A stretch of 57,390 nucleotides of DNA, counting the filler, from Stramenopiles sp. TOSAG23-2 (Eukaryota), in NCBI GenBank assembly GCA_900128395.1. It is 4 parts of 4 records of this genome, joined end to end, with 100 filler letters (N's around TTAATTAATTAA, not from the genome) between each part and the next. Parts side by side here need not be neighbours in the genome. Positions count along the whole stretch, not along the records: positions 1 to 14,309 come from LT649764.1; 3 more parts are not named here. The stretch is one strand, 5' to 3'. Shown here in pieces: positions 1 through 57,390 of the stretch (positions are counted from its first letter, which is position 1; each line of letters starts with the position of its first letter). A program made the translations under genes and the position numbers. The notes below the pieces were generated by a model. The model did no database searches. It had not been told where the DNA came from and was given only the letters and a program-made list of their open reading frames with translations.

Positions 1-199
1 GTTCACCGCTTTTAATACAACAAGATTCTAGAAAATCAACACCACATAGTAGAAGATCTTTTTTATTATTATTATTTATATTCAAAATTTATTTTTAATG
101 TTATATATCATAAATATCAGGAATATAGATATATAGTAGATTAAGACATCATTTTAAAGTGTATCATTCAGAATATATCATATAAACAATACAACAAAG

Positions 200-3100
200 A
201 TGGATGGTGGTGCAGAAAAGAAAACAGAAGAAGAAGGAAAAGAAGATGATATTAAACTATGCAAAGAAAATGTTAAAGAATTCCTAAATATTTTTGCTAC
301 TAAAAAAGCAAATTTCTCCCATATTCTTGAAAAAAAATCGCTTGCTGCAAACTCTTTATTAAAAGGTACATGTAACCGTGCCTTTAAAAGAATGGCAGAT
401 CAAAAAATTGTAGTAGATGGTGCTAAAAATGTGGTCGAAATTAGTGATAAAAATAGCCTTTTTAAATATGAAGCACCAATCCAAGTTGGTAGTAGAAAGT
501 TTATAATGAGGTTTCGAAATAATGAAAAATCACATAAACTCGAATGTTTATGGCTCGGTAAGCCTGGTGAAAAAATCCCAGAAGATGGTGAAGAAAAATC
601 TTCCTTGATGATGCTGTTCAAACAAGGTTATCGCTCAGAAAACAGTGATATTGAGTTTCAATTGCCTGTACGTCGAAATAAAGCCTACGCAAAATCATCT
701 AAAGCTGGACGATTGACCTTTGGAGACGAACATTTATTAACCATTAATATGGGAAAGCCTTTACCTGAAATTCCAAGAGATAAATTTGATGTTCAACTTC
801 GTCATCGTTATCATCGTGACAAAGCATGGGTAGTTCTATTTTTTATATATTGGATAGTTGAAATTGGTATGGCAATTCATGCTTTCGCTAATGGTAGACC
901 TGCACGAGTTTTGTACGGTATCGATAGTCTAGGAAATCTTTGCGGTGAAAAAAGTGATATTATTGATCTTTCCACAAAAACGCACTTGTTTTATGCAGCT
1001 CCAGAGGAAACTAATGGATTGAAACTTTGTGTTGCCAATTGTCCTAGTACAAACGATACGGTTATTGAAAATTATATATTTAACCTTTTGAATCCTGGAA
1101 ATTCGACAAGTGGTGGTGCTACCATTCGATCAAATATGCCCACGGTTGTATTAGCGAATAGGTGTTTACCAACTGGAAGTGGATCGACGACAGTTTTATC
1201 CGTATCAGCAACTTTATTTGCTGATGCTGTCAATGGTTGGAAGAGTACTTTTGTTACTTGTATTGCAGCATTTTTATTAGGTTTTATATGGATGAAATTA
1301 ATGCTTAGTAAGCCAACTTTTGTTTTAAACTTTGCTTTTACTATTGCCATACTAGGACTTCTTTTATTCACAGGGGTTTTCCTTGTATCATATGCAATAG
1401 TTACACCTCCGGCAGGTATGGATAATTCAACATCATATTTAGTCGATCCTGGTGTTCAAACATTAGTTTTAGTTTTTTCATTGATTTCTTTTTGTTTTTT
1501 ACTATATATAATATATAAATCATGCCGTTTAAGAAAAGATTTTGGGAATGCATCTAAAGTTTTTGATTTGACATCAGAAGCATTACGTGATTGCAATATT
1601 GCAATTATACATGCTAATTGCTGTATTCCTACAAAACAAAATTTGACAGAAAAAACTGGGGATGGAGAAGGGAAAATAGCCGATGCATCCGATGTTGAAA
1701 TTGAAAATGCAGAAGAAGCAAAAGATACCAAAGAAGAAGGCGTAGCACCAAAGCCAAAAGCAATTAACATTCGTCCAATATTGACATTTCCAATTTATAA
1801 CTTTATTATATTAGTCTCGTTTATTGTATTATGGATGTTGGTGTTTTTACATTTAATATCTCTTGGGAATATTGAGCAAGTATGTGAATGCATAAAATCA
1901 CTGGACAATTGTATGTGCTCACGATATTTTGAATTTGATACAGGAGCAAGATGGTTTGCCATAGTCCATCTTTATGGGCTTTTTTGGGGCGTAAGCTTGA
2001 TTGTCAATGTTACCAGAGTAACAATATCAATGACAGTATCAACGTGGTATTTCTCTGAAGCAAAAGATTTGGAGGTACGAACTTTGCCACCTGAAATTGT
2101 CCGATCCTCCTATCGAAGAACATTATGGCATCATTCTGGAAGCTTATTAAAAGCTAGTTTTTATACTCCTGTTGTTGTTATTTTACGGCCATTATCATTT
2201 TTTCTCTTACAAATAAGAGATATGTTCTCTTGTGTAGGTCGAATAACATTTTGTTGCCGCGGGTGTATTCGAGTCATCTTGCTTAGTTGTTGTGGATTCC
2301 AACAACTAGCATATCTTGATATCCGTGCCGCAATGCAACAAATTGCACTGCATGGGTCATCATTTATTCGTGGTGCAACAGTCGGGACAAAATTGAAAAT
2401 GCGAAATGAAGATCGAGTCAAAGGATTGGAAAATGCTCTGAGCTTCAAACTTTTATTTGGAAAATTATCGATTTTTTGTTTTAGCTTTTTCATTGGTTGG
2501 TTATACTTTCGTGCAATTGATCAAACAGCGGTTGGATCTATTGGTGCTCCAATCATAGTTCTAGTATTGAATAGCATCGTTGCATTTGCAACGATGTCTT
2601 TATTTGTTGAGCAATATGACATGAGCATAGAAACTATTTTGCAAGACTTTTTCGAAGATTGTGAGCGTAACATGCGTTCAACAGAAGTATTTATGCCTCC
2701 AGAATTTAGAAAATTTATTGATGATTATGGTTATTACACTAGCGGAACATTTCCAAGTGATCCGACAGCTATGTATAGAAAATTATTCAATGCGAATAAA
2801 TTAGGAGTGATGCATGTGGCAACAAAAGAAGTTTTGTGTCAGTATGTCACAACATATGATGCTCAGCTAAATGATAAAACGAAGTATCCAGAGGAAAAAG
2901 AAGGGTATTATATCAAAGGTAACATTCCATTGAAACATGAATCCCAGCCAAGAAATTCGCTTGATATATATCATTTTAAATACGGTCGATTGGTAGCTGA
3001 TAATATTAATGCCCTATTCCGCATTCCTTTTACCGCAAAATCGCTTGTAGGGGAAGATGAGTCATGGACAAAAGGATTGAAAAAGATTCAATGGGATCAA

Positions 3101-4291
3101 ATTAAGCTTCCAATTCGTGGTGGCGGGTATCATAAATTACGCAAACTTGACCCATCAATGGTGGCAAAAAGAGCGCCTAATGATCCTCATTTAAATTTGA
3201 TAAAATCTGGAGAAATTATATGTTACCACAGTGACATTGAAAGAGGATTGGCTGAACAGGATTCAGAACAGCAATGTTTGGATAATGGATCAACATCTAT
3301 TCGAATTTTAGTCAATATGCGTACATTGAGAGTTGCCCGTCGTTTAATTGATGCTGAAGAAGATTCAAGTGTAGCAATTGCAACACCAGCACCTTTATCT
3401 GGAGAGGAAAAAGCAAAATATTTGGAGGACAATGGTTTTGATAATGCTGCATTTAAAAAATGGTGTGAAGAAAACGAACTTTGCATGAAGAAAGTTCCAA
3501 AATATGAGAAATTAAAACATCCGGAATTGTCATTTGCTAAAGATGCTTTCATTTTTTTACATCAGACGTATTATTTCTATGATTCAGCAAGGTCATGGGT
3601 GCCAGTCAAACCAGTGGATGTAATCAAAGGGGATATTGGTTCCTCTGGAACAATCAATAATTTATATGTTGCTATTCTTCGTTATAATGGAATTGTTGCT
3701 AGATGTTTATCTGGGGCATGGTTATGGTCGAATGATGGAACCTATACAGCGGAGGGTGTCCAGCGAGGTGCAACTGAAGGAGAAATGCTTGCCTTGGATA
3801 TGCAAAGGCGTACAATGTCAGAATTCTACTTACCGAAAGTAGGATGGATTCCAACAGATGCAACACCAACTAGGCTGAGTTACAATTTTGATCCAACTGT
3901 ACGACGAGCACGAGCAAGGATGGGAAAATACGGATGGAACAAAAATCTATCGATGACATGCCTTGCCAATTTTGGTAACGATTCTGGTTTGCTTTTGTTA
4001 AATAGTGCTGGTTTTGAAATGGGAAGGCCAAAAGTTCAAATTGGACCTGTAGGAAATGATATGGGTAAATATTCTGAAAGCTATCATACTGAGAATAGTA
4101 ACCGGCCAGATTTTAAAGATGGCAAAGGAATTTCTCTTAATAATCGAGAATTCATGTGTACTGATTTGGCTGTATCTAGTTATCAACCAGAAAAAGGAAT
4201 GAAAGATGACCTTTTCAATGCAATTGAAACACTTACACCTGTAGATCCAAATCCTGAGTATGGCAAAGTGAAATTAGCTGATCAAGGGTAG
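200..4291 (+). CDS. Choline transporter-like (CTL/SLC44) protein with C-terminal transglutaminase-like domain
   Basis: 1363-aa ORF. CTL motifs RDKAWVVLF...ANGRPARVLYGIDSLGNLCG and ETILQDFFEDCERN, with about ten hydrophobic segments. C-terminal LYVAILRYNGIVARCLSG...SEFYLPKVGWIPTDATP matches the transglutaminase-like core. Confidence 0.88.
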   Translation: MDGGAEKKTEEEGKEDDIKLCKENVKEFLNIFATKKANFSHILEKKSLAANSLLKGTCNRAFKRMADQKIVVDGAKNVVEISDKNSLFKYEAPIQVGSRKFIMRFRNNEKSHKLECLWLGKPGEKIPEDGEEKSSLMMLFKQGYRSENSDIEFQLPVRRNKAYAKSSKAGRLTFGDEHLLTINMGKPLPEIPRDKFDVQLRHRYHRDKAWVVLFFIYWIVEIGMAIHAFANGRPARVLYGIDSLGNLCGEKSDIIDLSTKTHLFYAAPEETNGLKLCVANCPSTNDTVIENYIFNLLNPGNSTSGGATIRSNMPTVVLANRCLPTGSGSTTVLSVSATLFADAVNGWKSTFVTCIAAFLLGFIWMKLMLSKPTFVLNFAFTIAILGLLLFTGVFLVSYAIVTPPAGMDNSTSYLVDPGVQTLVLVFSLISFCFLLYIIYKSCRLRKDFGNASKVFDLTSEALRDCNIAIIHANCCIPTKQNLTEKTGDGEGKIADASDVEIENAEEAKDTKEEGVAPKPKAINIRPILTFPIYNFIILVSFIVLWMLVFLHLISLGNIEQVCECIKSLDNCMCSRYFEFDTGARWFAIVHLYGLFWGVSLIVNVTRVTISMTVSTWYFSEAKDLEVRTLPPEIVRSSYRRTLWHHSGSLLKASFYTPVVVILRPLSFFLLQIRDMFSCVGRITFCCRGCIRVILLSCCGFQQLAYLDIRAAMQQIALHGSSFIRGATVGTKLKMRNEDRVKGLENALSFKLLFGKLSIFCFSFFIGWLYFRAIDQTAVGSIGAPIIVLVLNSIVAFATMSLFVEQYDMSIETILQDFFEDCERNMRSTEVFMPPEFRKFIDDYGYYTSGTFPSDPTAMYRKLFNANKLGVMHVATKEVLCQYVTTYDAQLNDKTKYPEEKEGYYIKGNIPLKHESQPRNSLDIYHFKYGRLVADNINALFRIPFTAKSLVGEDESWTKGLKKIQWDQIKLPIRGGGYHKLRKLDPSMVAKRAPNDPHLNLIKSGEIICYHSDIERGLAEQDSEQQCLDNGSTSIRILVNMRTLRVARRLIDAEEDSSVAIATPAPLSGEEKAKYLEDNGFDNAAFKKWCEENELCMKKVPKYEKLKHPELSFAKDAFIFLHQTYYFYDSARSWVPVKPVDVIKGDIGSSGTINNLYVAILRYNGIVARCLSGAWLWSNDGTYTAEGVQRGATEGEMLALDMQRRTMSEFYLPKVGWIPTDATPTRLSYNFDPTVRRARARMGKYGWNKNLSMTCLANFGNDSGLLLLNSAGFEMGRPKVQIGPVGNDMGKYSESYHTENSNRPDFKDGKGISLNNREFMCTDLAVSSYQPEKGMKDDLFNAIETLTPVDPNPEYGKVKLADQG

Positions 4292-4681
4292 TAAAATAGA
4301 TGTATATAATTTTTTAATTTATGCCTCTATTAATGGTGTGTATACGCTAGCAAATTGTAGTGAGTGCTGTGTCATGCTATCTCGTGCCCATTATTTGGCC
4401 ATTTATGAAACCCTATCTATACTATATAGGAATACCAGGAATACCAGAATACACCGTAGTATATTCACCACCAGAAGAGCCACACATACATGTATACATC
4501 AACTCTTTTTTTCTATTATATATCTTTATATTGGTTAAAAAATATAATATCAAAAAGACATAGCTACGTGTTAGTGTATATATATTATTTACGAAATAGT
4601 ATAATATATCAACAATAAACTTTAACAAACAAACGAAGGCGGAAAAACAATAACAATAGAAAAATTAAAACAACAACAACA

Positions 4682-6094
4682 ATGTGCGATTTAATATGTT
4701 TTCTTATTAATTTAGGAATGAATCGAAATGCCCATATGAATGGGGAAGCATATGGTTACAAATATCCTATCAATGTTGGTGAGCTAGGAGAAGGACAATT
4801 AGGTGATAAAGCATGGTTTCAAAAGGCATTGCGAAGCCATAAAACCATTGATGGCAACACAACTGTTACGAAAATAACATGCACAAACTTCCAAAACAAT
4901 GGTCTATTATCAGATATTGGACGTGTAAAACTTGAATATGAAGGTGGTTCTGGTCCTGCAGAAGTTATATTGAAATTTGCCCCTATCGCATTTGAAACGA
5001 GAATTACTACTGATTTATTTAAATTATCACAAACGGAATATCACGTTTACAAAACAGGACCAGAAAAGTTAGGGTTTACACGAACTCCAAAGCTGTATTA
5101 TGCTGATTTTAATTACAAATCAAACAATTATTGTTTAATGTTGGAAAGCATTGGCTTGAACGATGATGCAAAATTCAACAATATACTTGAACCAAATAAA
5201 GATTCTCCAACTGGTGTTGATAAAAAATCTATGTCGTATGACCAAGCAGTTTTGTGTCTTAAACAACTTGCAAAATTCCATGCCGACTTTCCTGATGAGA
5301 AAATCAAAGCGGACAGAGATTTGAATTTCTTCCCTCGTAGTTCTGATAAATTATACAAAGTATTCGAAAGCGAGGCAAAAAAACATTGGAAAACATCTGG
5401 AGTTTCAGCATATGCACCAGGTGGAATTCAGCATTCGGGATGGACATATAAAATACCGGCTTCATTCACAGAGTTGGCGAATGATGTTTTGGGCAACTTT
5501 ACAAATATTTTATGGTATGGAGCAGAAGGATGTGAATATTCTGGTTTAACCCATGGCGATCCGCGCATTGATAATTGGTTCTTTTATGAAAACGATACAC
5601 AAGTTGGAGTTTTGGATTTTCAATTGATGGTCATTTCGAACCAACCTGCTGACATTGCATGGATTTTATCCTGTAGTTGTGATATGGAAATGCTAGCAAA
5701 CAACGAAAAAAAATTGTTGGAGGAATATCTTAATGCATATGAAACCTGTTCTGGTAAATCAGTAGATCGTGAAATGTGGATGGAAGAATATGCTTTAGGT
5801 TATATCGGTTGTATTGGCAAAAGTATTATTGGTGCTGGTGGAATTGATGCATCTGGTGACAATGCCGATATCGTTGTAGGCACGATGAATTGGTTACTGG
5901 AAATGGCATTTGATGGATGGCGACGTAATAACGTTGCAGATGTTTGGAGCAAATATCGTGCAGGTAAATTAAAATCACAATTGAAAAATCCAGTAAAAGT
6001 ACCAGGCTTTAAACCAACTGATATGTATTTGGGCAAATTTGCAGATATATCGTTTAAAGATGATGGGAAAGAGATTGAATTGACCCAGAAATAA
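4682..6094 (+). CDS. Ecdysteroid-kinase-like / choline-kinase-like (APH-fold) phosphotransferase
   Basis: VILKF, catalytic loop THGDPRIDNWFF, metal-binding VLDFQ followed by PADIAWIL, typical of the EcKL/APH family. Confidence 0.85.
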   Translation: MCDLICFLINLGMNRNAHMNGEAYGYKYPINVGELGEGQLGDKAWFQKALRSHKTIDGNTTVTKITCTNFQNNGLLSDIGRVKLEYEGGSGPAEVILKFAPIAFETRITTDLFKLSQTEYHVYKTGPEKLGFTRTPKLYYADFNYKSNNYCLMLESIGLNDDAKFNNILEPNKDSPTGVDKKSMSYDQAVLCLKQLAKFHADFPDEKIKADRDLNFFPRSSDKLYKVFESEAKKHWKTSGVSAYAPGGIQHSGWTYKIPASFTELANDVLGNFTNILWYGAEGCEYSGLTHGDPRIDNWFFYENDTQVGVLDFQLMVISNQPADIAWILSCSCDMEMLANNEKKLLEEYLNAYETCSGKSVDREMWMEEYALGYIGCIGKSIIGAGGIDASGDNADIVVGTMNWLLEMAFDGWRRNNVADVWSKYRAGKLKSQLKNPVKVPGFKPTDMYLGKFADISFKDDGKEIELTQK

Positions 6095-6408
6095 AAAAGA
6101 CGCACATCATCATCCCCACATCATGATGTATGCACAATTCGTACGTAGGTATATGTAGGTGAAGATATGGGTGCGTGGTATTTTTAAAAGCAAACTTTTT
6201 AAATCTTGGCTTGAAAATTGTACGAGCCGTACTCCTGGCAAGCACAGAGTCTTTTCTCAGCTGAGATTTCCAGCTTGCCTTAGGGCTTGCTGGAAAGAAT
6301 ATACGCGAGCCGTATTATATAAAAGATTTACTGTTTTTAAAATATTTTTTTATAATCTAGAGAATAATATTTTTATATGCCACATATATTAAAATATTGT
6401 GTGTTTTG

Positions 6409-6467
6409 TTAATTATACTTCTTCTTCTTTTTGGTTGCGTTTCCTTTTTTTTTTTTGCCACTACTCG

Positions 6468-6499
<32 letters not shown>

Positions 6500-9390
6500 T
6501 TGCCGTAACTAGCATCTAAAATATATTGTGCAATCTCAACATCGCTTTTTCCATATGAATCATTAACACTAAACTTGTTTTTAAATTGTGCTTTCATTGC
6601 TTTCACAAAATAAGCTGGCGCTCCACTACCTGATGTATCTGCCCGGCCTTTAAATGCATATGGCCATAAAAGCATAAGAGGTCCTTTGAATTTTTTTTTG
6701 AAAAATTTTTCTTTCGCCGGTTTTGCATTTTTATCAAATGGAACTACCCAATTCCATACATTCATCATGCAATTTAAATCCCAGCTTGGATCTTTTTTCC
6801 TTGCCTTTTTCCACCCCTTTGCATCTAGATCAATAATTTTATTTTGTGCAATTGATACAGTAACTCTATTTCGATATTTTAGTTGAAAATCTATAGCATT
6901 TATTCCACCCAAGTCACTACCTGCAATTGTTGCTTTTGCAATTCCAAGATAATCCATTAATGCAAGTAATTGAGTATGGACAGCAGATGAGTGATAATCT
7001 CCATTGCTTTTTTCACTTTCATAATAAAACGTTGGAGCTAAAATTCGTAATGGTTTTGCGTCTCCCAATGATGTAGTAGTTGCTATCTCTTTCAAAGCAT
7101 CTATGTATGGTTTATATGATTTAATAGGATCTTTTTTAAAATCATTAATGAAAATAATTGTTGTAGCTGACGGATCATTAGTCCAAAATCCATATACATC
7201 CAATTCATCTTTATCCCCATTTTTAATTGGTACAATACCGTTCCCACCATTGTCTAAGGTCAAATCATTTGCTTTAGCTTTTATTTTATCATCTGCTTTT
7301 GTTGCTTGATCTTGTTTTGCTTTTGCATCGACTTTATTTTTCACATGCGATGCTTGTACAGAAAAACGTAGTGTTTGTGTACTTTCAGAAATAGAATCAG
7401 CAGCTGCAGTTATACAACTAATTAATGCTGTCATCGACTTGCCACCAAGCCCGGGCATTAATAAATGTGTTAATGGATTGTCATAATAACTAACATGTTT
7501 CCCACGTTTACCATTATTTTCTACAAGGTTTAATACGACTCTTCCAAGGGCAGAAAGGGCAACATTTATCGCAGTCGCTTCATTAAAACGTCTCCCCGTC
7601 GCCCCAGAACGTTTATTTCGTTCACTACCTGCAAGATCTATCATATACAACGTAGTATTATTGCTTAAAATTACAATCAAAATAGCATGAGAGCGAGATG
7701 AAGCGTCATTCATATTTGTAGCACCAGAGGCACGATAACTAGCCCCATTTGCAACATCATTCAATAATTCACTAATATTATTAGTTTTATTTATTGTTGC
7801 ACCACGCACACGAGTCGTTAATACTTCCCCATTGTTATCTTTTACTTCTTCCACTTTCATGTCTATATTTGATGATGGTTTTAATAAATCTAAAAAATTG
7901 CCATTATAAAGTTGCACATATTGGTAAGATACATTTAAAGATTCATCGCTGCTGTTTAAAAGATCAAACATTAAAGATAACGATTGTGAAATTAAACCAT
8001 CTTTCGCTTCACTCGAAATACCGTTTGGTCCTTCCATGGTATATGTTTTTCCAGTACCAGTTTGTCCATATGCAAACATTGTTACGTTTTTTTTGTCATT
8101 TACCAAGGCATGTATTAATGGTGAAGCAACGCTTAGAAATACTTCATCTTGCGTTGCTTTTTCCACAAATACACGATTAAAAACATAATTACCTCTTACA
8201 ATATTTAACATGGATGGATCTTTAACATAAATACGTTGTGGTGGGGGCGTTCTTGGGAAATCTTTTACATCTTCAACTTTTATACATGATTCTGAATTTA
8301 TTTCTCGCTTTAACATTGGACGAACACGAATGAACACTTTAAAATTTTCATTTACTTTTTTACTACCTGCTTCTAATGCCGATTTTGTTGGAACTGAACT
8401 TATTGATGCATTTTTTTCTATCGGTTCTTTCCTTTTTGAATTTAAATATGATACCATGTCATTTAAAAATTCTTCTGATGGTTCCAACATGTAAAAACCT
8501 TTCTCTTTTGAAACATTTGCCAATGGTATTTCGAGGCCCATTAAATAATTCTCTGCTTTTGGGCCTCGAACTGTGCTAAAACTTCCTTCATAGCGTGTTG
8601 GCAATATCATGATTCTTTCCATCATTCCTTCCTCTTTACATATCCCGGAAAAAAAATGACCTAAATTTCCAGCTGATAACGTGTAATCATCTTTACTCCA
8701 TCCTTCACTTATTATACAAAATAAATCACACCCTTCGCTTAACATAATTTTACCTAACATGGAGTGTTCAGTAACAATAGGGTTATGAAGTACATGATGG
8801 CCACTAAACAGTTTTGGAAACCTACAATACAAACGAAAAAACGTACCAACTCCTCCACCATCAGCAATTACAGTGACATTTTCAGAAGCACCAAATGCTT
8901 TTAATATTCCTAATACAATCTCTTCGTCTATGCCAGATTTTGATGGAATAGTATCATTAGATGAGCGACCATAACCAGGAAAATCCAATCCAATTATATT
9001 GTACCCATTGTCCAATAATGTTTTACAATAATTTGAAAAAAATGCTGCACATCTGTTTTTTCCTGTCCAACTATGTAATAAAAGAGCCACTTTGTTGGAA
9101 GAAGTATTTGGCGATAGTAATGTTATAATATGTACAGTCCACGATGATGAATTTTTATCACTACATTTACAAAACCAAGACATAGCTTTTTCATTTATAA
9201 TTTTTGGAATTTTTGTATGATTTATTAAATTTGTAATTTTCTTTCCTCCATCATTGGAATTGATAAATTGTAAATCTATTTTTTCTGTCTTAATATTTAA
9301 TTGTATTGGTGCAAATGTTGGTGCTAATGTATTATTATTAGTCGTTGTGTTTTCCGTACCTTCGTTGTTAATCGAAGCAGCAGCACCCAT
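6409..9390 (-). CDS. Kinesin motor protein flanked by two alpha/beta-hydrolase-fold domains
   Basis: Kinesin motifs VFIRVRP, P-loop GQTGTGKT, switch I NDASSRSH and switch II DLAGSE (~7335-8350). N-terminal LLLHSW...GLDFPGYGRS. C-terminal LMDYLGIAKATIAGSDLGG. Starts MGAAAS. Confidence 0.9.
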
Positions 9391-9642
9391 TTTTCAAGTT
9401 TCGTAGTAGATGTTTGTTATATTATGTGCAGAAAAAAAAAAATAGAATTGTGTATATACATATACGTACGTCACAAAACAAATATTATATATTAGATGTA
9501 TATCAAATAAAATTCGTCAGTGGCACTCCCCCCATCATTATTACCAAAAAAATTAAAATATATATTATATTATTATCACAAGATATTATATACACAAGTA
9601 TGTATACATGCATCCCATACATATAATATACAAACCATTATC

Positions 9643-10653
9643 ATGCCGAAATCTACAGGATCATCATCAGCTGCATCTAGCAGTGGCACGATTAAATTAG
9701 GTGATTATTTAAAAAAATATACAATATATACAAGTCGAAAGAAAATAAAAAAATTATTACGTGCAAAACGTGTATTTATAAATGGTCAAATAACCACCAA
9801 TATTTCAAGAAAAATATCACTACATGATTTTAAAATAACTATATTAGATGATTCTATTAGTGAAGAAAATATAGACGATCAAACGCTTAATGAAATCAAA
9901 TTACCAACTATATTAGTATTAAATAAACCATGCAATGTTTTGACTACATTAAGTGATGAATTGAAATCTCGGGTATGTGTAAATAATTTTTTTCCTGAGA
10001 AAATATTAAAAATGGGCTTACATCCAATTGGGAGGTTGGATCAACATTCAACTGGACTATTATTGTTTACTACCGATGGTAAACTTACACAATATTTATT
10101 AAACCCTAAGAATCATGTTCCACGCGAATACTGTTGTATTGTTCAAGGTATTGTGAATTTTGAAAGCTTAAAATTAAAATTAAAGAATGGCGTTGAAACA
10201 AGATGGGGAACATTTCATGGAAAATTATTAGAATCAAAGCATATCAAAAATTTAAAAAATGATGAAGAAATAAATCTACATGAAAATTTTCAACAACATT
10301 TAGTACATTGTTGTTGCAAACAACAAAAAAACGAATTATTGTTTACACGTCAAGATGGACCAAATCCATTTCCATCTTCACCAATTATAGATAAATCTAC
10401 TTTATCAATGATTAAAATTTCTGTTTCAGAAGGCAAAAAGCGGATGATACGTCGAATGCTAGCATATTCTGGATTCCCTGTGTTAAATTTGTTTCGTTAT
10501 AAATTTGGTGAAATTGAACTTGGTAATTTAAATGACGACAATCTAAATGATGATCAACATGAAGAAAAAGAAGAATTCATGGAACCTGGTAAATATAGAA
10601 ATTTAACAATAGATGAAGGAGAATGGATTAAATCATTGTATCGGCGTATGTGA
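9643..10653 (+). CDS. RsuA/RluB-family pseudouridine synthase with S4 domain
   Basis: S4-like SRKKIKKLLRAKRVFING, LNKP, catalytic HPIGRLDQHSTGLLLFTTDG, and EGKKRMIRRM. First ATG is at 9643; the track start at 9520 is GTG. Confidence 0.9.
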   Translation: MPKSTGSSSAASSSGTIKLGDYLKKYTIYTSRKKIKKLLRAKRVFINGQITTNISRKISLHDFKITILDDSISEENIDDQTLNEIKLPTILVLNKPCNVLTTLSDELKSRVCVNNFFPEKILKMGLHPIGRLDQHSTGLLLFTTDGKLTQYLLNPKNHVPREYCCIVQGIVNFESLKLKLKNGVETRWGTFHGKLLESKHIKNLKNDEEINLHENFQQHLVHCCCKQQKNELLFTRQDGPNPFPSSPIIDKSTLSMIKISVSEGKKRMIRRMLAYSGFPVLNLFRYKFGEIELGNLNDDNLNDDQHEEKEEFMEPGKYRNLTIDEGEWIKSLYRRM

Positions 10654-11557
10654 TATATATATATATATATAATATAATGTAATATAACTAGATAGTTTTC
10701 CATGTAACATCTAGTCTTGGTACAATTTTTCTGTTTATTTCTTTTTTTCTTTTTGATATGCAACATATTTATATTTGCAACATTTGCATTTTTTTCCCTT
10801 TTACGCATTCACTATACAGTATTATATATTAATATACTATAGTTATATATAGTGATAATAAAACATACATATAAATTATCGATAGTAAAAATATATTTTT
10901 ATACAAAAGTAATTTCATTTCTATAATTATTTTTCTATTGTGCTATCTTTCACAACGTGTATATATATATAACCCTCTTTCCCTTATCAATACAAGTACT
11001 TTTTTATTCTTCCATCATCAAACAACAAAAAAATAAAAATGGCTTGAATACCGAGTAGAGGTATATAAAAAATGTCCAATTTATGAATATAAAATAATAA
11101 ATTTAATATAAATATAATATAGGATACATAACATACTATATAAATTTAAATGGACCATTTAATTTACCCCAGCATTATATGTGGAATACTATTATTAATT
11201 TTTTTCTTCGTCCAACACTCACGCGGCACAATAACTTTTTCGCACACGGGATTATTTTAATTTAAGGGTTAATGAATATATTTATGATTGATATAGTACT
11301 TAGTTACAATAGAAATTTCAATGAATATGTAATTAATTATCCTTAACAATATAGAATTGTGGTCCAAATCAGTACAATTCACAGATTCACAGTGATATAT
11401 ATAAACTATTATATACATAGATGAAAGAGTATATAGAAGAGTTATTGAGTAGATTATATATATATATATATTGTTCTCGTTTATACTCACAGAATAACTG
11501 AAACATTTATTCGAATTGAAAACAATATTCTGTATAAAAAATTTGCGGACGCAAAAG

Positions 11558-12397
11558 ATGAGGACACGTACAACAAGGCCGGAGTACCCATGGAATGCAG
11601 ATAGGAGTGTACAACAAATATTGCCATACCTATACCAAGCTGGGGAGGAAATATTAGATGATGATGAGTTTTTAAAAAATCATAACATTGCATATATATT
11701 ATCAGTGACCACTACCATTACGCCAGAAACGAACGATAAACGGTTTGAATATTGCATGCATATCAAAGTGGAAGATGATAAAAGTGCAGAGATAGCAACA
11801 CATTTTAAATCTGCAATTGAGTTTATCACCTATGCAAGAACTGAAAACAAAGCTGTAGTTGTTCATTGCCAACAAGGTGTAAGCCGAAGTGGTGCTGTTA
11901 TATTAGCATATTTAATATTTCAATTGAAAGCTACGTTATATCAAGCATGGCATTATGTCGAAGGCATATGTAAAAAACACGTCGATCCAAATCTAGGATT
12001 CCAAAAACAATTGTTGGAATTTCAAAGTAGTACACACAATTATGAATTGAAAGATTTAGAAAAACAATATGTAAACAATGAAAAATTTAAAATATTACGT
12101 GAACATGATGAAAAATATATTGTTGATAAAGAAGAAAATTATTTAAAACTTTGTATAGATAACTTTTATGTAAAAGCAGAACAAGAAAATATAAATATTG
12201 ATGAAGGAACGGAAAGTAAATTAAATGAATATTTAAATGTAAATTTAAAAGCATTGGATATTAATAAATATCATTTCAATTTGGATCCTGCGAAATATAA
12301 TCCAAAATTACAAAAATTAATGAAACAGAAATTGCAATTGATCAATATACAAGAGAAAATCGATGTGGAAATTGCGAAACAAATGAGTAAATTGTAG
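11558..12397 (+). CDS. Dual-specificity protein phosphatase
   Basis: QILPYLYQ, active site VHCQQGVSRS, and PNLGFQKQL. First ATG at 11558. Confidence 0.9.
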   Translation: MRTRTTRPEYPWNADRSVQQILPYLYQAGEEILDDDEFLKNHNIAYILSVTTTITPETNDKRFEYCMHIKVEDDKSAEIATHFKSAIEFITYARTENKAVVVHCQQGVSRSGAVILAYLIFQLKATLYQAWHYVEGICKKHVDPNLGFQKQLLEFQSSTHNYELKDLEKQYVNNEKFKILREHDEKYIVDKEENYLKLCIDNFYVKAEQENINIDEGTESKLNEYLNVNLKALDINKYHFNLDPAKYNPKLQKLMKQKLQLINIQEKIDVEIAKQMSKL

Positions 12398-12838
12398 AGA
12401 GAGGGTGTGTTTGGTAAAAAGGTGGAAAAGCAAATTGGCATGATGTAAATGGTAGACGTGTACGTGTACGAGGCGATTATGGTGATTTATATGATTGAAT
12501 GAGACCAACAACTTTAAACTTGAACAACACACCCCACTATGTGAAACAAAAGCAGGTGTGAATGTTTATTTGATTGTTGATCTTGGGGAATAAGATGGTG
12601 TGTGAATAAAAAAATATGAAAAAAATACATTTTTATAGTTTGGTGTTTGATGGTTAAAATCTAAGTTATAATAATTTTACACTTCTCGCGTTTGGTGTTT
12701 TATAAAAATATACGCTTCGTACGCGAAGTGTCAAAAAAATTACTCGTGTAATATAAAAAAAAACAAAATTTGCACCACACCACATATTCAGTATATATAT
12801 ATATGCATTTTATTCTTTTAATTCTCTGGTCTCTCACA

Positions 12839-13262
12839 CAAGGTGCTAAACTTAAATAATTTTCATTGTGACTACTAGATCCGAGCTAAACATTCCCCAC
12901 CATGGTTGGGGGATGTTTAAGAAAATTTTTGAAATTTAAACGCATTTTCATTAAGAAGTCTTCATAATTTTCACTGTTTTATATAATTTTTTTATTAAAT
13001 TTTCTTTTCTTTTTCTTTTCTTTTTCCTTTGTTATTAGTGTTATTTGTTATTTCGGTAAATATAACACAATCGAATTATATGGACTGGATCACAGCCGGC
13101 TGATATTGTAAAAGTTGGACAAATTCGAAAATATTGCAAAATTTGAGTATTTTAAACCCTATTTTCAACTATATTAGTGCTATTTAGTGTATTTGTATTT
13201 TTAATTCTCAGCGAATTCTCATTGTGGGGTTCCACACGAAAACAGCTAAGTTTAGCACCTTG
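12839..13262. mobile_element. Non-autonomous hAT-type MITE (424 bp)
   Basis: Perfect 16-bp terminal inverted repeats CAAGGTGCTAAACTTA (12839-12854) and TAAGTTTAGCACCTTG (13247-13262). Exact 8-bp direct repeat CTCTCACA at 12831-12838 and 13263-13270. No ORF inside. Confidence 0.88.
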
Positions 13263-13272
13263 CTCTCACAAC

Positions 13273-14309
13273 TCAAATCCCACCCATCAATGCATATTTA
13301 ATTTCTAAATAATCATCCATCCCATATTTACTACCTTCACGACCAGTCCCAGATTCTTTAATACCACCAAATGGTGCCACTTCACTGGATAAAACACCTT
13401 CATTCACACCAACCATACCATATTCCAATGCTTCCGTCACACGGAAACTACGACCTAAATCTTTTGTATAAAAATATGCAGCAAGACCAGCGGATGTATC
13501 ATTTGCCAATTCAATAACTTCATTTTCTTCTTTAAAACGAATCAATGGTGCAACTGGGCCAAATGTTTCTTCATAGGAGCAACGCATTGATGGTGTGACA
13601 TCTGCTAATATAGTAGGTTTAAAGAAATTTTCCCCATTGTTAACAAGATCATCATTTGATTCAACTTGATATGCAAGCCTTGCACCTTGTTCAATTGCAT
13701 CTTTCACATGTTCCTCCACTTTTTCCACACCTCTTGAATTGATTAAAGGTCCAATAGTAACATCATCAGCTGCACCATTACCAATTTTAAATTTCCTAAC
13801 TTCATCAATTAATTTATTTAAAAATTCATCATATACTCCCTCTTGTACATATATACGATTTGCACATACACATGTTTGTCCAGCATTACGAAATTTTGAC
13901 AACAAAAGACCTTGGACAGCACTATCAAGATCTGCATCATCAAATACAATAAATGGTGCATTACCACCAGCTTCCAATGATACTTTTTTCATCGTACTAC
14001 TACATTTTTCTAACAATGTTTTTCCAACAGCAGTTGATCCAGTGAATGATAATTTACGAATTGATGGATGTGTACTTAATGCATTGCCAATTGTTGCTGC
14101 ATCACTTCGATCCCCTGTAACTACATTAAAGACACCATCTGGTATTCCAGCTCTGATACCTAATTCAGCTAATGCTAATGCGGATAATGGTGTATCTTCA
14201 CTTGGTTTACATACAATTGTACATCCAGCTGCTAATGCTGGTCCTGCTTTACGTGTAATCATTGCACTCGGAAAGTTCCATGGGGTAATCATTGCAGCTA
14301 CACCGATTC
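13273..14309 (-). CDS. ALDH5A1: Succinate-semialdehyde dehydrogenase, 5'-truncated by contig end
   Basis: ITPWNFPSAMITRK, FTGSTAVG, LEAGGNAP, FRNAGQTCVC, EETFGP, PFGGIKESG. Confidence 0.92.
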
Positions 14310-14409
14310 NNNNNNNNNNNNNNNNNNNNNNNNNNNNNNNNNNNNNNNNNNNNTTAATTAATTAANNNNNNNNNNNNNNNNNNNNNNNNNNNNNNNNNNN
14401 NNNNNNNNN
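14310..14409. other. Artificial contig linker
   Basis: 44 N + TTAATTAATTAA (stops in all six frames) + 44 N. Confidence 0.97.
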
Positions 14410-14489
14410 ACAATTAAATGCTATACAACAATATAAAAGAGATGGATCAAACGGGTATCAACAAGTGGAAGGGATGTCGATATGGACTA

Positions 14490-14532
14490 CATCTGTACTG
14501 CGTCTTCGCTTCGCGAAGACGCAGTACAGATG
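14490..14532. repeat. Perfect 20-bp-stem hairpin
   Basis: CATCTGTACTGCGTCTTCGC-ttc-GCGAAGACGCAGTACAGATG. Confidence 0.95.
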
Positions 14533-15011
14533 GTAAGCGAAGAGGCGAGGATCTCGACTAGATATGGACCGAATATTAATTAATATAATATATATTTATA
14601 TACTACCAACTACAATACCCTATCCATTTATATTACCGATCATCAATAATAACAACATAATAATAAACAAATATACACACAGAGGAAAAAGCTTATACAA
14701 TACAAATATATACAAATCCCATCTCTCGTCGAGATCGTTTATTTGCATTTTACTCAAAATATAAATCGTTCTATATCTACATATCGTCACGTTGTTGCTA
14801 CATATCATTTACTAATATCAACATCAAACACCTTCGTTATAATTTATATTATATATTGCGTAGATATTTTGTATTTTCAGTATTATTACGTCAGTATTAT
14901 TACGTCATCATTACAAAAATTATTAAAACAACATTCAATATAAATTCACACGCCCAAAATAATAATAATAATACCTTTTATATAAACAAATATAAAACAA
15001 TACACACCATC

Positions 15012-17090
15012 ATGACTACGTACAATCAATTGTCCTACACCAAGATCATTGACATCCTCTCTAAATGGAAAGATGAATATCCAAATTTAATTAAAATATA
15101 CAATGCACAAGATACGTTTGGTATACCATCACCTGGTACATGTGCATCTTTTTTACCTTGTAAACAATATTATTTTAGAATTACCAATGAAAATACATTA
15201 CCAGATATTTATCGACCGGAAGTATTTTTTTCCGGTGCATTACATGGCAATGAACGTGTTGGCCCAACAGCAGTTGTTGAATTTGCAAGGATATTATTAG
15301 AAAATTACAATGAACCAGATGTTAAAAAACAAAGTGCATGGTTGAAAAAATTAGTCGATACTCGTTCTATTTATATCATGCCAAGTGCAAATGCAATAGG
15401 ATATTATAAAAACACTAGAGAAGAAAATGGGATTGATCCAAATCGTGATTTTCCATATAATCAAGATCCAGATAAATGTATGAAAACAACAGCTGCACGT
15501 GCTGTGAATGAGTTATGGCGAGAACATATTTTTCAATTATCATTAACATTTCATGCAGGGGAAATAAGTCTTGATTATGAATGGGGTGCATATAATCATC
15601 CACCACCAAATGATCAATCACCAGATGAACGTGGTTTTAAACAATTAGCAGAAACAAGCAGTAAATTTGCAAATCGTTTTGGTAATGTAAAACAATACCC
15701 AACAGCTAGATTAGGTAGAGATCCATATGATGTAAATGGTGGTATGGAAGATTGGGCATATGCAGCATCATGGGAAACGGAATATATTAAACCATGCCAA
15801 CCAATCAATCATTTTAATGGATATGATATATCAAAAACAATTTATAATAATGTATCCAATCGTGCCATGAATTTTTTAGTAGAAACAAGTAATAATAAAG
15901 ATCCATCTAGTACATTGTATGGGACAAAAGAATCTGTATTTAATCCATCCGATAGAATTAATAATGGGCATTGTTCTAGAAATATTCGTTTAGCTATGAT
16001 GATGACGGAAATGGTACAACCATATATACATATAATAAATGAACCAATGTTAATTGCAAAAAGTAATGATAATAATCCTACAAATGATTTAGAATTATTA
16101 CAACATACATATGAATGGGATGTTGGTGGTGCATTTATGGTTGATCAAACTGATTTAATATGGTCGTATTGGCCGAAAGATAAATTCAATGGAAAATCAT
16201 GTCATTGCTATACAAAAAATCACGAGAAATTACATGGGCAACGACCTGGATATGGATTAGATCATTCCAAATTAAAATTCAATATTGCAAATTCATTTAA
16301 AAATTCACCAACTAGATGGATTAATCAACCCGATTATAAAATTAAAAATCGTTTTTTAAAACAATTTAATGGTGGAAAACTTCCACTTGGTACGGATATT
16401 ACATTAAATGATGGTCAAGAACTTGTCGTATTTATACGTGCAAAAGTAGATTCAACATGGGGCCATGAGAAAATATCAAATGCATTTCCAAAAGTAAATC
16501 CACAATCTCATGTTGTACAAAATCGTATAAATCGTAGTTGGTATGGTAAATCAGATGATGGATGCCATGGTATACAAGGACGTGAATGGGTATATTCCGT
16601 ACCGATTTGTATTAGTAATGATGGTGGTGGTGGTGGTGGCGGTGGTATTGATAGTGATGAAAAATTTGCTTGCAACGCATTTTTAAATGATTTTCAAGCC
16701 TCGCAAAATAGAATACAATTAAAATGTCCTGATCAACTATCAAATAATATTAATAATCAACATATTATTTTTGGTATTGATCAAGGTTTATTTATTTTTT
16801 TGGTAATTGTCTTTGGTTTATTATCATTAGCATTTGCATTGTATTGTAAATATTTTCGTCGTTATGGTTTGTTGAAATCATGTATACGTAATAGAAAATT
16901 AGATTCATATATGAAATCAACTACGAACGATGGTTATTTTGATGATGTTCATGTTAATAATGGTGATCGAACAATGATGGTAATCGAATCGTATGAAGAT
17001 CAACATATTGATGTGAATGATGTGATTGTAAGTGACGAAGAGGATGGTGTTGATGGTGGTGATGGTGGGATAGAAATGACAGAGAAGTGA
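15012..17090 (+). CDS. M14 zinc carboxypeptidase with C-terminal transmembrane helix
   Basis: GALHGNE zinc motif, NGIDPNRDFP, TFHAG, GGMEDWAY, and TM segment LFIFLVIVFGLLSLAFALYC. First ATG at 15012; the true 5' end is uncertain. Confidence 0.88.
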   Translation: MTTYNQLSYTKIIDILSKWKDEYPNLIKIYNAQDTFGIPSPGTCASFLPCKQYYFRITNENTLPDIYRPEVFFSGALHGNERVGPTAVVEFARILLENYNEPDVKKQSAWLKKLVDTRSIYIMPSANAIGYYKNTREENGIDPNRDFPYNQDPDKCMKTTAARAVNELWREHIFQLSLTFHAGEISLDYEWGAYNHPPPNDQSPDERGFKQLAETSSKFANRFGNVKQYPTARLGRDPYDVNGGMEDWAYAASWETEYIKPCQPINHFNGYDISKTIYNNVSNRAMNFLVETSNNKDPSSTLYGTKESVFNPSDRINNGHCSRNIRLAMMMTEMVQPYIHIINEPMLIAKSNDNNPTNDLELLQHTYEWDVGGAFMVDQTDLIWSYWPKDKFNGKSCHCYTKNHEKLHGQRPGYGLDHSKLKFNIANSFKNSPTRWINQPDYKIKNRFLKQFNGGKLPLGTDITLNDGQELVVFIRAKVDSTWGHEKISNAFPKVNPQSHVVQNRINRSWYGKSDDGCHGIQGREWVYSVPICISNDGGGGGGGGIDSDEKFACNAFLNDFQASQNRIQLKCPDQLSNNINNQHIIFGIDQGLFIFLVIVFGLLSLAFALYCKYFRRYGLLKSCIRNRKLDSYMKSTTNDGYFDDVHVNNGDRTMMVIESYEDQHIDVNDVIVSDEEDGVDGGDGGIEMTEK

Positions 17091-17517
17091 TTTTTAAAGG
17101 ATAAGAAGGGGGGGGGGAGTAAATTTAGATTTAGAGAGATTTAGAGATCAATACTGGGTATTAACAAATTTATATTTTTTATAACATAGGCCAACAATAA
17201 TATTTTAAAATAAAATATGATTATGATACGTCCCGTTTTTAAAAAAAAATATAAAAGTTTTTAATATTTTTACCTTTTAGTTTTTAACCACCTCACTCTC
17301 TTCCACTCTTCTCGTTCTGTGTTTTTAAAAATATTTTCTTTATATTTAATACACACAATACACATATTAATTTAAATTCTTTACACAGCTCAAACGTCTG
17401 CGTTAATATTTAAGTCCGCATAACATCGGGTCCTCCCTTTTTCTTTTTGTATTTAATTAGCATGTGTCGTTTAATTTGCATGTAAAAAAAGATGTATTAT
17501 CGTTTGTTCACTTAAAA

Positions 17518-17801
17518 TTACATTGGTGGTGCAGGTGACCATGCTTGTTGTACAACAACTAAATATTCTGTATGGACACCAATTAATACTTCTTTACTTT
17601 GTGTACGTAATCTGAAAAAGTTCAAATCATCTGTTGGATCTAAATCTCGGACTACACCACGTGCTAATTTCGCTAATTTAGCTAACTTTTCCCCTTGGAT
17701 TTCTGAATCATCTGATACAGGATGTGAACGTAATACTTCCCATTTTCCGCTATATGTATTAATTTATTATGTATATTGTGTTAGTAATTGAATGAATGAA
17801 T

Positions 17802-17832
<31 letters not shown>

Positions 17833-17963
17833 CATACATATATACGTAGATAGACAGAGGGATAGATAGATGGAAACACGTACCTTTGTAATCCTAATAT
17901 TATATAACGTTCTGAACCTTTATGGTTTTTAATTCGTTCAATGATTTCTTCAATTTCCGACAT
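17518..17963 (-). CDS. DYNLRB: Dynein light chain, roadblock/LC7 family (2 exons)
   Basis: Exons 17963-17884 and 17749-17518, intron GTACGT...ATAG. The spliced product MSEIEEIIERIKNHKG...VVRDLDPTDDLNFFRLRTQSKEVLI...YLVVVQQ has the roadblock signature. The ORF track shows only exon 1. Confidence 0.9.
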
Positions 17964-18489
17964 GTTTTTTATTATTATTATTAATATATCTGTTCTAAAA
18001 TATGAATATATATATGATCTCTCTGTCTCTCTTCAAAATACAAAAAAAAAAAAACCACACACAGGAATATACACAACTCGATACACACGTAGCACGTTTA
18101 AATTTAAAAGAATTATATATTCACAAATCGTCTAAGACACTTTCTTTTTTACCACTCAACCTTTCTACTTTACTAACTATGAACTATATGTACATATATA
18201 TGTACATATATGTATATTTATGTATTTACAAGTTCATTTCACTATTAAATGACTAATAAACCAATTTTAAAACTAATTTTCCGATATTAAGACCAGCAAT
18301 TACATCATATTTAAATGTTATTATGATAGTTATATCTAGGCACAAATACTATTTTTTATGTACTACATTACCATCATAAATTTGAAAGATGGAAAATAAT
18401 TTTTTTGTGTTTTTTTTTGCCGTTGTACCAGTGTACGTATTTGAATTTTTGTCATTACGATCCGTGCATAGTATTTACCTGCTAGAGGC

Positions 18490-18660
18490 TTACATAGCAT
18501 TGCAATGGTGGTATTTCTATATTATACCATTCATTGGTGATATTCCCATGTTATATCTATATTACACTACATAGCATTAGCAATGATATTGTATAGCAAC
18601 AGCAATGATATTCCTATATTATATCTAAAACACTACATAGCATTAACAAGGATATATTCC
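18490..18660. repeat. Degenerate direct repeats
   Basis: TGATATTCC...TTATATCTA...ACACTACATAGCATTA occurs twice (~18538 and ~18606), and ACATAGCATT recurs, including near 18885. Confidence 0.6.
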
Positions 18661-19249
18661 TGAAAAATTTGTTATATTAGGGTTTCATAAATGCCAAATA
18701 ATGGCCACGAAATAGCATCACACAGCACTCACTACAATTTGCTAGTACGTACACACCATTAGTAATGTTATTCCATGCTAAGTTCAAAATTGGCCATACC
18801 ACACACACAGCATGGGCTAAAATACATCAATAAATTATATCGATACACTATTGGAAAATGGGTCTCACTATTTCCAGTAGCATGACATAGCATTACATCG
18901 TATTATATAGGTAATCGATAGTAATTAGTCTACATAAAGTATAAGTGGCATATATAAGTTAAAAGTTTTGATATAAATACATATATTAGCACACATATAT
19001 TACATTTTATCAAATGGTATATATAATAGATGGAAATGTTGAATGCAAAGCGAATGATACAGATAGTCGTCAATGGAAAGAAGGTTGTTTACCACTAATT
19101 AGATCAATTTGTTTTTACATCGTCCTTTCATCCGTTCCAGCGTTCGTTCTTTCTCTCGTTCTCCATCCCCCTTGCCATAGTTACCTGGATTGAATAAATA
19201 CTATATATTTGGTATTTAAAATAATACAATACATATACATACATACAAG

Positions 19250-20290
19250 ATGTACCAACCAAATCAATTTACATCAACGAAAACAAAAGAGTTACATGAG
19301 AAAATCGATGAAATTATTGATAGTATTGCAAAACGTGATGTAACGATGGATATACATAATGTCAATGTTGATTTTAATTTTCAAAATAATACTAGTACGA
19401 ATAATAACAACAACAACGAGGATGATGATGATAAAACAATAATGATTAAAAACATTGGTTCATTAATTGATTATCAATTAACAAATTTAATTAATGCCAT
19501 TAATTCTGGTAGTAAAAAAAATGCATTGAATATGTCTATGAATTTTGCAACCTCCATACGAAAAACGTTAAAGGATTATATTATATACATGAAAAAAGAA
19601 GATAAAACATTGATCAAACAATTAAAACAATTACATACAAATGTTAATAATGTCGATGCACATTTATATCGTGCAGAATTAACTAGTCAAGAAAGTGTTA
19701 AACGGGCATTAAATGAAGTTAAGCAAAAAAAATTATTACAATCAAAATTAGAATTATATATATCACAACAGCATCGACAACGAAAAGATCAAATGCAACG
19801 AGAACAAGAAAAAGACCTGAAAGATGATGAAGACGATCATCAAATGGAATCTAGTTCAAGAAATTATTATAATAATAACAAAGTATTGTCAAATGAATCA
19901 AGTAGAAATTATCAACGTCGTTTTGATGATTATATTGATATATTTCAAAGTAATTTAAATGCAATGCGTGATAAATTTCATAATGTTGAACAAATCATAT
20001 CACTACAAAAAACAAAACAAAAGGAAGAAATTGAATCATTATTATATGAGAATAACCGTATGAAAACAGAAATCGGTTATTACAATTTGAAACATGATGA
20101 TGATGATGATGATGATAAAGAGCCATTTGGTCGTTTTAGCTTACAATCATCTATTCATACATCGTCATCAAGTTATAATAATTTTAATCAAACAAGAGAT
20201 GATCATACAACTACAAACAACGATCTAGAACGGTTATTAAAACGTGTGGAAAGTAAAATAATTCATGCAAAAGAACATGATTTGTTGTAA
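19250..20290 (+). CDS. Hypothetical coiled-coil protein
   Basis: 346-aa ATG-initiated ORF with Q/K/E/L-rich heptads and the poly-N/D tracts seen in other genes here. Confidence 0.7.
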   Translation: MYQPNQFTSTKTKELHEKIDEIIDSIAKRDVTMDIHNVNVDFNFQNNTSTNNNNNNEDDDDKTIMIKNIGSLIDYQLTNLINAINSGSKKNALNMSMNFATSIRKTLKDYIIYMKKEDKTLIKQLKQLHTNVNNVDAHLYRAELTSQESVKRALNEVKQKKLLQSKLELYISQQHRQRKDQMQREQEKDLKDDEDDHQMESSSRNYYNNNKVLSNESSRNYQRRFDDYIDIFQSNLNAMRDKFHNVEQIISLQKTKQKEEIESLLYENNRMKTEIGYYNLKHDDDDDDDKEPFGRFSLQSSIHTSSSSYNNFNQTRDDHTTTNNDLERLLKRVESKIIHAKEHDLL

Positions 20291-20738
20291 CGCGTAATAT
20301 AGTATGTGGTAATCTGGGTTACTCTGGACACCAGAGATTTTCCTTGCCAGTACCCTGACAAGGAAAACAAATCTAGGTCCTATTGACTTTTGAAGTATTT
20401 GGAATGTGGAGCATGATGGAGCATGGAGCATCGGAGTAAATGGGTTAAGATATATATATATAGGAGTGATGTTTGTACTTGTGAGCGTGTAAGAATACTA
20501 ATAAAATATATATATTTCAAATTTCAAAAAAATTCTAATAAAATCCTAAATCCCACGACAACATATACCGGATACACACACATATATGTCATATCCGGAA
20601 TAATAACAGAATTAGTTAAGAGAAAAACTACACGCATATTGTCAAGAAAAATTTGGTAAACTTGACTATTTGTAAAACGTCAGAAGATTTTAATAACTTT
20701 GACTACCTATATATATATATATATAGAAGATAGATATT

Positions 20739-21596
20739 ATGGATAAATCAATCATGCAAAGTATTGCATATGAGGCTATGAATTATTCTTGGTGCGGTAG
20801 TGATGCGGAATTGTTACCGGCAAGTGAATTGATGACTACAAATTATCGTATATTATTGCAAACATTTCCAGATTGTTATGGAAAGTCACGACAAGAAGTT
20901 TCAGAATTGTTCACAAAGAAAAAAGATTTCATGAATTTCATAACAAATATAGCATCCGGTGGTGGTTTAATGCAGTTTTTAAATATGGACCCGTGGAGTA
21001 GAAGAAAAAAAGCGGATCTAGTGAAAAAAGTAGTTCAAGAAGCAGAAGCAGCAACACGTCGAATCAGAGAAATCAAACAAATGAAAGTATGGGACTGGCC
21101 ATTTGAAACGGAATCAAGTTGGGGTCCAAGTGGCAAATTGGTTTGTAATTGGATGGCAAATGAAAAAGCTAAAAATCCAAAAAAATTTGAAGCTAAAAAG
21201 CCAGTACCAGCTCCATTAACGGTGAATATTAAACATCATTTAACCGGTGAATTGTATTCATTTAAAGTAAATAATCTGATTCCTATCAGTACTTTGTTTA
21301 AAGTGTATTCGAATAAAACTGGTTTGCAGCAGCATACGATGAAATTTAAATATAACGATGAAGTATTTGGATATGCCAATAAAAAATTCAATGGTAGTAA
21401 ATCGTTAAAAAAGATGAAATTTAAAGATAATCAAACGTTGGAATATACAGTTAACTTGCCTGAATTATATTTAGGTGCTGTTGAAGATGAGGTGAAATAC
21501 TTGGGTATTACATCTGCACTTACCAGTTCATCATCATCATCAGGAGAAGGATCAATGAATGAACCAAAACGAAAAAAAACAAAAAGAAGTCCATAG
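20739..21596 (+). CDS. Protein with SUMO-like (ubiquitin-fold) domain and C-terminal NLS
   Basis: LTVNIKHHLTGELYSFKVNNLIPISTLFKVYSNKTGLQQHTMKFKYND resembles SUMO/Rad60-SLD. Ends PKRKKTKRSP, with no terminal di-Gly. Confidence 0.65.
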   Translation: MDKSIMQSIAYEAMNYSWCGSDAELLPASELMTTNYRILLQTFPDCYGKSRQEVSELFTKKKDFMNFITNIASGGGLMQFLNMDPWSRRKKADLVKKVVQEAEAATRRIREIKQMKVWDWPFETESSWGPSGKLVCNWMANEKAKNPKKFEAKKPVPAPLTVNIKHHLTGELYSFKVNNLIPISTLFKVYSNKTGLQQHTMKFKYNDEVFGYANKKFNGSKSLKKMKFKDNQTLEYTVNLPELYLGAVEDEVKYLGITSALTSSSSSSGEGSMNEPKRKKTKRSP

Positions 21597-23211
21597 AGTT
21601 AAAAGACTGCTGGACTGCGGCAACAAGGCAACAACACTGAAGGACTGGAAAATGAAGTTTTGAAATTTTTCATTTTAGCGTGTGGTGTAATATTTATTTT
21701 ATAATTTAGTAAAAATTTAAAAATGTATGATATACATTTTTACAATTAAAAATAATTTAAAAAACTAATTTTTTATACCCCCGTATTTTCGTAAAATTTC
21801 GTACGAATGCCACAGTTACTAACGGTACCCACCACTATGAACAACAAACTTAAATACGACTGCACTGTGATCTGTGATATGCATGTATAATTACATAATA
21901 TTTCTGATTTGTCTAAAAATCAATAATACAACCGTTCTACATCATCGATACAAACCATAATACCATGCCGACGACCATTTTTGCATTGAAAATAACGTTT
22001 TCCTTTAATCATACCATCGTTTTTACCACCACGATTTGAATCTAATTCAATACCAACAAAAATTTTATCATTATTACGTTTATAATGAACCGTACCAATG
22101 TATTTAACAATACCTTTTAAACGATAACCGTGGGTACGTACATAGTCCCCTACTTTAATATCATTGTACGCATTATATGTTGTTGTTTTTTCTTCTTCCT
22201 CATGTTTTTCTTCTATTTTCTTCATCATTAAATTATTATTATTATTATTGATTACATTGTTTATATCGTTTACTAATTGTTTACTTGTTTCAATTATTTT
22301 CAATGTTTTTTCTTTTTGAATATACAGTTAACTTGCCTGAATTATATTTAGGTGCTGTTGAAGATGAGGTGAAATACTTGGGTATTACATCTGCACTTAC
22401 CAGTTCATCATCATCATCAGGAGAAGGATCAATGAATGAACCAAAACGAAAAAAAACAAAAAGAAGTCCATAGAGTTAAAAGACTGCTGGACTGCGGCAA
22501 CAAGGCAACAACACTGAAGGACTGGAAAATGAAGTTTTGAAATTTTTCATTTTAGCGTGTGGTGTAATATTTATTTTATAATTTAGTAAAAATTTAAAAA
22601 TGTATGATATACATTTTTACAATTAAAAATAATTTAAAAAACTAATTTTTTATACCCCCGTATTTTCGTAAAATTTCGTACGAATGCCACAGTTACTAAC
22701 GGTACCCACCACTATGAACAACAAACTTAAATACGACTGCACTGTGATCTGTGATATGCATGTATAATTACATAATATTTCTGATTTGTCTAAAAATCAA
22801 TAATACAACCGTTCTACATCATCGATACAAACCATAATACCATGCCGACGACCATTTTTGCATTGAAAATAACGTTTTCCTTTAATCATACCATCGTTTT
22901 TACCACCACGATTTGAATCTAATTCAATACCAACAAAAATTTTATCATTATTACGTTTATAATGAACCGTACCAATGTATTTAACGATACCTTTTAAACG
23001 ATAACCGTGGGTACGAACGTAGTCCCCTACTTTAATATCATTGTATGCATTATATGTTGTTGTTGTATCCTTTTGTTTCTTTTCTTCTTCCTCATGTTTT
23101 TCTTCTATTTTCTTCATCATTAAATTATTATTATTATTATTGATTACATTGTTTATATCGTTTACTAATTGTTTACTTGTTTCAATTATTTTCAATGTTT
23201 TTTCTTTTTGA
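21441..23211. repeat. Tandem duplication (879 and 894 bp) of two convergent gene 3' ends
   Basis: 21441-22319 versus 22318-23211, GA microhomology at the junction. By eye the copies differ by 4 substitutions and one 15-nt indel. Confidence 0.95.
21920..22319 (-). pseudogene. 5'-less duplicate of the CAP-Gly gene 3' half
   Basis: Encodes the second CAP-Gly domain of 22797-23768 but starts at the duplication junction; the track start is TTG. Confidence 0.75.
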
Positions 23212-23768
23212 TATTTTTTTATCATATTATTATTATTATTATTGTCATTTTCTTTTATATTATTTTTCATTGTTTTTGACATTTCTTGTTGTTTTTCGTC
23301 ATCTTTAATTTTCATCTTCTTCTTCTTATTATTATTATCTACCATCATCATCATCTTCTTCATCATATTGTTATTACTATTTTGTTTCAGTTTTTTTTCA
23401 TTTAATAATTTCATTTTATTATGTATTTCTTTGATTGTTTTTATTGGTGATTGTTTTTTTATTTTTTCAACATCTTTAACACGTGCTAACATACCATAAT
23501 TATTTCTACAAGTGAAATATGTTTTACCTTTAACCGTACCATTGTTTCTACCATATGGACCATCGCATTCAATACCAACATATACTTTTTTAATATCTTT
23601 ACAATAATGAACACGTCCAATAAATCGTACTGTACCTTTAATATGTTTATGTTTTGTTTTGACACGATCACCTAAACCAATTCTATCATCATCATCTTCC
23701 TCTTCACATTTGATCACGGAATATAAATTTTTTAACCCACCATTAAATTCAACAATTAATCCACTCAT
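22797..23768 (-). CDS. Protein with two CAP-Gly domains
   Basis: GTVRFIG...VGIECDGPYGRNNGTVKGKTYFTC and GIVKYIG...VGIELDSNRGGKNDGMIKGKRYFQC, separated by a K/N/M-rich linker. Confidence 0.9.
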   Translation of the reverse strand: MSGLIVEFNGGLKNLYSVIKCEEEDDDDRIGLGDRVKTKHKHIKGTVRFIGRVHYCKDIKKVYVGIECDGPYGRNNGTVKGKTYFTCRNNYGMLARVKDVEKIKKQSPIKTIKEIHNKMKLLNEKKLKQNSNNNMMKKMMMMVDNNNKKKKMKIKDDEKQQEMSKTMKNNIKENDNNNNNNMIKKYQKEKTLKIIETSKQLVNDINNVINNNNNNLMMKKIEEKHEEEEKKQKDTTTTYNAYNDIKVGDYVRTHGYRLKGIVKYIGTVHYKRNNDKIFVGIELDSNRGGKNDGMIKGKRYFQCKNGRRHGIMVCIDDVERLYY

Positions 23769-24088
23769 ATCATTTAAATAATTAATGGAGGATATATACT
23801 ACTACTACTACCTTTTTTTCTATTTTTTCTCTTTTTTAATTTTGTTCTTACACAGAGAGTGATCCAATATAGAGGGGATAGGGAACGGGGGAACAGAATC
23901 TACTCTATAATTATAATTGTGTCGATATGCATTCCATTTATTTCATTTATTGCTGCTATCTTCTATATTTCTATATTATATTTCTTTCAATATATATAAC
24001 ACTAAAAGAGAACAGTACTCTTATCTTTTGTTAAAGAAACCACACACACACACACACATATATATACATATAATATAAAATAATCATC

Positions 24089-24370
24089 ATGTCGAAAAAA
24101 AAAGAAATTGTATTTGCAGAGGATATGACGGATGAAATGATGAACCGTGCTATTGATGTTGGAAAAGCTGCTTTTAATAACCCACAAAACCAAGGGAAAC
24201 CAAATCAACGCATAGCAACATTTATTAGGACCACGTTTGAGAAAGAATATGGAAAATCATGGAATTGCGTCGTTGGGTCTAACTTTGGTAGTTACGTCAC
24301 TCATGAAATTAAAACATATATTTATTTTAGTGTACAGCCCGGTATTAATGTATTATTATGGAAAGCATAA
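24089..24370 (+). CDS. Dynein light chain, LC8 family
   Basis: 93 aa; DMTDEM...IATFIRTTFEKEYGKSWNCVVGSNFGSYVTHE. Confidence 0.93.
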   Translation: MSKKKEIVFAEDMTDEMMNRAIDVGKAAFNNPQNQGKPNQRIATFIRTTFEKEYGKSWNCVVGSNFGSYVTHEIKTYIYFSVQPGINVLLWKA

Positions 24371-24935
24371 ATAAATACATATACATATATACATATATAT
24401 TATTACATACATATGTGTGTGTGTATTTGTGTGTGTTTTTACATCAATATTACATACATATCTATTTAAATAATATATTACAGAAATAATAATAGTAATA
24501 ATATAAAAACATGGTTAGATATATTGATAGATTGTATTAGAAGATTTATCAGTTATGATGATGTTGTTGATGAAGCAATAGAAGAAGTAAATATAATGGT
24601 TCGAACATAGAGAGAACATGTCATAAAAAAGAGGTATATAGAGAGTATATACTTGGTTAAAAAATGCTACGTAATAATGAGTCTTGAGTGTCATGAATCG
24701 TGTGTGTCCACGCTAGCGCAGCGTCAAACGTCTTAAATTATATTTGAAAATATATAAACTTTGTTGTAATTACACGGAGTATAATTATCTGTTCTCTAAC
24801 ACGTAGTTTTTACCACCACCACAACACTTTTTCTCCACCCTCTCTCCTCTAACACATCAAAATATTCGTATCCATTTTCTCGATATAACCAAGATCTTCG
24901 ACTTTATGCATATATATATATATATATATTATACC

Positions 24936-26091
24936 TCATTCAAATTCTTCTTTTACTTTATAAAATGTCGATAATAAACATTCATATCGTTTATTTAATA
25001 CAACTAATTCTTCCTCGTTTGTACATACCTTTTCACGACATTGTACAATAACAGATTTCATTTTTTCATAATTATTTTTACGCAATTTGATTTCTTTTTC
25101 AAATATTTCATCCGTTTCTTTATTTCTTAACTCAATTTGTAAACCAGCATATGGGCGTGGTGCTGCAATACATTCTTTATTAAATGTACGTAATAATACA
25201 CTATTCATAATTTCCCATGGCCAATAACGTGTATACCATAATAATGCCTTCTTATTGTTACTACTGGTTGATGTAACCTCGTCACTACTGTTATTATTAT
25301 TTAATAAAAAAAATTCCATAACATCTGCACCATTAATAATACGATATTCAACTAATATGTTCAATGTATGCATTAACATGACTGGATTTAAATGCCAAAA
25401 ATCATAAATCGCATTAACAACTTCTAAATTATACTTATTATTATCTTCATCATTTTCAATTGCAATTAAATTAATAATGAGCTCTTTAAAACGTGTTAAA
25501 CGTGAACGTAAATGTGTTAATGTTTTATATCCAGATTGTAAAATAGCAAACATACAACATCGTACATGTTCATTTGTCATTGTATTTACATTTGTTGCAG
25601 TAGTTTTGGTGGTGGTGGTCGTCATCGTCTTCGTCGTATCATCAATATCGGTGTTTTCTTCGGTGGTATCAGTCGTGGTGGTACTATCATCTGCCTCATC
25701 TTCTTTTTTACTATTATCATCATCTGCATTACCATCACCTTTCTCTTCTTTTTGTTCTTCCATTTTTTTATCCTCCGTCGCCGTCGTTGGTGGTGATGGT
25801 GCGACTGGTATCGTTTCTTTCCCTTGATATGTTAATAATAAATTTAAACTATTGATTATACCAGCATTTTTACCTGCTTTTAAATCGGATACAACCATTT
25901 CATAAAATTTACGATATAATTCATTATCGGATGATACTAAATATGGATTCTTTTGCTCACCACTACACTCATCAATATAAGAATGTAACCATGTTGAATT
26001 CGCAAATTTTGATTTCATATATTCAGCATAGGTAAGATTCGTACATTTACTACATAATGCAGCAACAAATGCAAATTGTCCACGGCGAGAG

Positions 26092-26123
<32 letters not shown>

Positions 26124-28004
26124 TATACTTGTCTTTGTGCCATCATCATCATCATCATCATTACTACTACCTTTTTCCTTCGTATCAGTCGTCGTCGTTT
26201 TATTATTATCATCATCATCTTTATTACTACTAACAAATTTCTTTTCCCACCATTGAAATGGCCAATTCCATTTAAACCTATTTAAATGCCATGCCATCCA
26301 TTGTGATAAACGATCTGCTGCAGCATCAACTAAATGTATCGTTTCACCATTAGCAGCAATATTATTTTCTACCGATCCATCCCCACGTAATAAACCTTTG
26401 CCCATACTTTCAAACAATACATTAACCGTCTCTGCTAATGCAGGTGGATATGTTTTTCTCTTTGCTTTACATAAACCAGCGATAACATTTGCATAATATA
26501 CCCATGGATGTTTGGAATTTGGTAATTGCAACATATCATGAAATATAGTTTCTAATATTAAATGTTCGGCATTGATATTTAAACTTTGTATACGTTCTGC
26601 TGCTTCACCAGACATTGGATAATACACATCTAATACTGATATAATTAATTGTTTCACGATACATTTATCAGCAATCGACAATGCATTCATATATTCAGTA
26701 CGGAATTTTGTATGTTGTTCATTTTCCTCATCATTATTCTTCAATTTGCAATCAATAAACAAACCATGACGTTTTGAACATTGTTGATATGTATCTAATA
26801 TCATATTATCTTCCTCTTTTGTTGACAATGTATAGGTATCTAATGCAATATCTTGTACATTAATTGGTTCTACCGGTATTGGACCCGTGTCCTCGTCGTC
26901 GTCATCGTCATCATCACCATTCACCGACACGTCTTCCTCCTCTTTTGCTATTTCATCGCAAACATGTTTATATAAAATATCTGCTACATTCATTAAAACA
27001 ACTTCATTTTCCCAATTCGATTCAACACGTTCATTGATGGCATCAATCCATTCTTTCAATGAATGGCTACTACTATGAATACGACCATCTTTATTAAAGT
27101 ACCACATGGATGTTTCTTTATTCATGATCAACCCATCATCCAATTTATAATCACTTGCGCTGTTACAATTGTCATCGATCAAGTTAATACCATATTTGAT
27201 TAAATTTTGTAATAATGTTGGCATGTCCTTATTTTCCATTACTTCTTTTCCACCCCATAAAATGGAACATAAAAAACAAATAGTAATTTGTTCTTTGCAA
27301 TGCGCATGTAAATGTTTACCTTGTTTTTTATTATTAATTAATTCTTTATGCAATGGTTTATAGATATATGTGACTAAATCATCCACTGTCAATACTTTCA
27401 TTTTTGGCAATATGCTTAAAAAACGCATTAAATTACATGCATTGCTATATCGTTGTTCAATAAAACATTTATTTAATTGACTCATCGTTGTTTTAAAAAT
27501 ATCATCACAAAATTCAGGTGTAACAATATTTACCATGGCAAATAAACTACCATAAATACTTGTTTTCATAGGAAATTCTTCGATGCAACGAACGAAATGA
27601 TTTGCAATAAATTTACCAATACCATCTTCAACATCAGATGCAATTGCATCACTCATAGCAACAAATTGTTTTGTTACTAAATCTTCATTGGATATATTTG
27701 GATCCGAACCTACATGTACTAATAATTCATACATAATATTTTTTGAAGTTTCATCTGGTTGGTTCATTTGTATATCTCCATCTTCATCAACGTTGTTGTT
27801 GGAAGAAGTATTGGATTGGTTTGGTGCACCGAATGTGAAATCGTTCGAAGAGGTGTTGTTGTTGTTGTTATCAATTGCATTGTTGTTGTTGGAAGAGGTA
27901 TTGCCAGGTTCAGTAGTTGTTGCATGGGAATTATTATTATTATTCTTATTATTGGTCGTATTATTTGGATTTAAAAATGCTTCATCATCTTTTTCAATAT
28001 TCAT
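24936..28004 (-). CDS. NCBP1: Nuclear cap-binding protein subunit 1 (CBP80)
   Basis: PMKTSIYGSL, ETIFHDMLQLP...VYYANVIAGLCK, WMAWHLNRFKWNWPFQWW and KTLTHLRSRL, with low-complexity insertions. Confidence 0.85.
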
Positions 28005-28487
28005 GTTTTGTTTTTCCTGTGTGTATATGAGGATGAGAAATATTAGTAATTACAAATGTTGTAAATGAATGTTAATTATGGTTCAATGTTTTTCCAGAAT
28101 TTATGACTATAACTGTATATATATATGTATACCAGAAGGTCACGCATTGCCGAGTATAATACATTGACAGACGACTTTCCGGATACAAATTCTATCTTTC
28201 GATATAATATATTATTTATAATGTATTACTATTGGATTTTTAGCAGCACTTTACAACAAATTTAGTGATGATTTGATTGATGATAAATTCATTTTTGATG
28301 GAAGTGAATGAATGATTTGGAGTTTTTAGTATTCTAAATTTCTTCAAGTATAAATTATATGTCAGTTGATAGGGTAATTAATTATGTTTTCATAGCTTCA
28401 TATATAGCGTTCAAGTACAACTATTCGATAGGTCCAATTGATTTCATCATGATTAGCATCTACATATCTACATACTGTATAGCATGA

Positions 28488-28530
28488 AGAAAGACCAACA
28501 CGAGAAAGACCAACACGAGAAAGACCAACA
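28488..28530. repeat. 15-bp minisatellite, about 2.9 copies
   Basis: AGAAAGACCAACACG in tandem. Confidence 0.85.
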
Positions 28531-28620
28531 ATGAAATCAATGAGAAAAGCCATTTTTATTACCATGCACATACCATTGTATATCAATCGATCGACATTTA
28601 CCTAGAAGATCATATATATA

Positions 28621-28659
<39 letters not shown>

Positions 28660-28700
28660 AAGAAACAATTAATAATAACAACAACAACAGAGAATTTCTT

Positions 28701-28800
28701 NNNNNNNNNNNNNNNNNNNNNNNNNNNNNNNNNNNNNNNNNNNNTTAATTAATTAANNNNNNNNNNNNNNNNNNNNNNNNNNNNNNNNNNNNNNNNNNNN
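28701..28800. other. Artificial contig linker
   Basis: 44 N + TTAATTAATTAA + 44 N. Confidence 0.97.
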
Positions 28801-28805
28801 ATATA

Positions 28806-29196
28806 CAAATAGTTTGCGATCAACATGGGCCACCTGGAAAAACACGACGCCCCCTCCCCCCTTCCCCCCCCCGCCAAAATACCTTGAAATCGTCAAAAAA
28901 TCGTGAAAATCTTTAAAATATTAAAAAATTGTATTGTTATTTTATTTTAATACTATCAAAACTTGTACTTAATTAAAAACTGCAATGTTTTAAGATTTTC
29001 ACGATTTTCTCTCACACTGCAGTTTATAATTAAGTACAAGTTTTGATAGTATTAAAATAAAATAACAATACAATTTTTTAATATTTTAAAGATTTTCACG
29101 ATTTTTTGACGATTTCAAGGTATTTTGGGGGGGGGGGGAAGGGGGGAGGGGGCGTCGTGTTTTTCCAGGTGGCCCATGTTGATCGCAAACTATTTG
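28806..29196. mobile_element. Fold-back element / probable TA-flanked MITE (391 bp)
   Basis: 179-bp inverted arms (28806-28984 and 29018-29196, two mismatches seen), a 33-bp spacer, CA...TG ends, and TA on both sides. Confidence 0.65.
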
Positions 29197-29719
29197 TATT
29201 TAATTATTTAATATATTATACATAATCACCAGAAATAATTAATACTATTATACAGACAGAATTTCATAAAATATGATATTTTAGTTTACGCATTAATTTA
29301 TTTTTTAATTTTACTCATGTTAATTCCCACTCTTCAAAAAGAATACAATAACTGAAATAATCTATCTCACACTTGTTTTTTATAATTTTTTATATGCATA
29401 TTATTAAAAATAAATTATTAAATTAAATATATATGCACAATGCACATACGCCAATGATGTTGTATCATACTCTAAAGTATTAATGTGTTGAGGTAAATCT
29501 ATGATAGCTATGTTCGTACTTTGGTATGCATACTTTAAAAAATAAATTATATAAAAAAAATTCTATTTTTATTCTATATAAAGATTTATAAATTGTGTGT
29601 ACAAAAATTGTACGCGCTCGTACGACGAAAGGTCCGTATAATAATCTTTTTATTTAAAATATATCATAATATTACGACACCGCACACACGCGTGCATATT
29701 ATCATCAACTACGTTCCCT

Positions 29720-30838
29720 CTAAATATAATATCCATTTTCCACTATCATCACATTTAAATATTTTTCGAAACAAGTATATGTTAATGAAATTGTCAAAAT
29801 TCCTAGAAGTAAAGCAATTGGTAATGCTGGTATTGCCACTCGACTTGAATTGATTGTAACAATAACTGTTAGAGATACCCCAAATATTATTGACAAAGTA
29901 CATGTGATAGCATTTGTATATGATAAAAGAGCCGCTCGCCCGATACAAACACTATAAAATAAAATGTCACCAGTACCCAAATCAAAAAAACGTGTGTGAT
30001 AAATTAAACTAGGTGGCATTTTAAAATCTTTTTCACCATTTATCAGTCTTTGTTTACGAATTGACATAATCATACCAAGTGGTCCATATTTTGATAAAAC
30101 AGCAAACAGATCCCAAATAATTAAAAGTACCATAATAGAAATAACGGTCCATTCACCGAAACAGGCGAATGGCCAACCCAGTGCAATGCTATTTATTAGC
30201 AAATATAAATTCATTATTTTTGAATAATATTCATTATTATCAATAAGTTCTTTATGATTATAATCTAATGTTAGATGTAATGTTTTGTAAAAAACACAAA
30301 CAATGCCACCAACTACGATATTGTACACGGCAAAAATAACAGTAACATAAGATAAATTTAAATGATATATTTCTACTATACGAATAAACCAATAGAGTAA
30401 AAACCCAAACTCGGCTACAAAAAAAGCTGTAAATATAATACCAAAGCCAATTTTCTGATATTGTTTTTTATATATATATAAAAATAGAAAAGTGACAAAC
30501 ACAACATACAGTAAAATATAAAATGCGTTGAATATGCTACCAAGAAATATATCTAAAGCATCCTTCTCAGTATGTACAGATGGTTCAACGTATGGCATTA
30601 AATCTTTAAACGGTTTCGAACCTTCTTTTTTCATATGTAGTGAAAAAATAAATAACAACGTAATGATAGATGTTTGTATTATTGGAATTGCCATGGATAT
30701 AATTTGTTCACATTGTTTTTCAAATATTCTAGCAAATGATGGACGATAATAATATTCTATATTAAAATCATCATTTGGTGATGGTGGTAATAATAATGAT
30801 GGCATCCAGTTTCTATTGTTGTTATTCATATTTCGCAT
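29720..30838 (-). CDS. PSEN: Presenilin-like GxGD intramembrane aspartyl protease
   Basis: IWDLFAVLSKYGPL, DLGTGDILFYS and AIPALP motifs; multi-pass hydrophobic protein. Confidence 0.88.
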   Translation of the reverse strand: MRNMNNNNRNWMPSLLLPPSPNDDFNIEYYYRPSFARIFEKQCEQIISMAIPIIQTSIITLLFIFSLHMKKEGSKPFKDLMPYVEPSVHTEKDALDIFLGSIFNAFYILLYVVFVTFLFLYIYKKQYQKIGFGIIFTAFFVAEFGFLLYWFIRIVEIYHLNLSYVTVIFAVYNIVVGGIVCVFYKTLHLTLDYNHKELIDNNEYYSKIMNLYLLINSIALGWPFACFGEWTVISIMVLLIIWDLFAVLSKYGPLGMIMSIRKQRLINGEKDFKMPPSLIYHTRFFDLGTGDILFYSVCIGRAALLSYTNAITCTLSIIFGVSLTVIVTINSSRVAIPALPIALLLGILTISLTYTCFEKYLNVMIVENGYYI

Positions 30839-31053
30839 TAGTTCCCCGGTAGCTTGGTAATTTATATTATTTTTTTATTGTTATATTGTAGTACCTGGTA
30901 TCAATAGATGCAGATCAAACAACCCAACTATTCAACTATTCTATATTCTATTTGGAATAATACAGGTATTGTAGTCTGCGTCGTACGCACGTACCACCTG
31001 ATGATGTATTAATAGTATAGCTATCCTCTTTCTCGAAAAACCCATGGCTACCC

Positions 31054-31093
31054 AGCTAGCTGGCTAGCCAGCTAGCTAGCCTTACGGCTAGCT
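31054..31093. repeat. GCTAGC-rich palindrome cluster in a divergent intergenic region
   Basis: Perfect 24-bp palindrome AGCTAGCTGGCTAGCCAGCTAGCT (31054-31077), overlapping the hairpin AGCTAGCC-ttac-GGCTAGCT. Confidence 0.85.
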
Positions 31094-31388
31094 ACAACAA
31101 AACCAGAGAGACAGAGAGAACACATCAAATAAATAGAATAAAGTATAAGGTATTATTTTTCAAAATTGCTTTCTTAATGCTATTTAATGCTATTGTGATT
31201 ATATTATTGAAATAATTATTTCAATTATTATTATTATTTCTAATACTAAGATTATTACAAAAAATAATAATTGAAAACCAGAAGTAAACTGGTAAACATA
31301 CAGTTGCAACAAGAAAGACAAAAATCATTGATACTTTTTTCTTTTGCATTACATACAGATATAAATCTTGTTTTAGTACAGTATCGAA

Positions 31389-33676
31389 ATGGATAATTCT
31401 AGCAATAGCAGCAGTAGTAGTAAATATGCTGTCGTAACAGAAAACAGTAATAATCAAATGCGAACACCAAAAAGCAAAGAATTAATTAAAAAAATGTCAA
31501 CTGATAATTTGCCAACAAAACCGTTTGAAATGTTTTATGAAGATATTGCTTTAAAACCAATAGATAAAAAAATAATCATAGAAACTGGATACGATAAGCG
31601 CTTTGTTCGTGAAGACAAAGCTGTTGTATTTAGTTTAGCAACCTTTCTAGAGGAAGGGTTAGTACAAACGTCTTTCGCTTTTTTTGGTCCACTATGTTGG
31701 CCGTAAGTAAATTCTATACCCCTTAAACCAATAAGTGATATATCCTCTCTAACTCCTTGTTTTTTCTTACGCTACGCTCCACAGATGGGCAATTCCACTA
31801 TGTACTCTTAATGGATTGAAAATTACAGGTTTTTATCCTGGAAAATTGATAAGAGGAACTTCATATGCTGGTTTCATCATGCAAACAATATCTGCATATT
31901 GTATACAGTTCCCATTATTATATTTTTTGTATTTATATTTGACGAATAACCTAGTGGTGTACCCTGAATCATCAATATTACCAACAACATATATTTTTAT
32001 TCCTATCTTAGTTATTGTGGTGAGGCAAGTTGTAATAGCAGTAAAATATTCATTTATTCCAAGACGTCGTATGAGGGAAGAACGTACTACTACTCGACGT
32101 GATGATGAAATGCAAGACGATTTACTAGGTTCATGGTTAACAGGTCCACGCGCAGAATCTTTGGCATTTCAATTGGATTTGGCTCTATGGAGAGCTGATT
32201 TAACAGGAAATGCGAGTGAGGAATATATAACTTTCGTCACACCAATTCCTAGTGAAATAATTGATGAAATCAACTTGCCGGAAATTACAGCGCCAAAAGA
32301 AGAAAAGAAAAAAAAGGCTCAGGACAAATCAAGTGAAGAAGAGGGAAAAAAGATAAAAACGAATGAGGTCAAAAAGAGTGATAATACATCTGATAGGGGA
32401 GAAAACGATGTAGATCAAAGAGAAAATATTCCTTCTTCTCCTGTTACTACAGCTATTGATATTGATAAAAATAATAATGTTGTTGAAATAAACATTATTA
32501 AAAAATCAAATACTATTTCTACAAACAAAATCCCATTGCGTATGTTGATAAAATATGCTGCCTTTAAAGGGACACAAGATGCAATGGCGCCATTTGACGT
32601 TGTTATAGCCGGTGTGTTATTATTTACTTCCGTTCCATTGATATACTTAGGATGGAATAGGATGGCATTGTTTGGAACTCCAGGAAATTCATTTGAACAA
32701 TATGTCTGTGCAGTAGGATGGATCCATTGTTTCATGACTTTAGCGTCTAATTTATTACTTTTTCCCTCTGCGCCAGATGTCATATTTAAAAGAAGCAGAT
32801 TTAGATTGCATCGTTTTTTTGAGTTACTAATACCATCAACCATTGTCGACGTAAGTTCTTTACTTAATATATATATGTATATATATATATGTATAACTAG
32901 AATTTCTTTTACTAGTAAAACATGTTTTAACAACACAAACCTTACATGTATATTTTACAACAAATTTTTACATATATATTCAATAACAACAGGCACGGGA
33001 ATATGATCCAATTCATGTGGAAAATTTATTTACACGTTTACCACCAATGCAACCTACATCTAGAAACATATTAATGTGGAATAAAGGAAGAAAAGCAATC
33101 CAAAAATTTGGGACATTTTATAGAAGACGCGCCGAAGTATTTACTGCTATGTATATTATGGTAGTCATAATATTTGCTGTTTATCAAATTGTTTCCATAT
33201 TTATTAGTACAAGTATTGGTATAACGGAATCCATGGCATTTATTACAATCATTGCATTACTGGTGACCATTGTTATTTTAAGAATGATTTTTTCTGGGAT
33301 TAAATTAAATAGACAAAGAAAATTAATGGTTGCAGCATTAAAAGATTATTTGGTACGTGTACGCCTTGGCTCCTTGGAGCAAATTGATACATATGTTGAT
33401 CGTTTCAATGCAAAAACAAACGACAACAATAATGACGATGCATTAACACTCGTTGAATTGAAAAAAAAATTAAAAGATGATTACAAAAAAATACAAAAAG
33501 ACGCAGCAGAATATCATAAAGCTATTAAATTAGTAGATGGTGTTATGGAAGCAGAAGAAGTAACAGAGAAAGCTCGGATTTTAGGTATCACTGTAGATAT
33601 ACAAATGTTAGAATTTGTTGTTGGGTTATTTGGCACAACTGCATATACCATTTATCAAAATTTATCTGGAGCATAA
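31389..33676 (+). CDS. Three-exon multi-pass membrane protein (687 aa), PHTF/7TM-ion-channel-like C-terminus
   Basis: Exons 31389-31702, 31785-32850 and 32993-33676. Both introns are GTAAGT...ACAG and splicing joins three track ORFs in frame (2064 nt). The family call is tentative. Confidence 0.8.
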
Positions 33677-34206
33677 AAAAAATGTATACTAGGTACAATA
33701 CTATTTGCATTCCAGCATTCTCAATAAAAAACAACACGATGAAAATATTATCAAAATATCAACCTCTAATACAACAACTCATGCAACTGGGAAAGGTAAT
33801 GGTATGTGCCTGCTACAGCTCGGCACACGGACGATAGTATCGGACATACTTTACGTATACTAAGAGATAGCAAAATAGTAATTAGAGATAGGGTTAGAAT
33901 TATCGATTTTCATCCAAATTGAACGCCATAGAAGAATAGTCTACTGTTGTAATACCATAAGGGTTTTGTGTTTTGTTTTAAAAAACAGAGTTTAAGAGAA
34001 AGAATGGGGAAGAAGGACGAAGAAGGGTTTATTTTACTCGTACTACCAAGAAGGGTTTAGGTATCATAGTTATCCAGTATTCTGATGCCCTGTAGGTTTG
34101 CGTAACAATACATAGTATATTTCTTCATGCTTTCTTCAAATGAACCTAGAAAAGGGTACAAAATATATATATAAACCATTAGAGCACGTCGTAAGAATAA
34201 ATTAGA

Positions 34207-35685
34207 CTAAATTAGAAAATGCGGCAATATTTTTTGTTTTATACGATTCAAAACAAGGTGGTAATAACGAGGGCCAAGGTGTATGCCATCTTGCACATAG
34301 TATTCATTGATATCCTTGAAAACCATTGATCTGTAGAACACATCGTCAATGCAAATAACACCTTTTACACTACAAAAAGCTCTTATGCTCAAAATATTTC
34401 TTTTATGTACCAATGAATTGGCATGCATACAAGCACGGCTATTTTCCTGCCTAAACCAAAGTTTCGATGTCATTGCTGGTGACTCTACGTATACAAAAAT
34501 AATACCCTTTTGGCTCAAATTTTGTAGGACCTTTCTGGTATTACGTAATAATGTATGAAACTCAGTTAAATTGCAATATAAAATATAAGCATGCCCTGTG
34601 TTAAAGATGACAATGGGGTTTGTTTTTTCTCCAGGTTGATTGTTTAGTTCAAGATGATTCAGCTGGCTCATTAGACGGACATTAACGCGCCCGCCACCAC
34701 TTACTATACGATAATTCCGCGCTACACCACTACAATTCAAAGTAATATCATGATGGTATTTTCCATATGTGTTGTTATGTGTGCAGTTACTAGATAGACT
34801 GCTGTGAACCCTGTCATAGAGACGTTTCATATTACTATCACCAAAAGCCCAAATGGGTGTTGCGGCTAATTTTGAATTAAGCAAAGGGTTTGGTGACTGC
34901 CAATCTCTTTTATATGCATCATCACCACGTGTTACTTTTACACTTTCAGTCCACACACACATTAAGCTATTGGTGAAAAGATCCTTGCATTCAGAAGCAT
35001 TAAGCTCCCTAGTATTTTCATACGTGAAATTATATGGCTTCCATATCTCACGCAATGTTACTGTATACGTACCAGAAACAAAGCTAGCAAAATTTATTGA
35101 CCCCCCAGCATTACACGGTACGCAGCGAGATACATCAGACACAATATCGGAACCAGGCTCCCCTTTTAAAATTGCGCATAGCTCACAATGTTGACTTTTA
35201 CTTTTATTTGTATAATAACTAATTATCAACGATGGCACCAATTGTGAATTTCTTTGATTCACCAGCTTTCTATAGCAGCCTGGATTATTAACCAGTGAGC
35301 CTGTGGTAATCATGTCATAGTTTATCGATTTATTAACCAGTGAGCCTGTGGTAAGCATATCATAGTTTATCGAAGTCTCTATACGTAAAGGCAATGTTGT
35401 TGTTGAAAAATTTGTTTTTGAGAGTACTAAAATTGCCGATATAATGAAAATCAACGTAAAAATACTCCGACTTCTTTGCCGATGCAACTTTTGTTCCCAA
35501 CATTTCCATGCAAAATTATCCTCTTCTGACTTCCCTGTCTCATCTCTAGCTTGTTTACCACGTTGAATAGCCTGTATCTTAATCGCAGCTTCTTCTTGTT
35601 TTACCTTCTCATCCCTCCCTTGTTTTCCACGCTGTACGGCTTGTATCTTAATCGCCGCGTTGACTTCCTTCTGGGTATCGCTCAT
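34207..35685 (-). CDS. IQ-motif, single-TM, SGNH/GDS-DxxH esterase or acyltransferase-like protein
   Basis: Two AAIKIQAxQRGKQxR motifs, TM segment IFTLIFIISAILVL, then AFGDSN, IFNTGH and DGIH. Internal 45-bp tandem repeat at 35285-35373. Confidence 0.78.
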   Translation of the reverse strand: MSDTQKEVNAAIKIQAVQRGKQGRDEKVKQEEAAIKIQAIQRGKQARDETGKSEEDNFAWKCWEQKLHRQRSRSIFTLIFIISAILVLSKTNFSTTTLPLRIETSINYDMLTTGSLVNKSINYDMITTGSLVNNPGCYRKLVNQRNSQLVPSLIISYYTNKSKSQHCELCAILKGEPGSDIVSDVSRCVPCNAGGSINFASFVSGTYTVTLREIWKPYNFTYENTRELNASECKDLFTNSLMCVWTESVKVTRGDDAYKRDWQSPNPLLNSKLAATPIWAFGDSNMKRLYDRVHSSLSSNCTHNNTYGKYHHDITLNCSGVARNYRIVSGGGRVNVRLMSQLNHLELNNQPGEKTNPIVIFNTGHAYILYCNLTEFHTLLRNTRKVLQNLSQKGIIFVYVESPAMTSKLWFRQENSRACMHANSLVHKRNILSIRAFCSVKGVICIDDVFYRSMVFKDINEYYVQDGIHLGPRYYHLVLNRIKQKILPHFLI

Positions 35686-35793
35686 ATCTTATATCTATCT
35701 TTCTTATGCTCAACAATCAAATAGTTTCTGACCTTGATGTATATTCTATAGGTTCGTTATGGTGTAGAACAACAAATTGTATGCAACTACTTG

Positions 35794-36087
35794 TTAGTAT
35801 GTATACCAATCGTTTATCAAATATAGAAGAATAGATTGTATTGCGTTTCTTATTTGCAGTTGGTCTCCAAAAAAAAAACTAAATATTTCCCACCCGTTGA
35901 AAACCTCCGATTCCGTAGCTGGTTTCTCTAGAAAATATTCCACCCACAACGATACACCGCCAAAATATATATAGAGAGAAGCACCAACCACGCCAATCGT
36001 ACCAACCACACGTATAAGAAAATATGTAAATGTTTTAATATAACCTTCGCCGCGTCTATATGTTTCTACACCACGTTGAATATGCTT
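35794..36087 (-). CDS. Possible small membrane protein exon or gene remnant
   Basis: Stop-free frame of about 97 codons with hydrophobic FLIRVVGTIGVVGASLYIYFGGVSLW, but no in-frame ATG. Confidence 0.3.
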   Translation of the reverse strand, partial: KHIQRGVETYRRGEGYIKTFTYFLIRVVGTIGVVGASLYIYFGGVSLWVEYFLEKPATESEVFNGWEIFSFFFGDQLQIRNAIQSILLYLINDWYTY

Positions 36088-36290
36088 TTACGCGTTTGAG
36101 AGAAAGCTATGACATTTTCATAGTCGTCTTTCTCTTTATATATATAGATAGATATATATTTTGTGTGTGTATATCCGTACGTACTTACTACTTATTAATA
36201 CTATCTTACTACTACTTTTACTAATTTACTTTACTAAATATACTAAAAACTACGGTATTATAATTGTACTGTACAGTAGACATATAGTCA

Positions 36291-36530
36291 TGCTGTGTTC
36301 ATATTAATGCCTAGATTTATTAGTCTCTTCTGTGTTCATAATGATTTGCTTGGTGAAAAAAGCCCTTGCTGTGTTCATAACGATTTCCCACGTTTACGCC
36401 CTGCTGTGTTCATCTAACAGGTGACGAAAAGGCCCCTGCTGTGTTCATAACGAAAAAACGGAAAAGGGCCCTGCTGTGTTCATAACGAAAAAGTGAAAAC
36501 GGCATAAAAAACTTAGTACTGTGTTGATAC
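36291..36530. repeat. Periodic CTGTGTTCAT motif array
   Basis: Core at 36293, 36330, 36369, 36404, 36439 and 36474, with a variant at 36519. Spacings 37, 39, 35, 35, 35, 45. Confidence 0.92.
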
Positions 36531-36901
36531 TAATATTAATGTGAAATTTTATAAAAATAACAGATTCCCAATTAGAGTATTAGAGTACCCCAATACCACC
36601 ACCTAGGTACTGTTTCCAACTTAACTATAATACTATTTCATACTTAAATACAACTAAAACTAATAATTTAAATTCCTTATTCCTATACTGGAAATAGAAA
36701 CTTTCAAACTTTCAGTATTATTATATTTTCATCAAACACATACTAATAGTAAATAATAGAATAAACTAGGCGCGTAGAATTTGTATTACAATGTCATGAA
36801 TATAATGATAATAATAATATACAGATATATAATTAAAGCACGATAGCTGATCCTAGTAAATTCAGACAAAGAAAGAAAGAGGAAAATAGCGGAAATCTAT
36901 C

Positions 36902-38068
36902 ATGCAATATTGGATGGCGTTGTTTTACTTCTGCACAGGGTGGGTTGCCAACGCTTATCTAAGTGCGCCATACTTTTACCCAGTATTGTCACCGTCGCTA
37001 CGGCGTAATGATCGGCATACACAAGTTAATTGTATTGTACAGAAGACTTCACCAGACAAAATTGCCATACGTAATACTTCGTGGGCTGAATATAAGGTTC
37101 CCATAAACGCCACTGCCATCACAAACGATATCCCAAACGTCTATAATGTAGGTAATTTGACACACCTCACTATGCCCACGCAAAGACCATTGACTACAGA
37201 CAACAATAAGGGCACAAAAAAATGTCCGGCAGGTATTGTTGCATTAACTTACGCAAGTCATCCTGGGAAAGACGATCGCTTTTGTAAGCACGTTGAGTCG
37301 GCTCTCCGTAACAACGTTACTCTTGAAATACTCGGCTGGGGCACACGTTGGGCAGGACTTACACAAAAGTTACAAGGCGCATTAAAAGCAATTGAACGTC
37401 TACCTGCAAATTGCGTGGTCGTCTTCGTAGACGCATACGATGTGCTTTGGACGAAATCGCTTGCTGCAATTTTATCTGAGTTTCGCGCCATGCACAGACC
37501 ATTAGTATTTGCAGCCGAGTGTGGGTGCTGGCCTCATTGGATTGAAGATGCTAAAATGGGTTTTCCAAAGGGCACCATATGTGTAGAGAAATATCCATGG
37601 TCAGATAAGGGATCGCCGTATCGATATCTCAATAGTGGAATGTGGATCGGCGAAGTGGGGTATGCAAAATCGCTATTAAGCCATCTAACGAGAAAAAGCA
37701 AACTTGATGAGAACGATCAAAAGTTGGTAGCAGATGCATACATGAGAGGAGAGTTGAATATTTCTCTAGATACACGTAGCAGAATTTTTCAGTGCATGCA
37801 TAGCACCCGAAGGGAAGAGCCTAGCCCAGGTCTAATTTTCCATGCATGTGATCCGCACAATGACATTGATTTTGTTAATGAGACATGGGTCAACAAACGG
37901 TTTGGTACGAAACCAGCGTTGTTCCACTTTAATGGGGGTGGAAAACGACACCACATAGAAATGTACAATCGCATGGGCTGGGAAACAGGATATGAAACAA
38001 ACACAAAATGGTCATGGGGAGGTGTTACTAAATCAGTGAGATCTATTTGCAAGAAACCAGAACCATAA
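36902..38068 (+). CDS. PLOD-type (procollagen lysyl hydroxylase N-terminal) glycosyltransferase-like protein
   Basis: Signal/anchor peptide, then VVFVDAYDV (DxxD), LVFAAECGCWP, YRYLNSGMWIG, DENDQ, LDTRSRIFQ and FHFNGGGK. Confidence 0.85.
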   Translation: MQYWMALFYFCTGWVANAYLSAPYFYPVLSPSLRRNDRHTQVNCIVQKTSPDKIAIRNTSWAEYKVPINATAITNDIPNVYNVGNLTHLTMPTQRPLTTDNNKGTKKCPAGIVALTYASHPGKDDRFCKHVESALRNNVTLEILGWGTRWAGLTQKLQGALKAIERLPANCVVVFVDAYDVLWTKSLAAILSEFRAMHRPLVFAAECGCWPHWIEDAKMGFPKGTICVEKYPWSDKGSPYRYLNSGMWIGEVGYAKSLLSHLTRKSKLDENDQKLVADAYMRGELNISLDTRSRIFQCMHSTRREEPSPGLIFHACDPHNDIDFVNETWVNKRFGTKPALFHFNGGGKRHHIEMYNRMGWETGYETNTKWSWGGVTKSVRSICKKPEP

Positions 38069-38399
38069 TGGGGCTCAAAGGAGTTTTTCGGTAATGTGCT
38101 AATCAGTGGCCAGCGTATAGTAATTTGATTTTTCCAAACCACCACCACACTGGAGTGGTTGTAGAGCTGCCACTGCAGCAAAAATGGCAAGCCTTTGGCT
38201 TGCCTGGCTTGCTACTGTATCAAAATGTTTGGCAGATCTTATCATATATTTATATACTGATATCGTAATATAATATATTTTTCGCACCGATTGTAATGCA
38301 TATGATACTCGTATGATAACTATTAGATCAGCTTCTTCCCGCCAACAAAATGCAGCCAGCACCACACATGAATTTTACATGTATTTGTACATAATATCC

Positions 38400-38612
38400 T
38401 CACACACTTCTGTATGATATGCCAGGATGCAATTTTTCAGCTATTGATACCATTTTCGGAGGATTTTTTTGCAGAACATCTTTATACTTTACCAAAATGA
38501 CTTCCTCCATCTTTTTCCTCATATCGTTCGGGATTTCTGGCTTATATATCATCGGCTTGACTGTTGTAAGTGGTCCCTTATAAAAACTCCTTTTAATTAT
38601 TTTTTTAGACAC
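38400..38612 (-). CDS. Possible small basic protein
   Basis: 70-codon ORF with protein-like composition, but the start is GTG and no motif is recognisable. Confidence 0.25.
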   Translation of the reverse strand: MSKKIIKRSFYKGPLTTVKPMIYKPEIPNDMRKKMEEVILVKYKDVLQKNPPKMVSIAEKLHPGISYRSV

Positions 38613-39101
38613 TTTGCGCCTGCAGCGTTAATTTCCTCCCACAAATCTTACTACACCATTCAGGGCAGGGGTCCTTGCCGCCTGGCCCGGCTGGCAGGCG
38701 AATGTTGTTAATCATAATTAATTGAACTTTTCCCGTATCCCGCATCCCCTTAATTTACTTAAATTCATCTGTGTCCTATTAATATCGGGCTGGTCATACT
38801 TGTAGACGATTGCTGTCCTGGCTGTCGCCGCGTCCACCAATATTACTAGATAATAAAAAAATTAATAAAGAAGATATTATATATAATACACAGGTATCGA
38901 TATTGAATAAATTGTAAAATTTAAAAACACAATTGTATAGTATTACATATACATCCATATTTATTGATATATATAGATATTTACAATTGTATATATTTAT
39001 ACATACATATATATATATATATTTACAAAGAAATTAACATTTATTTATAGATATACGTGTAGACAATAATAATATATATATTTATTTTTTCGTAATTAAA
39101 C

Positions 39102-42100
39102 ATGGTATCTACTCGTTCGACACCAGCGAGGAAAAGAACCAAAACACCAGCAAAAAAAAGAACAAAAACTCCTGCGAAAAAGAAGACGGCAAAAAAAACT
39201 CCAGTGAAAAAGAAAAAGGCGACGCCTGCAAAGAAGAAGCAATCGAAGTCTCCGGCACCAAAGAAAAAGGCAGCTCTGGTAAAGAAGAAAAAGGCAACGC
39301 CAGCAAAGAAAACGAAATCGACAAGAGCAAAAACACCAGTACGTGCTAAAGCTACACAAAAAAAAAGTAATAAATTTAAAAACAAATCAAATATTAATAA
39401 AAAATCTGATGAGGAATTATTTGATGCGTGGAATTATACTGTAGATGATAATTTGAAATATTATCAAGTCAATATGAGCAAAGGTTTGTCAACAGCAGAG
39501 GCAGCAAAGCGATTGGAGAGATTTGGGAAAAACGAATTGGACAAAGAAGAAGGAGCAACTTTGTGGGAACTTTTCTTAGAACAATTTGATGACCCGTTGG
39601 TTCAAATTTTACTAGGTGCTGCAGTCATATCAACTGCTACTGCAATTTTGGAAAAAGAGGATTGGAGGGAACATACCTTTGGTATTGGTGATTTTGTGGA
39701 GCCAATTGTTATCATGACCATATTGATCTTAAATGCTATAGTTGGCGTATGGCAAGAACACAATGCAGAGAATGCGTTGGAGGCATTGAAAGAATTGACA
39801 CCTAGCACTGCAAGAGTTTTGCGTGATGGTTCTTTGGATAATGAATTTCTAGCAAATGGCTTAGTTCCTGGGGATATTGTTGAAGTGAAAGTTGGTGATA
39901 TGGTACCAGCAGATTGCCGCGCGTTGCAATTAAAAACAACGACTGTTGGGATTGAACAGATGTCATTGACTGGGGAAAGTGCAACAGTGCGCAAAGAAAC
40001 AAATTTCATCAACGCATCTAATCCTGAAATCCAATTGAAAACAAATATGGTATTTGCTGGAACTGTATGTTCAAATGGCCATATGATTGGAGTTGTGCAA
40101 AGTACAGGGATGCGAACCGAAATTGGTAAAGTTCAAGCAGCTGTGCAAGGTGCTGCGAAGGAAAATGAAGATGAAAAAACACCTCTTGGTGAAAAATTAG
40201 ATGATTTTAGCAATCAATTGATGTATTTAATCGGCTTAGTTTGTGCATTGGTATGGCTATTAAAATACAATGAATGGTTGTATGTAGATGGGAAATTCGC
40301 ATTCAATTATAAATCATGTTTGGAAAATTTTCAAGTGGCAGTTGCACTTGCTGTTGCTGCCATTCCGGAAGGTTTGCCAGCAGTTATCACTACATGTTTA
40401 GCGTTGGGTACAAGGCAGATGGCAAAGCGAAATGCTATTGTAAGAAAACTGCCAAGTGTGGAGACGTTGGGCTGTACTACCGTGATTTGCAGTGATAAAA
40501 CTGGAACATTGACGACAAATATGATGTCCGTGCGAAAAGTGATTACCATGTTTTCTAAGACCCAAGTTAAGGAATACAGTGTTGGTGGCAGTACATATGA
40601 TCCAACGGATGGAGAAATATCCCCAGCCTACGATGGTGAGGATGCTGCATTAAACGCATGCGCTCAAATTAGTGCTTTGTGTAATGGTGCAAAATTGGTT
40701 TATAAAGATGGGCAATTTGGAAGGGAAGGTCAACCGACTGAGGCAGCGTTATCAGTGCTTGCAGAAAAAATTGGACGCGGCGATGTAGGTTTAGCTAGCA
40801 AAGAATCGCCCCAATCCGTTTGCGATGCCTATCATGAACAGTGTCCAACAATCGCAACTTTAGAATTTAGCCGTAAGCGCAAATCAATGGGTGTTATCTG
40901 CAAGGAAGGTCCAGAAAACACGGTGTTTGTAAAGGGGGCGCCAGAAAGTGTGCTCGCGCGTTGTCGTCATTGTTTGTTAGAAGATGGCACCCAAGTTCGT
41001 TTAACAACGGGTATGCTCAACAAAATAAAAAGGGAAGTGTCGAAAATGTCATCCGACGCATTGCGTTGCATTGCTTTGGCATATCGTCAAGACTTGGGTT
41101 CTCCGTTGAATGATTATGACGGATCAGAAAGTCATCCTGGGCATGCTGTTTTGGCTGAGCCGGGTGCAGAAGAAGAGATTGAAAGTGATTTAGTATTTGC
41201 TGGAGTTGCTGCTATGCGAGATCCACCACGCGCAGCAGTCAAACAATCCATTGAAGACTGTGTTGCTGCGGGAATTCGTGTTATTGTTATTACTGGTGAT
41301 AATCAAAAAACTGCAGAGGCAATTTGTCGGCAAATCGGATTGTTTGACGAGAACGAAAATTTAAGTAAACTGTCTTTTGTTGGAAGAGAATTTGATGCTT
41401 TAAGTGAACGCAAACAAATTCAATTGTTGACAGACGCGAAAAACATGGAGAAAGGCATGGTTTTCTCACGCGCCGAGCCTGCTTTTAAACAGAATATTGT
41501 TCGCTTGTTAAAAGAGCAATTAAATGAAATTGCAGCTATGACAGGAGATGGTGTAAACGATGCACCTGCATTAAAATTAGCAAATATTGGTATTGCGATG
41601 GGAATTGCCGGTACAGAAGTTGCAAAGGAAGCTTCTGATATGGTACTTGCTGATGATAACTTTTCTACTATTGTTGCTGCTGTTGAGGAAGGCCGTGCCA
41701 TTTATAATAACATGAAAGCATTTATACGTTACATGATCTCATCGAATATTGGTGAGGTTGTATCCATTTTTTTCACATCATTGCTAGGTATGCCGGCTGG
41801 TTTGCTATCTGTGCAACTTTTATGGGTCAATTTGGTAACTGATGGTCCACCAGCAACTGCGCTTGGCTTCAATCCAGCTGATAAAGACATCATGACCAAA
41901 CCACCTCGTTCCAAAGATGATGTGCTTATTAATAATTGGACAATGATACGTTATGTTATTGTTGGGTTATATGTTGGTGCTGCTACTGTTGGAATTTACG
42001 GCGTGTATTTCACTGGCAATGAATTTATGGGAATAAATTATTCAGCTGATAATCATAACACCATTTCCTGGGAACAATTGACGCATTATAAATCATGTGA

Positions 42101-42512
42101 CCAAAATACAGATATGTTTCAAGGCATAGATTGTGACATGTTGTTGAATGAAAGAAGTTTTGAGAGGACAAAAGCTTCTACCTTGTCATTAACCGTATTG
42201 GTGACAATTGAGATGCTCAACTGCTTAAATGCGCTTTCTGAGGACAATAGTTTGTTGGTCATGCCACCATGGATTAATCCATATTTATTAGCAGCCATGT
42301 TCATGTCATTTGCATTACATTTCATGATATTATATTATGAAAGTTTTCAAAATATCTTTGCGATACAATGGTTAAGTTGGGATGAATGGATGTTGGTATT
42401 ATTATTTTCTATGCCTGTCATTTTGATTGACGAAGTTTTGAAATTATTTGGGCGTCATTTCAATCATCAAGCACTACTAAAAAGAGAAGCGGAACGTAAA
42501 AAGCATATGTAG
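39102..42512 (+). CDS. ATP2A: SERCA-type P2A Ca2+-ATPase with histone-H1-like N-terminal extension
   Basis: LTGES, AVAAIPEGLP, phosphorylation site CSDKTGT, KGAPE, TGDGVNDAP, ISSNIGE, WVNLVTDG and IEMLN. First ~95 aa are K/A/T/P-rich. Confidence 0.95.
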   Translation: MVSTRSTPARKRTKTPAKKRTKTPAKKKTAKKTPVKKKKATPAKKKQSKSPAPKKKAALVKKKKATPAKKTKSTRAKTPVRAKATQKKSNKFKNKSNINKKSDEELFDAWNYTVDDNLKYYQVNMSKGLSTAEAAKRLERFGKNELDKEEGATLWELFLEQFDDPLVQILLGAAVISTATAILEKEDWREHTFGIGDFVEPIVIMTILILNAIVGVWQEHNAENALEALKELTPSTARVLRDGSLDNEFLANGLVPGDIVEVKVGDMVPADCRALQLKTTTVGIEQMSLTGESATVRKETNFINASNPEIQLKTNMVFAGTVCSNGHMIGVVQSTGMRTEIGKVQAAVQGAAKENEDEKTPLGEKLDDFSNQLMYLIGLVCALVWLLKYNEWLYVDGKFAFNYKSCLENFQVAVALAVAAIPEGLPAVITTCLALGTRQMAKRNAIVRKLPSVETLGCTTVICSDKTGTLTTNMMSVRKVITMFSKTQVKEYSVGGSTYDPTDGEISPAYDGEDAALNACAQISALCNGAKLVYKDGQFGREGQPTEAALSVLAEKIGRGDVGLASKESPQSVCDAYHEQCPTIATLEFSRKRKSMGVICKEGPENTVFVKGAPESVLARCRHCLLEDGTQVRLTTGMLNKIKREVSKMSSDALRCIALAYRQDLGSPLNDYDGSESHPGHAVLAEPGAEEEIESDLVFAGVAAMRDPPRAAVKQSIEDCVAAGIRVIVITGDNQKTAEAICRQIGLFDENENLSKLSFVGREFDALSERKQIQLLTDAKNMEKGMVFSRAEPAFKQNIVRLLKEQLNEIAAMTGDGVNDAPALKLANIGIAMGIAGTEVAKEASDMVLADDNFSTIVAAVEEGRAIYNNMKAFIRYMISSNIGEVVSIFFTSLLGMPAGLLSVQLLWVNLVTDGPPATALGFNPADKDIMTKPPRSKDDVLINNWTMIRYVIVGLYVGAATVGIYGVYFTGNEFMGINYSADNHNTISWEQLTHYKSCDQNTDMFQGIDCDMLLNERSFERTKASTLSLTVLVTIEMLNCLNALSEDNSLLVMPPWINPYLLAAMFMSFALHFMILYYESFQNIFAIQWLSWDEWMLVLLFSMPVILIDEVLKLFGRHFNHQALLKREAERKKHM

Positions 42513-42871
42513 AAAAAATACAATATATAATGACCCAAATTTAATAAGATCAGGAGGATCAGTAAAAAAAGTACTATATAATAGAGTATTTTAAGTACAA
42601 TATTTAGTATTCTAATCTATACATTTATACCACTTGATATATTAAATATTCAAAAAATTTTAAAAAGTCAAAAAGTCTAAAAAAAAAAGTCAAAAGAAGC
42701 ATGAGTCTAGACAGAGAGAATTGAAGAGAGAGACCAATATTAAAAAAATATAATTTTTTATACTCGCCTTAATCCATTCCTAGTCTCCAAAAAGAATAAT
42801 ATTATCATATCATATATTTAATCTCTGATCAGACCAAGTGAATGAAATACTATTTATCTCACCACATCTAA

Positions 42872-43065
42872 TTAACCCTCTCATGCGGGCAGATTAGCGA
42901 CAGCACAAAATCCGACATTTGCATCAAAATTTCGATTTTGTATGCACACAGCATTAACGGTATTTAGTGTGACACAGCATAACGGAAAAAAAAAAGTGCC
43001 AAAAGTAAAATTTTTCCGACAAAAAAAGGAGAGGGTCATGCTCTTTTTTATTGAAAAACAATTTG
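42872..43065. mobile_element. Possible piggyBac-type transposon end cut by contig break
   Basis: TTAA followed by CCCTCTCATGCGGG, then repeated ACACAGCAT(T)AACGG up to the contig end. The other end is not visible. Confidence 0.35.
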
Positions 43066-43165
43066 NNNNNNNNNNNNNNNNNNNNNNNNNNNNNNNNNNN
43101 NNNNNNNNNTTAATTAATTAANNNNNNNNNNNNNNNNNNNNNNNNNNNNNNNNNNNNNNNNNNNN
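43066..43165. other. Artificial contig linker
   Basis: 44 N + TTAATTAATTAA + 44 N. Confidence 0.97.
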
Positions 43166-44618
43166 AAATGAAATTTGCACCACATACTTTAAATTCACGC
43201 GATGTTAAACATTCAATAGTACCAGCAAATGCCATTTCTAAATGTCCTCTGTCGCATTCCGGTGCAGTATCTGGATGGCGTTTAAATACACGTTGGAAAC
43301 TTTCTTTAAATACACTTTGTCCGAAACTATCTGCTAATACGGATAAACCTCCCGTCTTCTCCACACAACGTTTCATTTCCAATAAACCAACTTGATCTAA
43401 GGAACATGCAAAGATATCAACTACATGAGAATTACGAACGCAACGATCTGCAAGGCCTTCATAATGTTGACATGCATCTTTGAACATTGGTGCTAATCCT
43501 TTCAATAAATCATTATGCGATCGCATTGTTTTACTCAATTCTTTTGAAACAATCGCTCCAGGACCATGTGTACATGGACCACCAACAAAGGTCATGATTC
43601 GTGCACCTATTTTTTTTGTTTTATAAAATTATTATATATGTTAGAAAATTATTATATATATATATATATATATACGGTAATGAAACAATAATTTTATATG
43701 TGTGGAGGTCGGATGAACGAAATCTCATTTTTGGGAGGATTTATGATATATATATATATATATATACTTACCACTATTAGGTACAGCTGTTTCCAATAAT
43801 CCAACTGCAACAGCTAATGCAGAACCAGTTGCTCTTGAAGGTCTTAAACCTTCACCTACATGCCATGGATCACGTGCTAAATCATCTAATACAGATTCCA
43901 ATGAAAAACCACATTCCGATACAGGCACTAAAAATCGTCCTATTGCTTGATCATTACCTGTACTTGGTTGTTGACCTGCCATGCCACCTGGTCTAATACC
44001 TAGCAACGCACTAACTTTATTAGCATCTAATGCTTTCTCTCCACGGAATACAAATGATTTTGGACATTCCGTATAACCTAACTCATGCAATTGCACATTT
44101 GTTCCAAACGTCACTAAACCGACCAATGCTTCATCTGGTAATAAATTTAAACATTGTTGTAGTGAATCTTTCAACTCTTCCAATTGATCTTCACTTAAAC
44201 AAGTATCTACAACAAATAAGAAAACAGGTGGACCTGCACGTCGGTTTGGCAACGCATATTCTAAAGTTGTGTATTGCGGTATTAACTCTGCTGGCAAATT
44301 CGTTTCACTAAGTAATTCTGCGTAATGTGGTGGGAAATGATTTCTTGTCAAGCAAAATGGACAAGTCCATAACTTTGAATGAAAATCTACTTGACACCAT
44401 GGATTTAATATTGCCCCACAGTTTGGATTTTTACAACGTATTGGATCATAATCTACTGCAGCAATCGAATGTTGTGGTGCGCGATTCTTTAAAGGCGTTA
44501 AAATACATCCTACTGGAACTACAATACGCGTCGCTTCGATACGTGATGATGGCCACATATTCCAACTAAATCGTACACCATCTCGTTCCTCCGCTGCCAT
44601 AAAATCCCATCCTGACAT
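43166..44618 (-). CDS. SEC23: COPII coat protein Sec23 (2 exons visible, 3'-truncated)
   Basis: EERDGVRFSWNMWPSSR, zinc finger and FLFVVDTC. Exon 44618-43772, intron GTAAGT...ATAG (43771-43607), exon from 43606 restoring GARIMTFVGGPCT. Confidence 0.96.
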
Positions 44619-44996
44619 ATTTATGTTTTAATATATTTTTTATAAATTATTTAGAATGTGTAATAATTTACTATAATATATTCACGTTTTTTGTTTTTTT
44701 TTAAATTATATATATATATATTGGTTATGATCACTTTTCAATACTCACTGTTATATAGATAGATAGATAGACACACGAATGTACGTAATCCCTATATCTA
44801 ATAAATCGTTGAAACCCTAAGTGTGAAGTAAAGTTAGATGAAGTGATAGATATATATTGATGTTGTTTTCAAGGTCGACTATCTCTTCGACTATTTCATC
44901 TCTAATTATGTCTATATATTTATTTATTTCAAGAGTAGACGCGTGTTGGGTCCTCTCTGGTTGGGTGGAGAGGAGGTGAATCGTTATTTTTTTGGG

Positions 44997-45234
44997 AGGA
45001 TGTAGTAGAGTAACAAGTATGAATTACTATCAATCACTCGGGATCAAATACAGGATGTAGTAGAGTAACAAGTATGAATTACTATCAATCACTCGGGATC
45101 AAATACTTCTTTCATTCATTATGCACTTATTATTTTCCAAACAAGGTATTTGGGAGGATGTAGTAGAGTAACAAGTATGAATTACTATCAATCACTCGGG
45201 ATCAAATACCTCTTTCATTCATTTTCCAAACAAG
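44997..45234. repeat. Three identical 55-bp direct repeats
   Basis: AGGATGTAGTAGAGTAACAAGTATGAATTACTATCAATCACTCGGGATCAAATAC at 44997, 45052 and 45155. Copies 2 and 3 share a downstream TCTTTCATTCATT...TTTTCCAAACAAG tail. Confidence 0.93.
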
Positions 45235-45699
45235 TTAAAAGTATTTTTGCTCCTCTTCATATATTTTATTTTGCTTAGTTATAATCAGTAGGGGGATAGC
45301 ATTGAATAAGGTAAATAGCATGGGAATAGGAGGGAATATTAGTCTGCGTCGTCAGACTCTTTCCGGGAAGAAAGAGTAAGGGAATATATTTTACTTAAAA
45401 GTATTGTAATTTTTCGAAAGGATTAAGGATTTCGGGGTATATTTCGGACGTTGATTTTTTTTTATTTAATTGCGCAGCATCCAATAATTTCAACAAATTA
45501 AAGATATTTCAGCACATCATATAGTATATAAGTAATACAAATGTTGAAGTAAACAAGTATACCGGTTGTGTAAATGTTACTTGCCGCTACAAAAGACATC
45601 ATCATGGGAATACACGTTTGAACGTTTGCCATATGCTTAGATAATTGAAGACGTGTCGTGAAGCATCGAATAGTTATTTAGTCTAATATATATATGGAC

Positions 45700-45737
<38 letters not shown>

Positions 45738-45756
45738 TATATATATACGGTTGATA

Positions 45757-47322
45757 ATGGCATGTAATGAGGAGAGAAAATGCAATGAAGATATTAATAC
45801 AAACAACAATGCGGAAGTTGTTCAAGCAATTGGTGAAATTAATGTTGTCAATTATTCGTCATTCATTGATATATTACCAAGTGGTGGTGCTGGGCAGCAT
45901 ATTATCCATACGATACTTACGATGCTAGATATGAAATCAGTAAGTTCGATGATATATTCATCATTTATTAAATTATTTTGTAAAAATCGAAAGGATGATA
46001 CATTATATCAAATATGTAAGAATGTACAACGTCCATATAAAATGCAATGTATGGATAATTTGAAAAAGAAATATAAAAAAAAATATGGATCATATCGTTC
46101 ACCATTGATGTGTGCATGCGAATATGGGAGTTTGAAGGATGTGAAATTATTGCTTACAGGCCATGGTGTGAATGGTAGTAATGGTAATAATATGACATTG
46201 AAAGAATACGTGAATCAAGTCGGTAAACGTAGTAAATTTGGAGGAACACTTTTAACAGTAGCAACAGACCAAGCCATTGTTGATTACTTGTTTTCCATTT
46301 TGCTAGATGGAGTAACAATTAATGCAAACACATTGACTGGTATGTATAAAAAAGAATTTCCATACGGTACGCCATTAGTATGTGCATGTCAAAAAGGACG
46401 TTTAAAGGATGTGAAACTATTGATTACAGGCCATGATGTGAATGGTAGTAATGGTAATAATAAAATGACATTGAAAGAAATGGTGAATCAAGTCGGTAAA
46501 GAGAGTTCTGGTTATGATTATACACCTTTAGCAGCGGCCATAGTTGAAAATCACAAAGACATTAGAGAATATTTATTACAGAATGGTGCTGATGTATACA
46601 AAGGATATAAATACGCATTTCCACGCGGTACACCATTGGTATGTGCATGTGAATATGGACGTTTAGAGGATGTACAATTATTTATTACAGGCCATGATGT
46701 GGGAAAAAAAAAAAATGTGTTGAATCGATTCGGTAAAACTAGTGATGGCAGGGATCGTAAACCAATTGAAGTAGCAGCAACAAACGGCCACTTTGAGATA
46801 GTGCATTACCTCGTAAAACGTGGTGCTAATGCAGCAGGCACGCCATTAATATGTGCATGTCAATTAGGACGTTTTAATGATGTCAAATTATTGATTACAG
46901 GCCATGATGGGAATGGTAGTAATGGTAATAATATGACATTGAAAGAAATGGCGAATGAAAAAGGTGAAGGTTGTTATGGTAGAAATTGGACACCTTTAAT
47001 GATAGCTGCAGAGTTAGAACATTGGCACATAGCTCAATATTTAATTGAACACGGTGAAGCTGATCCTAATATTGCACTTAATGGATGGAATGCATTGCAT
47101 TTAGCAGCAGGTAAGAATAAAAAGAATACTGATTTGATTCAACTATTACTAAATCATATGACTGTTAATAGTATTAATCAGAACGGGGACTATGGCACTC
47201 CGTTGGAATGGTGCTATGGTAGTAATCATAGCCCAATTAAACAAGAGATCATTGAACTTATACGTTCAAAAGGTGGAAAACGTGGGTTTGACGAGGGAGA
47301 AGGATGGTGCATAATATCATAA
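45757..47322 (+). CDS. Ankyrin-repeat protein with four internally duplicated modules
   Basis: PL(M/V/I)CAC(E/Q)xGxxxDVxLxxTGH four times, plus TPLAAA, TPLMIAA and NALHLAA. First ATG at 45757. Confidence 0.88.
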   Translation: MACNEERKCNEDINTNNNAEVVQAIGEINVVNYSSFIDILPSGGAGQHIIHTILTMLDMKSVSSMIYSSFIKLFCKNRKDDTLYQICKNVQRPYKMQCMDNLKKKYKKKYGSYRSPLMCACEYGSLKDVKLLLTGHGVNGSNGNNMTLKEYVNQVGKRSKFGGTLLTVATDQAIVDYLFSILLDGVTINANTLTGMYKKEFPYGTPLVCACQKGRLKDVKLLITGHDVNGSNGNNKMTLKEMVNQVGKESSGYDYTPLAAAIVENHKDIREYLLQNGADVYKGYKYAFPRGTPLVCACEYGRLEDVQLFITGHDVGKKKNVLNRFGKTSDGRDRKPIEVAATNGHFEIVHYLVKRGANAAGTPLICACQLGRFNDVKLLITGHDGNGSNGNNMTLKEMANEKGEGCYGRNWTPLMIAAELEHWHIAQYLIEHGEADPNIALNGWNALHLAAGKNKKNTDLIQLLLNHMTVNSINQNGDYGTPLEWCYGSNHSPIKQEIIELIRSKGGKRGFDEGEGWCIIS

Positions 47323-47484
47323 TTCAATATATAAAGAATAATACATATATAATAAATTATAAATCTCCTTAATATTTCTTATGTTTCGTATACCCCAAAA
47401 CTAAAACACGGGGTTTTCTAATAAAAGTATACACATTTCTTAGAACCAAATTTACCACCAGAGTGGTATGCGTGTTGTTGATGT

Positions 47485-47566
47485 AGTATAAAAACAAGTA
47501 TACGATTTTTATATAGGAAAAACGAACCCTAACCCTATATAAAAATCGTATACTTGTTTTTATACT
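47485..47566. repeat. Perfect 33-bp-stem hairpin
   Basis: AGTATAAAAACAAGTATACGATTTTTATATAGG (47485-47517), 16-nt loop, exact reverse complement at 47534-47566. Confidence 0.93.
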
Positions 47567-48068
47567 TATTAAATGCATAACGTTATAAAAAATATAATAG
47601 CCCAAAAATGATGAAACTACCCACTCGAACAAGAATCCACATCTTCTAAAATAGGATAGGATGTAAATACCATTGAGGCACGGCCAACTAGATCCAAATA
47701 ATATCCAACTTTTGTGTGTAGGTGTGTGAAAGACACATATATCATATACTGTATACATATTTGCAACAAGCAAACGTACACATACATATCTCGTATACAA
47801 TAACCTGTCGAATAATTATCATTTGGTCGTTATTATATTTCATAGCTATAGTTATATATATTTTTTGATTGCATTCTATATTGATAAATCATTTTTTTAG
47901 TATTGATTATTTATTTTATTATTATATATATTTTGCAGAAATTTAATCCTACGAAAACATAAATTGCGCGGAAAAAAACAACAACGTATAACTAAAATAC
48001 TCAAACTAAAAGTACATCGGCACATAACAACATACATACATACACACACATACACACACATAAACAAC

Positions 48069-49367
48069 ATGGTATCCATATGGGATGGTGTTAGTGGTAT
48101 TGCAAGACGTCCAAAACATTCATCATCCATTCATAGTAATGATACAGTAGATGATCATTGTAATAATGATTTAGTTGACTCAATAGAAGGCGGTATGTCG
48201 AAAATATGTATTAATCCACAAGTATTAAAACCAAGTCGACATAAAAAACTATGGGGAAAATATTATTTCAGTAAATCACTATGTGTTAAAAAATTTACAT
48301 TATACAAAGACAATACTAATAAAGATTTTGTATTGTCCGCATGGATTGTAAATCGTAATGAAATTAGAATTTCGCAATATGAAAATGATTGTGGCAATAT
48401 ATATAATGAACATAAAGATAAATATACATTTGTATTAAAACGGGAGCACTTAGATGCTCCACTAAAACTATTTACAACACGTGAATGTGAAATGTGTGAT
48501 GGCATATTAGGTTTAGGATGTTGCACTACAAATGAGATGCATCAAAAAAAATGTATGAATGATACAAGTATAAATAATAATAGTAATAATAAATTAAACA
48601 CAAATAATGCAATTGGAGAACGACAAACATTATGTATTATAAATCATAGTGTTGTGCCAATATATTGCAATAGTACAAATAGTAGACGAAGTGGTGATTC
48701 CAGTACGGGTGATCATGATGCACGTGTTATGGATATACAATTACCAAATTTTCATGGTAACTACGATCGTAGAGATTGTTGGTGCAAACGTGGTAAAAAA
48801 ATGAAAGAAGTAAGAAAAGCAGAACAGGAAAAAATGAAACAAAATTATGCGTATTCCATACAGTATTACAACGAGTATGATAATAATATACTTACCAATA
48901 ATTCATTACCAAACAGTAGAAGAAATAGTAAATTATCAAGTACATCTGGTAGCGATGATGATTCATGTAGTACAGTTAGTGATGATACAGATAAAAATAA
49001 CAATAAAAATGAATTGCAACAACATAAAACATTTCAATGCAATGAGCTTCCACCAATTCAATTAGCTTGTAGAGTACCACGTTGGAATCAAAAAGTTGGT
49101 AGTTTAGTCATGGATTTTGAAGGAAATAGAGTTAAACTTGCATCTTCGAAAAACTTTTTAATGTACATACCAACTTCATCAACTGATAGAAGTTCAAATA
49201 GGGAAAAAATAAAAACAAAACCAGTGTTACAAGTTGGTAAATATAAAAGTAAACGTTATAATTTAGATATTAAAGAACCATTGTCCACAGTTCAAGCTTT
49301 TGCAATTGCATTAAGTGCATTTTTATGGAAAAAAGATAATGAAGTGTGTGAGAAAAAGAAAAGATAG
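48069..49367 (+). CDS. Tubby C-terminal domain protein
   Basis: PRWNQKVGSLVMDFEGNRVKLASSKNF...VLQVGK...YNLDIKEPLSTVQAFAIALSAF. First ATG at 48069. Confidence 0.88.
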   Translation: MVSIWDGVSGIARRPKHSSSIHSNDTVDDHCNNDLVDSIEGGMSKICINPQVLKPSRHKKLWGKYYFSKSLCVKKFTLYKDNTNKDFVLSAWIVNRNEIRISQYENDCGNIYNEHKDKYTFVLKREHLDAPLKLFTTRECEMCDGILGLGCCTTNEMHQKKCMNDTSINNNSNNKLNTNNAIGERQTLCIINHSVVPIYCNSTNSRRSGDSSTGDHDARVMDIQLPNFHGNYDRRDCWCKRGKKMKEVRKAEQEKMKQNYAYSIQYYNEYDNNILTNNSLPNSRRNSKLSSTSGSDDDSCSTVSDDTDKNNNKNELQQHKTFQCNELPPIQLACRVPRWNQKVGSLVMDFEGNRVKLASSKNFLMYIPTSSTDRSSNREKIKTKPVLQVGKYKSKRYNLDIKEPLSTVQAFAIALSAFLWKKDNEVCEKKKR

Positions 49368-49573
49368 TAGAGAGAAAAAACGTGTTCGGGAGTAATCCAA
49401 AATAAAATAATTCTCTTATTTATAAAAAATACAAAAAATACACTTCGTGGTGTAGAAAATACGAAAGCGTTCGTACGTATAAGCATAAAAAAATTATATA
49501 CATGTGTGTGCAACAAACATTTTAATCCCCACACCTTTTCCTCCTCCTCTCTCTCTCTCTCTCTCTCTCCCTC

Positions 49574-52111
49574 TTACAAAAATGATTCTTCTTCCTCCTC
49601 CTCATCATCATCATCATTCCAAGACATTACTTTCACTTTTTCTTTTTCTTCTTGTTTTTTCTTTCTCATTGCCTTTAATCTTTCCTCCATGCGTTTTCGT
49701 TGACGTACTTGCTCTTGCATTAAAGCGACAATACGCTTCACCCTACATTTACTCATAAATCCTCTTGCAACTCGTATTATATGTGTAGCAGCACGATGTT
49801 TGATTAACCTATTGCGTGCTCTTTCTAATGGTGGACATCGTATTTTTAACACACCGCCATTACTACCAGTTTTAGATAATGCTAATGATTTAGCAATCCA
49901 ACGCCTTAAATCGATATATCGTCGGCCTTTCGACAGCATCCCTGGATCTAAATAGCACATTTCTTTCAATTCTTCATTGTTTATAATTATTGGGACACAT
50001 TCACAATGTGTTTCCGGATCAAAAATTTCAATAATTAAATTATTATTGACTTGTTCGTATATCGCAACTACGAAATACATTTGTACACTATTTTTCATTT
50101 TAACTTTTTCATTTTGATGATCATCAACAGAATGATCTGGTAAGAAAATTTCCATTTTACGTATAAAAGTTTCAACACCAACTTTTGGAAACATGCTTGT
50201 GCATAATTTATCTTTTTGCACTTGCCACATTGCATGGGCATATAAACGTGTTTGTACACCACTAGATGGTTTGATTAAAAGCGTACCAGGTTTACCTTCC
50301 GCATCTACACGTGGACGACGTAATACTTTATGCCAAGGTGCAATACTCTTATCATTTATCAATAAACGTATTTTACGAAAATCACGTTTGAAATGGAACA
50401 ATCTCATGATAACTTGGACAACACCCCATTGCGCATCTGGGTCATATGTTAAACGCTCAATCGCACTGCGTTGAAATTTCAATGCGCGAACTCGTTGCCT
50501 ACCACAATGACCACGCCAAACTTTTTGAATAGCCATTGCTTTCCATTTTTTATAAGTTGCCAATCGCATTTTACCCCGTTCTCGTTGATACCATCCTCGA
50601 AATATTTTTTGTATAATTACACATGCATCCGTACGTTCTTTCCTATATTTACGTGCGAATACACGAGCATTAAATCCACGTGCTACACGCACAAGGACAC
50701 TGCCATGCTTTTGATGCAATTCATATTCAATAGCTTTAACTTCTTTGTACAACTCGTATTCTCTCCATGCCGTCATCATTCTAAAGACACGTTGTATTTT
50801 AGTTGCAGACCATTGTTCTTTTGCCCCTCCAGGCAATAAAACAAAACATCGATCACTATATCCTCTCCATAATTTCTGTATACGTAATGCAGCATGTTCT
50901 GCTTCATATGTATACCTGAAATCAACCACTACGTTTTTATTATTTTCAGTTTTATTGCCAAAACGATCGATTGGTTTAAATGAATGAATACGTACACGTT
51001 TAATTTTAGCTTTAAGAGCTTCAATATCTTTTTGATGTTGTTCTTCTTCCGGTGATAATGTAGGTATTGTTGTTGTTGTTGTTATATTGTCTAGATTTTT
51101 TTTTTCTTCCTCTTTTTTATTTTCTATTGTCGAATTTGTCTCTTCCTTTCTTCCATCATCATCATCATCATTTTTCTTTTCTTTTCTTGCTTTCTCTTCA
51201 TCAATTGGTTTTAATGTTACTAATGGTTTACCATCTTTCCCAAAAACTTGTAAACCTTTCGTTTTCTTGTTCTTTTTTGATGCATACGTTTTTTTCTTTC
51301 GATCTTTACCAGATGGTTTCCAATCACCTCTACTTAATGGTAAACGATGAATTTTTGATTGAAATGCTGGTGTAGACAATGCTTCTAACATTCCAGTTGG
51401 TTTTTTAAATGATGGTGGTAATTTTCCCGAATCATTTGGTGGTCTAGGTGGTGGCAAATGATCCATCCAATCTGCATTTTCAGACGTATCAAAAATTGTA
51501 TTTTCATCTTCATCATTATCCTCCTCCGCCATTTTACTATTCATATCTCGATTTAATTTTAATAAATCTTTAAACATAATTTCACGTGTTAATGAACTTT
51601 CGATTCTATTAATTCGATTTAATATTTTATCCCCACGTGTTGATGGTGAATCTTCCACTTCTTCTTCCTCTTCAAATTCACCCCTTGCTGCTAAATGATA
51701 TTTAATAGTATCTAAATTCATCATATATTCTTTATAATGTGGAGACATACGCTCTTCATCACTATCTATACTTATAATACTTGGTGCCTCTGATGATGAC
51801 ATATTACTATTAGTATCTTCCCCACCGTTGTTGTTGTTATTATTATTATTATATTGTCGACGTTGCATTTTCATAGCTTTTCGTTTTGCACGTGCTTTTT
51901 CCAAACCTTGTCTACCACCACCATATTTTTCTAATGCTTCTGCTAAACGTTTATTATAAAAACTAGCTTCTGTTAACAATTTTCTATTCTTTTTTAACTC
52001 TTGCGCTTGCGACGAAATTAAACGTACAGGTTCAGTTCCTTCAATAGGTTTCCTACTATTATTTTTTTGTGTTTCAGATAATCTACTCCATAGTTCTTCC
52101 GTAGAAGCCAT
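49574..52111 (-). CDS. Multi-IQ-motif (calmodulin-binding) protein
   Basis: IQKLWRGY, IQRVFRMM, IQKIFRGW, IQKVWRGH and degenerate VARGF copies. Confidence 0.85.
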   Translation of the reverse strand: MASTEELWSRLSETQKNNSRKPIEGTEPVRLISSQAQELKKNRKLLTEASFYNKRLAEALEKYGGGRQGLEKARAKRKAMKMQRRQYNNNNNNNNGGEDTNSNMSSSEAPSIISIDSDEERMSPHYKEYMMNLDTIKYHLAARGEFEEEEEVEDSPSTRGDKILNRINRIESSLTREIMFKDLLKLNRDMNSKMAEEDNDEDENTIFDTSENADWMDHLPPPRPPNDSGKLPPSFKKPTGMLEALSTPAFQSKIHRLPLSRGDWKPSGKDRKKKTYASKKNKKTKGLQVFGKDGKPLVTLKPIDEEKARKEKKNDDDDDGRKEETNSTIENKKEEEKKNLDNITTTTTIPTLSPEEEQHQKDIEALKAKIKRVRIHSFKPIDRFGNKTENNKNVVVDFRYTYEAEHAALRIQKLWRGYSDRCFVLLPGGAKEQWSATKIQRVFRMMTAWREYELYKEVKAIEYELHQKHGSVLVRVARGFNARVFARKYRKERTDACVIIQKIFRGWYQRERGKMRLATYKKWKAMAIQKVWRGHCGRQRVRALKFQRSAIERLTYDPDAQWGVVQVIMRLFHFKRDFRKIRLLINDKSIAPWHKVLRRPRVDAEGKPGTLLIKPSSGVQTRLYAHAMWQVQKDKLCTSMFPKVGVETFIRKMEIFLPDHSVDDHQNEKVKMKNSVQMYFVVAIYEQVNNNLIIEIFDPETHCECVPIIINNEELKEMCYLDPGMLSKGRRYIDLRRWIAKSLALSKTGSNGGVLKIRCPPLERARNRLIKHRAATHIIRVARGFMSKCRVKRIVALMQEQVRQRKRMEERLKAMRKKKQEEKEKVKVMSWNDDDDEEEEEESFL

Positions 52112-52162
52112 CTTTTCTTATTATTGTGTATATATATATATATATATATATATGTTACACAA

Positions 52163-52393
52163 CTAACTTACACCTGGTGTTTCTGCGTTCTTCCGTTCTT
52201 TTTTGATTTTCTCAACTTCTTTCTTTAATAATATTGTATAATCTAAATTTATAATATGCCCACCGTGAAAATGTTGAAAGGTATATACATACACAATCCA
52301 GGCAACTATTAAACCGTATCCTACAAACTGTAATAATGTAATCAAATATTCTACGTTCTCTACGTATGCATATTGCTCATCCGCCGCTGACAT
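52163..52393 (-). CDS. Small TM ORF, possibly exon 1 of the IQ gene
   Basis: ATG start and one TM segment. Ends in GGT|GTAAGT, 51 bp upstream of the IQ-gene ATG. Confidence 0.55.
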   Translation of the reverse strand: MSAADEQYAYVENVEYLITLLQFVGYGLIVAWIVYVYTFQHFHGGHIINLDYTILLKKEVEKIKKERKNAETPGVS

Positions 52394-52696
52394 TAACTTT
52401 AACTACGTATCTCTTCTATGTATATATATATATATATATATAATTTTCGCTTTTATTCAAATGTATTATCTTTTTTTTGTATTGTATTGCATATTGTCAC
52501 CAATACAATGTTTTCTTTTTATCCACCCATCTATTATTCTTATTAGTTTTAGTATAAATAATAAAATTAATTCTATGTTGTTTTTTTTAACGTATTATTA
52601 TTTTTTCCGTCCAATTATTTCCATCGATCTCATCTCTGGGATCTCACCATCACCACAGCAGGCGGCTAATCGGAACCAGCTAAGTTTTTGCGAAAA

Positions 52697-53072
52697 ATGA
52701 TGGAAATTAATATACTGTATCAATACTATTTATTCGGATTTATATACTGACATGTATTTTGGAATTATAAGTATAATATTGAGTGTAAATAACTGTATGC
52801 CGGTGCTATAGTAATTTATATGTTATTTATATCCTATTTGTTGGCATCGATCCCCCCCAAATAATGATATTTATATGTTATTTATTAATGAAATTAAAGC
52901 GGTCATTTCTATTTTTGTCCCGAACTCGTGGGATTTGAACCATCCTTTTGGGATTTAATCATTTTTAATAATAGACTACTACTTTTATCTTTTTTTGCAT
53001 GATGGAAATTACTATATACTGTATCAATACTATTTATTCTGATTTATATACTGACATGTATTTTGGAATTAT
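52697..53072. repeat. Pair of ~73-bp direct repeats about 230 bp apart
   Basis: ATGATGGAAATTA...TATACTGTATCAATACTATTTATTC(G/T)GATTTATATACTGACATGTATTTTGGAATTAT at 52697-52768 and 52999-53072. Confidence 0.9.
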
Positions 53073-53281
53073 TATATTTATTATTTTATTTTATAATAGA
53101 ATTGATTAACATCCATAGCTACGTTTGTGTGATAGTAAATTAAAAAAAAGAAATCATATTTGCAAAGGAAAGAAACCAAAAAACCAAAGATATAATATTA
53201 TTAAATTATAGTGACGTATATATAACTATAACTATTTATATTTTTTTTCTTAAATATATTATATAAATTATATAAGAAAAT

Positions 53282-54832
53282 ATGAGTTATTTAATGAATC
53301 TTCTTATTGTATTAATTATATTTTTATTGCAACTTTTTAATATTCTTGCAGCAAATAATAATGATGGTGGTGGTGGTGGTGGTGATGTTGTTAAAGCATT
53401 GACATTTAGTGATTTCATGCCTACATTGGAAAATAATAATAATGTATTGGTTGAATTTTATGCACCTTGGTGTGGACATTGCAAAGCACTAGAACCAGAA
53501 TTTAAAGCAGCAGCAGAACAATTACAAAAAGAATCTGTTGATTGCTTATTAGCAAAAGTTGATGCAACTGCGGAGGATATGCTTGCAGGATTTTTCTCTG
53601 TAAAAGCCTTTCCAACAATTAAATTTTTTCAAAATTCAGTGACACCAGTAGATTATACAGGTGGAAGAACGACAAAGGAAATATATCAATGGGTTAAAGC
53701 AGCAGTAGCAGCTGGTGCACAAGGTCGTTCCGTAAACGATGTAATAAAAGAAGCTGCTAATAAAGCAAGAAAAGTTCAAGAATTTGAAGGAGTGATGAAT
53801 ACATTACCAAAACTTAATAATAATAATAACGCTGGTAATAATGATAATAAAAAAGATAATATGAAGAAAAAAGATGATGTAGTAGATATGAAAACGGGCA
53901 TAGAGGAGGAAGAAGAAAATAATGATGACGTAAATAATGATTTACCACCTGTTTTATCATTCCCATCAAACACATTAATACGTCTATTAAATCGTGAAAT
54001 ATCAATTAAAGGCGATACAAGAATTGTATTTTTAATTTGGAAAGCAGAGAGTGAAAATTCCATTGAACTTGGTAAACGATTTGATGAAATAGCTACGAAA
54101 CATCGAAAGAAATCATTGTTTATTGGAATCGATTCAGAAGATTCAAAAGCATTAAAGTATTTCAAAATACCACGAACAGAATTACCAGCAGCAAGGGCTA
54201 TTGATTACAGAGGTCAACAGCAACGTTTTAAATTGAATGTACCAACGCTAGAAGATGATGTTGATCGCTTCATTAGTAATAATGATAATAATGAAGAAAA
54301 TAAATTGATCCCATATTTTACTGCACCAATTGCAGAAAAATGGTCAATGCTAAAAAGTGAAACGGAAAATGAAACTAAATCTTCTTGGTTTAAAAATAAT
54401 TTAAATGACGATGGGAACACGGAATTAATAACTACTGTTAATGGTGATACTTTTAAAGCAAATGTCATTGATGAACAAGTAGATGTAATTATGATGGTTT
54501 ATGCTGATTGGTGTAGTCATTGTAAATCATTAAAACCGAAATTTGTTAAATTGGCAAATGATTTAAAAAGCATATCAACAATACGTGTAATGGCAATGAA
54601 TGGTGATAAAAATGAAGTTCATGGATTGGATGTAAAAGCATTTCCAGAGATTTATTTATTTCCTGCATTAAATAAAGATCGTGCAGTTCCATATGATGGA
54701 CCACGTAATGTGAGAGATATACATAAATTTTTGCAAGAAAAAGTAAGCTATATGTTTACGTTGAAGAAGAATGATGGTGATGATAATGAGAGAGCAAAAG
54801 ATGTAGGTGGTGGTGGACATGATGAATTATGA
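53282..54832 (+). CDS. PDI: Protein disulfide isomerase
   Basis: Signal peptide, thioredoxin sites WCGHC and WCSHC, C-terminal HDEL. Confidence 0.94.
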   Translation: MSYLMNLLIVLIIFLLQLFNILAANNNDGGGGGGDVVKALTFSDFMPTLENNNNVLVEFYAPWCGHCKALEPEFKAAAEQLQKESVDCLLAKVDATAEDMLAGFFSVKAFPTIKFFQNSVTPVDYTGGRTTKEIYQWVKAAVAAGAQGRSVNDVIKEAANKARKVQEFEGVMNTLPKLNNNNNAGNNDNKKDNMKKKDDVVDMKTGIEEEEENNDDVNNDLPPVLSFPSNTLIRLLNREISIKGDTRIVFLIWKAESENSIELGKRFDEIATKHRKKSLFIGIDSEDSKALKYFKIPRTELPAARAIDYRGQQQRFKLNVPTLEDDVDRFISNNDNNEENKLIPYFTAPIAEKWSMLKSETENETKSSWFKNNLNDDGNTELITTVNGDTFKANVIDEQVDVIMMVYADWCSHCKSLKPKFVKLANDLKSISTIRVMAMNGDKNEVHGLDVKAFPEIYLFPALNKDRAVPYDGPRNVRDIHKFLQEKVSYMFTLKKNDGDDNERAKDVGGGGHDEL

Positions 54833-55165
54833 GAGGTAAATTAATAAGGAAAATAAAAATGAAAAATGAAAAAAGGACTGAAAACTTCTTGCAAAGAGTG
54901 TGTGTGATTAAAAAAATTCAATATATTCTTTATGTAATATATATAACGAAGCGCTTTTTTATGGTGTTATGACACCATACATAATTACGTATGAAGATTC
55001 GTACAAATTAAAAAAAATAAAAAAAAAATTTAGAAATTTCTATTAAATGATGGTGTGAATATATCTTCTGTTAATGACTTCGTATTTATATATTATCATA
55101 TTCTATTTTTATAGCTTTTTGGCCATCCCATAAATAACAGGATGTACAAAATACAAAAAATACAT

Positions 55166-56291
55166 AAAAATGTACGACGTAAATTAAATAAAGAAGAGAG
55201 TACGCACATAAATTACCTAACAACTTAATTTTCACACTCTTCTCTTCTTTCTCCAAAGGCATCTAAATGAAATTTACCAAGAAGAACATCATAAAACCAA
55301 TTCAATATCACTTGCGCACCTTTTTGTGCTTGTAATTCTACTCTCTCCACTCTTCTTCTTCAATGCATTTTCTAATGGATTCGGTGCCCATGTACGATTT
55401 ATACTATTATTACCCTCCTCTGTTGTACTTTCATTATTGGTACCTTTCTTCCGTTCCATATACAAAAAAATGTACGACGTAAATTAAATAAAGAAGAGAG
55501 TACGCACATAAATTACCTAACAACTTAATTTTCACACTCTTCTCTTCTTTCTCCAAAGGCATCTAAATGAAACTCGCCAAGACCATCAACAACCAATTCA
55601 ATATCACTTGCACGTCTTTTTGTACTTGTTTTTCTATTTTCTCCACTCTTCTTTTTCAATGCATTTTCCAATGGATTTGGTGCCCATGTACGATTTATAC
55701 TAGTACTATTATTACCCTCCTCTGTTGTACTTTCATTATTGGTACCTTTCTTCCGTTCCATATACATATACCAAGCGGAAAAAAATATACTACCAACAAA
55801 TGGGCAAAGTACTAAGATTAAAAGAAATGGATCCATTGGATGATCATAAGTACCATCAGTATTTTTATGTAAACTTGCTGCTCTAGAAGATACAATGGCA
55901 GAAATAATCACAAGTAAACTTAAACAAATATCTTCTGCATTATTCAAATATACATGTGGAAATGGTTTTAATCGTGTATGTACAGTCCGTACCAATAAAA
56001 ATTACCCTCCTCTGTTGTACTTTCATTATTGGTACCTTTCTTCCGTTCCATATACATATACCAAGCGGAAAAAAATATACTACCAACAAATGGGCAAAGT
56101 ACTAAAATTAAAAGAAATGGATCCATTGGATGATCATAAGTACCATCTGTATTTTTATGTAAACTTGATGCTCTAGAAGATGCAATTGCAGAAATAAAAA
56201 CGAGTAAATTTAAACAAATGTCTTCTGCATTATTTAAATATACATGTGGAAATGGTTTTAATCGTGTATGTACAGTCCGTACCAATAAAAA
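55166..56291 (-). repeat. Nested tandem duplications of a membrane-protein gene 3' end
   Basis: 55166-55463 versus 55466-55763 (period 300) and 55711-56001 versus 56001-56291 (period 290). The distal copy is frameshifted. Confidence 0.9.
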
Positions 56292-57390
56292 CCCCAACGT
56301 AAGCATTACAAGTTTATTTTCATGATTCATTGGCAATGCTGCGATACTAATTAAAAATAAACGACGTCCCATATCAATTGATGTATACCACCAACATTCT
56401 TCATTATAAGATTTTGTAACTACAAGCATCCATCTATTTTTCTTTACACCACCTGCCTCACGTTTTAATTTTGCATAACGATATAATAAATATGGCACCA
56501 ATAAAATACCAATAATACCAATAATTGCAAATAATTGCCAGATCCAACTTGTATCTTTAAAACAAATAATTTCAGGAGCACTAAAAAGTATTAATTTATC
56601 TCCAAGTACTCGACAATTAATAAGTTGAATTAAAAATTTTGTTATTGATGCATATAATGATAATAAACATGTTGTTATTGCCGGTCCAAAATTTGCACGT
56701 TTTTTTTCATTTTTACGAAATACATAAATACATATTGGCCAACATAATAACATTAATATACCCATTGGATATATATTAAATGCTAATTTACCAATTGGTG
56801 TTAAATTTGGTAATAAACAACTGAATGGATTTTCAGTCGTTAGTTTATCATTACTATTACTATCTGAATGATCTGCTTCGTTCGTTGCTACATTAAAACT
56901 AAAAAGCATCAATAAAGGTCCACTAACACGTTTTACTAATTGTGATGGACTTAACACTAAACCAACAACTTGGTAAAAAAACATTAAATTCTTAAATATT
57001 AATGTGAATAAAATATTTTTTGTTCCTGCAAGATATGTTTTACGTAATAAATATATAATAAATATCATACCAATTGGAAAAGGAATGATAAACCAAAACC
57101 AATTTATGGAAGTGCATTTACGACATATGGAACTGCCTAAAACTTCACTATAGCCGGAGATGCAAGAACCGCATAAAGGGGTTAATGGATAACGATTTGT
57201 TGCACAATCATATCCACTTCCAATACGGCATCCTATTCCATTTATATCATATGGTTTAAGGGAAGAACCATTAAAATGCGGGCAACATTGACCACCACTA
57301 CATTCAAATACTGATAATTCACCATAATGTGTATCAATATGTCCAACATGTCCATAATATCCTGGTTGTACATAGACATCATCCTGTCCC
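55968..57390 (-). CDS. Cys-rich ectodomain plus multi-pass membrane protein (5' end outside window)
   Basis: The frame stays open from 57068 to the window end (…CATNRYPLTPLCGSCISGYSEVLGSSICRKC…), followed by about seven TM segments with FYQVV, YNEECWWY…RRL and PF…LNNAE motifs. Confidence 0.8.
   Translation of the reverse strand, partial: GQDDVYVQPGYYGHVGHIDTHYGELSVFECSGGQCCPHFNGSSLKPYDINGIGCRIGSGYDCATNRYPLTPLCGSCISGYSEVLGSSICRKCTSINWFWFIIPFPIGMIFIIYLLRKTYLAGTKNILFTLIFKNLMFFYQVVGLVLSPSQLVKRVSGPLLMLFSFNVATNEADHSDSNSNDKLTTENPFSCLLPNLTPIGKLAFNIYPMGILMLLCWPICIYVFRKNEKKRANFGPAITTCLLSLYASITKFLIQLINCRVLGDKLILFSAPEIICFKDTSWIWQLFAIIGIIGILLVPYLLYRYAKLKREAGGVKKNRWMLVVTKSYNEECWWYTSIDMGRRLFLISIAALPMNHENKLVMLTLGFLLVRTVHTRLKPFPHVYLNNAEDICLNLLVFISAIASSRASSLHKNTDGTYDHPMDPFLLILVLCPFVGSIFFSAWYMYMERKKGTNNESTTEEGNFYWYGLYIHD

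What the first reader, a model, noticed from the sequence alone, without database searches (positions are those of the whole stretch)
6409..9390. Putatively myristoylated, stalk-less kinesin sandwiched between two alpha/beta-hydrolase-fold domains
Seen: one intron-free ORF with MGAAAS (MGxxxS myristoylation consensus), hydrolase-like domain 1 (LLLHSW, GLDFPGYGRS, elbow IADGGG), a complete kinesin motor, a short linker with no long coiled coil, hydrolase-like domain 2 (elbow AGSDLGG), then poly-Ser and a polybasic tail. Known: GxSxG and GxDxG are the nucleophile elbows of serine hydrolases and of epoxide hydrolases/dehalogenases. Domain 1 therefore has Gly at the nucleophile position; domain 2 keeps Asp but shows no obvious HGF motif or catalytic His. 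I know no classical kinesin family with this layout. Inference: a membrane-tethered monomeric motor whose hydrolase folds act as enzyme or small-molecule/lipid sensors.
Basis: partly seen in the sequence, partly recalled or inferred. Interest (0 to 1): 0.85.

Follow-up and report, generated by a model that had tools for sequence, protein, structure and literature searches.

The report
Stalk-less kinesin flanked by two pseudo-hydrolase domains
This is a real gene from a marine protist for a microtubule motor that has two enzyme-like but probably inactive domains and likely lipid-anchor signals where other kinesins have a stalk, and it belongs to a conserved kinesin family that seems never to have been described.

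Summary
Window 6409-9390 (-) is one uninterrupted 993-aa ORF. It has a full kinesin motor with intact ATPase motifs. AlphaFold2 models of both flanks match alpha/beta-hydrolases over their whole length: VIA Z 14.0 for domain 1 and 17.9 for domain 2.

Domain 1 has Gly at the nucleophile position. Domain 2 keeps an epoxide-hydrolase-type Asp that is present in 56 of 56 relatives. It has no His anywhere downstream of that Asp and reads NDF where HGF is expected. Both domains are therefore probably not canonical enzymes.

The protein is not a one-off. Of the 50 closest motors in public data, 47 carry these flanks; 0 of the next 70 do. These motors form one clade with 100/100 support. Members include Symbiodinium, Gymnodinium and Cymbomonas.

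The MGxxxS start recurs in two distant subclades. The polybasic tail is specific to the window's subclade.

I found no paper on this layout (seven searches). The family's signature motifs are absent from the 45-genome kinesin catalogue alignment.

Membrane anchoring, oligomeric state, motility and any ligand remain inferences.

The parts
6409..9390 (-). Whole gene: 993-aa intron-free ORF plus stop codon
   Evidence: In-frame TGA 6 nt upstream of the ATG. Orthologues are collinear over the full length. An orthologue on metagenome locus L002 is also a single ORF of 1009 aa.
9370..9390 (-). N-terminal MGAAASI (residues 1-7): putative N-myristoylation signal (Gly2, Ser6)
   Evidence: Sequence. MGA[AG]AS is found in 5 of 5 full-length members of the window's subclade, and MGSGAS in 4 Symbiodiniaceae-type members. 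Lipidation itself is not shown.
8389..9210 (-). Domain 1 (residues 61-334): alpha/beta-hydrolase fold, degenerate active site
   Evidence: Pfam Abhydrolase_1 25.9 bits. AF2 model pLDDT 72.9, pTM 0.79. VIA Z 14.0 to 3bdi (rmsd 3.5, 179 aligned) and 13.8 to MhpC; 987 of 1000 chains at Z>=8. The Atlas's nearest clusters are ABHD14B-like (score 0.92).
8851..8868 (-). Elbow 1, IADGGG (residues 175-180): Gly178 at the nucleophile position
   Evidence: Follows strand 5 of the model. G178 aligns on D826 of domain 2 (hhalign). Across the family this position is G 20, C 7, A 3, S 1 of 31.
8344..8388 (-). Linker 1 (residues 335-349) with the conserved PTKSAL motif
   Evidence: P334-L339 are invariant in the 4-sequence alignment.
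7321..8343 (-). Kinesin motor (residues 350-690) with P-loop GQTGTGKT, switch I SSRSH and switch II DLAGSE, followed by an ASHVKNKV neck-linker-like segment
   Evidence: Pfam PF00225 E 3e-72. Best solved relatives are KIF3B (1.4e-44), Giardia kinesin-2, OSM-3 and KIF11. Motifs read.
7249..7320 (-). Short charged linker (residues 691-714): no coiled-coil stalk
   Evidence: Sequence. Heptad scan found 0 windows.
6502..7248 (-). Domain 2 (residues 715-963): epoxide-hydrolase-like alpha/beta-hydrolase fold, basic (pI 9.3; cap pI 10.1)
   Evidence: AF2 model pLDDT 91, pTM 0.90. VIA Z 17.9 to 3qit_D and 16.7 to an epoxide hydrolase; 1000 of 1000 chains at Z>=8. A family profile hits epoxide hydrolases in the PDB at E 2e-8. 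pI values.
6904..6924 (-). Elbow 2, AGSDLGG (residues 823-829): Asp826 at the nucleophile position
   Evidence: Aligned on GFDWGA / GHDWGG of epoxide hydrolases. Asp is present in 56 of 56 family sequences that have a residue there.
6409..6501 (-). Tail (residues 964-993): poly-Ser run, then a polybasic stretch (10 Lys/Arg, no acidic residue)
   Evidence: Lys-rich tails occur in P0001-P0004 and P0058 but not in the Symbiodiniaceae-type members. The poly-Ser length differs from a 98 %-identical contig.

Best explanation
The gene encodes a member of an undescribed but conserved kinesin family of marine protists. In this family a catalytically competent motor head sits between two alpha/beta-hydrolase-fold domains. 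The usual coiled-coil stalk and tail are missing.

Shown: the architecture, the folds, intact ATPase motifs, and conservation across a monophyletic group of motors.

Inferred:
(1) Both hydrolase folds are non-canonical and probably pseudo-enzymes. Domain 1 lacks the nucleophile and the His. Domain 2 keeps an invariant epoxide-hydrolase-type Asp but has Tyr where the His loop should be and NDF instead of HGF. They would then act as binding or regulatory modules for cargo, a ligand or self-association, not as hydrolases.
(2) The protein is fixed directly to an acidic membrane by an N-terminal myristate (MGAAAS), together with the basic domain 2 cap and the polybasic C-terminal tail.
(3) The ASHVKNKV segment after helix alpha-6 resembles the neck linker of plus-end-directed kinesins. 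The head would therefore pull its membrane toward microtubule plus ends, or hold membrane and cortical or flagellar microtubules together. Many lipid-anchored heads would work as a team, much as single-headed myosin-I or membrane-clustered KIF1A do.
For: Gene and architecture:
- Single ORF.
- Collinear orthologues at 58-99 % identity. By region, P0003 and P0004 are 45-46 % identical in residues 1-345 (which include domain 1), 70-73 % in the motor and 54-57 % in domain 2, so the flanks are under constraint.

Folds:
- Domain 2 model pLDDT 91; Foldseek gives at least 500 hits, and every listed row is an alpha/beta-hydrolase; VIA Z up to 17.9.
- Domain 1 model pLDDT 72.9; VIA Z 12.5-14 over model residues 1-261. 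The listed matches include NDRG1, which I recall as non-catalytic.

Active sites:
- D826 aligns on the sEH and bacterial epoxide-hydrolase nucleophile and is present in 56 of 56 sequences.
- The only His residues in domain 2 (H800, H805) lie upstream of D826.
- The loop after strand 8 reads S-Y-G-K-S. Family-wide that position is Y 30, H 8, F 7, A 2, W 1 of 48.
- Domain 1 has Gly178 at the elbow and P-S where G-H would be expected.

Motor: P-loop, switch I and switch II were found in 35 of 35 family members checked.

Family:
- 47 of the 50 best motor hits carry domain 1 or domain 2 by my own HMMs; 0 of the next 70 do.
- The motors are one side of a branch. SH-aLRT is 99 with 77 rows. UFBoot/SH-aLRT is 100/100 with 65 rows, after I dropped 12 long or near-duplicate rows.
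- Full three-domain proteins occur in transcriptome assemblies (P0071, P0088, P0099, P0100). P0071 and P0088 are listed as complete or 'comp' ORFs.

Membrane signals:
- 9 of 35 members start MG[AS][AG]AS. These fall in two distant subclades.
- Domain 2 is basic across the family: median pI 8.87, minimum 7.79, n = 42.

Expression hint: contigs from RNA libraries X2 and X3 (cDNA) and X5 (oligo-dT) lie on 6508-7250 and 7731-8196 at >=95 % identity. No joint was found.
Against: - No experiment or structure prediction here addresses lipidation, membrane binding, motility, direction or oligomeric state.
- The myristoylation motif is absent from most subclades (26 of 35 checked), so it cannot be the family's general mechanism.
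- The polybasic tail is confined to the window's subclade. It could equally bind the acidic tubulin tails.
- The invariance of D826 is hard to explain for a purely structural pseudo-enzyme. It leaves room for unusual chemistry.
- The microtubule-binding L12/alpha-5 motif reads HVSYYDNPLT instead of the usual HIPYRDSKLT, which is kept in the basal members. Microtubule affinity or motility may therefore be altered.
- The domain 1 model is only of moderate confidence (the other four models have pLDDT 51-63).
- The tree's outgroup holds only kinesin-2, a KIF4 and unnamed kinesins. Placement against kinesin-1 to -20 is not settled.
Confidence: 0.55

Rival explanations
1. The hydrolase folds, most likely domain 2, replace the coiled coil as a dimerisation module. 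The protein would then be a two-headed, processive kinesin and not a monomer. This is compatible with membrane anchoring.
For: There is no coiled coil, yet domain 2 is kept in every family member that is complete at its C-terminus. Many of the hydrolases matched are described as dimers or tetramers in their entry titles (MhpC homotetramer, DhmeA dimer, DpaA tetramer). In one subclade domain 1 is replaced by a second, degenerate motor domain, which suggests selection for two heads per molecule.
Against: Nothing here tests self-association. The tandem-motor subclade can also be read the opposite way: a cis duplication would be needed precisely because the single-motor proteins do not dimerise.
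Confidence: 0.3
2. Domain 2 is chemically active in a non-canonical way. With the Asp nucleophile kept and the water-activating His replaced by Tyr or Phe, it could be alkylated once by an epoxide or alkyl-halide-like lipid or metabolite and stay covalently attached. This is the principle of the engineered HaloTag (dehalogenase His-to-Phe; recalled, not tested). The motor would thus load a cargo or sense a metabolite covalently.
For: Asp is present in 56 of 56 sequences. The His position is Y, F or W in 38 of 48. The elbow is G-R-D-W-G in 29 of 56 members, as in epoxide hydrolases and dehalogenases. An aromatic residue (Y 29, F 10, W 8) is conserved in the cap at the position of W860.
Against: The HGxP oxyanion motif is lost in this protein (NDF), and the residue after the Asp is Leu, not Trp. 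The pair of cap tyrosines that activates epoxides was not identified. No pocket analysis was possible. An invariant Asp can also be structural or bind a partner.
Confidence: 0.1
3. It is a non-translocating kinesin. It would act as a static ATP-gated tether between membrane and microtubules, or as a regulator of microtubule dynamics, as internal-motor kinesin-13 or immotile KIF7 do.
For: The motor is internal in the polypeptide. The L12/alpha-5 microtubule-binding motif is altered (HVSYYDNPLT). A family-specific, invariant loop motif F-P-R-x-PPPQRI lies in the loop-2 region, which kinesin-8 and kinesin-13 use on tubulin (the role of loop 2 is recalled).
Against: The kinesin-13 signatures I recall (KVD finger, KEC in alpha-4) are not in the sequence, which reads ALGRVV where KEC would be. 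The neck-linker-like ASHVKNKV is typical of translocating N-type kinesins. All ATPase motifs are intact.
Confidence: 0.2
4. It is an artefact: three neighbouring genes (hydrolase, kinesin, hydrolase) merged by assembly or by reading through.
For: None found. One near-identical metagenome contig (L001) carries frameshifts in this gene.
Against: It is one ORF without stops. The same order of parts is seen in dozens of independent clusters from genomes, metagenomes and transcriptomes. Domain 2 is almost never found alone: most 'stand-alone' hits begin with the kinesin neck ASHVKNKV and are fragments.
Confidence: 0.02

Closest known systems
Kinesin-2 (KIF3A/B, OSM-3, Giardia kinesin-2) and kinesin-5 (KIF11/Eg5) motor domains
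   Same: These are the best-scoring solved relatives (E 1.4e-44 to 1e-42), with about 35-37 % identity to named KIF3 proteins. They share the P-loop, switch I and switch II motifs and a C-terminal neck-linker-like segment.
   Different: Scores against kinesin-2, -5, -1 and -4 are flat (142-156 bits), so none is a home family. The motors branch apart from KIF3A/B and KIF4 with 100/100 support. There is no coiled-coil stalk, and hydrolase folds sit on both sides.
Soluble epoxide hydrolase C-terminal domain (EPHX2), bacterial epoxide hydrolases and haloalkane or fluoroacetate dehalogenases
   Same: Alpha/beta-hydrolase fold with a GxDxG elbow. The domain 2 family profile aligns its Asp on their nucleophile (E 2e-8 to 3e-8). 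VIA Z is 16.7 to a plant epoxide hydrolase and 16.0 to a fluoroacetate dehalogenase.
   Different: The HGxP motif reads NDFK. There is no His downstream of the Asp. The cap is short and Lys-rich. The domain is found fused to the C-terminus of a kinesin.
Non-catalytic alpha/beta-hydrolase-fold proteins (NDRG1/2/3) and the small ABHD14B/CIB-like hydrolases
   Same: The fold is retained. NDRG1 (Z 12.8) and the CIB-like 3bdi (Z 14.0) are among the domain 1 matches; 3bdi (Z 17.2) and NDRG2 (Z 15.4) are among the domain 2 matches. The Atlas's nearest clusters for domain 1 are ABHD14B-like. That NDRG proteins lack the catalytic triad is recalled, not tested.
   Different: No sequence-level family relationship was shown. 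Those proteins are stand-alone and are not fused to a motor.
Lipid-binding motors: kinesin-3 KIF1A (PH domain) and KIF16B (PX domain), and single-headed myosin-I (recalled analogy)
   Same: The proposed working principle is the same: a motor attached directly to membrane lipids, with force produced by many heads on one membrane.
   Different: The attachment proposed here is myristate plus basic patches, not a PH, PX or TH1 domain. There is no homology outside the kinesin head. Nothing was tested.

Membership tests
Kinesin superfamily (PF00225) | Full-length motor domain match | tested here: met
   PF00225 E 3e-72, profile positions 1-326 of 327. 166 PDB kinesin sequences at E<=0.01.
Kinesin superfamily (PF00225) | P-loop GxxxxGK[ST], switch I SSRSH and switch II DxxGSE | tested here: met
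   GQTGTGKT, NDASSRSH and DLAGSERN.
Kinesin superfamily (PF00225) | Canonical L12/alpha-5 microtubule-binding motif H[IV]PYR[DN]SKLT (recalled consensus) | tested here: inconclusive
   Reads HVSYYDNPLT. Basal family members keep HIPYRDSxLT. The effect on binding is unknown.
Kinesin-2 | Motor groups with KIF3/OSM-3 in a tree | tested here: not met
   ABH-kinesins (35 rows) are separated from KIF3A/B, KIF4 and others (30 rows) with 100/100 support. Identity to KIF3 proteins is only 35-37 %.
Kinesin-2 | Coiled-coil stalk after the neck | tested here: not met
   About 33 residues separate the motor and domain 2. 0 heptad windows were found (the scan is crude).
Kinesin-13 (internal motor) | KVD loop-2 finger and KEC motif in alpha-4 (recalled signatures) | tested here: not met
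   Neither string is in the sequence. The alpha-4 region reads SALGRVVLNL.
Kinesin-17 to -20 and groups X1-X14 of the 45-genome catalogue (PMC2867816) | Motor groups with catalogued members | tested here: inconclusive
   Only a motif search was possible. PPPQR(I), (Q)ASHVKN(K), SHVKNK, NMNDASSRSH and DNPLT have 0 occurrences in the paper's motor alignment file, which holds 1328 SSRSH strings. The paper's family table (XLS) and tree (PDF) could not be read, and no tree with those sequences was built.
Alpha/beta-hydrolase fold superfamily (domain 1) | Fold | tested here: met
   VIA Z 14.0 (rmsd 3.5, 179 aligned) spanning model residues 7-260. 987 of 1000 chains at Z>=8. Model pLDDT is only 72.9.
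Alpha/beta-hydrolase fold superfamily (domain 1) | Nucleophile (Ser/Cys/Asp) at the elbow, and a His after strand 8 | tested here: not met
   Gly178 is at the elbow. P304-S305 follow the last core strand.
Alpha/beta-hydrolase fold superfamily (domain 2) | Fold | tested here: met
   pLDDT 91, pTM 0.90. VIA Z 17.9 (rmsd 2.7, 183 aligned). 1000 of 1000 chains at Z>=8.
Epoxide hydrolase / haloalkane dehalogenase group (domain 2) | Asp nucleophile in a sm-x-D-x-sm elbow | tested here: met
   GSDLG is aligned on GHDWG / GFDWG. Asp in 56 of 56.
Epoxide hydrolase / haloalkane dehalogenase group (domain 2) | HGxP oxyanion motif after strand 3 | tested here: not met
   Reads I-N-D-F-K-K-D-P. In the family table only P0104 reads HGF there; most members read HDF, GDL, GGL, HYY, PDS or NGF.
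Epoxide hydrolase / haloalkane dehalogenase group (domain 2) | Catalytic His after strand 8, with an acid partner | tested here: not met
   No His lies anywhere C-terminal to D826. The loop after strand 8 (residues 940-944 in the model) reads S-Y-G-K-S.
Epoxide hydrolase / haloalkane dehalogenase group (domain 2) | Two cap tyrosines (epoxide hydrolases) or halide-binding Trp/Asn (dehalogenases) | not tested
Only one conserved cap aromatic was noted (W860; Y 29, F 10, W 8 in the family).
N-myristoylated proteins | Met-Gly start, small uncharged residue at position 3, Ser/Thr/small residue at position 6, no Pro at position 7 (recalled consensus) | tested here: met
   M-G-A-A-A-S-I. Conserved in 9 of 35 family members, in two subclades.
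N-myristoylated proteins | Myristate actually attached | not testable with these tools
   Needs metabolic labelling or mass spectrometry.

The most novel reading that the evidence does not exclude
These proteins form a new kinesin family in which alpha/beta-hydrolase folds have replaced both stalk and tail. Its universally conserved domain 2 would be a natural 'self-labelling' module. It has an epoxide-hydrolase or dehalogenase scaffold that keeps the Asp nucleophile but has lost the His that releases the covalent intermediate. The motor would then become covalently, or at least very tightly, loaded with a lipid or metabolite. With the N-terminal myristate, this would give a lipid-anchored, single-headed microtubule motor: a kinesin counterpart of myosin-I.
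Probability: 0.08. Interest if true: 0.9.

Novelty: new variant of a known kind. Interest (0 to 1): 0.6.

Why it matters
Kinesins are normally described as a motor plus a coiled-coil stalk plus a cargo-binding tail, and the families are defined on that picture. Here a conserved clade of motors from ecologically important marine protists does without a stalk. The clade includes coral-symbiont dinoflagellates and a prasinophyte alga. Its motors carry two enzyme-derived domains and, in two subclades, a lipidation signal.

If the inferences hold, this is a new way to couple a microtubule motor to membranes, and a new example of pseudo-enzymes recruited as motor accessories. The invariant Asp without its His gives a precise, cheap biochemical question: does it trap a ligand?

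The family also shows that the kinesin catalogue built from 45 genomes in 2010 is incomplete for the plankton.

Tried and rejected
- Dimer test. Complex prediction with two copies of neck plus domain 2 (alignment A5) was never accepted because the queue was full. Oligomeric state was therefore not tested.
- RNA across the junctions. Only assembled contigs were available. The motor-domain 2 junction (about 7245-7341) is bridged only by a 209-base contig of run X1, whose RNA status is a guess. No single contig bridged the domain 1-motor junction (about 8340-8436). Nothing lay on 9125-9390. This neither supports nor contradicts a single transcript.
- Stand-alone relatives of domain 1. A word-based search at near length gave only a 182-aa fragment of the same gene.
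- Own genome: none is held.
- Earlier findings of this scan: nothing relevant.
- Viral contigs: no relative of domain 2.
- Synteny. The neighbour of the L002 orthologue is unrelated to the window's neighbour. The neighbouring genes here (an EcKL-type kinase and a pseudouridine synthase) suggest no functional link.
- Selection. Comparison with the 98 %-identical contig L001 gave only 6 synonymous and 6 non-synonymous differences, too few for any inference.
- His position. hhalign of domain 2 against the canonical hydrolase P0029 aligned the elbow (D826 on the Ser of GHSMG) but was unreliable in the C-terminal half. I therefore did not use it to place the His.
- Internal duplication. Domains 1 and 2 are only 13 % identical (hhalign probability 74 %), so nothing points to a recent duplication.
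- Rfam and tRNA scans of the window found nothing.
- Literature. Searches returned no paper about a kinesin fused to hydrolase folds or a myristoylated kinesin. I judged the returned papers from the search listings only. The 2006 kinesin phylogeny paper was not held under the id I tried.
- Giant-virus origin. Rejected because the window carries typical nuclear genes (Sec23/24, presenilin, protein disulfide isomerase, P-type ATPase) and shows signs of introns.
Full report
**1. The observation**

Window 6409-9390 on the minus strand is a single 993-aa ORF. An in-frame TGA lies two codons upstream of the ATG, so the frame cannot extend further without an intron.

Pfam finds a complete kinesin motor at residues 355-682 (E 3e-72). 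It finds an Abhydrolase_1 match at residues 103-149 that only just passes its cut-off (25.9 against 25.8 bits).

The residues are fully accounted for:
- N-terminal 60 residues
- domain 1: residues 61-334
- 15-residue linker
- motor: residues 350-690
- 24-residue charged linker
- domain 2: residues 715-963
- 30-residue Ser/Lys tail

A crude heptad scan found no coiled-coil-like 28-residue window.

**2. Context**

The window is AT-rich (GC 0.27-0.41). Of 23 long ORFs, 18 match Pfam families. These are typical of a eukaryotic nucleus (Sec23/24, presenilin, CBP80-like MIF4G, protein disulfide isomerase, P-type ATPase). Several relate to cilia or microtubules (Tubby, CAP-Gly, M14 carboxypeptidase, IQ proteins). 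Split or N-terminally truncated ORFs indicate some introns.

No whole genome is held for this window. There is no Rfam or tRNA hit in the window. The flanking genes (an EcKL-type kinase, convergent; a pseudouridine synthase, divergent) suggest no link. The neighbour is not conserved next to an orthologue.

**3. The flanks are alpha/beta-hydrolase folds**

Domain 2 was folded with 18 relatives. The model has pLDDT 91 and pTM 0.90.
- Foldseek against the PDB returned at least 500 hits at E<=0.001. Every listed row is an alpha/beta-hydrolase.
- VIA-align gave Z 17.9 (3qit_D, rmsd 2.7, 183 aligned), 16.7 (a plant epoxide hydrolase) and 16.0 (a fluoroacetate dehalogenase). All 1000 chains aligned reached Z>=8.

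Domain 1 was folded with 7 relatives. The model has pLDDT 72.9 and pTM 0.79; the other four models were worse.
- Foldseek aligned only the first 133-172 columns to hydrolases.
- VIA-align spanned model residues 1-261 with Z 12.5-14.0. The matches include 3bdi (CIB-like hydrolase), MhpC and NDRG1. 987 of 1000 chains reached Z>=8.

Language-model features point the same way: 0.92 for domain 1 (ABHD14B-like clusters) and 0.96 for domain 2.

The two domains are only 13 % identical to each other (hhalign probability 74 %, E 2.8e-5). In that alignment G178 falls on D826.

**4. Active sites**

A profile of domain 2 sequences hits epoxide hydrolases first in the PDB: 5bov at 2.3e-8 and human soluble epoxide hydrolase at 3e-8. 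The elbow G-x-D-x-G aligns on their GFDWGA / GHDWGG, and the family's g-d-v-k (here I-N-D-F) aligns on their HGFP.

- D826 is present in all 56 family sequences that have a residue there.
- The only His residues of domain 2 are H800 and H805, both upstream of D826. The order nucleophile-acid-His is universal in this fold (established knowledge), so a canonical triad is impossible.
- The loop after the last core strand (model strand at residues 940-944) reads S-Y-G-K-S.
- Across the family that Tyr position is Y 30, H 8, F 7, A 2, W 1 of 48.

In domain 1 the elbow position is Gly178. Family-wide it is G 20, C 7, A 3, S 1 of 31. The position where His is expected is Ser (S 28, H 2 and one each of C, T, N; 33 in all).

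Neither domain of this protein can be a canonical hydrolase.

**5. The motor**

The P-loop, switch I and switch II are intact here and in all 35 family members inspected. The segment after alpha-6 (ASHVKNKV) resembles the neck linker of N-type, plus-end-directed kinesins. That comparison is recalled, so direction is an inference.

The L12/alpha-5 motif is unusual (HVSYYDNPLT). Basal family members keep HIPYRDSxLT. A conserved F-P-R-x-PPPQRI motif lies early in the motor.

Against solved structures the scores are flat across kinesin-2, -5, -1 and -4 (142-156 bits). This is what an orphan family would give.

**6. It is a family**

An exhaustive HMMER search with domain 2 found only 24 proteins at E<=0.001 among 1.84 billion representatives.
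- 8 of the 17 that I scanned carry a kinesin motor.
- Most short hits begin with the kinesin neck, so they are fragments.

Searching with the motor gave 5175 kinesins at E<=1e-30 among 8000 scored candidates. I then scanned the hits with my own HMMs of the two flanks.
- 47 of the 50 best motor hits carry domain 1 and/or domain 2. The exceptions are P0094, P0102 and P0107.
- None of the next 70 carries either domain.

In trees of the motor domain alone, the flank-bearing proteins are one side of a branch.
- Quick tree: SH-aLRT 99. It used 77 rows, chosen as the motors covering at least 300 HMM positions with cluster duplicates removed.
- Careful tree: 100/100 with 65 rows, after I dropped 12 long or near-duplicate rows.

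The other side of the branch holds only KIF3A/B, a KIF4 and unnamed kinesins. This shows a distinct clade. It does not give the clade's place among all kinesin families.

Named members are Symbiodinium natans, S. necroappetens (auto-named 'KIF18A'), a 'Skav' model, Gymnodinium smaydae and Cymbomonas tetramitiformis. The rest come from marine metagenomes and transcriptome assemblies. Several three-domain members come from transcriptome assemblies, and P0071 and P0088 are marked as complete ORFs.

An orthologue on metagenome locus L002 is again a single ORF of 1009 aa.

**7. Membrane signals**

MGAAAS / MGAGAS begins all 5 full-length members of the window's subclade. MGSGAS begins 4 Symbiodiniaceae-type members, and a fifth has it after a probable false start. 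The other 25 members checked lack it.

The Lys-rich C-terminal tail is confined to the window's subclade.

Domain 2 is basic throughout the family (median pI 8.87, minimum 7.79, n = 42). Domain 1 is mildly acidic.

Myristate plus a basic surface is a well-known two-signal membrane anchor (recalled). The basic parts could instead bind tubulin tails.

**8. Expression**

Contigs from RNA libraries lie on the gene at 95-100 % identity with no joints: X2 and X3 (metatranscriptomic cDNA) on 6508-7250, and X5 (oligo-dT) on 6899-7053 and 7731-8196. X1 (RNA by guess only) covers 6508-9101 in eight pieces. This is a hint of expression in marine plankton. It is not proof of a single transcript.

**9. Is it catalogued?**

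Seven full-text searches gave no paper on a kinesin with hydrolase-fold domains or on a myristoylated kinesin. I judged those from the listings only.

For the 45-genome kinesin catalogue (PMC2867816) I read passages and section 5. It defines 17 families and groups X1-X14. The word 'hydrolase' does not occur in its main text.

Its motor alignment supplement contains none of the family's signature strings: PPPQR(I), (Q)ASHVKN(K), SHVKNK, NMNDASSRSH and DNPLT all gave 0 hits. Generic motifs occur about 1300 times in the same file. The paper's family table (XLS) and tree (PDF) could not be read.

So the family seems not to have been sampled in that catalogue. A distant tie to one of its families is not excluded.

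**10. Verdict**

The gene is a member of a conserved, undescribed kinesin clade with an ABH-motor-ABH layout. The hydrolase folds are most likely non-catalytic modules. A lipid anchor is plausible in this subclade.

Oligomeric state, direction, membrane binding and any ligand are open. The planned dimer prediction could not be run.

I rate this a new variant of a known kind, with interest 0.6.

Noticed in passing
Proteins P0072, P0078, P0079, P0080, P0082, P0083, P0084 and P0091 (Cymbomonas tetramitiformis); no window coordinates: One subclade of the family lacks domain 1. In its place is a second, N-terminal kinesin-like domain that has a P-loop and switch I, shows no canonical DLAGSE, and is covered only to about HMM position 258 of 353. 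The full motor and domain 2 follow. P0083 and P0084 add N-terminal EF-hands.
   Followed up: partly
Proteins P0099-P0106 and P0109 (basal branch of the family): These members have a G-Q-C-M-G elbow in domain 1, which could be a Cys nucleophile. In domain 2 they have H-Y-Y or H-G-F plus G-F-D-W-G. Pfam recognises both of their hydrolase domains well (up to 95 bits). The ancestral flanks may have been active enzymes.
   Followed up: partly
window 6409-6507 and locus L001: The poly-Ser run differs in length between the window and near-identical sequences: P0002 is shorter, and L001 has a 15-nt deletion there. Contig L001 also has a 1-nt deletion that breaks the frame at gene position 1264, and a 2-nt gap in the A-rich Lys tail. 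This is either strain variation or contig errors.
   Followed up: partly
window 200-4291 (+): A 1363-aa ORF combines a plasma-membrane choline-transporter-like domain (PF04515, E 3e-43) with a C-terminal transglutaminase-core domain (PF01841, E 1.5e-7). This pairing looks unusual.
   Followed up: no
window 43110-44618 (-) and 13273-14292 (-): Sec23/24 is split into two adjacent ORFs that continue the same Pfam profile (profile positions 3-137 and 137-241). The aldehyde dehydrogenase ORF starts at profile position 132. Both indicate introns, or frameshifts, in an otherwise intron-poor genome.
   Followed up: no
window 15012-17090, 22797-23768, 34207-35685, 48069-49367, 49574-52111: Several genes related to microtubules or cilia lie in the same 57-kb window: an M14 carboxypeptidase, a double CAP-Gly protein, two IQ-motif proteins and a Tubby-domain protein. 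The organism is probably flagellated.
   Followed up: no
Protein P0094 (866 aa, metagenome): A family-like kinesin motor (50 % identity) is followed by FtsJ/Spb1 rRNA methyltransferase domains instead of domain 2. This is probably two genes merged by gene calling.
   Followed up: no

What the first reader, a model, noticed from the sequence alone, without database searches (positions are those of the whole stretch)
39102..39430. SERCA pump with a histone-H1-like, CDK-site-rich N-terminal tail
Seen: about 95 aa of K/A/T/P sequence with seven TPx(K/R) motifs, starting MVSTRS, in frame with the pump. There is no Met at the usual SERCA start (it reads LFDAWNYTV), which supports translation of the tail. 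Known: S/TPxK repeats bind DNA in H1 tails and are CDK sites, and the SERCA N-terminus faces the cytosol or nucleoplasm. Inference: an inner-nuclear-membrane Ca2+ pump that tethers chromatin (or binds microtubules) under cell-cycle control.
Basis: partly seen in the sequence, partly recalled or inferred. Interest (0 to 1): 0.75.

Follow-up and report, generated by a model that had tools for sequence, protein, structure and literature searches.

The report
Calcium pump with histone-H1-like tail
An uncultured marine protist makes an otherwise ordinary ER-type calcium pump that carries a 105-residue, very positively charged, floppy front end resembling the DNA-binding tail of linker histone H1; the tail is expressed and kept by selection, but what it binds is still untested.

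Summary
Window 39102-42512 (+) is one intron-less ORF of 1136 aa. Residues 1-105 are K/A/T/P-rich (net charge +42 over residues 1-100, pI 11.9) with seven TPx(K/R) sites plus one SPAPK. Residues about 110-1136 are a complete SERCA/ECA-type P2A Ca2+-ATPase.

The tail is real coding sequence:
- ATG 39102 is the first AUG for about 400 nt, and the next in-frame ATG (codon 125) lies inside the conserved N-domain.
- An RNA contig runs unbroken from 39035 through the tail into the pump.
- Three related species clusters carry homologous tails.
- Against the nearest species, the first 28 codons show 15 synonymous and 0 non-synonymous changes. Overall tail dN is 0.14, against a pump dS of 1.3.

AlphaFold gives pLDDT of about 25 for residues 1-103, so the tail is predicted disordered. 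There is no linker-histone globular domain, so it is H1-tail-like and not an H1.

The function is inference. My best reading is a phospho-switchable polycationic anchor, most likely to chromatin or DNA at the nuclear envelope. Microtubules, acidic lipids and autoregulation remain open. My literature searches found no description of such a pump. This scan had not noted the feature before on other DNA.

The parts
39035..39101 (+). Minimum 5' UTR, AT-rich, with no ATG. There is an in-frame TAA two codons upstream of the start, and the start context is AAACATGG.
   Evidence: The RNA contig of run X1 begins at 39035. There is no + strand ATG in 38703-39101. The context was read.
39102..39416 (+). 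H1-tail-like N-terminal extension, aa 1-105: K/A/T/P-rich, pI 11.9, predicted disordered.
   Evidence: AlphaFold gives pLDDT about 25 and no secondary structure for aa 1-103. No Pfam family matches it.
39102..39185 (+). First 28 codons (MVSTRSTPARKRTKTPAKKRTKTPAKKK), the most constrained part of the tail.
   Evidence: Own species vs species B (L001): 15 synonymous and 0 non-synonymous differences in 28 codons.
39120..39131 (+). TPAR (aa 7-10), CDK-consensus site 1
39144..39155 (+). TPAK (aa 15-18), site 2
39168..39179 (+). TPAK (aa 23-26), site 3
39198..39209 (+). TPVK (aa 33-36), site 4
39222..39233 (+). TPAK (aa 41-44), site 5
39249..39263 (+). SPAPK (aa 50-54), a minimal S-P site. It corresponds to the repeated KSPAPKKK unit of the sister species.
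39297..39308 (+). TPAK (aa 66-69), site 6
39333..39344 (+). TPVR (aa 78-81), site 7
39120..39186 (+). Tandem repeat of 24 nt (8 codons), 2.8 copies, in frame.
39261..39310 (+). Tandem repeat of 24 nt, 2.1 copies, in frame.
39358..39358 (+). Tri-allelic site in codon 86 (Q/R/L) among environmental alleles.
39417..42512 (+). P2A (SERCA/ECA-type) Ca2+-ATPase core, aa 106-1136, plus the stop codon. Motifs: TGES at 290, DKTGT at 465, PEGL at 422, SSNIGEV at 880, NLVTDG at 910, IEMLN at 1036.
   Evidence: Pfam, 5 P-type ATPase domain families above their curated cut-offs; 905 bits to SERCA1a; motif positions.

Best explanation
Shown: the gene encodes a catalytically complete ER-type (P2A) Ca2+ pump. 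Its cytosol- or nucleoplasm-facing N-terminus is extended by a translated, intrinsically disordered polycation of about 105 residues (about +40 charge). The extension is built from in-frame 8-codon repeats and studded with seven TPx(K/R) sites. The tail is homologous among at least three sister species clusters and is under purifying selection. That selection acts on its first 28 residues, its length, its charge and its [ST]P sites, and not on its exact sequence elsewhere.

Inferred: the tail acts as a phosphorylation-switchable electrostatic anchor that fixes a share of the pump to a polyanionic surface. The most likely surface is DNA or chromatin on the nuclear face of the envelope. The pump would be captured there when ER membrane meets chromatin at mitotic exit, or after importin-assisted passage of the NLS-like tail through pores. 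That would enrich Ca2+ uptake into the perinuclear store. Proline-directed (CDK-type) phosphorylation of up to eight sites would cut the net charge and release the tail in mitosis. This is how LBR, LAP2beta and H1 itself are described to behave.
For: Evidence that the tail is translated and expressed:
- The ORF is a single exon. A stop lies 2 codons upstream of the ATG, and there is no other in-frame ATG before codon 125, which is inside the conserved N-domain.
- No + strand ATG lies in 38703-39101, and the start context is AAACATGG.
- One search listed 23 runs. Twenty hold the stretch or part of it, and 11 of those are on record as RNA, from 9 studies. I laid 4 of them.
- The X1 contig covers 39035-40200 without a joint or indel. 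X12 covers 39277-40108 and X13 covers 39351-40129.

Evidence that the tail is selected:
- Species B (L001/P0220) has a 112-aa tail of charge +42, with 9 of 9 prolines after S/T.
- Seven of the 8 own [ST]P sites are kept in species B, and 5 of 8 in species C.
- The tail aligns to the tail of species C with score 173, against 100 +/- 11 for shuffled tails; 0 of 300 shuffles reach it.
- By the Nei-Gojobori method against species B: pump dN 0.037, dS 1.32; tail dN 0.142 with synonymous sites saturated; first 28 codons 15 synonymous and 0 non-synonymous differences.
- Species C alleles of 1140, 1170 and 1185 aa differ by whole 15-aa units.

Evidence of disorder: pLDDT about 25 for aa 1-103.

Evidence that the pump is intact.

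Evidence for the nuclear-envelope reading, from papers only:
- 46% of candidate nuclear-envelope membrane proteins, against 4% of ER/Golgi ones, have a basic cytosolic domain longer than 100 aa. Such domains bind DNA directly, and membrane-chromatin affinity is modulated by mitotic phosphorylation (PMC2063857, passages).
- A SERCA-type pump, MCA8, sits on the nuclear envelope in Medicago (PMC4754458, passages).
- That [ST]Px[KR] is the CDK consensus, and that SPKK-type motifs bind AT-rich DNA, is recalled textbook knowledge.
Against: - No localisation, binding or phosphorylation data exist for this protein or its relatives.
- Any +40 polycation binds DNA in vitro, so composition alone does not single out chromatin over microtubules, RNA or acidic lipids.
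- The extralumenal mass is about 78 kDa. This is my estimate from the alignment and recalled SERCA1a helix boundaries. It exceeds the ~60 kD limit for inner-membrane entry in human cells (PMC4460150). It is within the ~90 kDa passive and 136 kDa NLS-linker limits reported in yeast (PMC4695851).
- No RxL cyclin-docking motif lies in aa 1-125.
- Species D (P0003) has only a 57-aa, +14 tail with 2 [ST]P, so a long tail is not indispensable in the clade.
- The tail evolves faster than the pump: 79% vs 94% identity to species B.
- Whether the organism has a second, tail-less SERCA is unknown, because no genome is held.
Confidence: 0.35

Rival explanations
1. ER-microtubule tether. The basic tail binds the acidic tubulin surface and positions pump-bearing ER along microtubules, the flagellar root or the spindle. 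CDK phosphorylation releases it in mitosis, as for CLIMP-63.
For: The N-terminal 28 residues of the ER protein Climp63 suffice for microtubule binding, and CDK1 phosphorylation of S17 releases the ER in mitosis (bioRxiv 10.1101/2025.09.01.673496, abstract read). In this protein it is also the first 28 residues that are the most constrained. The basic and TPxK-rich composition is shared with many CDK-regulated microtubule binders (recalled).
Against: There is no sequence similarity to any known microtubule-binding motif. No Pfam hit falls on the tail. The tail is far longer and more highly charged than the 28-residue segment that suffices in Climp63. No data exist.
Confidence: 0.18
2. Acidic-lipid anchor. 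The polybasic tail binds PS or phosphoinositides of the plasma membrane or another organelle. This holds the pump at ER contact sites, with phosphorylation acting as an electrostatic switch.
For: Charge of +42 on a disordered cytosolic segment. Polybasic tails of ER proteins such as STIM1 bind plasma-membrane lipids, and CDK sites flanking a basic membrane-binding patch switch Ste5 (both recalled, not checked in papers here).
Against: Known lipid-binding polybasic patches are short (about 10-30 residues) and usually include hydrophobic or aromatic residues. This tail has only 1 F, 1 L, 1 I and 4 V in 105 residues. It has H1-like A/P/T spacing instead.
Confidence: 0.12
3. Intramolecular regulator. 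The cationic tail folds back on the acidic cytosolic headpiece (or on the membrane surface) and tunes the E1/E2 cycle. This would resemble the lysine-rich N-terminus of the Na,K-/H,K-ATPase alpha subunit or the N-terminal autoinhibitor of plant ACA pumps, with phosphorylation relieving the effect.
For: The rest of the protein carries -37 net charge and has pI 4.9. HMMER extends the alignments to Na,K- and H,K-ATPase alpha chains back to query residues 78-87, into the K-rich end of the tail. The regulatory roles of those N-termini are recalled. My one literature search on this found no paper.
Against: AlphaFold docks nothing: pLDDT is about 25 and there is no secondary structure in aa 1-103. 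A regulator would not need 105 residues of repeat sequence or copy-number variation. No calmodulin-binding-type amphipathic helix is predicted.
Confidence: 0.12
4. Largely passive low-complexity expansion. An ancestral short basic N-terminal signal grew by repeat slippage in an AT-rich genome, and only the extreme N-terminus does anything. The ancestral signal could be an ER-retention di-arginine, an NLS, or an XP[KR] methylation motif, as seen in relatives that start MPPRR, MARR or MAPR.
For: Two in-frame 24-nt tandem repeats lie in the tail. Unit copy number varies within species C. The tail evolves faster than the pump. Species D has a much shorter tail. Relatives have short basic starts. 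AAA = Lys is favoured by a 32% GC genome.
Against: Tail dN of 0.14 against a dS of at least 1.3 implies omega of about 0.1, far from neutral. Length (106-112 aa) and charge (+38 to +42) are held in three species clusters. [ST]P sites persist through T/S swaps. Every other stretch of the window lacks such sequence. The AAG share of Lys codons is higher in the tail than in the pump, 0.38 vs 0.18.
Confidence: 0.15

Closest known systems
SERCA1a/SERCA2 (animal) and ECA1-4/MCA8 (plant) P2A Ca2+-ATPases
   Same: Aligned end to end from SERCA1a residue 5-9 (905 bits). All catalytic and Ca2+-site motifs are present. Identity to plant ER-type pumps is 53-56%. MCA8 shows that a SERCA-type pump can work at the nuclear envelope (PMC4754458, passages).
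   Different: None of these carries a long basic N-terminal tail. Among 118 full-length top hits, the median extension before the conserved Trp is 26 aa. Only 3 hits (own, P0002, P0003) have an extension charge of +8 or more.
C-terminal domain of linker histone H1 (and the SPKK-rich tails of sperm H1/H2B)
   Same: K/A/T(S)/P-dominated composition, disorder, repeated [ST]Px[KR] sites, about 100 residues, about +40 charge. The role of such tails in DNA binding and CDK regulation is recalled textbook knowledge.
   Different: There is no winged-helix globular domain (no Linker_histone Pfam hit). There is no significant sequence match to any free-standing protein of 57-184 aa (0 of 635 candidates). 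The tail is attached to a 10-helix membrane pump.
Lamin B receptor, LAP2beta, MAN1: multi-pass or single-pass nuclear-envelope proteins with basic chromatin-binding N-termini
   Same: A membrane protein (in LBR's case a membrane enzyme) with a long basic extralumenal domain that binds DNA or chromatin directly, under mitotic phosphorylation control (PMC2063857, passages).
   Different: There is no sequence or domain relationship. Those domains have pI of about 9 and contain folded modules, whereas this tail has pI 11.9 and is fully disordered. Nuclear-envelope location of this pump is not shown.
CLIMP-63 N-terminus
   Same: A short basic cytosolic N-terminus of an ER membrane protein, released from its polyanionic partner (microtubules) by CDK1 phosphorylation (bioRxiv 10.1101/2025.09.01.673496, abstract).
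   Different: In CLIMP-63, 28 residues and one key site suffice; here there are 105 residues and 7-8 sites. No homology.
Heh1/Heh2/Pom121 NLS-plus-disordered-linker signal for inner-membrane import
   Same: NLS-like basic clusters followed by a disordered stretch on the extralumenal side of a membrane protein. That signal carries extralumenal domains of up to 136 kDa through pores (PMC4695851, passages).
   Different: In this protein the basic clusters and the 'linker' are the same sequence. About 55 folded residues separate the tail from the first membrane helix. Importin binding is untested.
Lysine-rich N-terminus of Na,K-/H,K-ATPase alpha subunits (P2C)
   Same: A lysine-rich, flexible N-terminal segment on a P2-type ATPase. 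HMMER alignments reach back into query residues 78-87.
   Different: That segment is only about 30 residues and of mixed K/E charge (recalled). It has no TPxK array.

Membership tests
P2A (SERCA/ECA-type) Ca2+-ATPase | P-type ATPase domain set (Cation_ATPase_N, E1-E2_ATPase, Cation_ATPase, Hydrolase, Cation_ATPase_C) | tested here: met
   All five are above Pfam's curated cut-offs.
P2A (SERCA/ECA-type) Ca2+-ATPase | Catalytic motifs TGES and DKTGT(LT), and TGDGVNDAPALK | tested here: met
   TGES at 290, DKTGT at 465, TGDGVND at 814. These are invariant columns in the alignment of 39 sequences.
P2A (SERCA/ECA-type) Ca2+-ATPase | Both Ca2+-site residue sets: M4 PEGL Glu, M5 Asn/Glu, M6 Asn/Thr/Asp, M8 Glu | tested here: met
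   IPEGLP, SSNIGEV, NLVTDG and IEMLN align to the SERCA1a counterparts. That these are the site residues is recalled from SERCA1a structures.
P2A (SERCA/ECA-type) Ca2+-ATPase | Closer to SERCA than to SPCA (P2A/2C-named), PMCA or Na,K-ATPase | tested here: met
   905 bits to SERCA1a, against 445 to SPCA1 and 362 to the Na,K-/H,K-ATPase group.
P2A (SERCA/ECA-type) Ca2+-ATPase | Ca2+ transport into the ER lumen | not testable with these tools
   Needs a transport assay.
Linker histone H1 | Winged-helix globular domain (Pfam Linker_histone) | tested here: not met
   No such hit at E <= 0.01. Residues 1-103 are predicted unstructured.
Linker histone H1 | K/A/S/T/P-rich basic tail with [ST]Px[KR] repeats | tested here: met
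   This is a resemblance in kind only.
CDK substrate | Full consensus [ST]-P-x-[KR] | tested here: met
   Seven sites, with 0 of 100,000 shuffles reaching 7.
CDK substrate | Cyclin-docking RxL motif | tested here: not met
   No [RK]xL in aa 1-125. The motif is not obligatory for CDK substrates (recalled).
CDK substrate | Phosphorylation in vivo | not testable with these tools
   No phosphoproteome exists for this uncultured organism.
Nuclear-envelope membrane proteins with basic DNA-binding domains (Ulbert et al. 2006 class) | Basic (pI > 8.5) extralumenal domain longer than 100 aa | tested here: met
   The tail is 105 aa with pI 11.86. The criterion is from PMC2063857.
Nuclear-envelope membrane proteins with basic DNA-binding domains (Ulbert et al. 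2006 class) | Extralumenal mass small enough to pass the pore membrane | tested here: inconclusive
   About 78 kDa by my estimate. This is above the ~60 kD limit for human cells (PMC4460150) and below the yeast limits of ~90 and 136 kDa (PMC4695851).
Nuclear-envelope membrane proteins with basic DNA-binding domains (Ulbert et al. 2006 class) | Nuclear-rim localisation and DNA binding | not testable with these tools
   Needs microscopy and binding assays.
N-alpha-methylated XP[KR] proteins (NTMT/NRMT substrates) | Residues 2-4 = X-P-[KR] | tested here: not met
   The window protein starts M-V-S-T-R. Relatives P0003 (MPPR), P0008 (MAPR) and Mamiellales-type pumps (MPPK/MPPR) do fit. The motif is from PMC10293735.

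The most novel reading that the evidence does not exclude
A lineage of marine heterotrophic stramenopiles has turned its ER calcium pump into a cell-cycle-gated chromatin-bound protein. The H1-like tail captures the pump on DNA as the envelope reforms, or imports it through pores by its NLS-like clusters. The inner nuclear membrane then actively clears nucleoplasmic Ca2+, and CDK phosphorylation of seven TPxK sites releases the pump at mitosis. This would be a natural, self-contained solution to how nuclear Ca2+ is handled separately from cytosolic Ca2+.
Probability: 0.25. Interest if true: 0.8.

Novelty: new variant of a known kind. Interest (0 to 1): 0.55.

Why it matters
Whether and how the nucleus controls its own Ca2+ separately from the cytosol is a long-standing question. 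The only well-studied nuclear-envelope SERCA (MCA8 of legumes) has no known targeting device.

This pump carries a built-in, selected, H1-like polycation with a full set of CDK sites. That gives a simple, portable test object. Fusing or removing one 105-residue tail should show whether the pump moves between bulk ER, nuclear rim, microtubules or contact sites.

It is also a clean example of a disordered region conserved in charge, length and motif, and not in exact sequence. Part of it (the first 28 residues) is frozen at the protein level while its synonymous sites are saturated.

If the tail turns out to be a microtubule or lipid anchor instead, it is still a new way of positioning a SERCA.

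Tried and rejected
- **Splicing or separate transcript.** Rejected. No joints or indels appear in the RNA contigs of the 4 runs laid, and one contig spans 39035-40200. These are assembled contigs, so they give no transcript start and no expression level.
- **Uncovered upstream region.** 38614-39012 has no RNA cover in those 4 runs. A hole in contigs proves nothing.
- **Sequence search with residues 1-125** among proteins of 624-1988 aa: only the protein's own cluster passed E <= 0.001, of 3656 candidates. HMMER's composition correction makes this search insensitive to low-complexity tails.
- **Search with the tail alone** among proteins of 57-184 aa, looking for a free-standing H1-like gene that could have fused: 635 candidates, none at E <= 10. 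A fusion origin therefore has no support, but it is not excluded.
- **Protein atlas on the tail:** the best score was 0.78, below the useful range. One cluster at score 0.75 has 20% of members carrying the bacterial H1-like HC2 family. This reflects composition only.
- **Earlier notes of this scan:** no look-alike stretch by sequence and nothing relevant by words.
- **Whole genome:** not held. I could not ask whether other proteins of the organism carry such tails, or whether a tail-less SERCA paralogue exists.
- **First metagenome scan, with the window's N-terminal 333 aa:** found nothing. The second scan, with P0137, gave 78 loci.
- **Survey of upstream ORFs in those loci.** Fifty of the 78 loci had the N-domain anchor. 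The 'extensions' of 206-408 aa in 9 loci (L065, L011/13/14/62, L025/27/28/29) are open upstream frames of GC-rich genomes, not tails. I judged this from their internal starts, which match known starts (MDAPRVYPA, MARDGTRR, MPPRKSS). I dropped these 9 from the reading.
- **L016,** a contig of species B, has a garbled poly-A/poly-C insertion that breaks the frame inside the tail. I read it as a homopolymer assembly error, because L001 of the same species is intact.
- **Literature.** Four searches found no paper describing such a pump: SERCA + N-terminal extension + lysine-rich (2 unrelated hits); histone H1-like + Ca2+-ATPase (1 unrelated hit); SPKK + P-type ATPase (1 unrelated hit); SERCA + inner nuclear membrane + chromatin (26 papers held at least 4 of the 5 terms; the 10 listed were judged unrelated from title and abstract start). 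Na K-ATPase + N-terminal tail + lysine-rich returned 0 papers. Subscription-only papers are not covered.
- **Mitochondrial or plastid presequence, secretory signal:** rejected from composition (Lys blocks, no hydrophobic core) and from the cytosolic position of the SERCA N-terminus.
Full report
**What is there.** Window 39102-42512 (+) is one uninterrupted ORF of 1136 aa. Pfam places Cation_ATPase_N at aa 110-177, followed by E1-E2_ATPase, Cation_ATPase, Hydrolase and Cation_ATPase_C. All five are above their curated cut-offs, and nothing matches aa 1-109. The best solved relatives are SERCA1a chains (905 bits), aligned from query residue 110-113 to chain residue 5-9. SPCA1 scores 445 bits and the Na,K-/H,K-ATPase group about 360. 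TGES (290), DKTGT (465), PEGL (422), SSNIGEV (880), NLVTDG (910) and IEMLN (1036) are all present. They fall in invariant columns of a 39-sequence alignment. The pump part is therefore a complete P2A (SERCA/ECA-type) Ca2+-ATPase.

**The tail.** Residues 1-105 contain K 37, T 14, A 14, P 9, S 8 and R 6.
- TPx[KR] sites lie at residues 7, 15, 23, 33, 41, 66 and 78, and SPAPK at residue 50. Eight of the 9 prolines follow S or T.
- Shuffling the tail's own residues gives a mean of 0.50 TPx[KR] sites, and 0 of 100,000 shuffles reach 7.
- Net charge is +42 for residues 1-100, against -37 for the rest of the protein. The tail has pI 11.86; the pump has pI 4.94.
- Two in-frame tandem repeats of 24 nt (8 codons) lie at 39120-39186 and 39261-39310.
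- AlphaFold2, run on the 39-sequence alignment, gives pLDDT of about 25 and no secondary structure for residues 1-103, while the pump folds (mean pLDDT 71).
- Across all six frames of the 57-kb window, no other ORF of 80 aa or more has such a stretch.

**Is the tail translated?**
- A TAA lies two codons upstream of ATG 39102.
- There is no + strand ATG between 38703 and 39101, and the start context is AAACATGG.
- The next in-frame ATG is codon 125. It lies inside the conserved N-domain, 15 residues after the position that aligns with the start of SERCA1a.
- GC content of the tail (0.37-0.43) is coding-like, against 0.13-0.24 just upstream. GC3 is 0.30 in the tail and 0.32 in the pump.
- One search listed 23 public runs. 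Twenty hold 39050-40300 or part of it, and 11 of those are on record as RNA, from 9 studies. I laid four RNA runs from four studies.
- One contig covers 39035-40200 unbroken, and others cover 39277-40108 and 39351-40129. No joints or indels were reported. These are assembled contigs, so they show continuity but not the transcript start or the expression level.

**Relatives.** The identical protein (P0121) and six other full-length alleles are on record. Those alleles differ at 1-4 residues; two of the five variable positions are in the tail (29 and 86) and three in the pump.

Three further species-level clusters carry a tail:

| Cluster | Example | Pump identity to own | Tail identity to own | Tail length | Charge | Notes |
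|---|---|---|---|---|---|---|
| B | P0220, locus L001 | 94% | 79% | 112 aa | +42 | 9 of 9 prolines after S/T |
| C | P0002/P0137/P0139 | 78% | 53% | 106-151 aa | +38 to +59 | also starts MVSTR; alleles of 1140, 1170 and 1185 aa differ by whole 15-aa units |
| D | P0003 | 74% | 53% (of 55 aligned positions) | 57 aa | +14 | starts MPPRR |

The own tail aligns to the tail of C with score 173, against 100 +/- 11 for shuffled tails, and 0 of 300 shuffles reach it. Seven of the 8 own [ST]P sites are kept in B and 5 of 8 in C, often with T/S exchange.

In a FastTree of 37 sequences, (own,(C,D)) has support 1.0. Its sister group (P0006,(P0007,P0008)) has short basic starts. The next group is tail-less and includes the labyrinthulomycete Mucochytrium quahogii, and oomycetes follow. 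This fits earlier notes of the scan that the genome is probably stramenopile.

Among 118 full-length top hits, the median extension is 26 aa. Only the own cluster, C and D have an extension charge of +8 or more. Cluster B's representative is truncated and was found later.

**Selection.** I compared the window CDS with the species B CDS from L001, using a Nei-Gojobori count on a protein-guided codon alignment.
- Pump: dN 0.037, dS 1.32, omega 0.028.
- Tail (100 aligned codons): dN 0.142, with synonymous sites saturated (52 differences over 68 sites). If tail dS is at least that of the pump, omega is about 0.1 or less.
- First 28 codons: 15 synonymous and 0 non-synonymous differences.

The tail is therefore protein-coding and under purifying selection. 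Selection is strongest at its extreme N-terminus. The middle keeps length, charge and [ST]P sites while its sequence drifts and its repeats expand and contract. Alignment of low-complexity codons is uncertain outside the ungapped first 28.

**What it most likely does (inference).** By homology to SERCA1a, the N-terminus faces the cytosol or, in the inner nuclear membrane, the nucleoplasm. A disordered segment of +40 charge will bind any accessible polyanion. Seven full CDK-type sites offer a way to cut that charge in mitosis.

Published rules make chromatin the leading candidate. [quoted passage not shown] Such domains bind DNA directly, and membrane-chromatin affinity is modulated by mitotic phosphorylation (PMC2063857, passages). 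A SERCA-type pump works at the legume nuclear envelope (PMC4754458, passages). An NLS plus a disordered linker can carry extralumenal domains of up to 136 kDa to the yeast inner membrane (PMC4695851, passages).

Against this, the ~60 kD limit in human cells (PMC4460150, passages) is below my estimate of about 78 kDa for this pump's extralumenal mass. Nothing here shows where the protein actually sits.

The best-documented rival is a CLIMP-63-like microtubule tether. In CLIMP-63, 28 N-terminal residues suffice and CDK1 releases it (bioRxiv 10.1101/2025.09.01.673496, abstract). Lipid anchoring, autoregulation of the acidic headpiece, and a mostly passive repeat expansion around a short N-terminal signal remain possible.

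**Compared with what is known.** The protein is a member of the P2A pumps. Its tail works like an H1 C-terminal domain but is not an H1, because the globular domain is absent. No free-standing H1-like relative of the tail was found. Four literature searches found no description of a SERCA or other P-type ATPase with such a tail, within the limits of the open-access library. I file it as a new variant of a known kind.

**Verdict.**
- Observation: confirmed.
- Translation and selection of the tail: well supported.
- The inner-nuclear-membrane, chromatin and CDK reading: plausible, leading, but untested (0.35 as stated; 0.25 for the full inner-membrane version).
- Interest: 0.55.

Noticed in passing
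Relatives: P0003, P0008, P0013, P0019; loci L020, L023, L040, L043-L048, L054, L056, L058, L060, L063: Many related SERCA-type pumps of other marine protists begin MPP[RK] or MAPR, followed by a short basic TP/SP-containing patch. These include green picoalgae of the Bathycoccus type. The start fits the canonical XP[KR] motif for N-alpha-methylation, a modification known to strengthen DNA or chromatin binding of RCC1 and CENP-B (PMC10293735, passages). The window's own protein (MVSTR) does not fit the motif.
   Followed up: partly
window 38507-38607: RNA contigs from two studies (X2, X13) cover this stretch and both end at 38607 with the same 30-letter continuation. That continuation is found nowhere in the window with up to 3 mismatches. 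It may be an exon junction of a neighbouring gene whose partner exon is missing from, or differs in, this assembly. An open frame of 75 aa with no Pfam hit lies on the minus strand at 38400-38627.
   Followed up: partly
window 36902-38068 (+): The upstream neighbour is a 388-aa protein with a PLOD-type glycosyltransferase domain (GT_PLOD, E 1.8e-25).
   Followed up: no
window 43110-44618 (-): The downstream neighbour on the other strand is a Sec23-type COPII subunit (zinc finger and trunk domains). It is split over at least two open frames and interrupted by runs of N at 43066-43109 and 43122-43165.
   Followed up: no
L016:130-300: A contig of species B has a garbled poly-A/poly-C insertion inside the tail that breaks the frame. 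The genomic contig L001 of the same species is intact, so this is probably an assembly error at homopolymer runs.
   Followed up: partly
window 39358: Codon 86 of the tail is tri-allelic (Q, R or L) among environmental alleles. It is the most variable position of the whole protein.
   Followed up: yes
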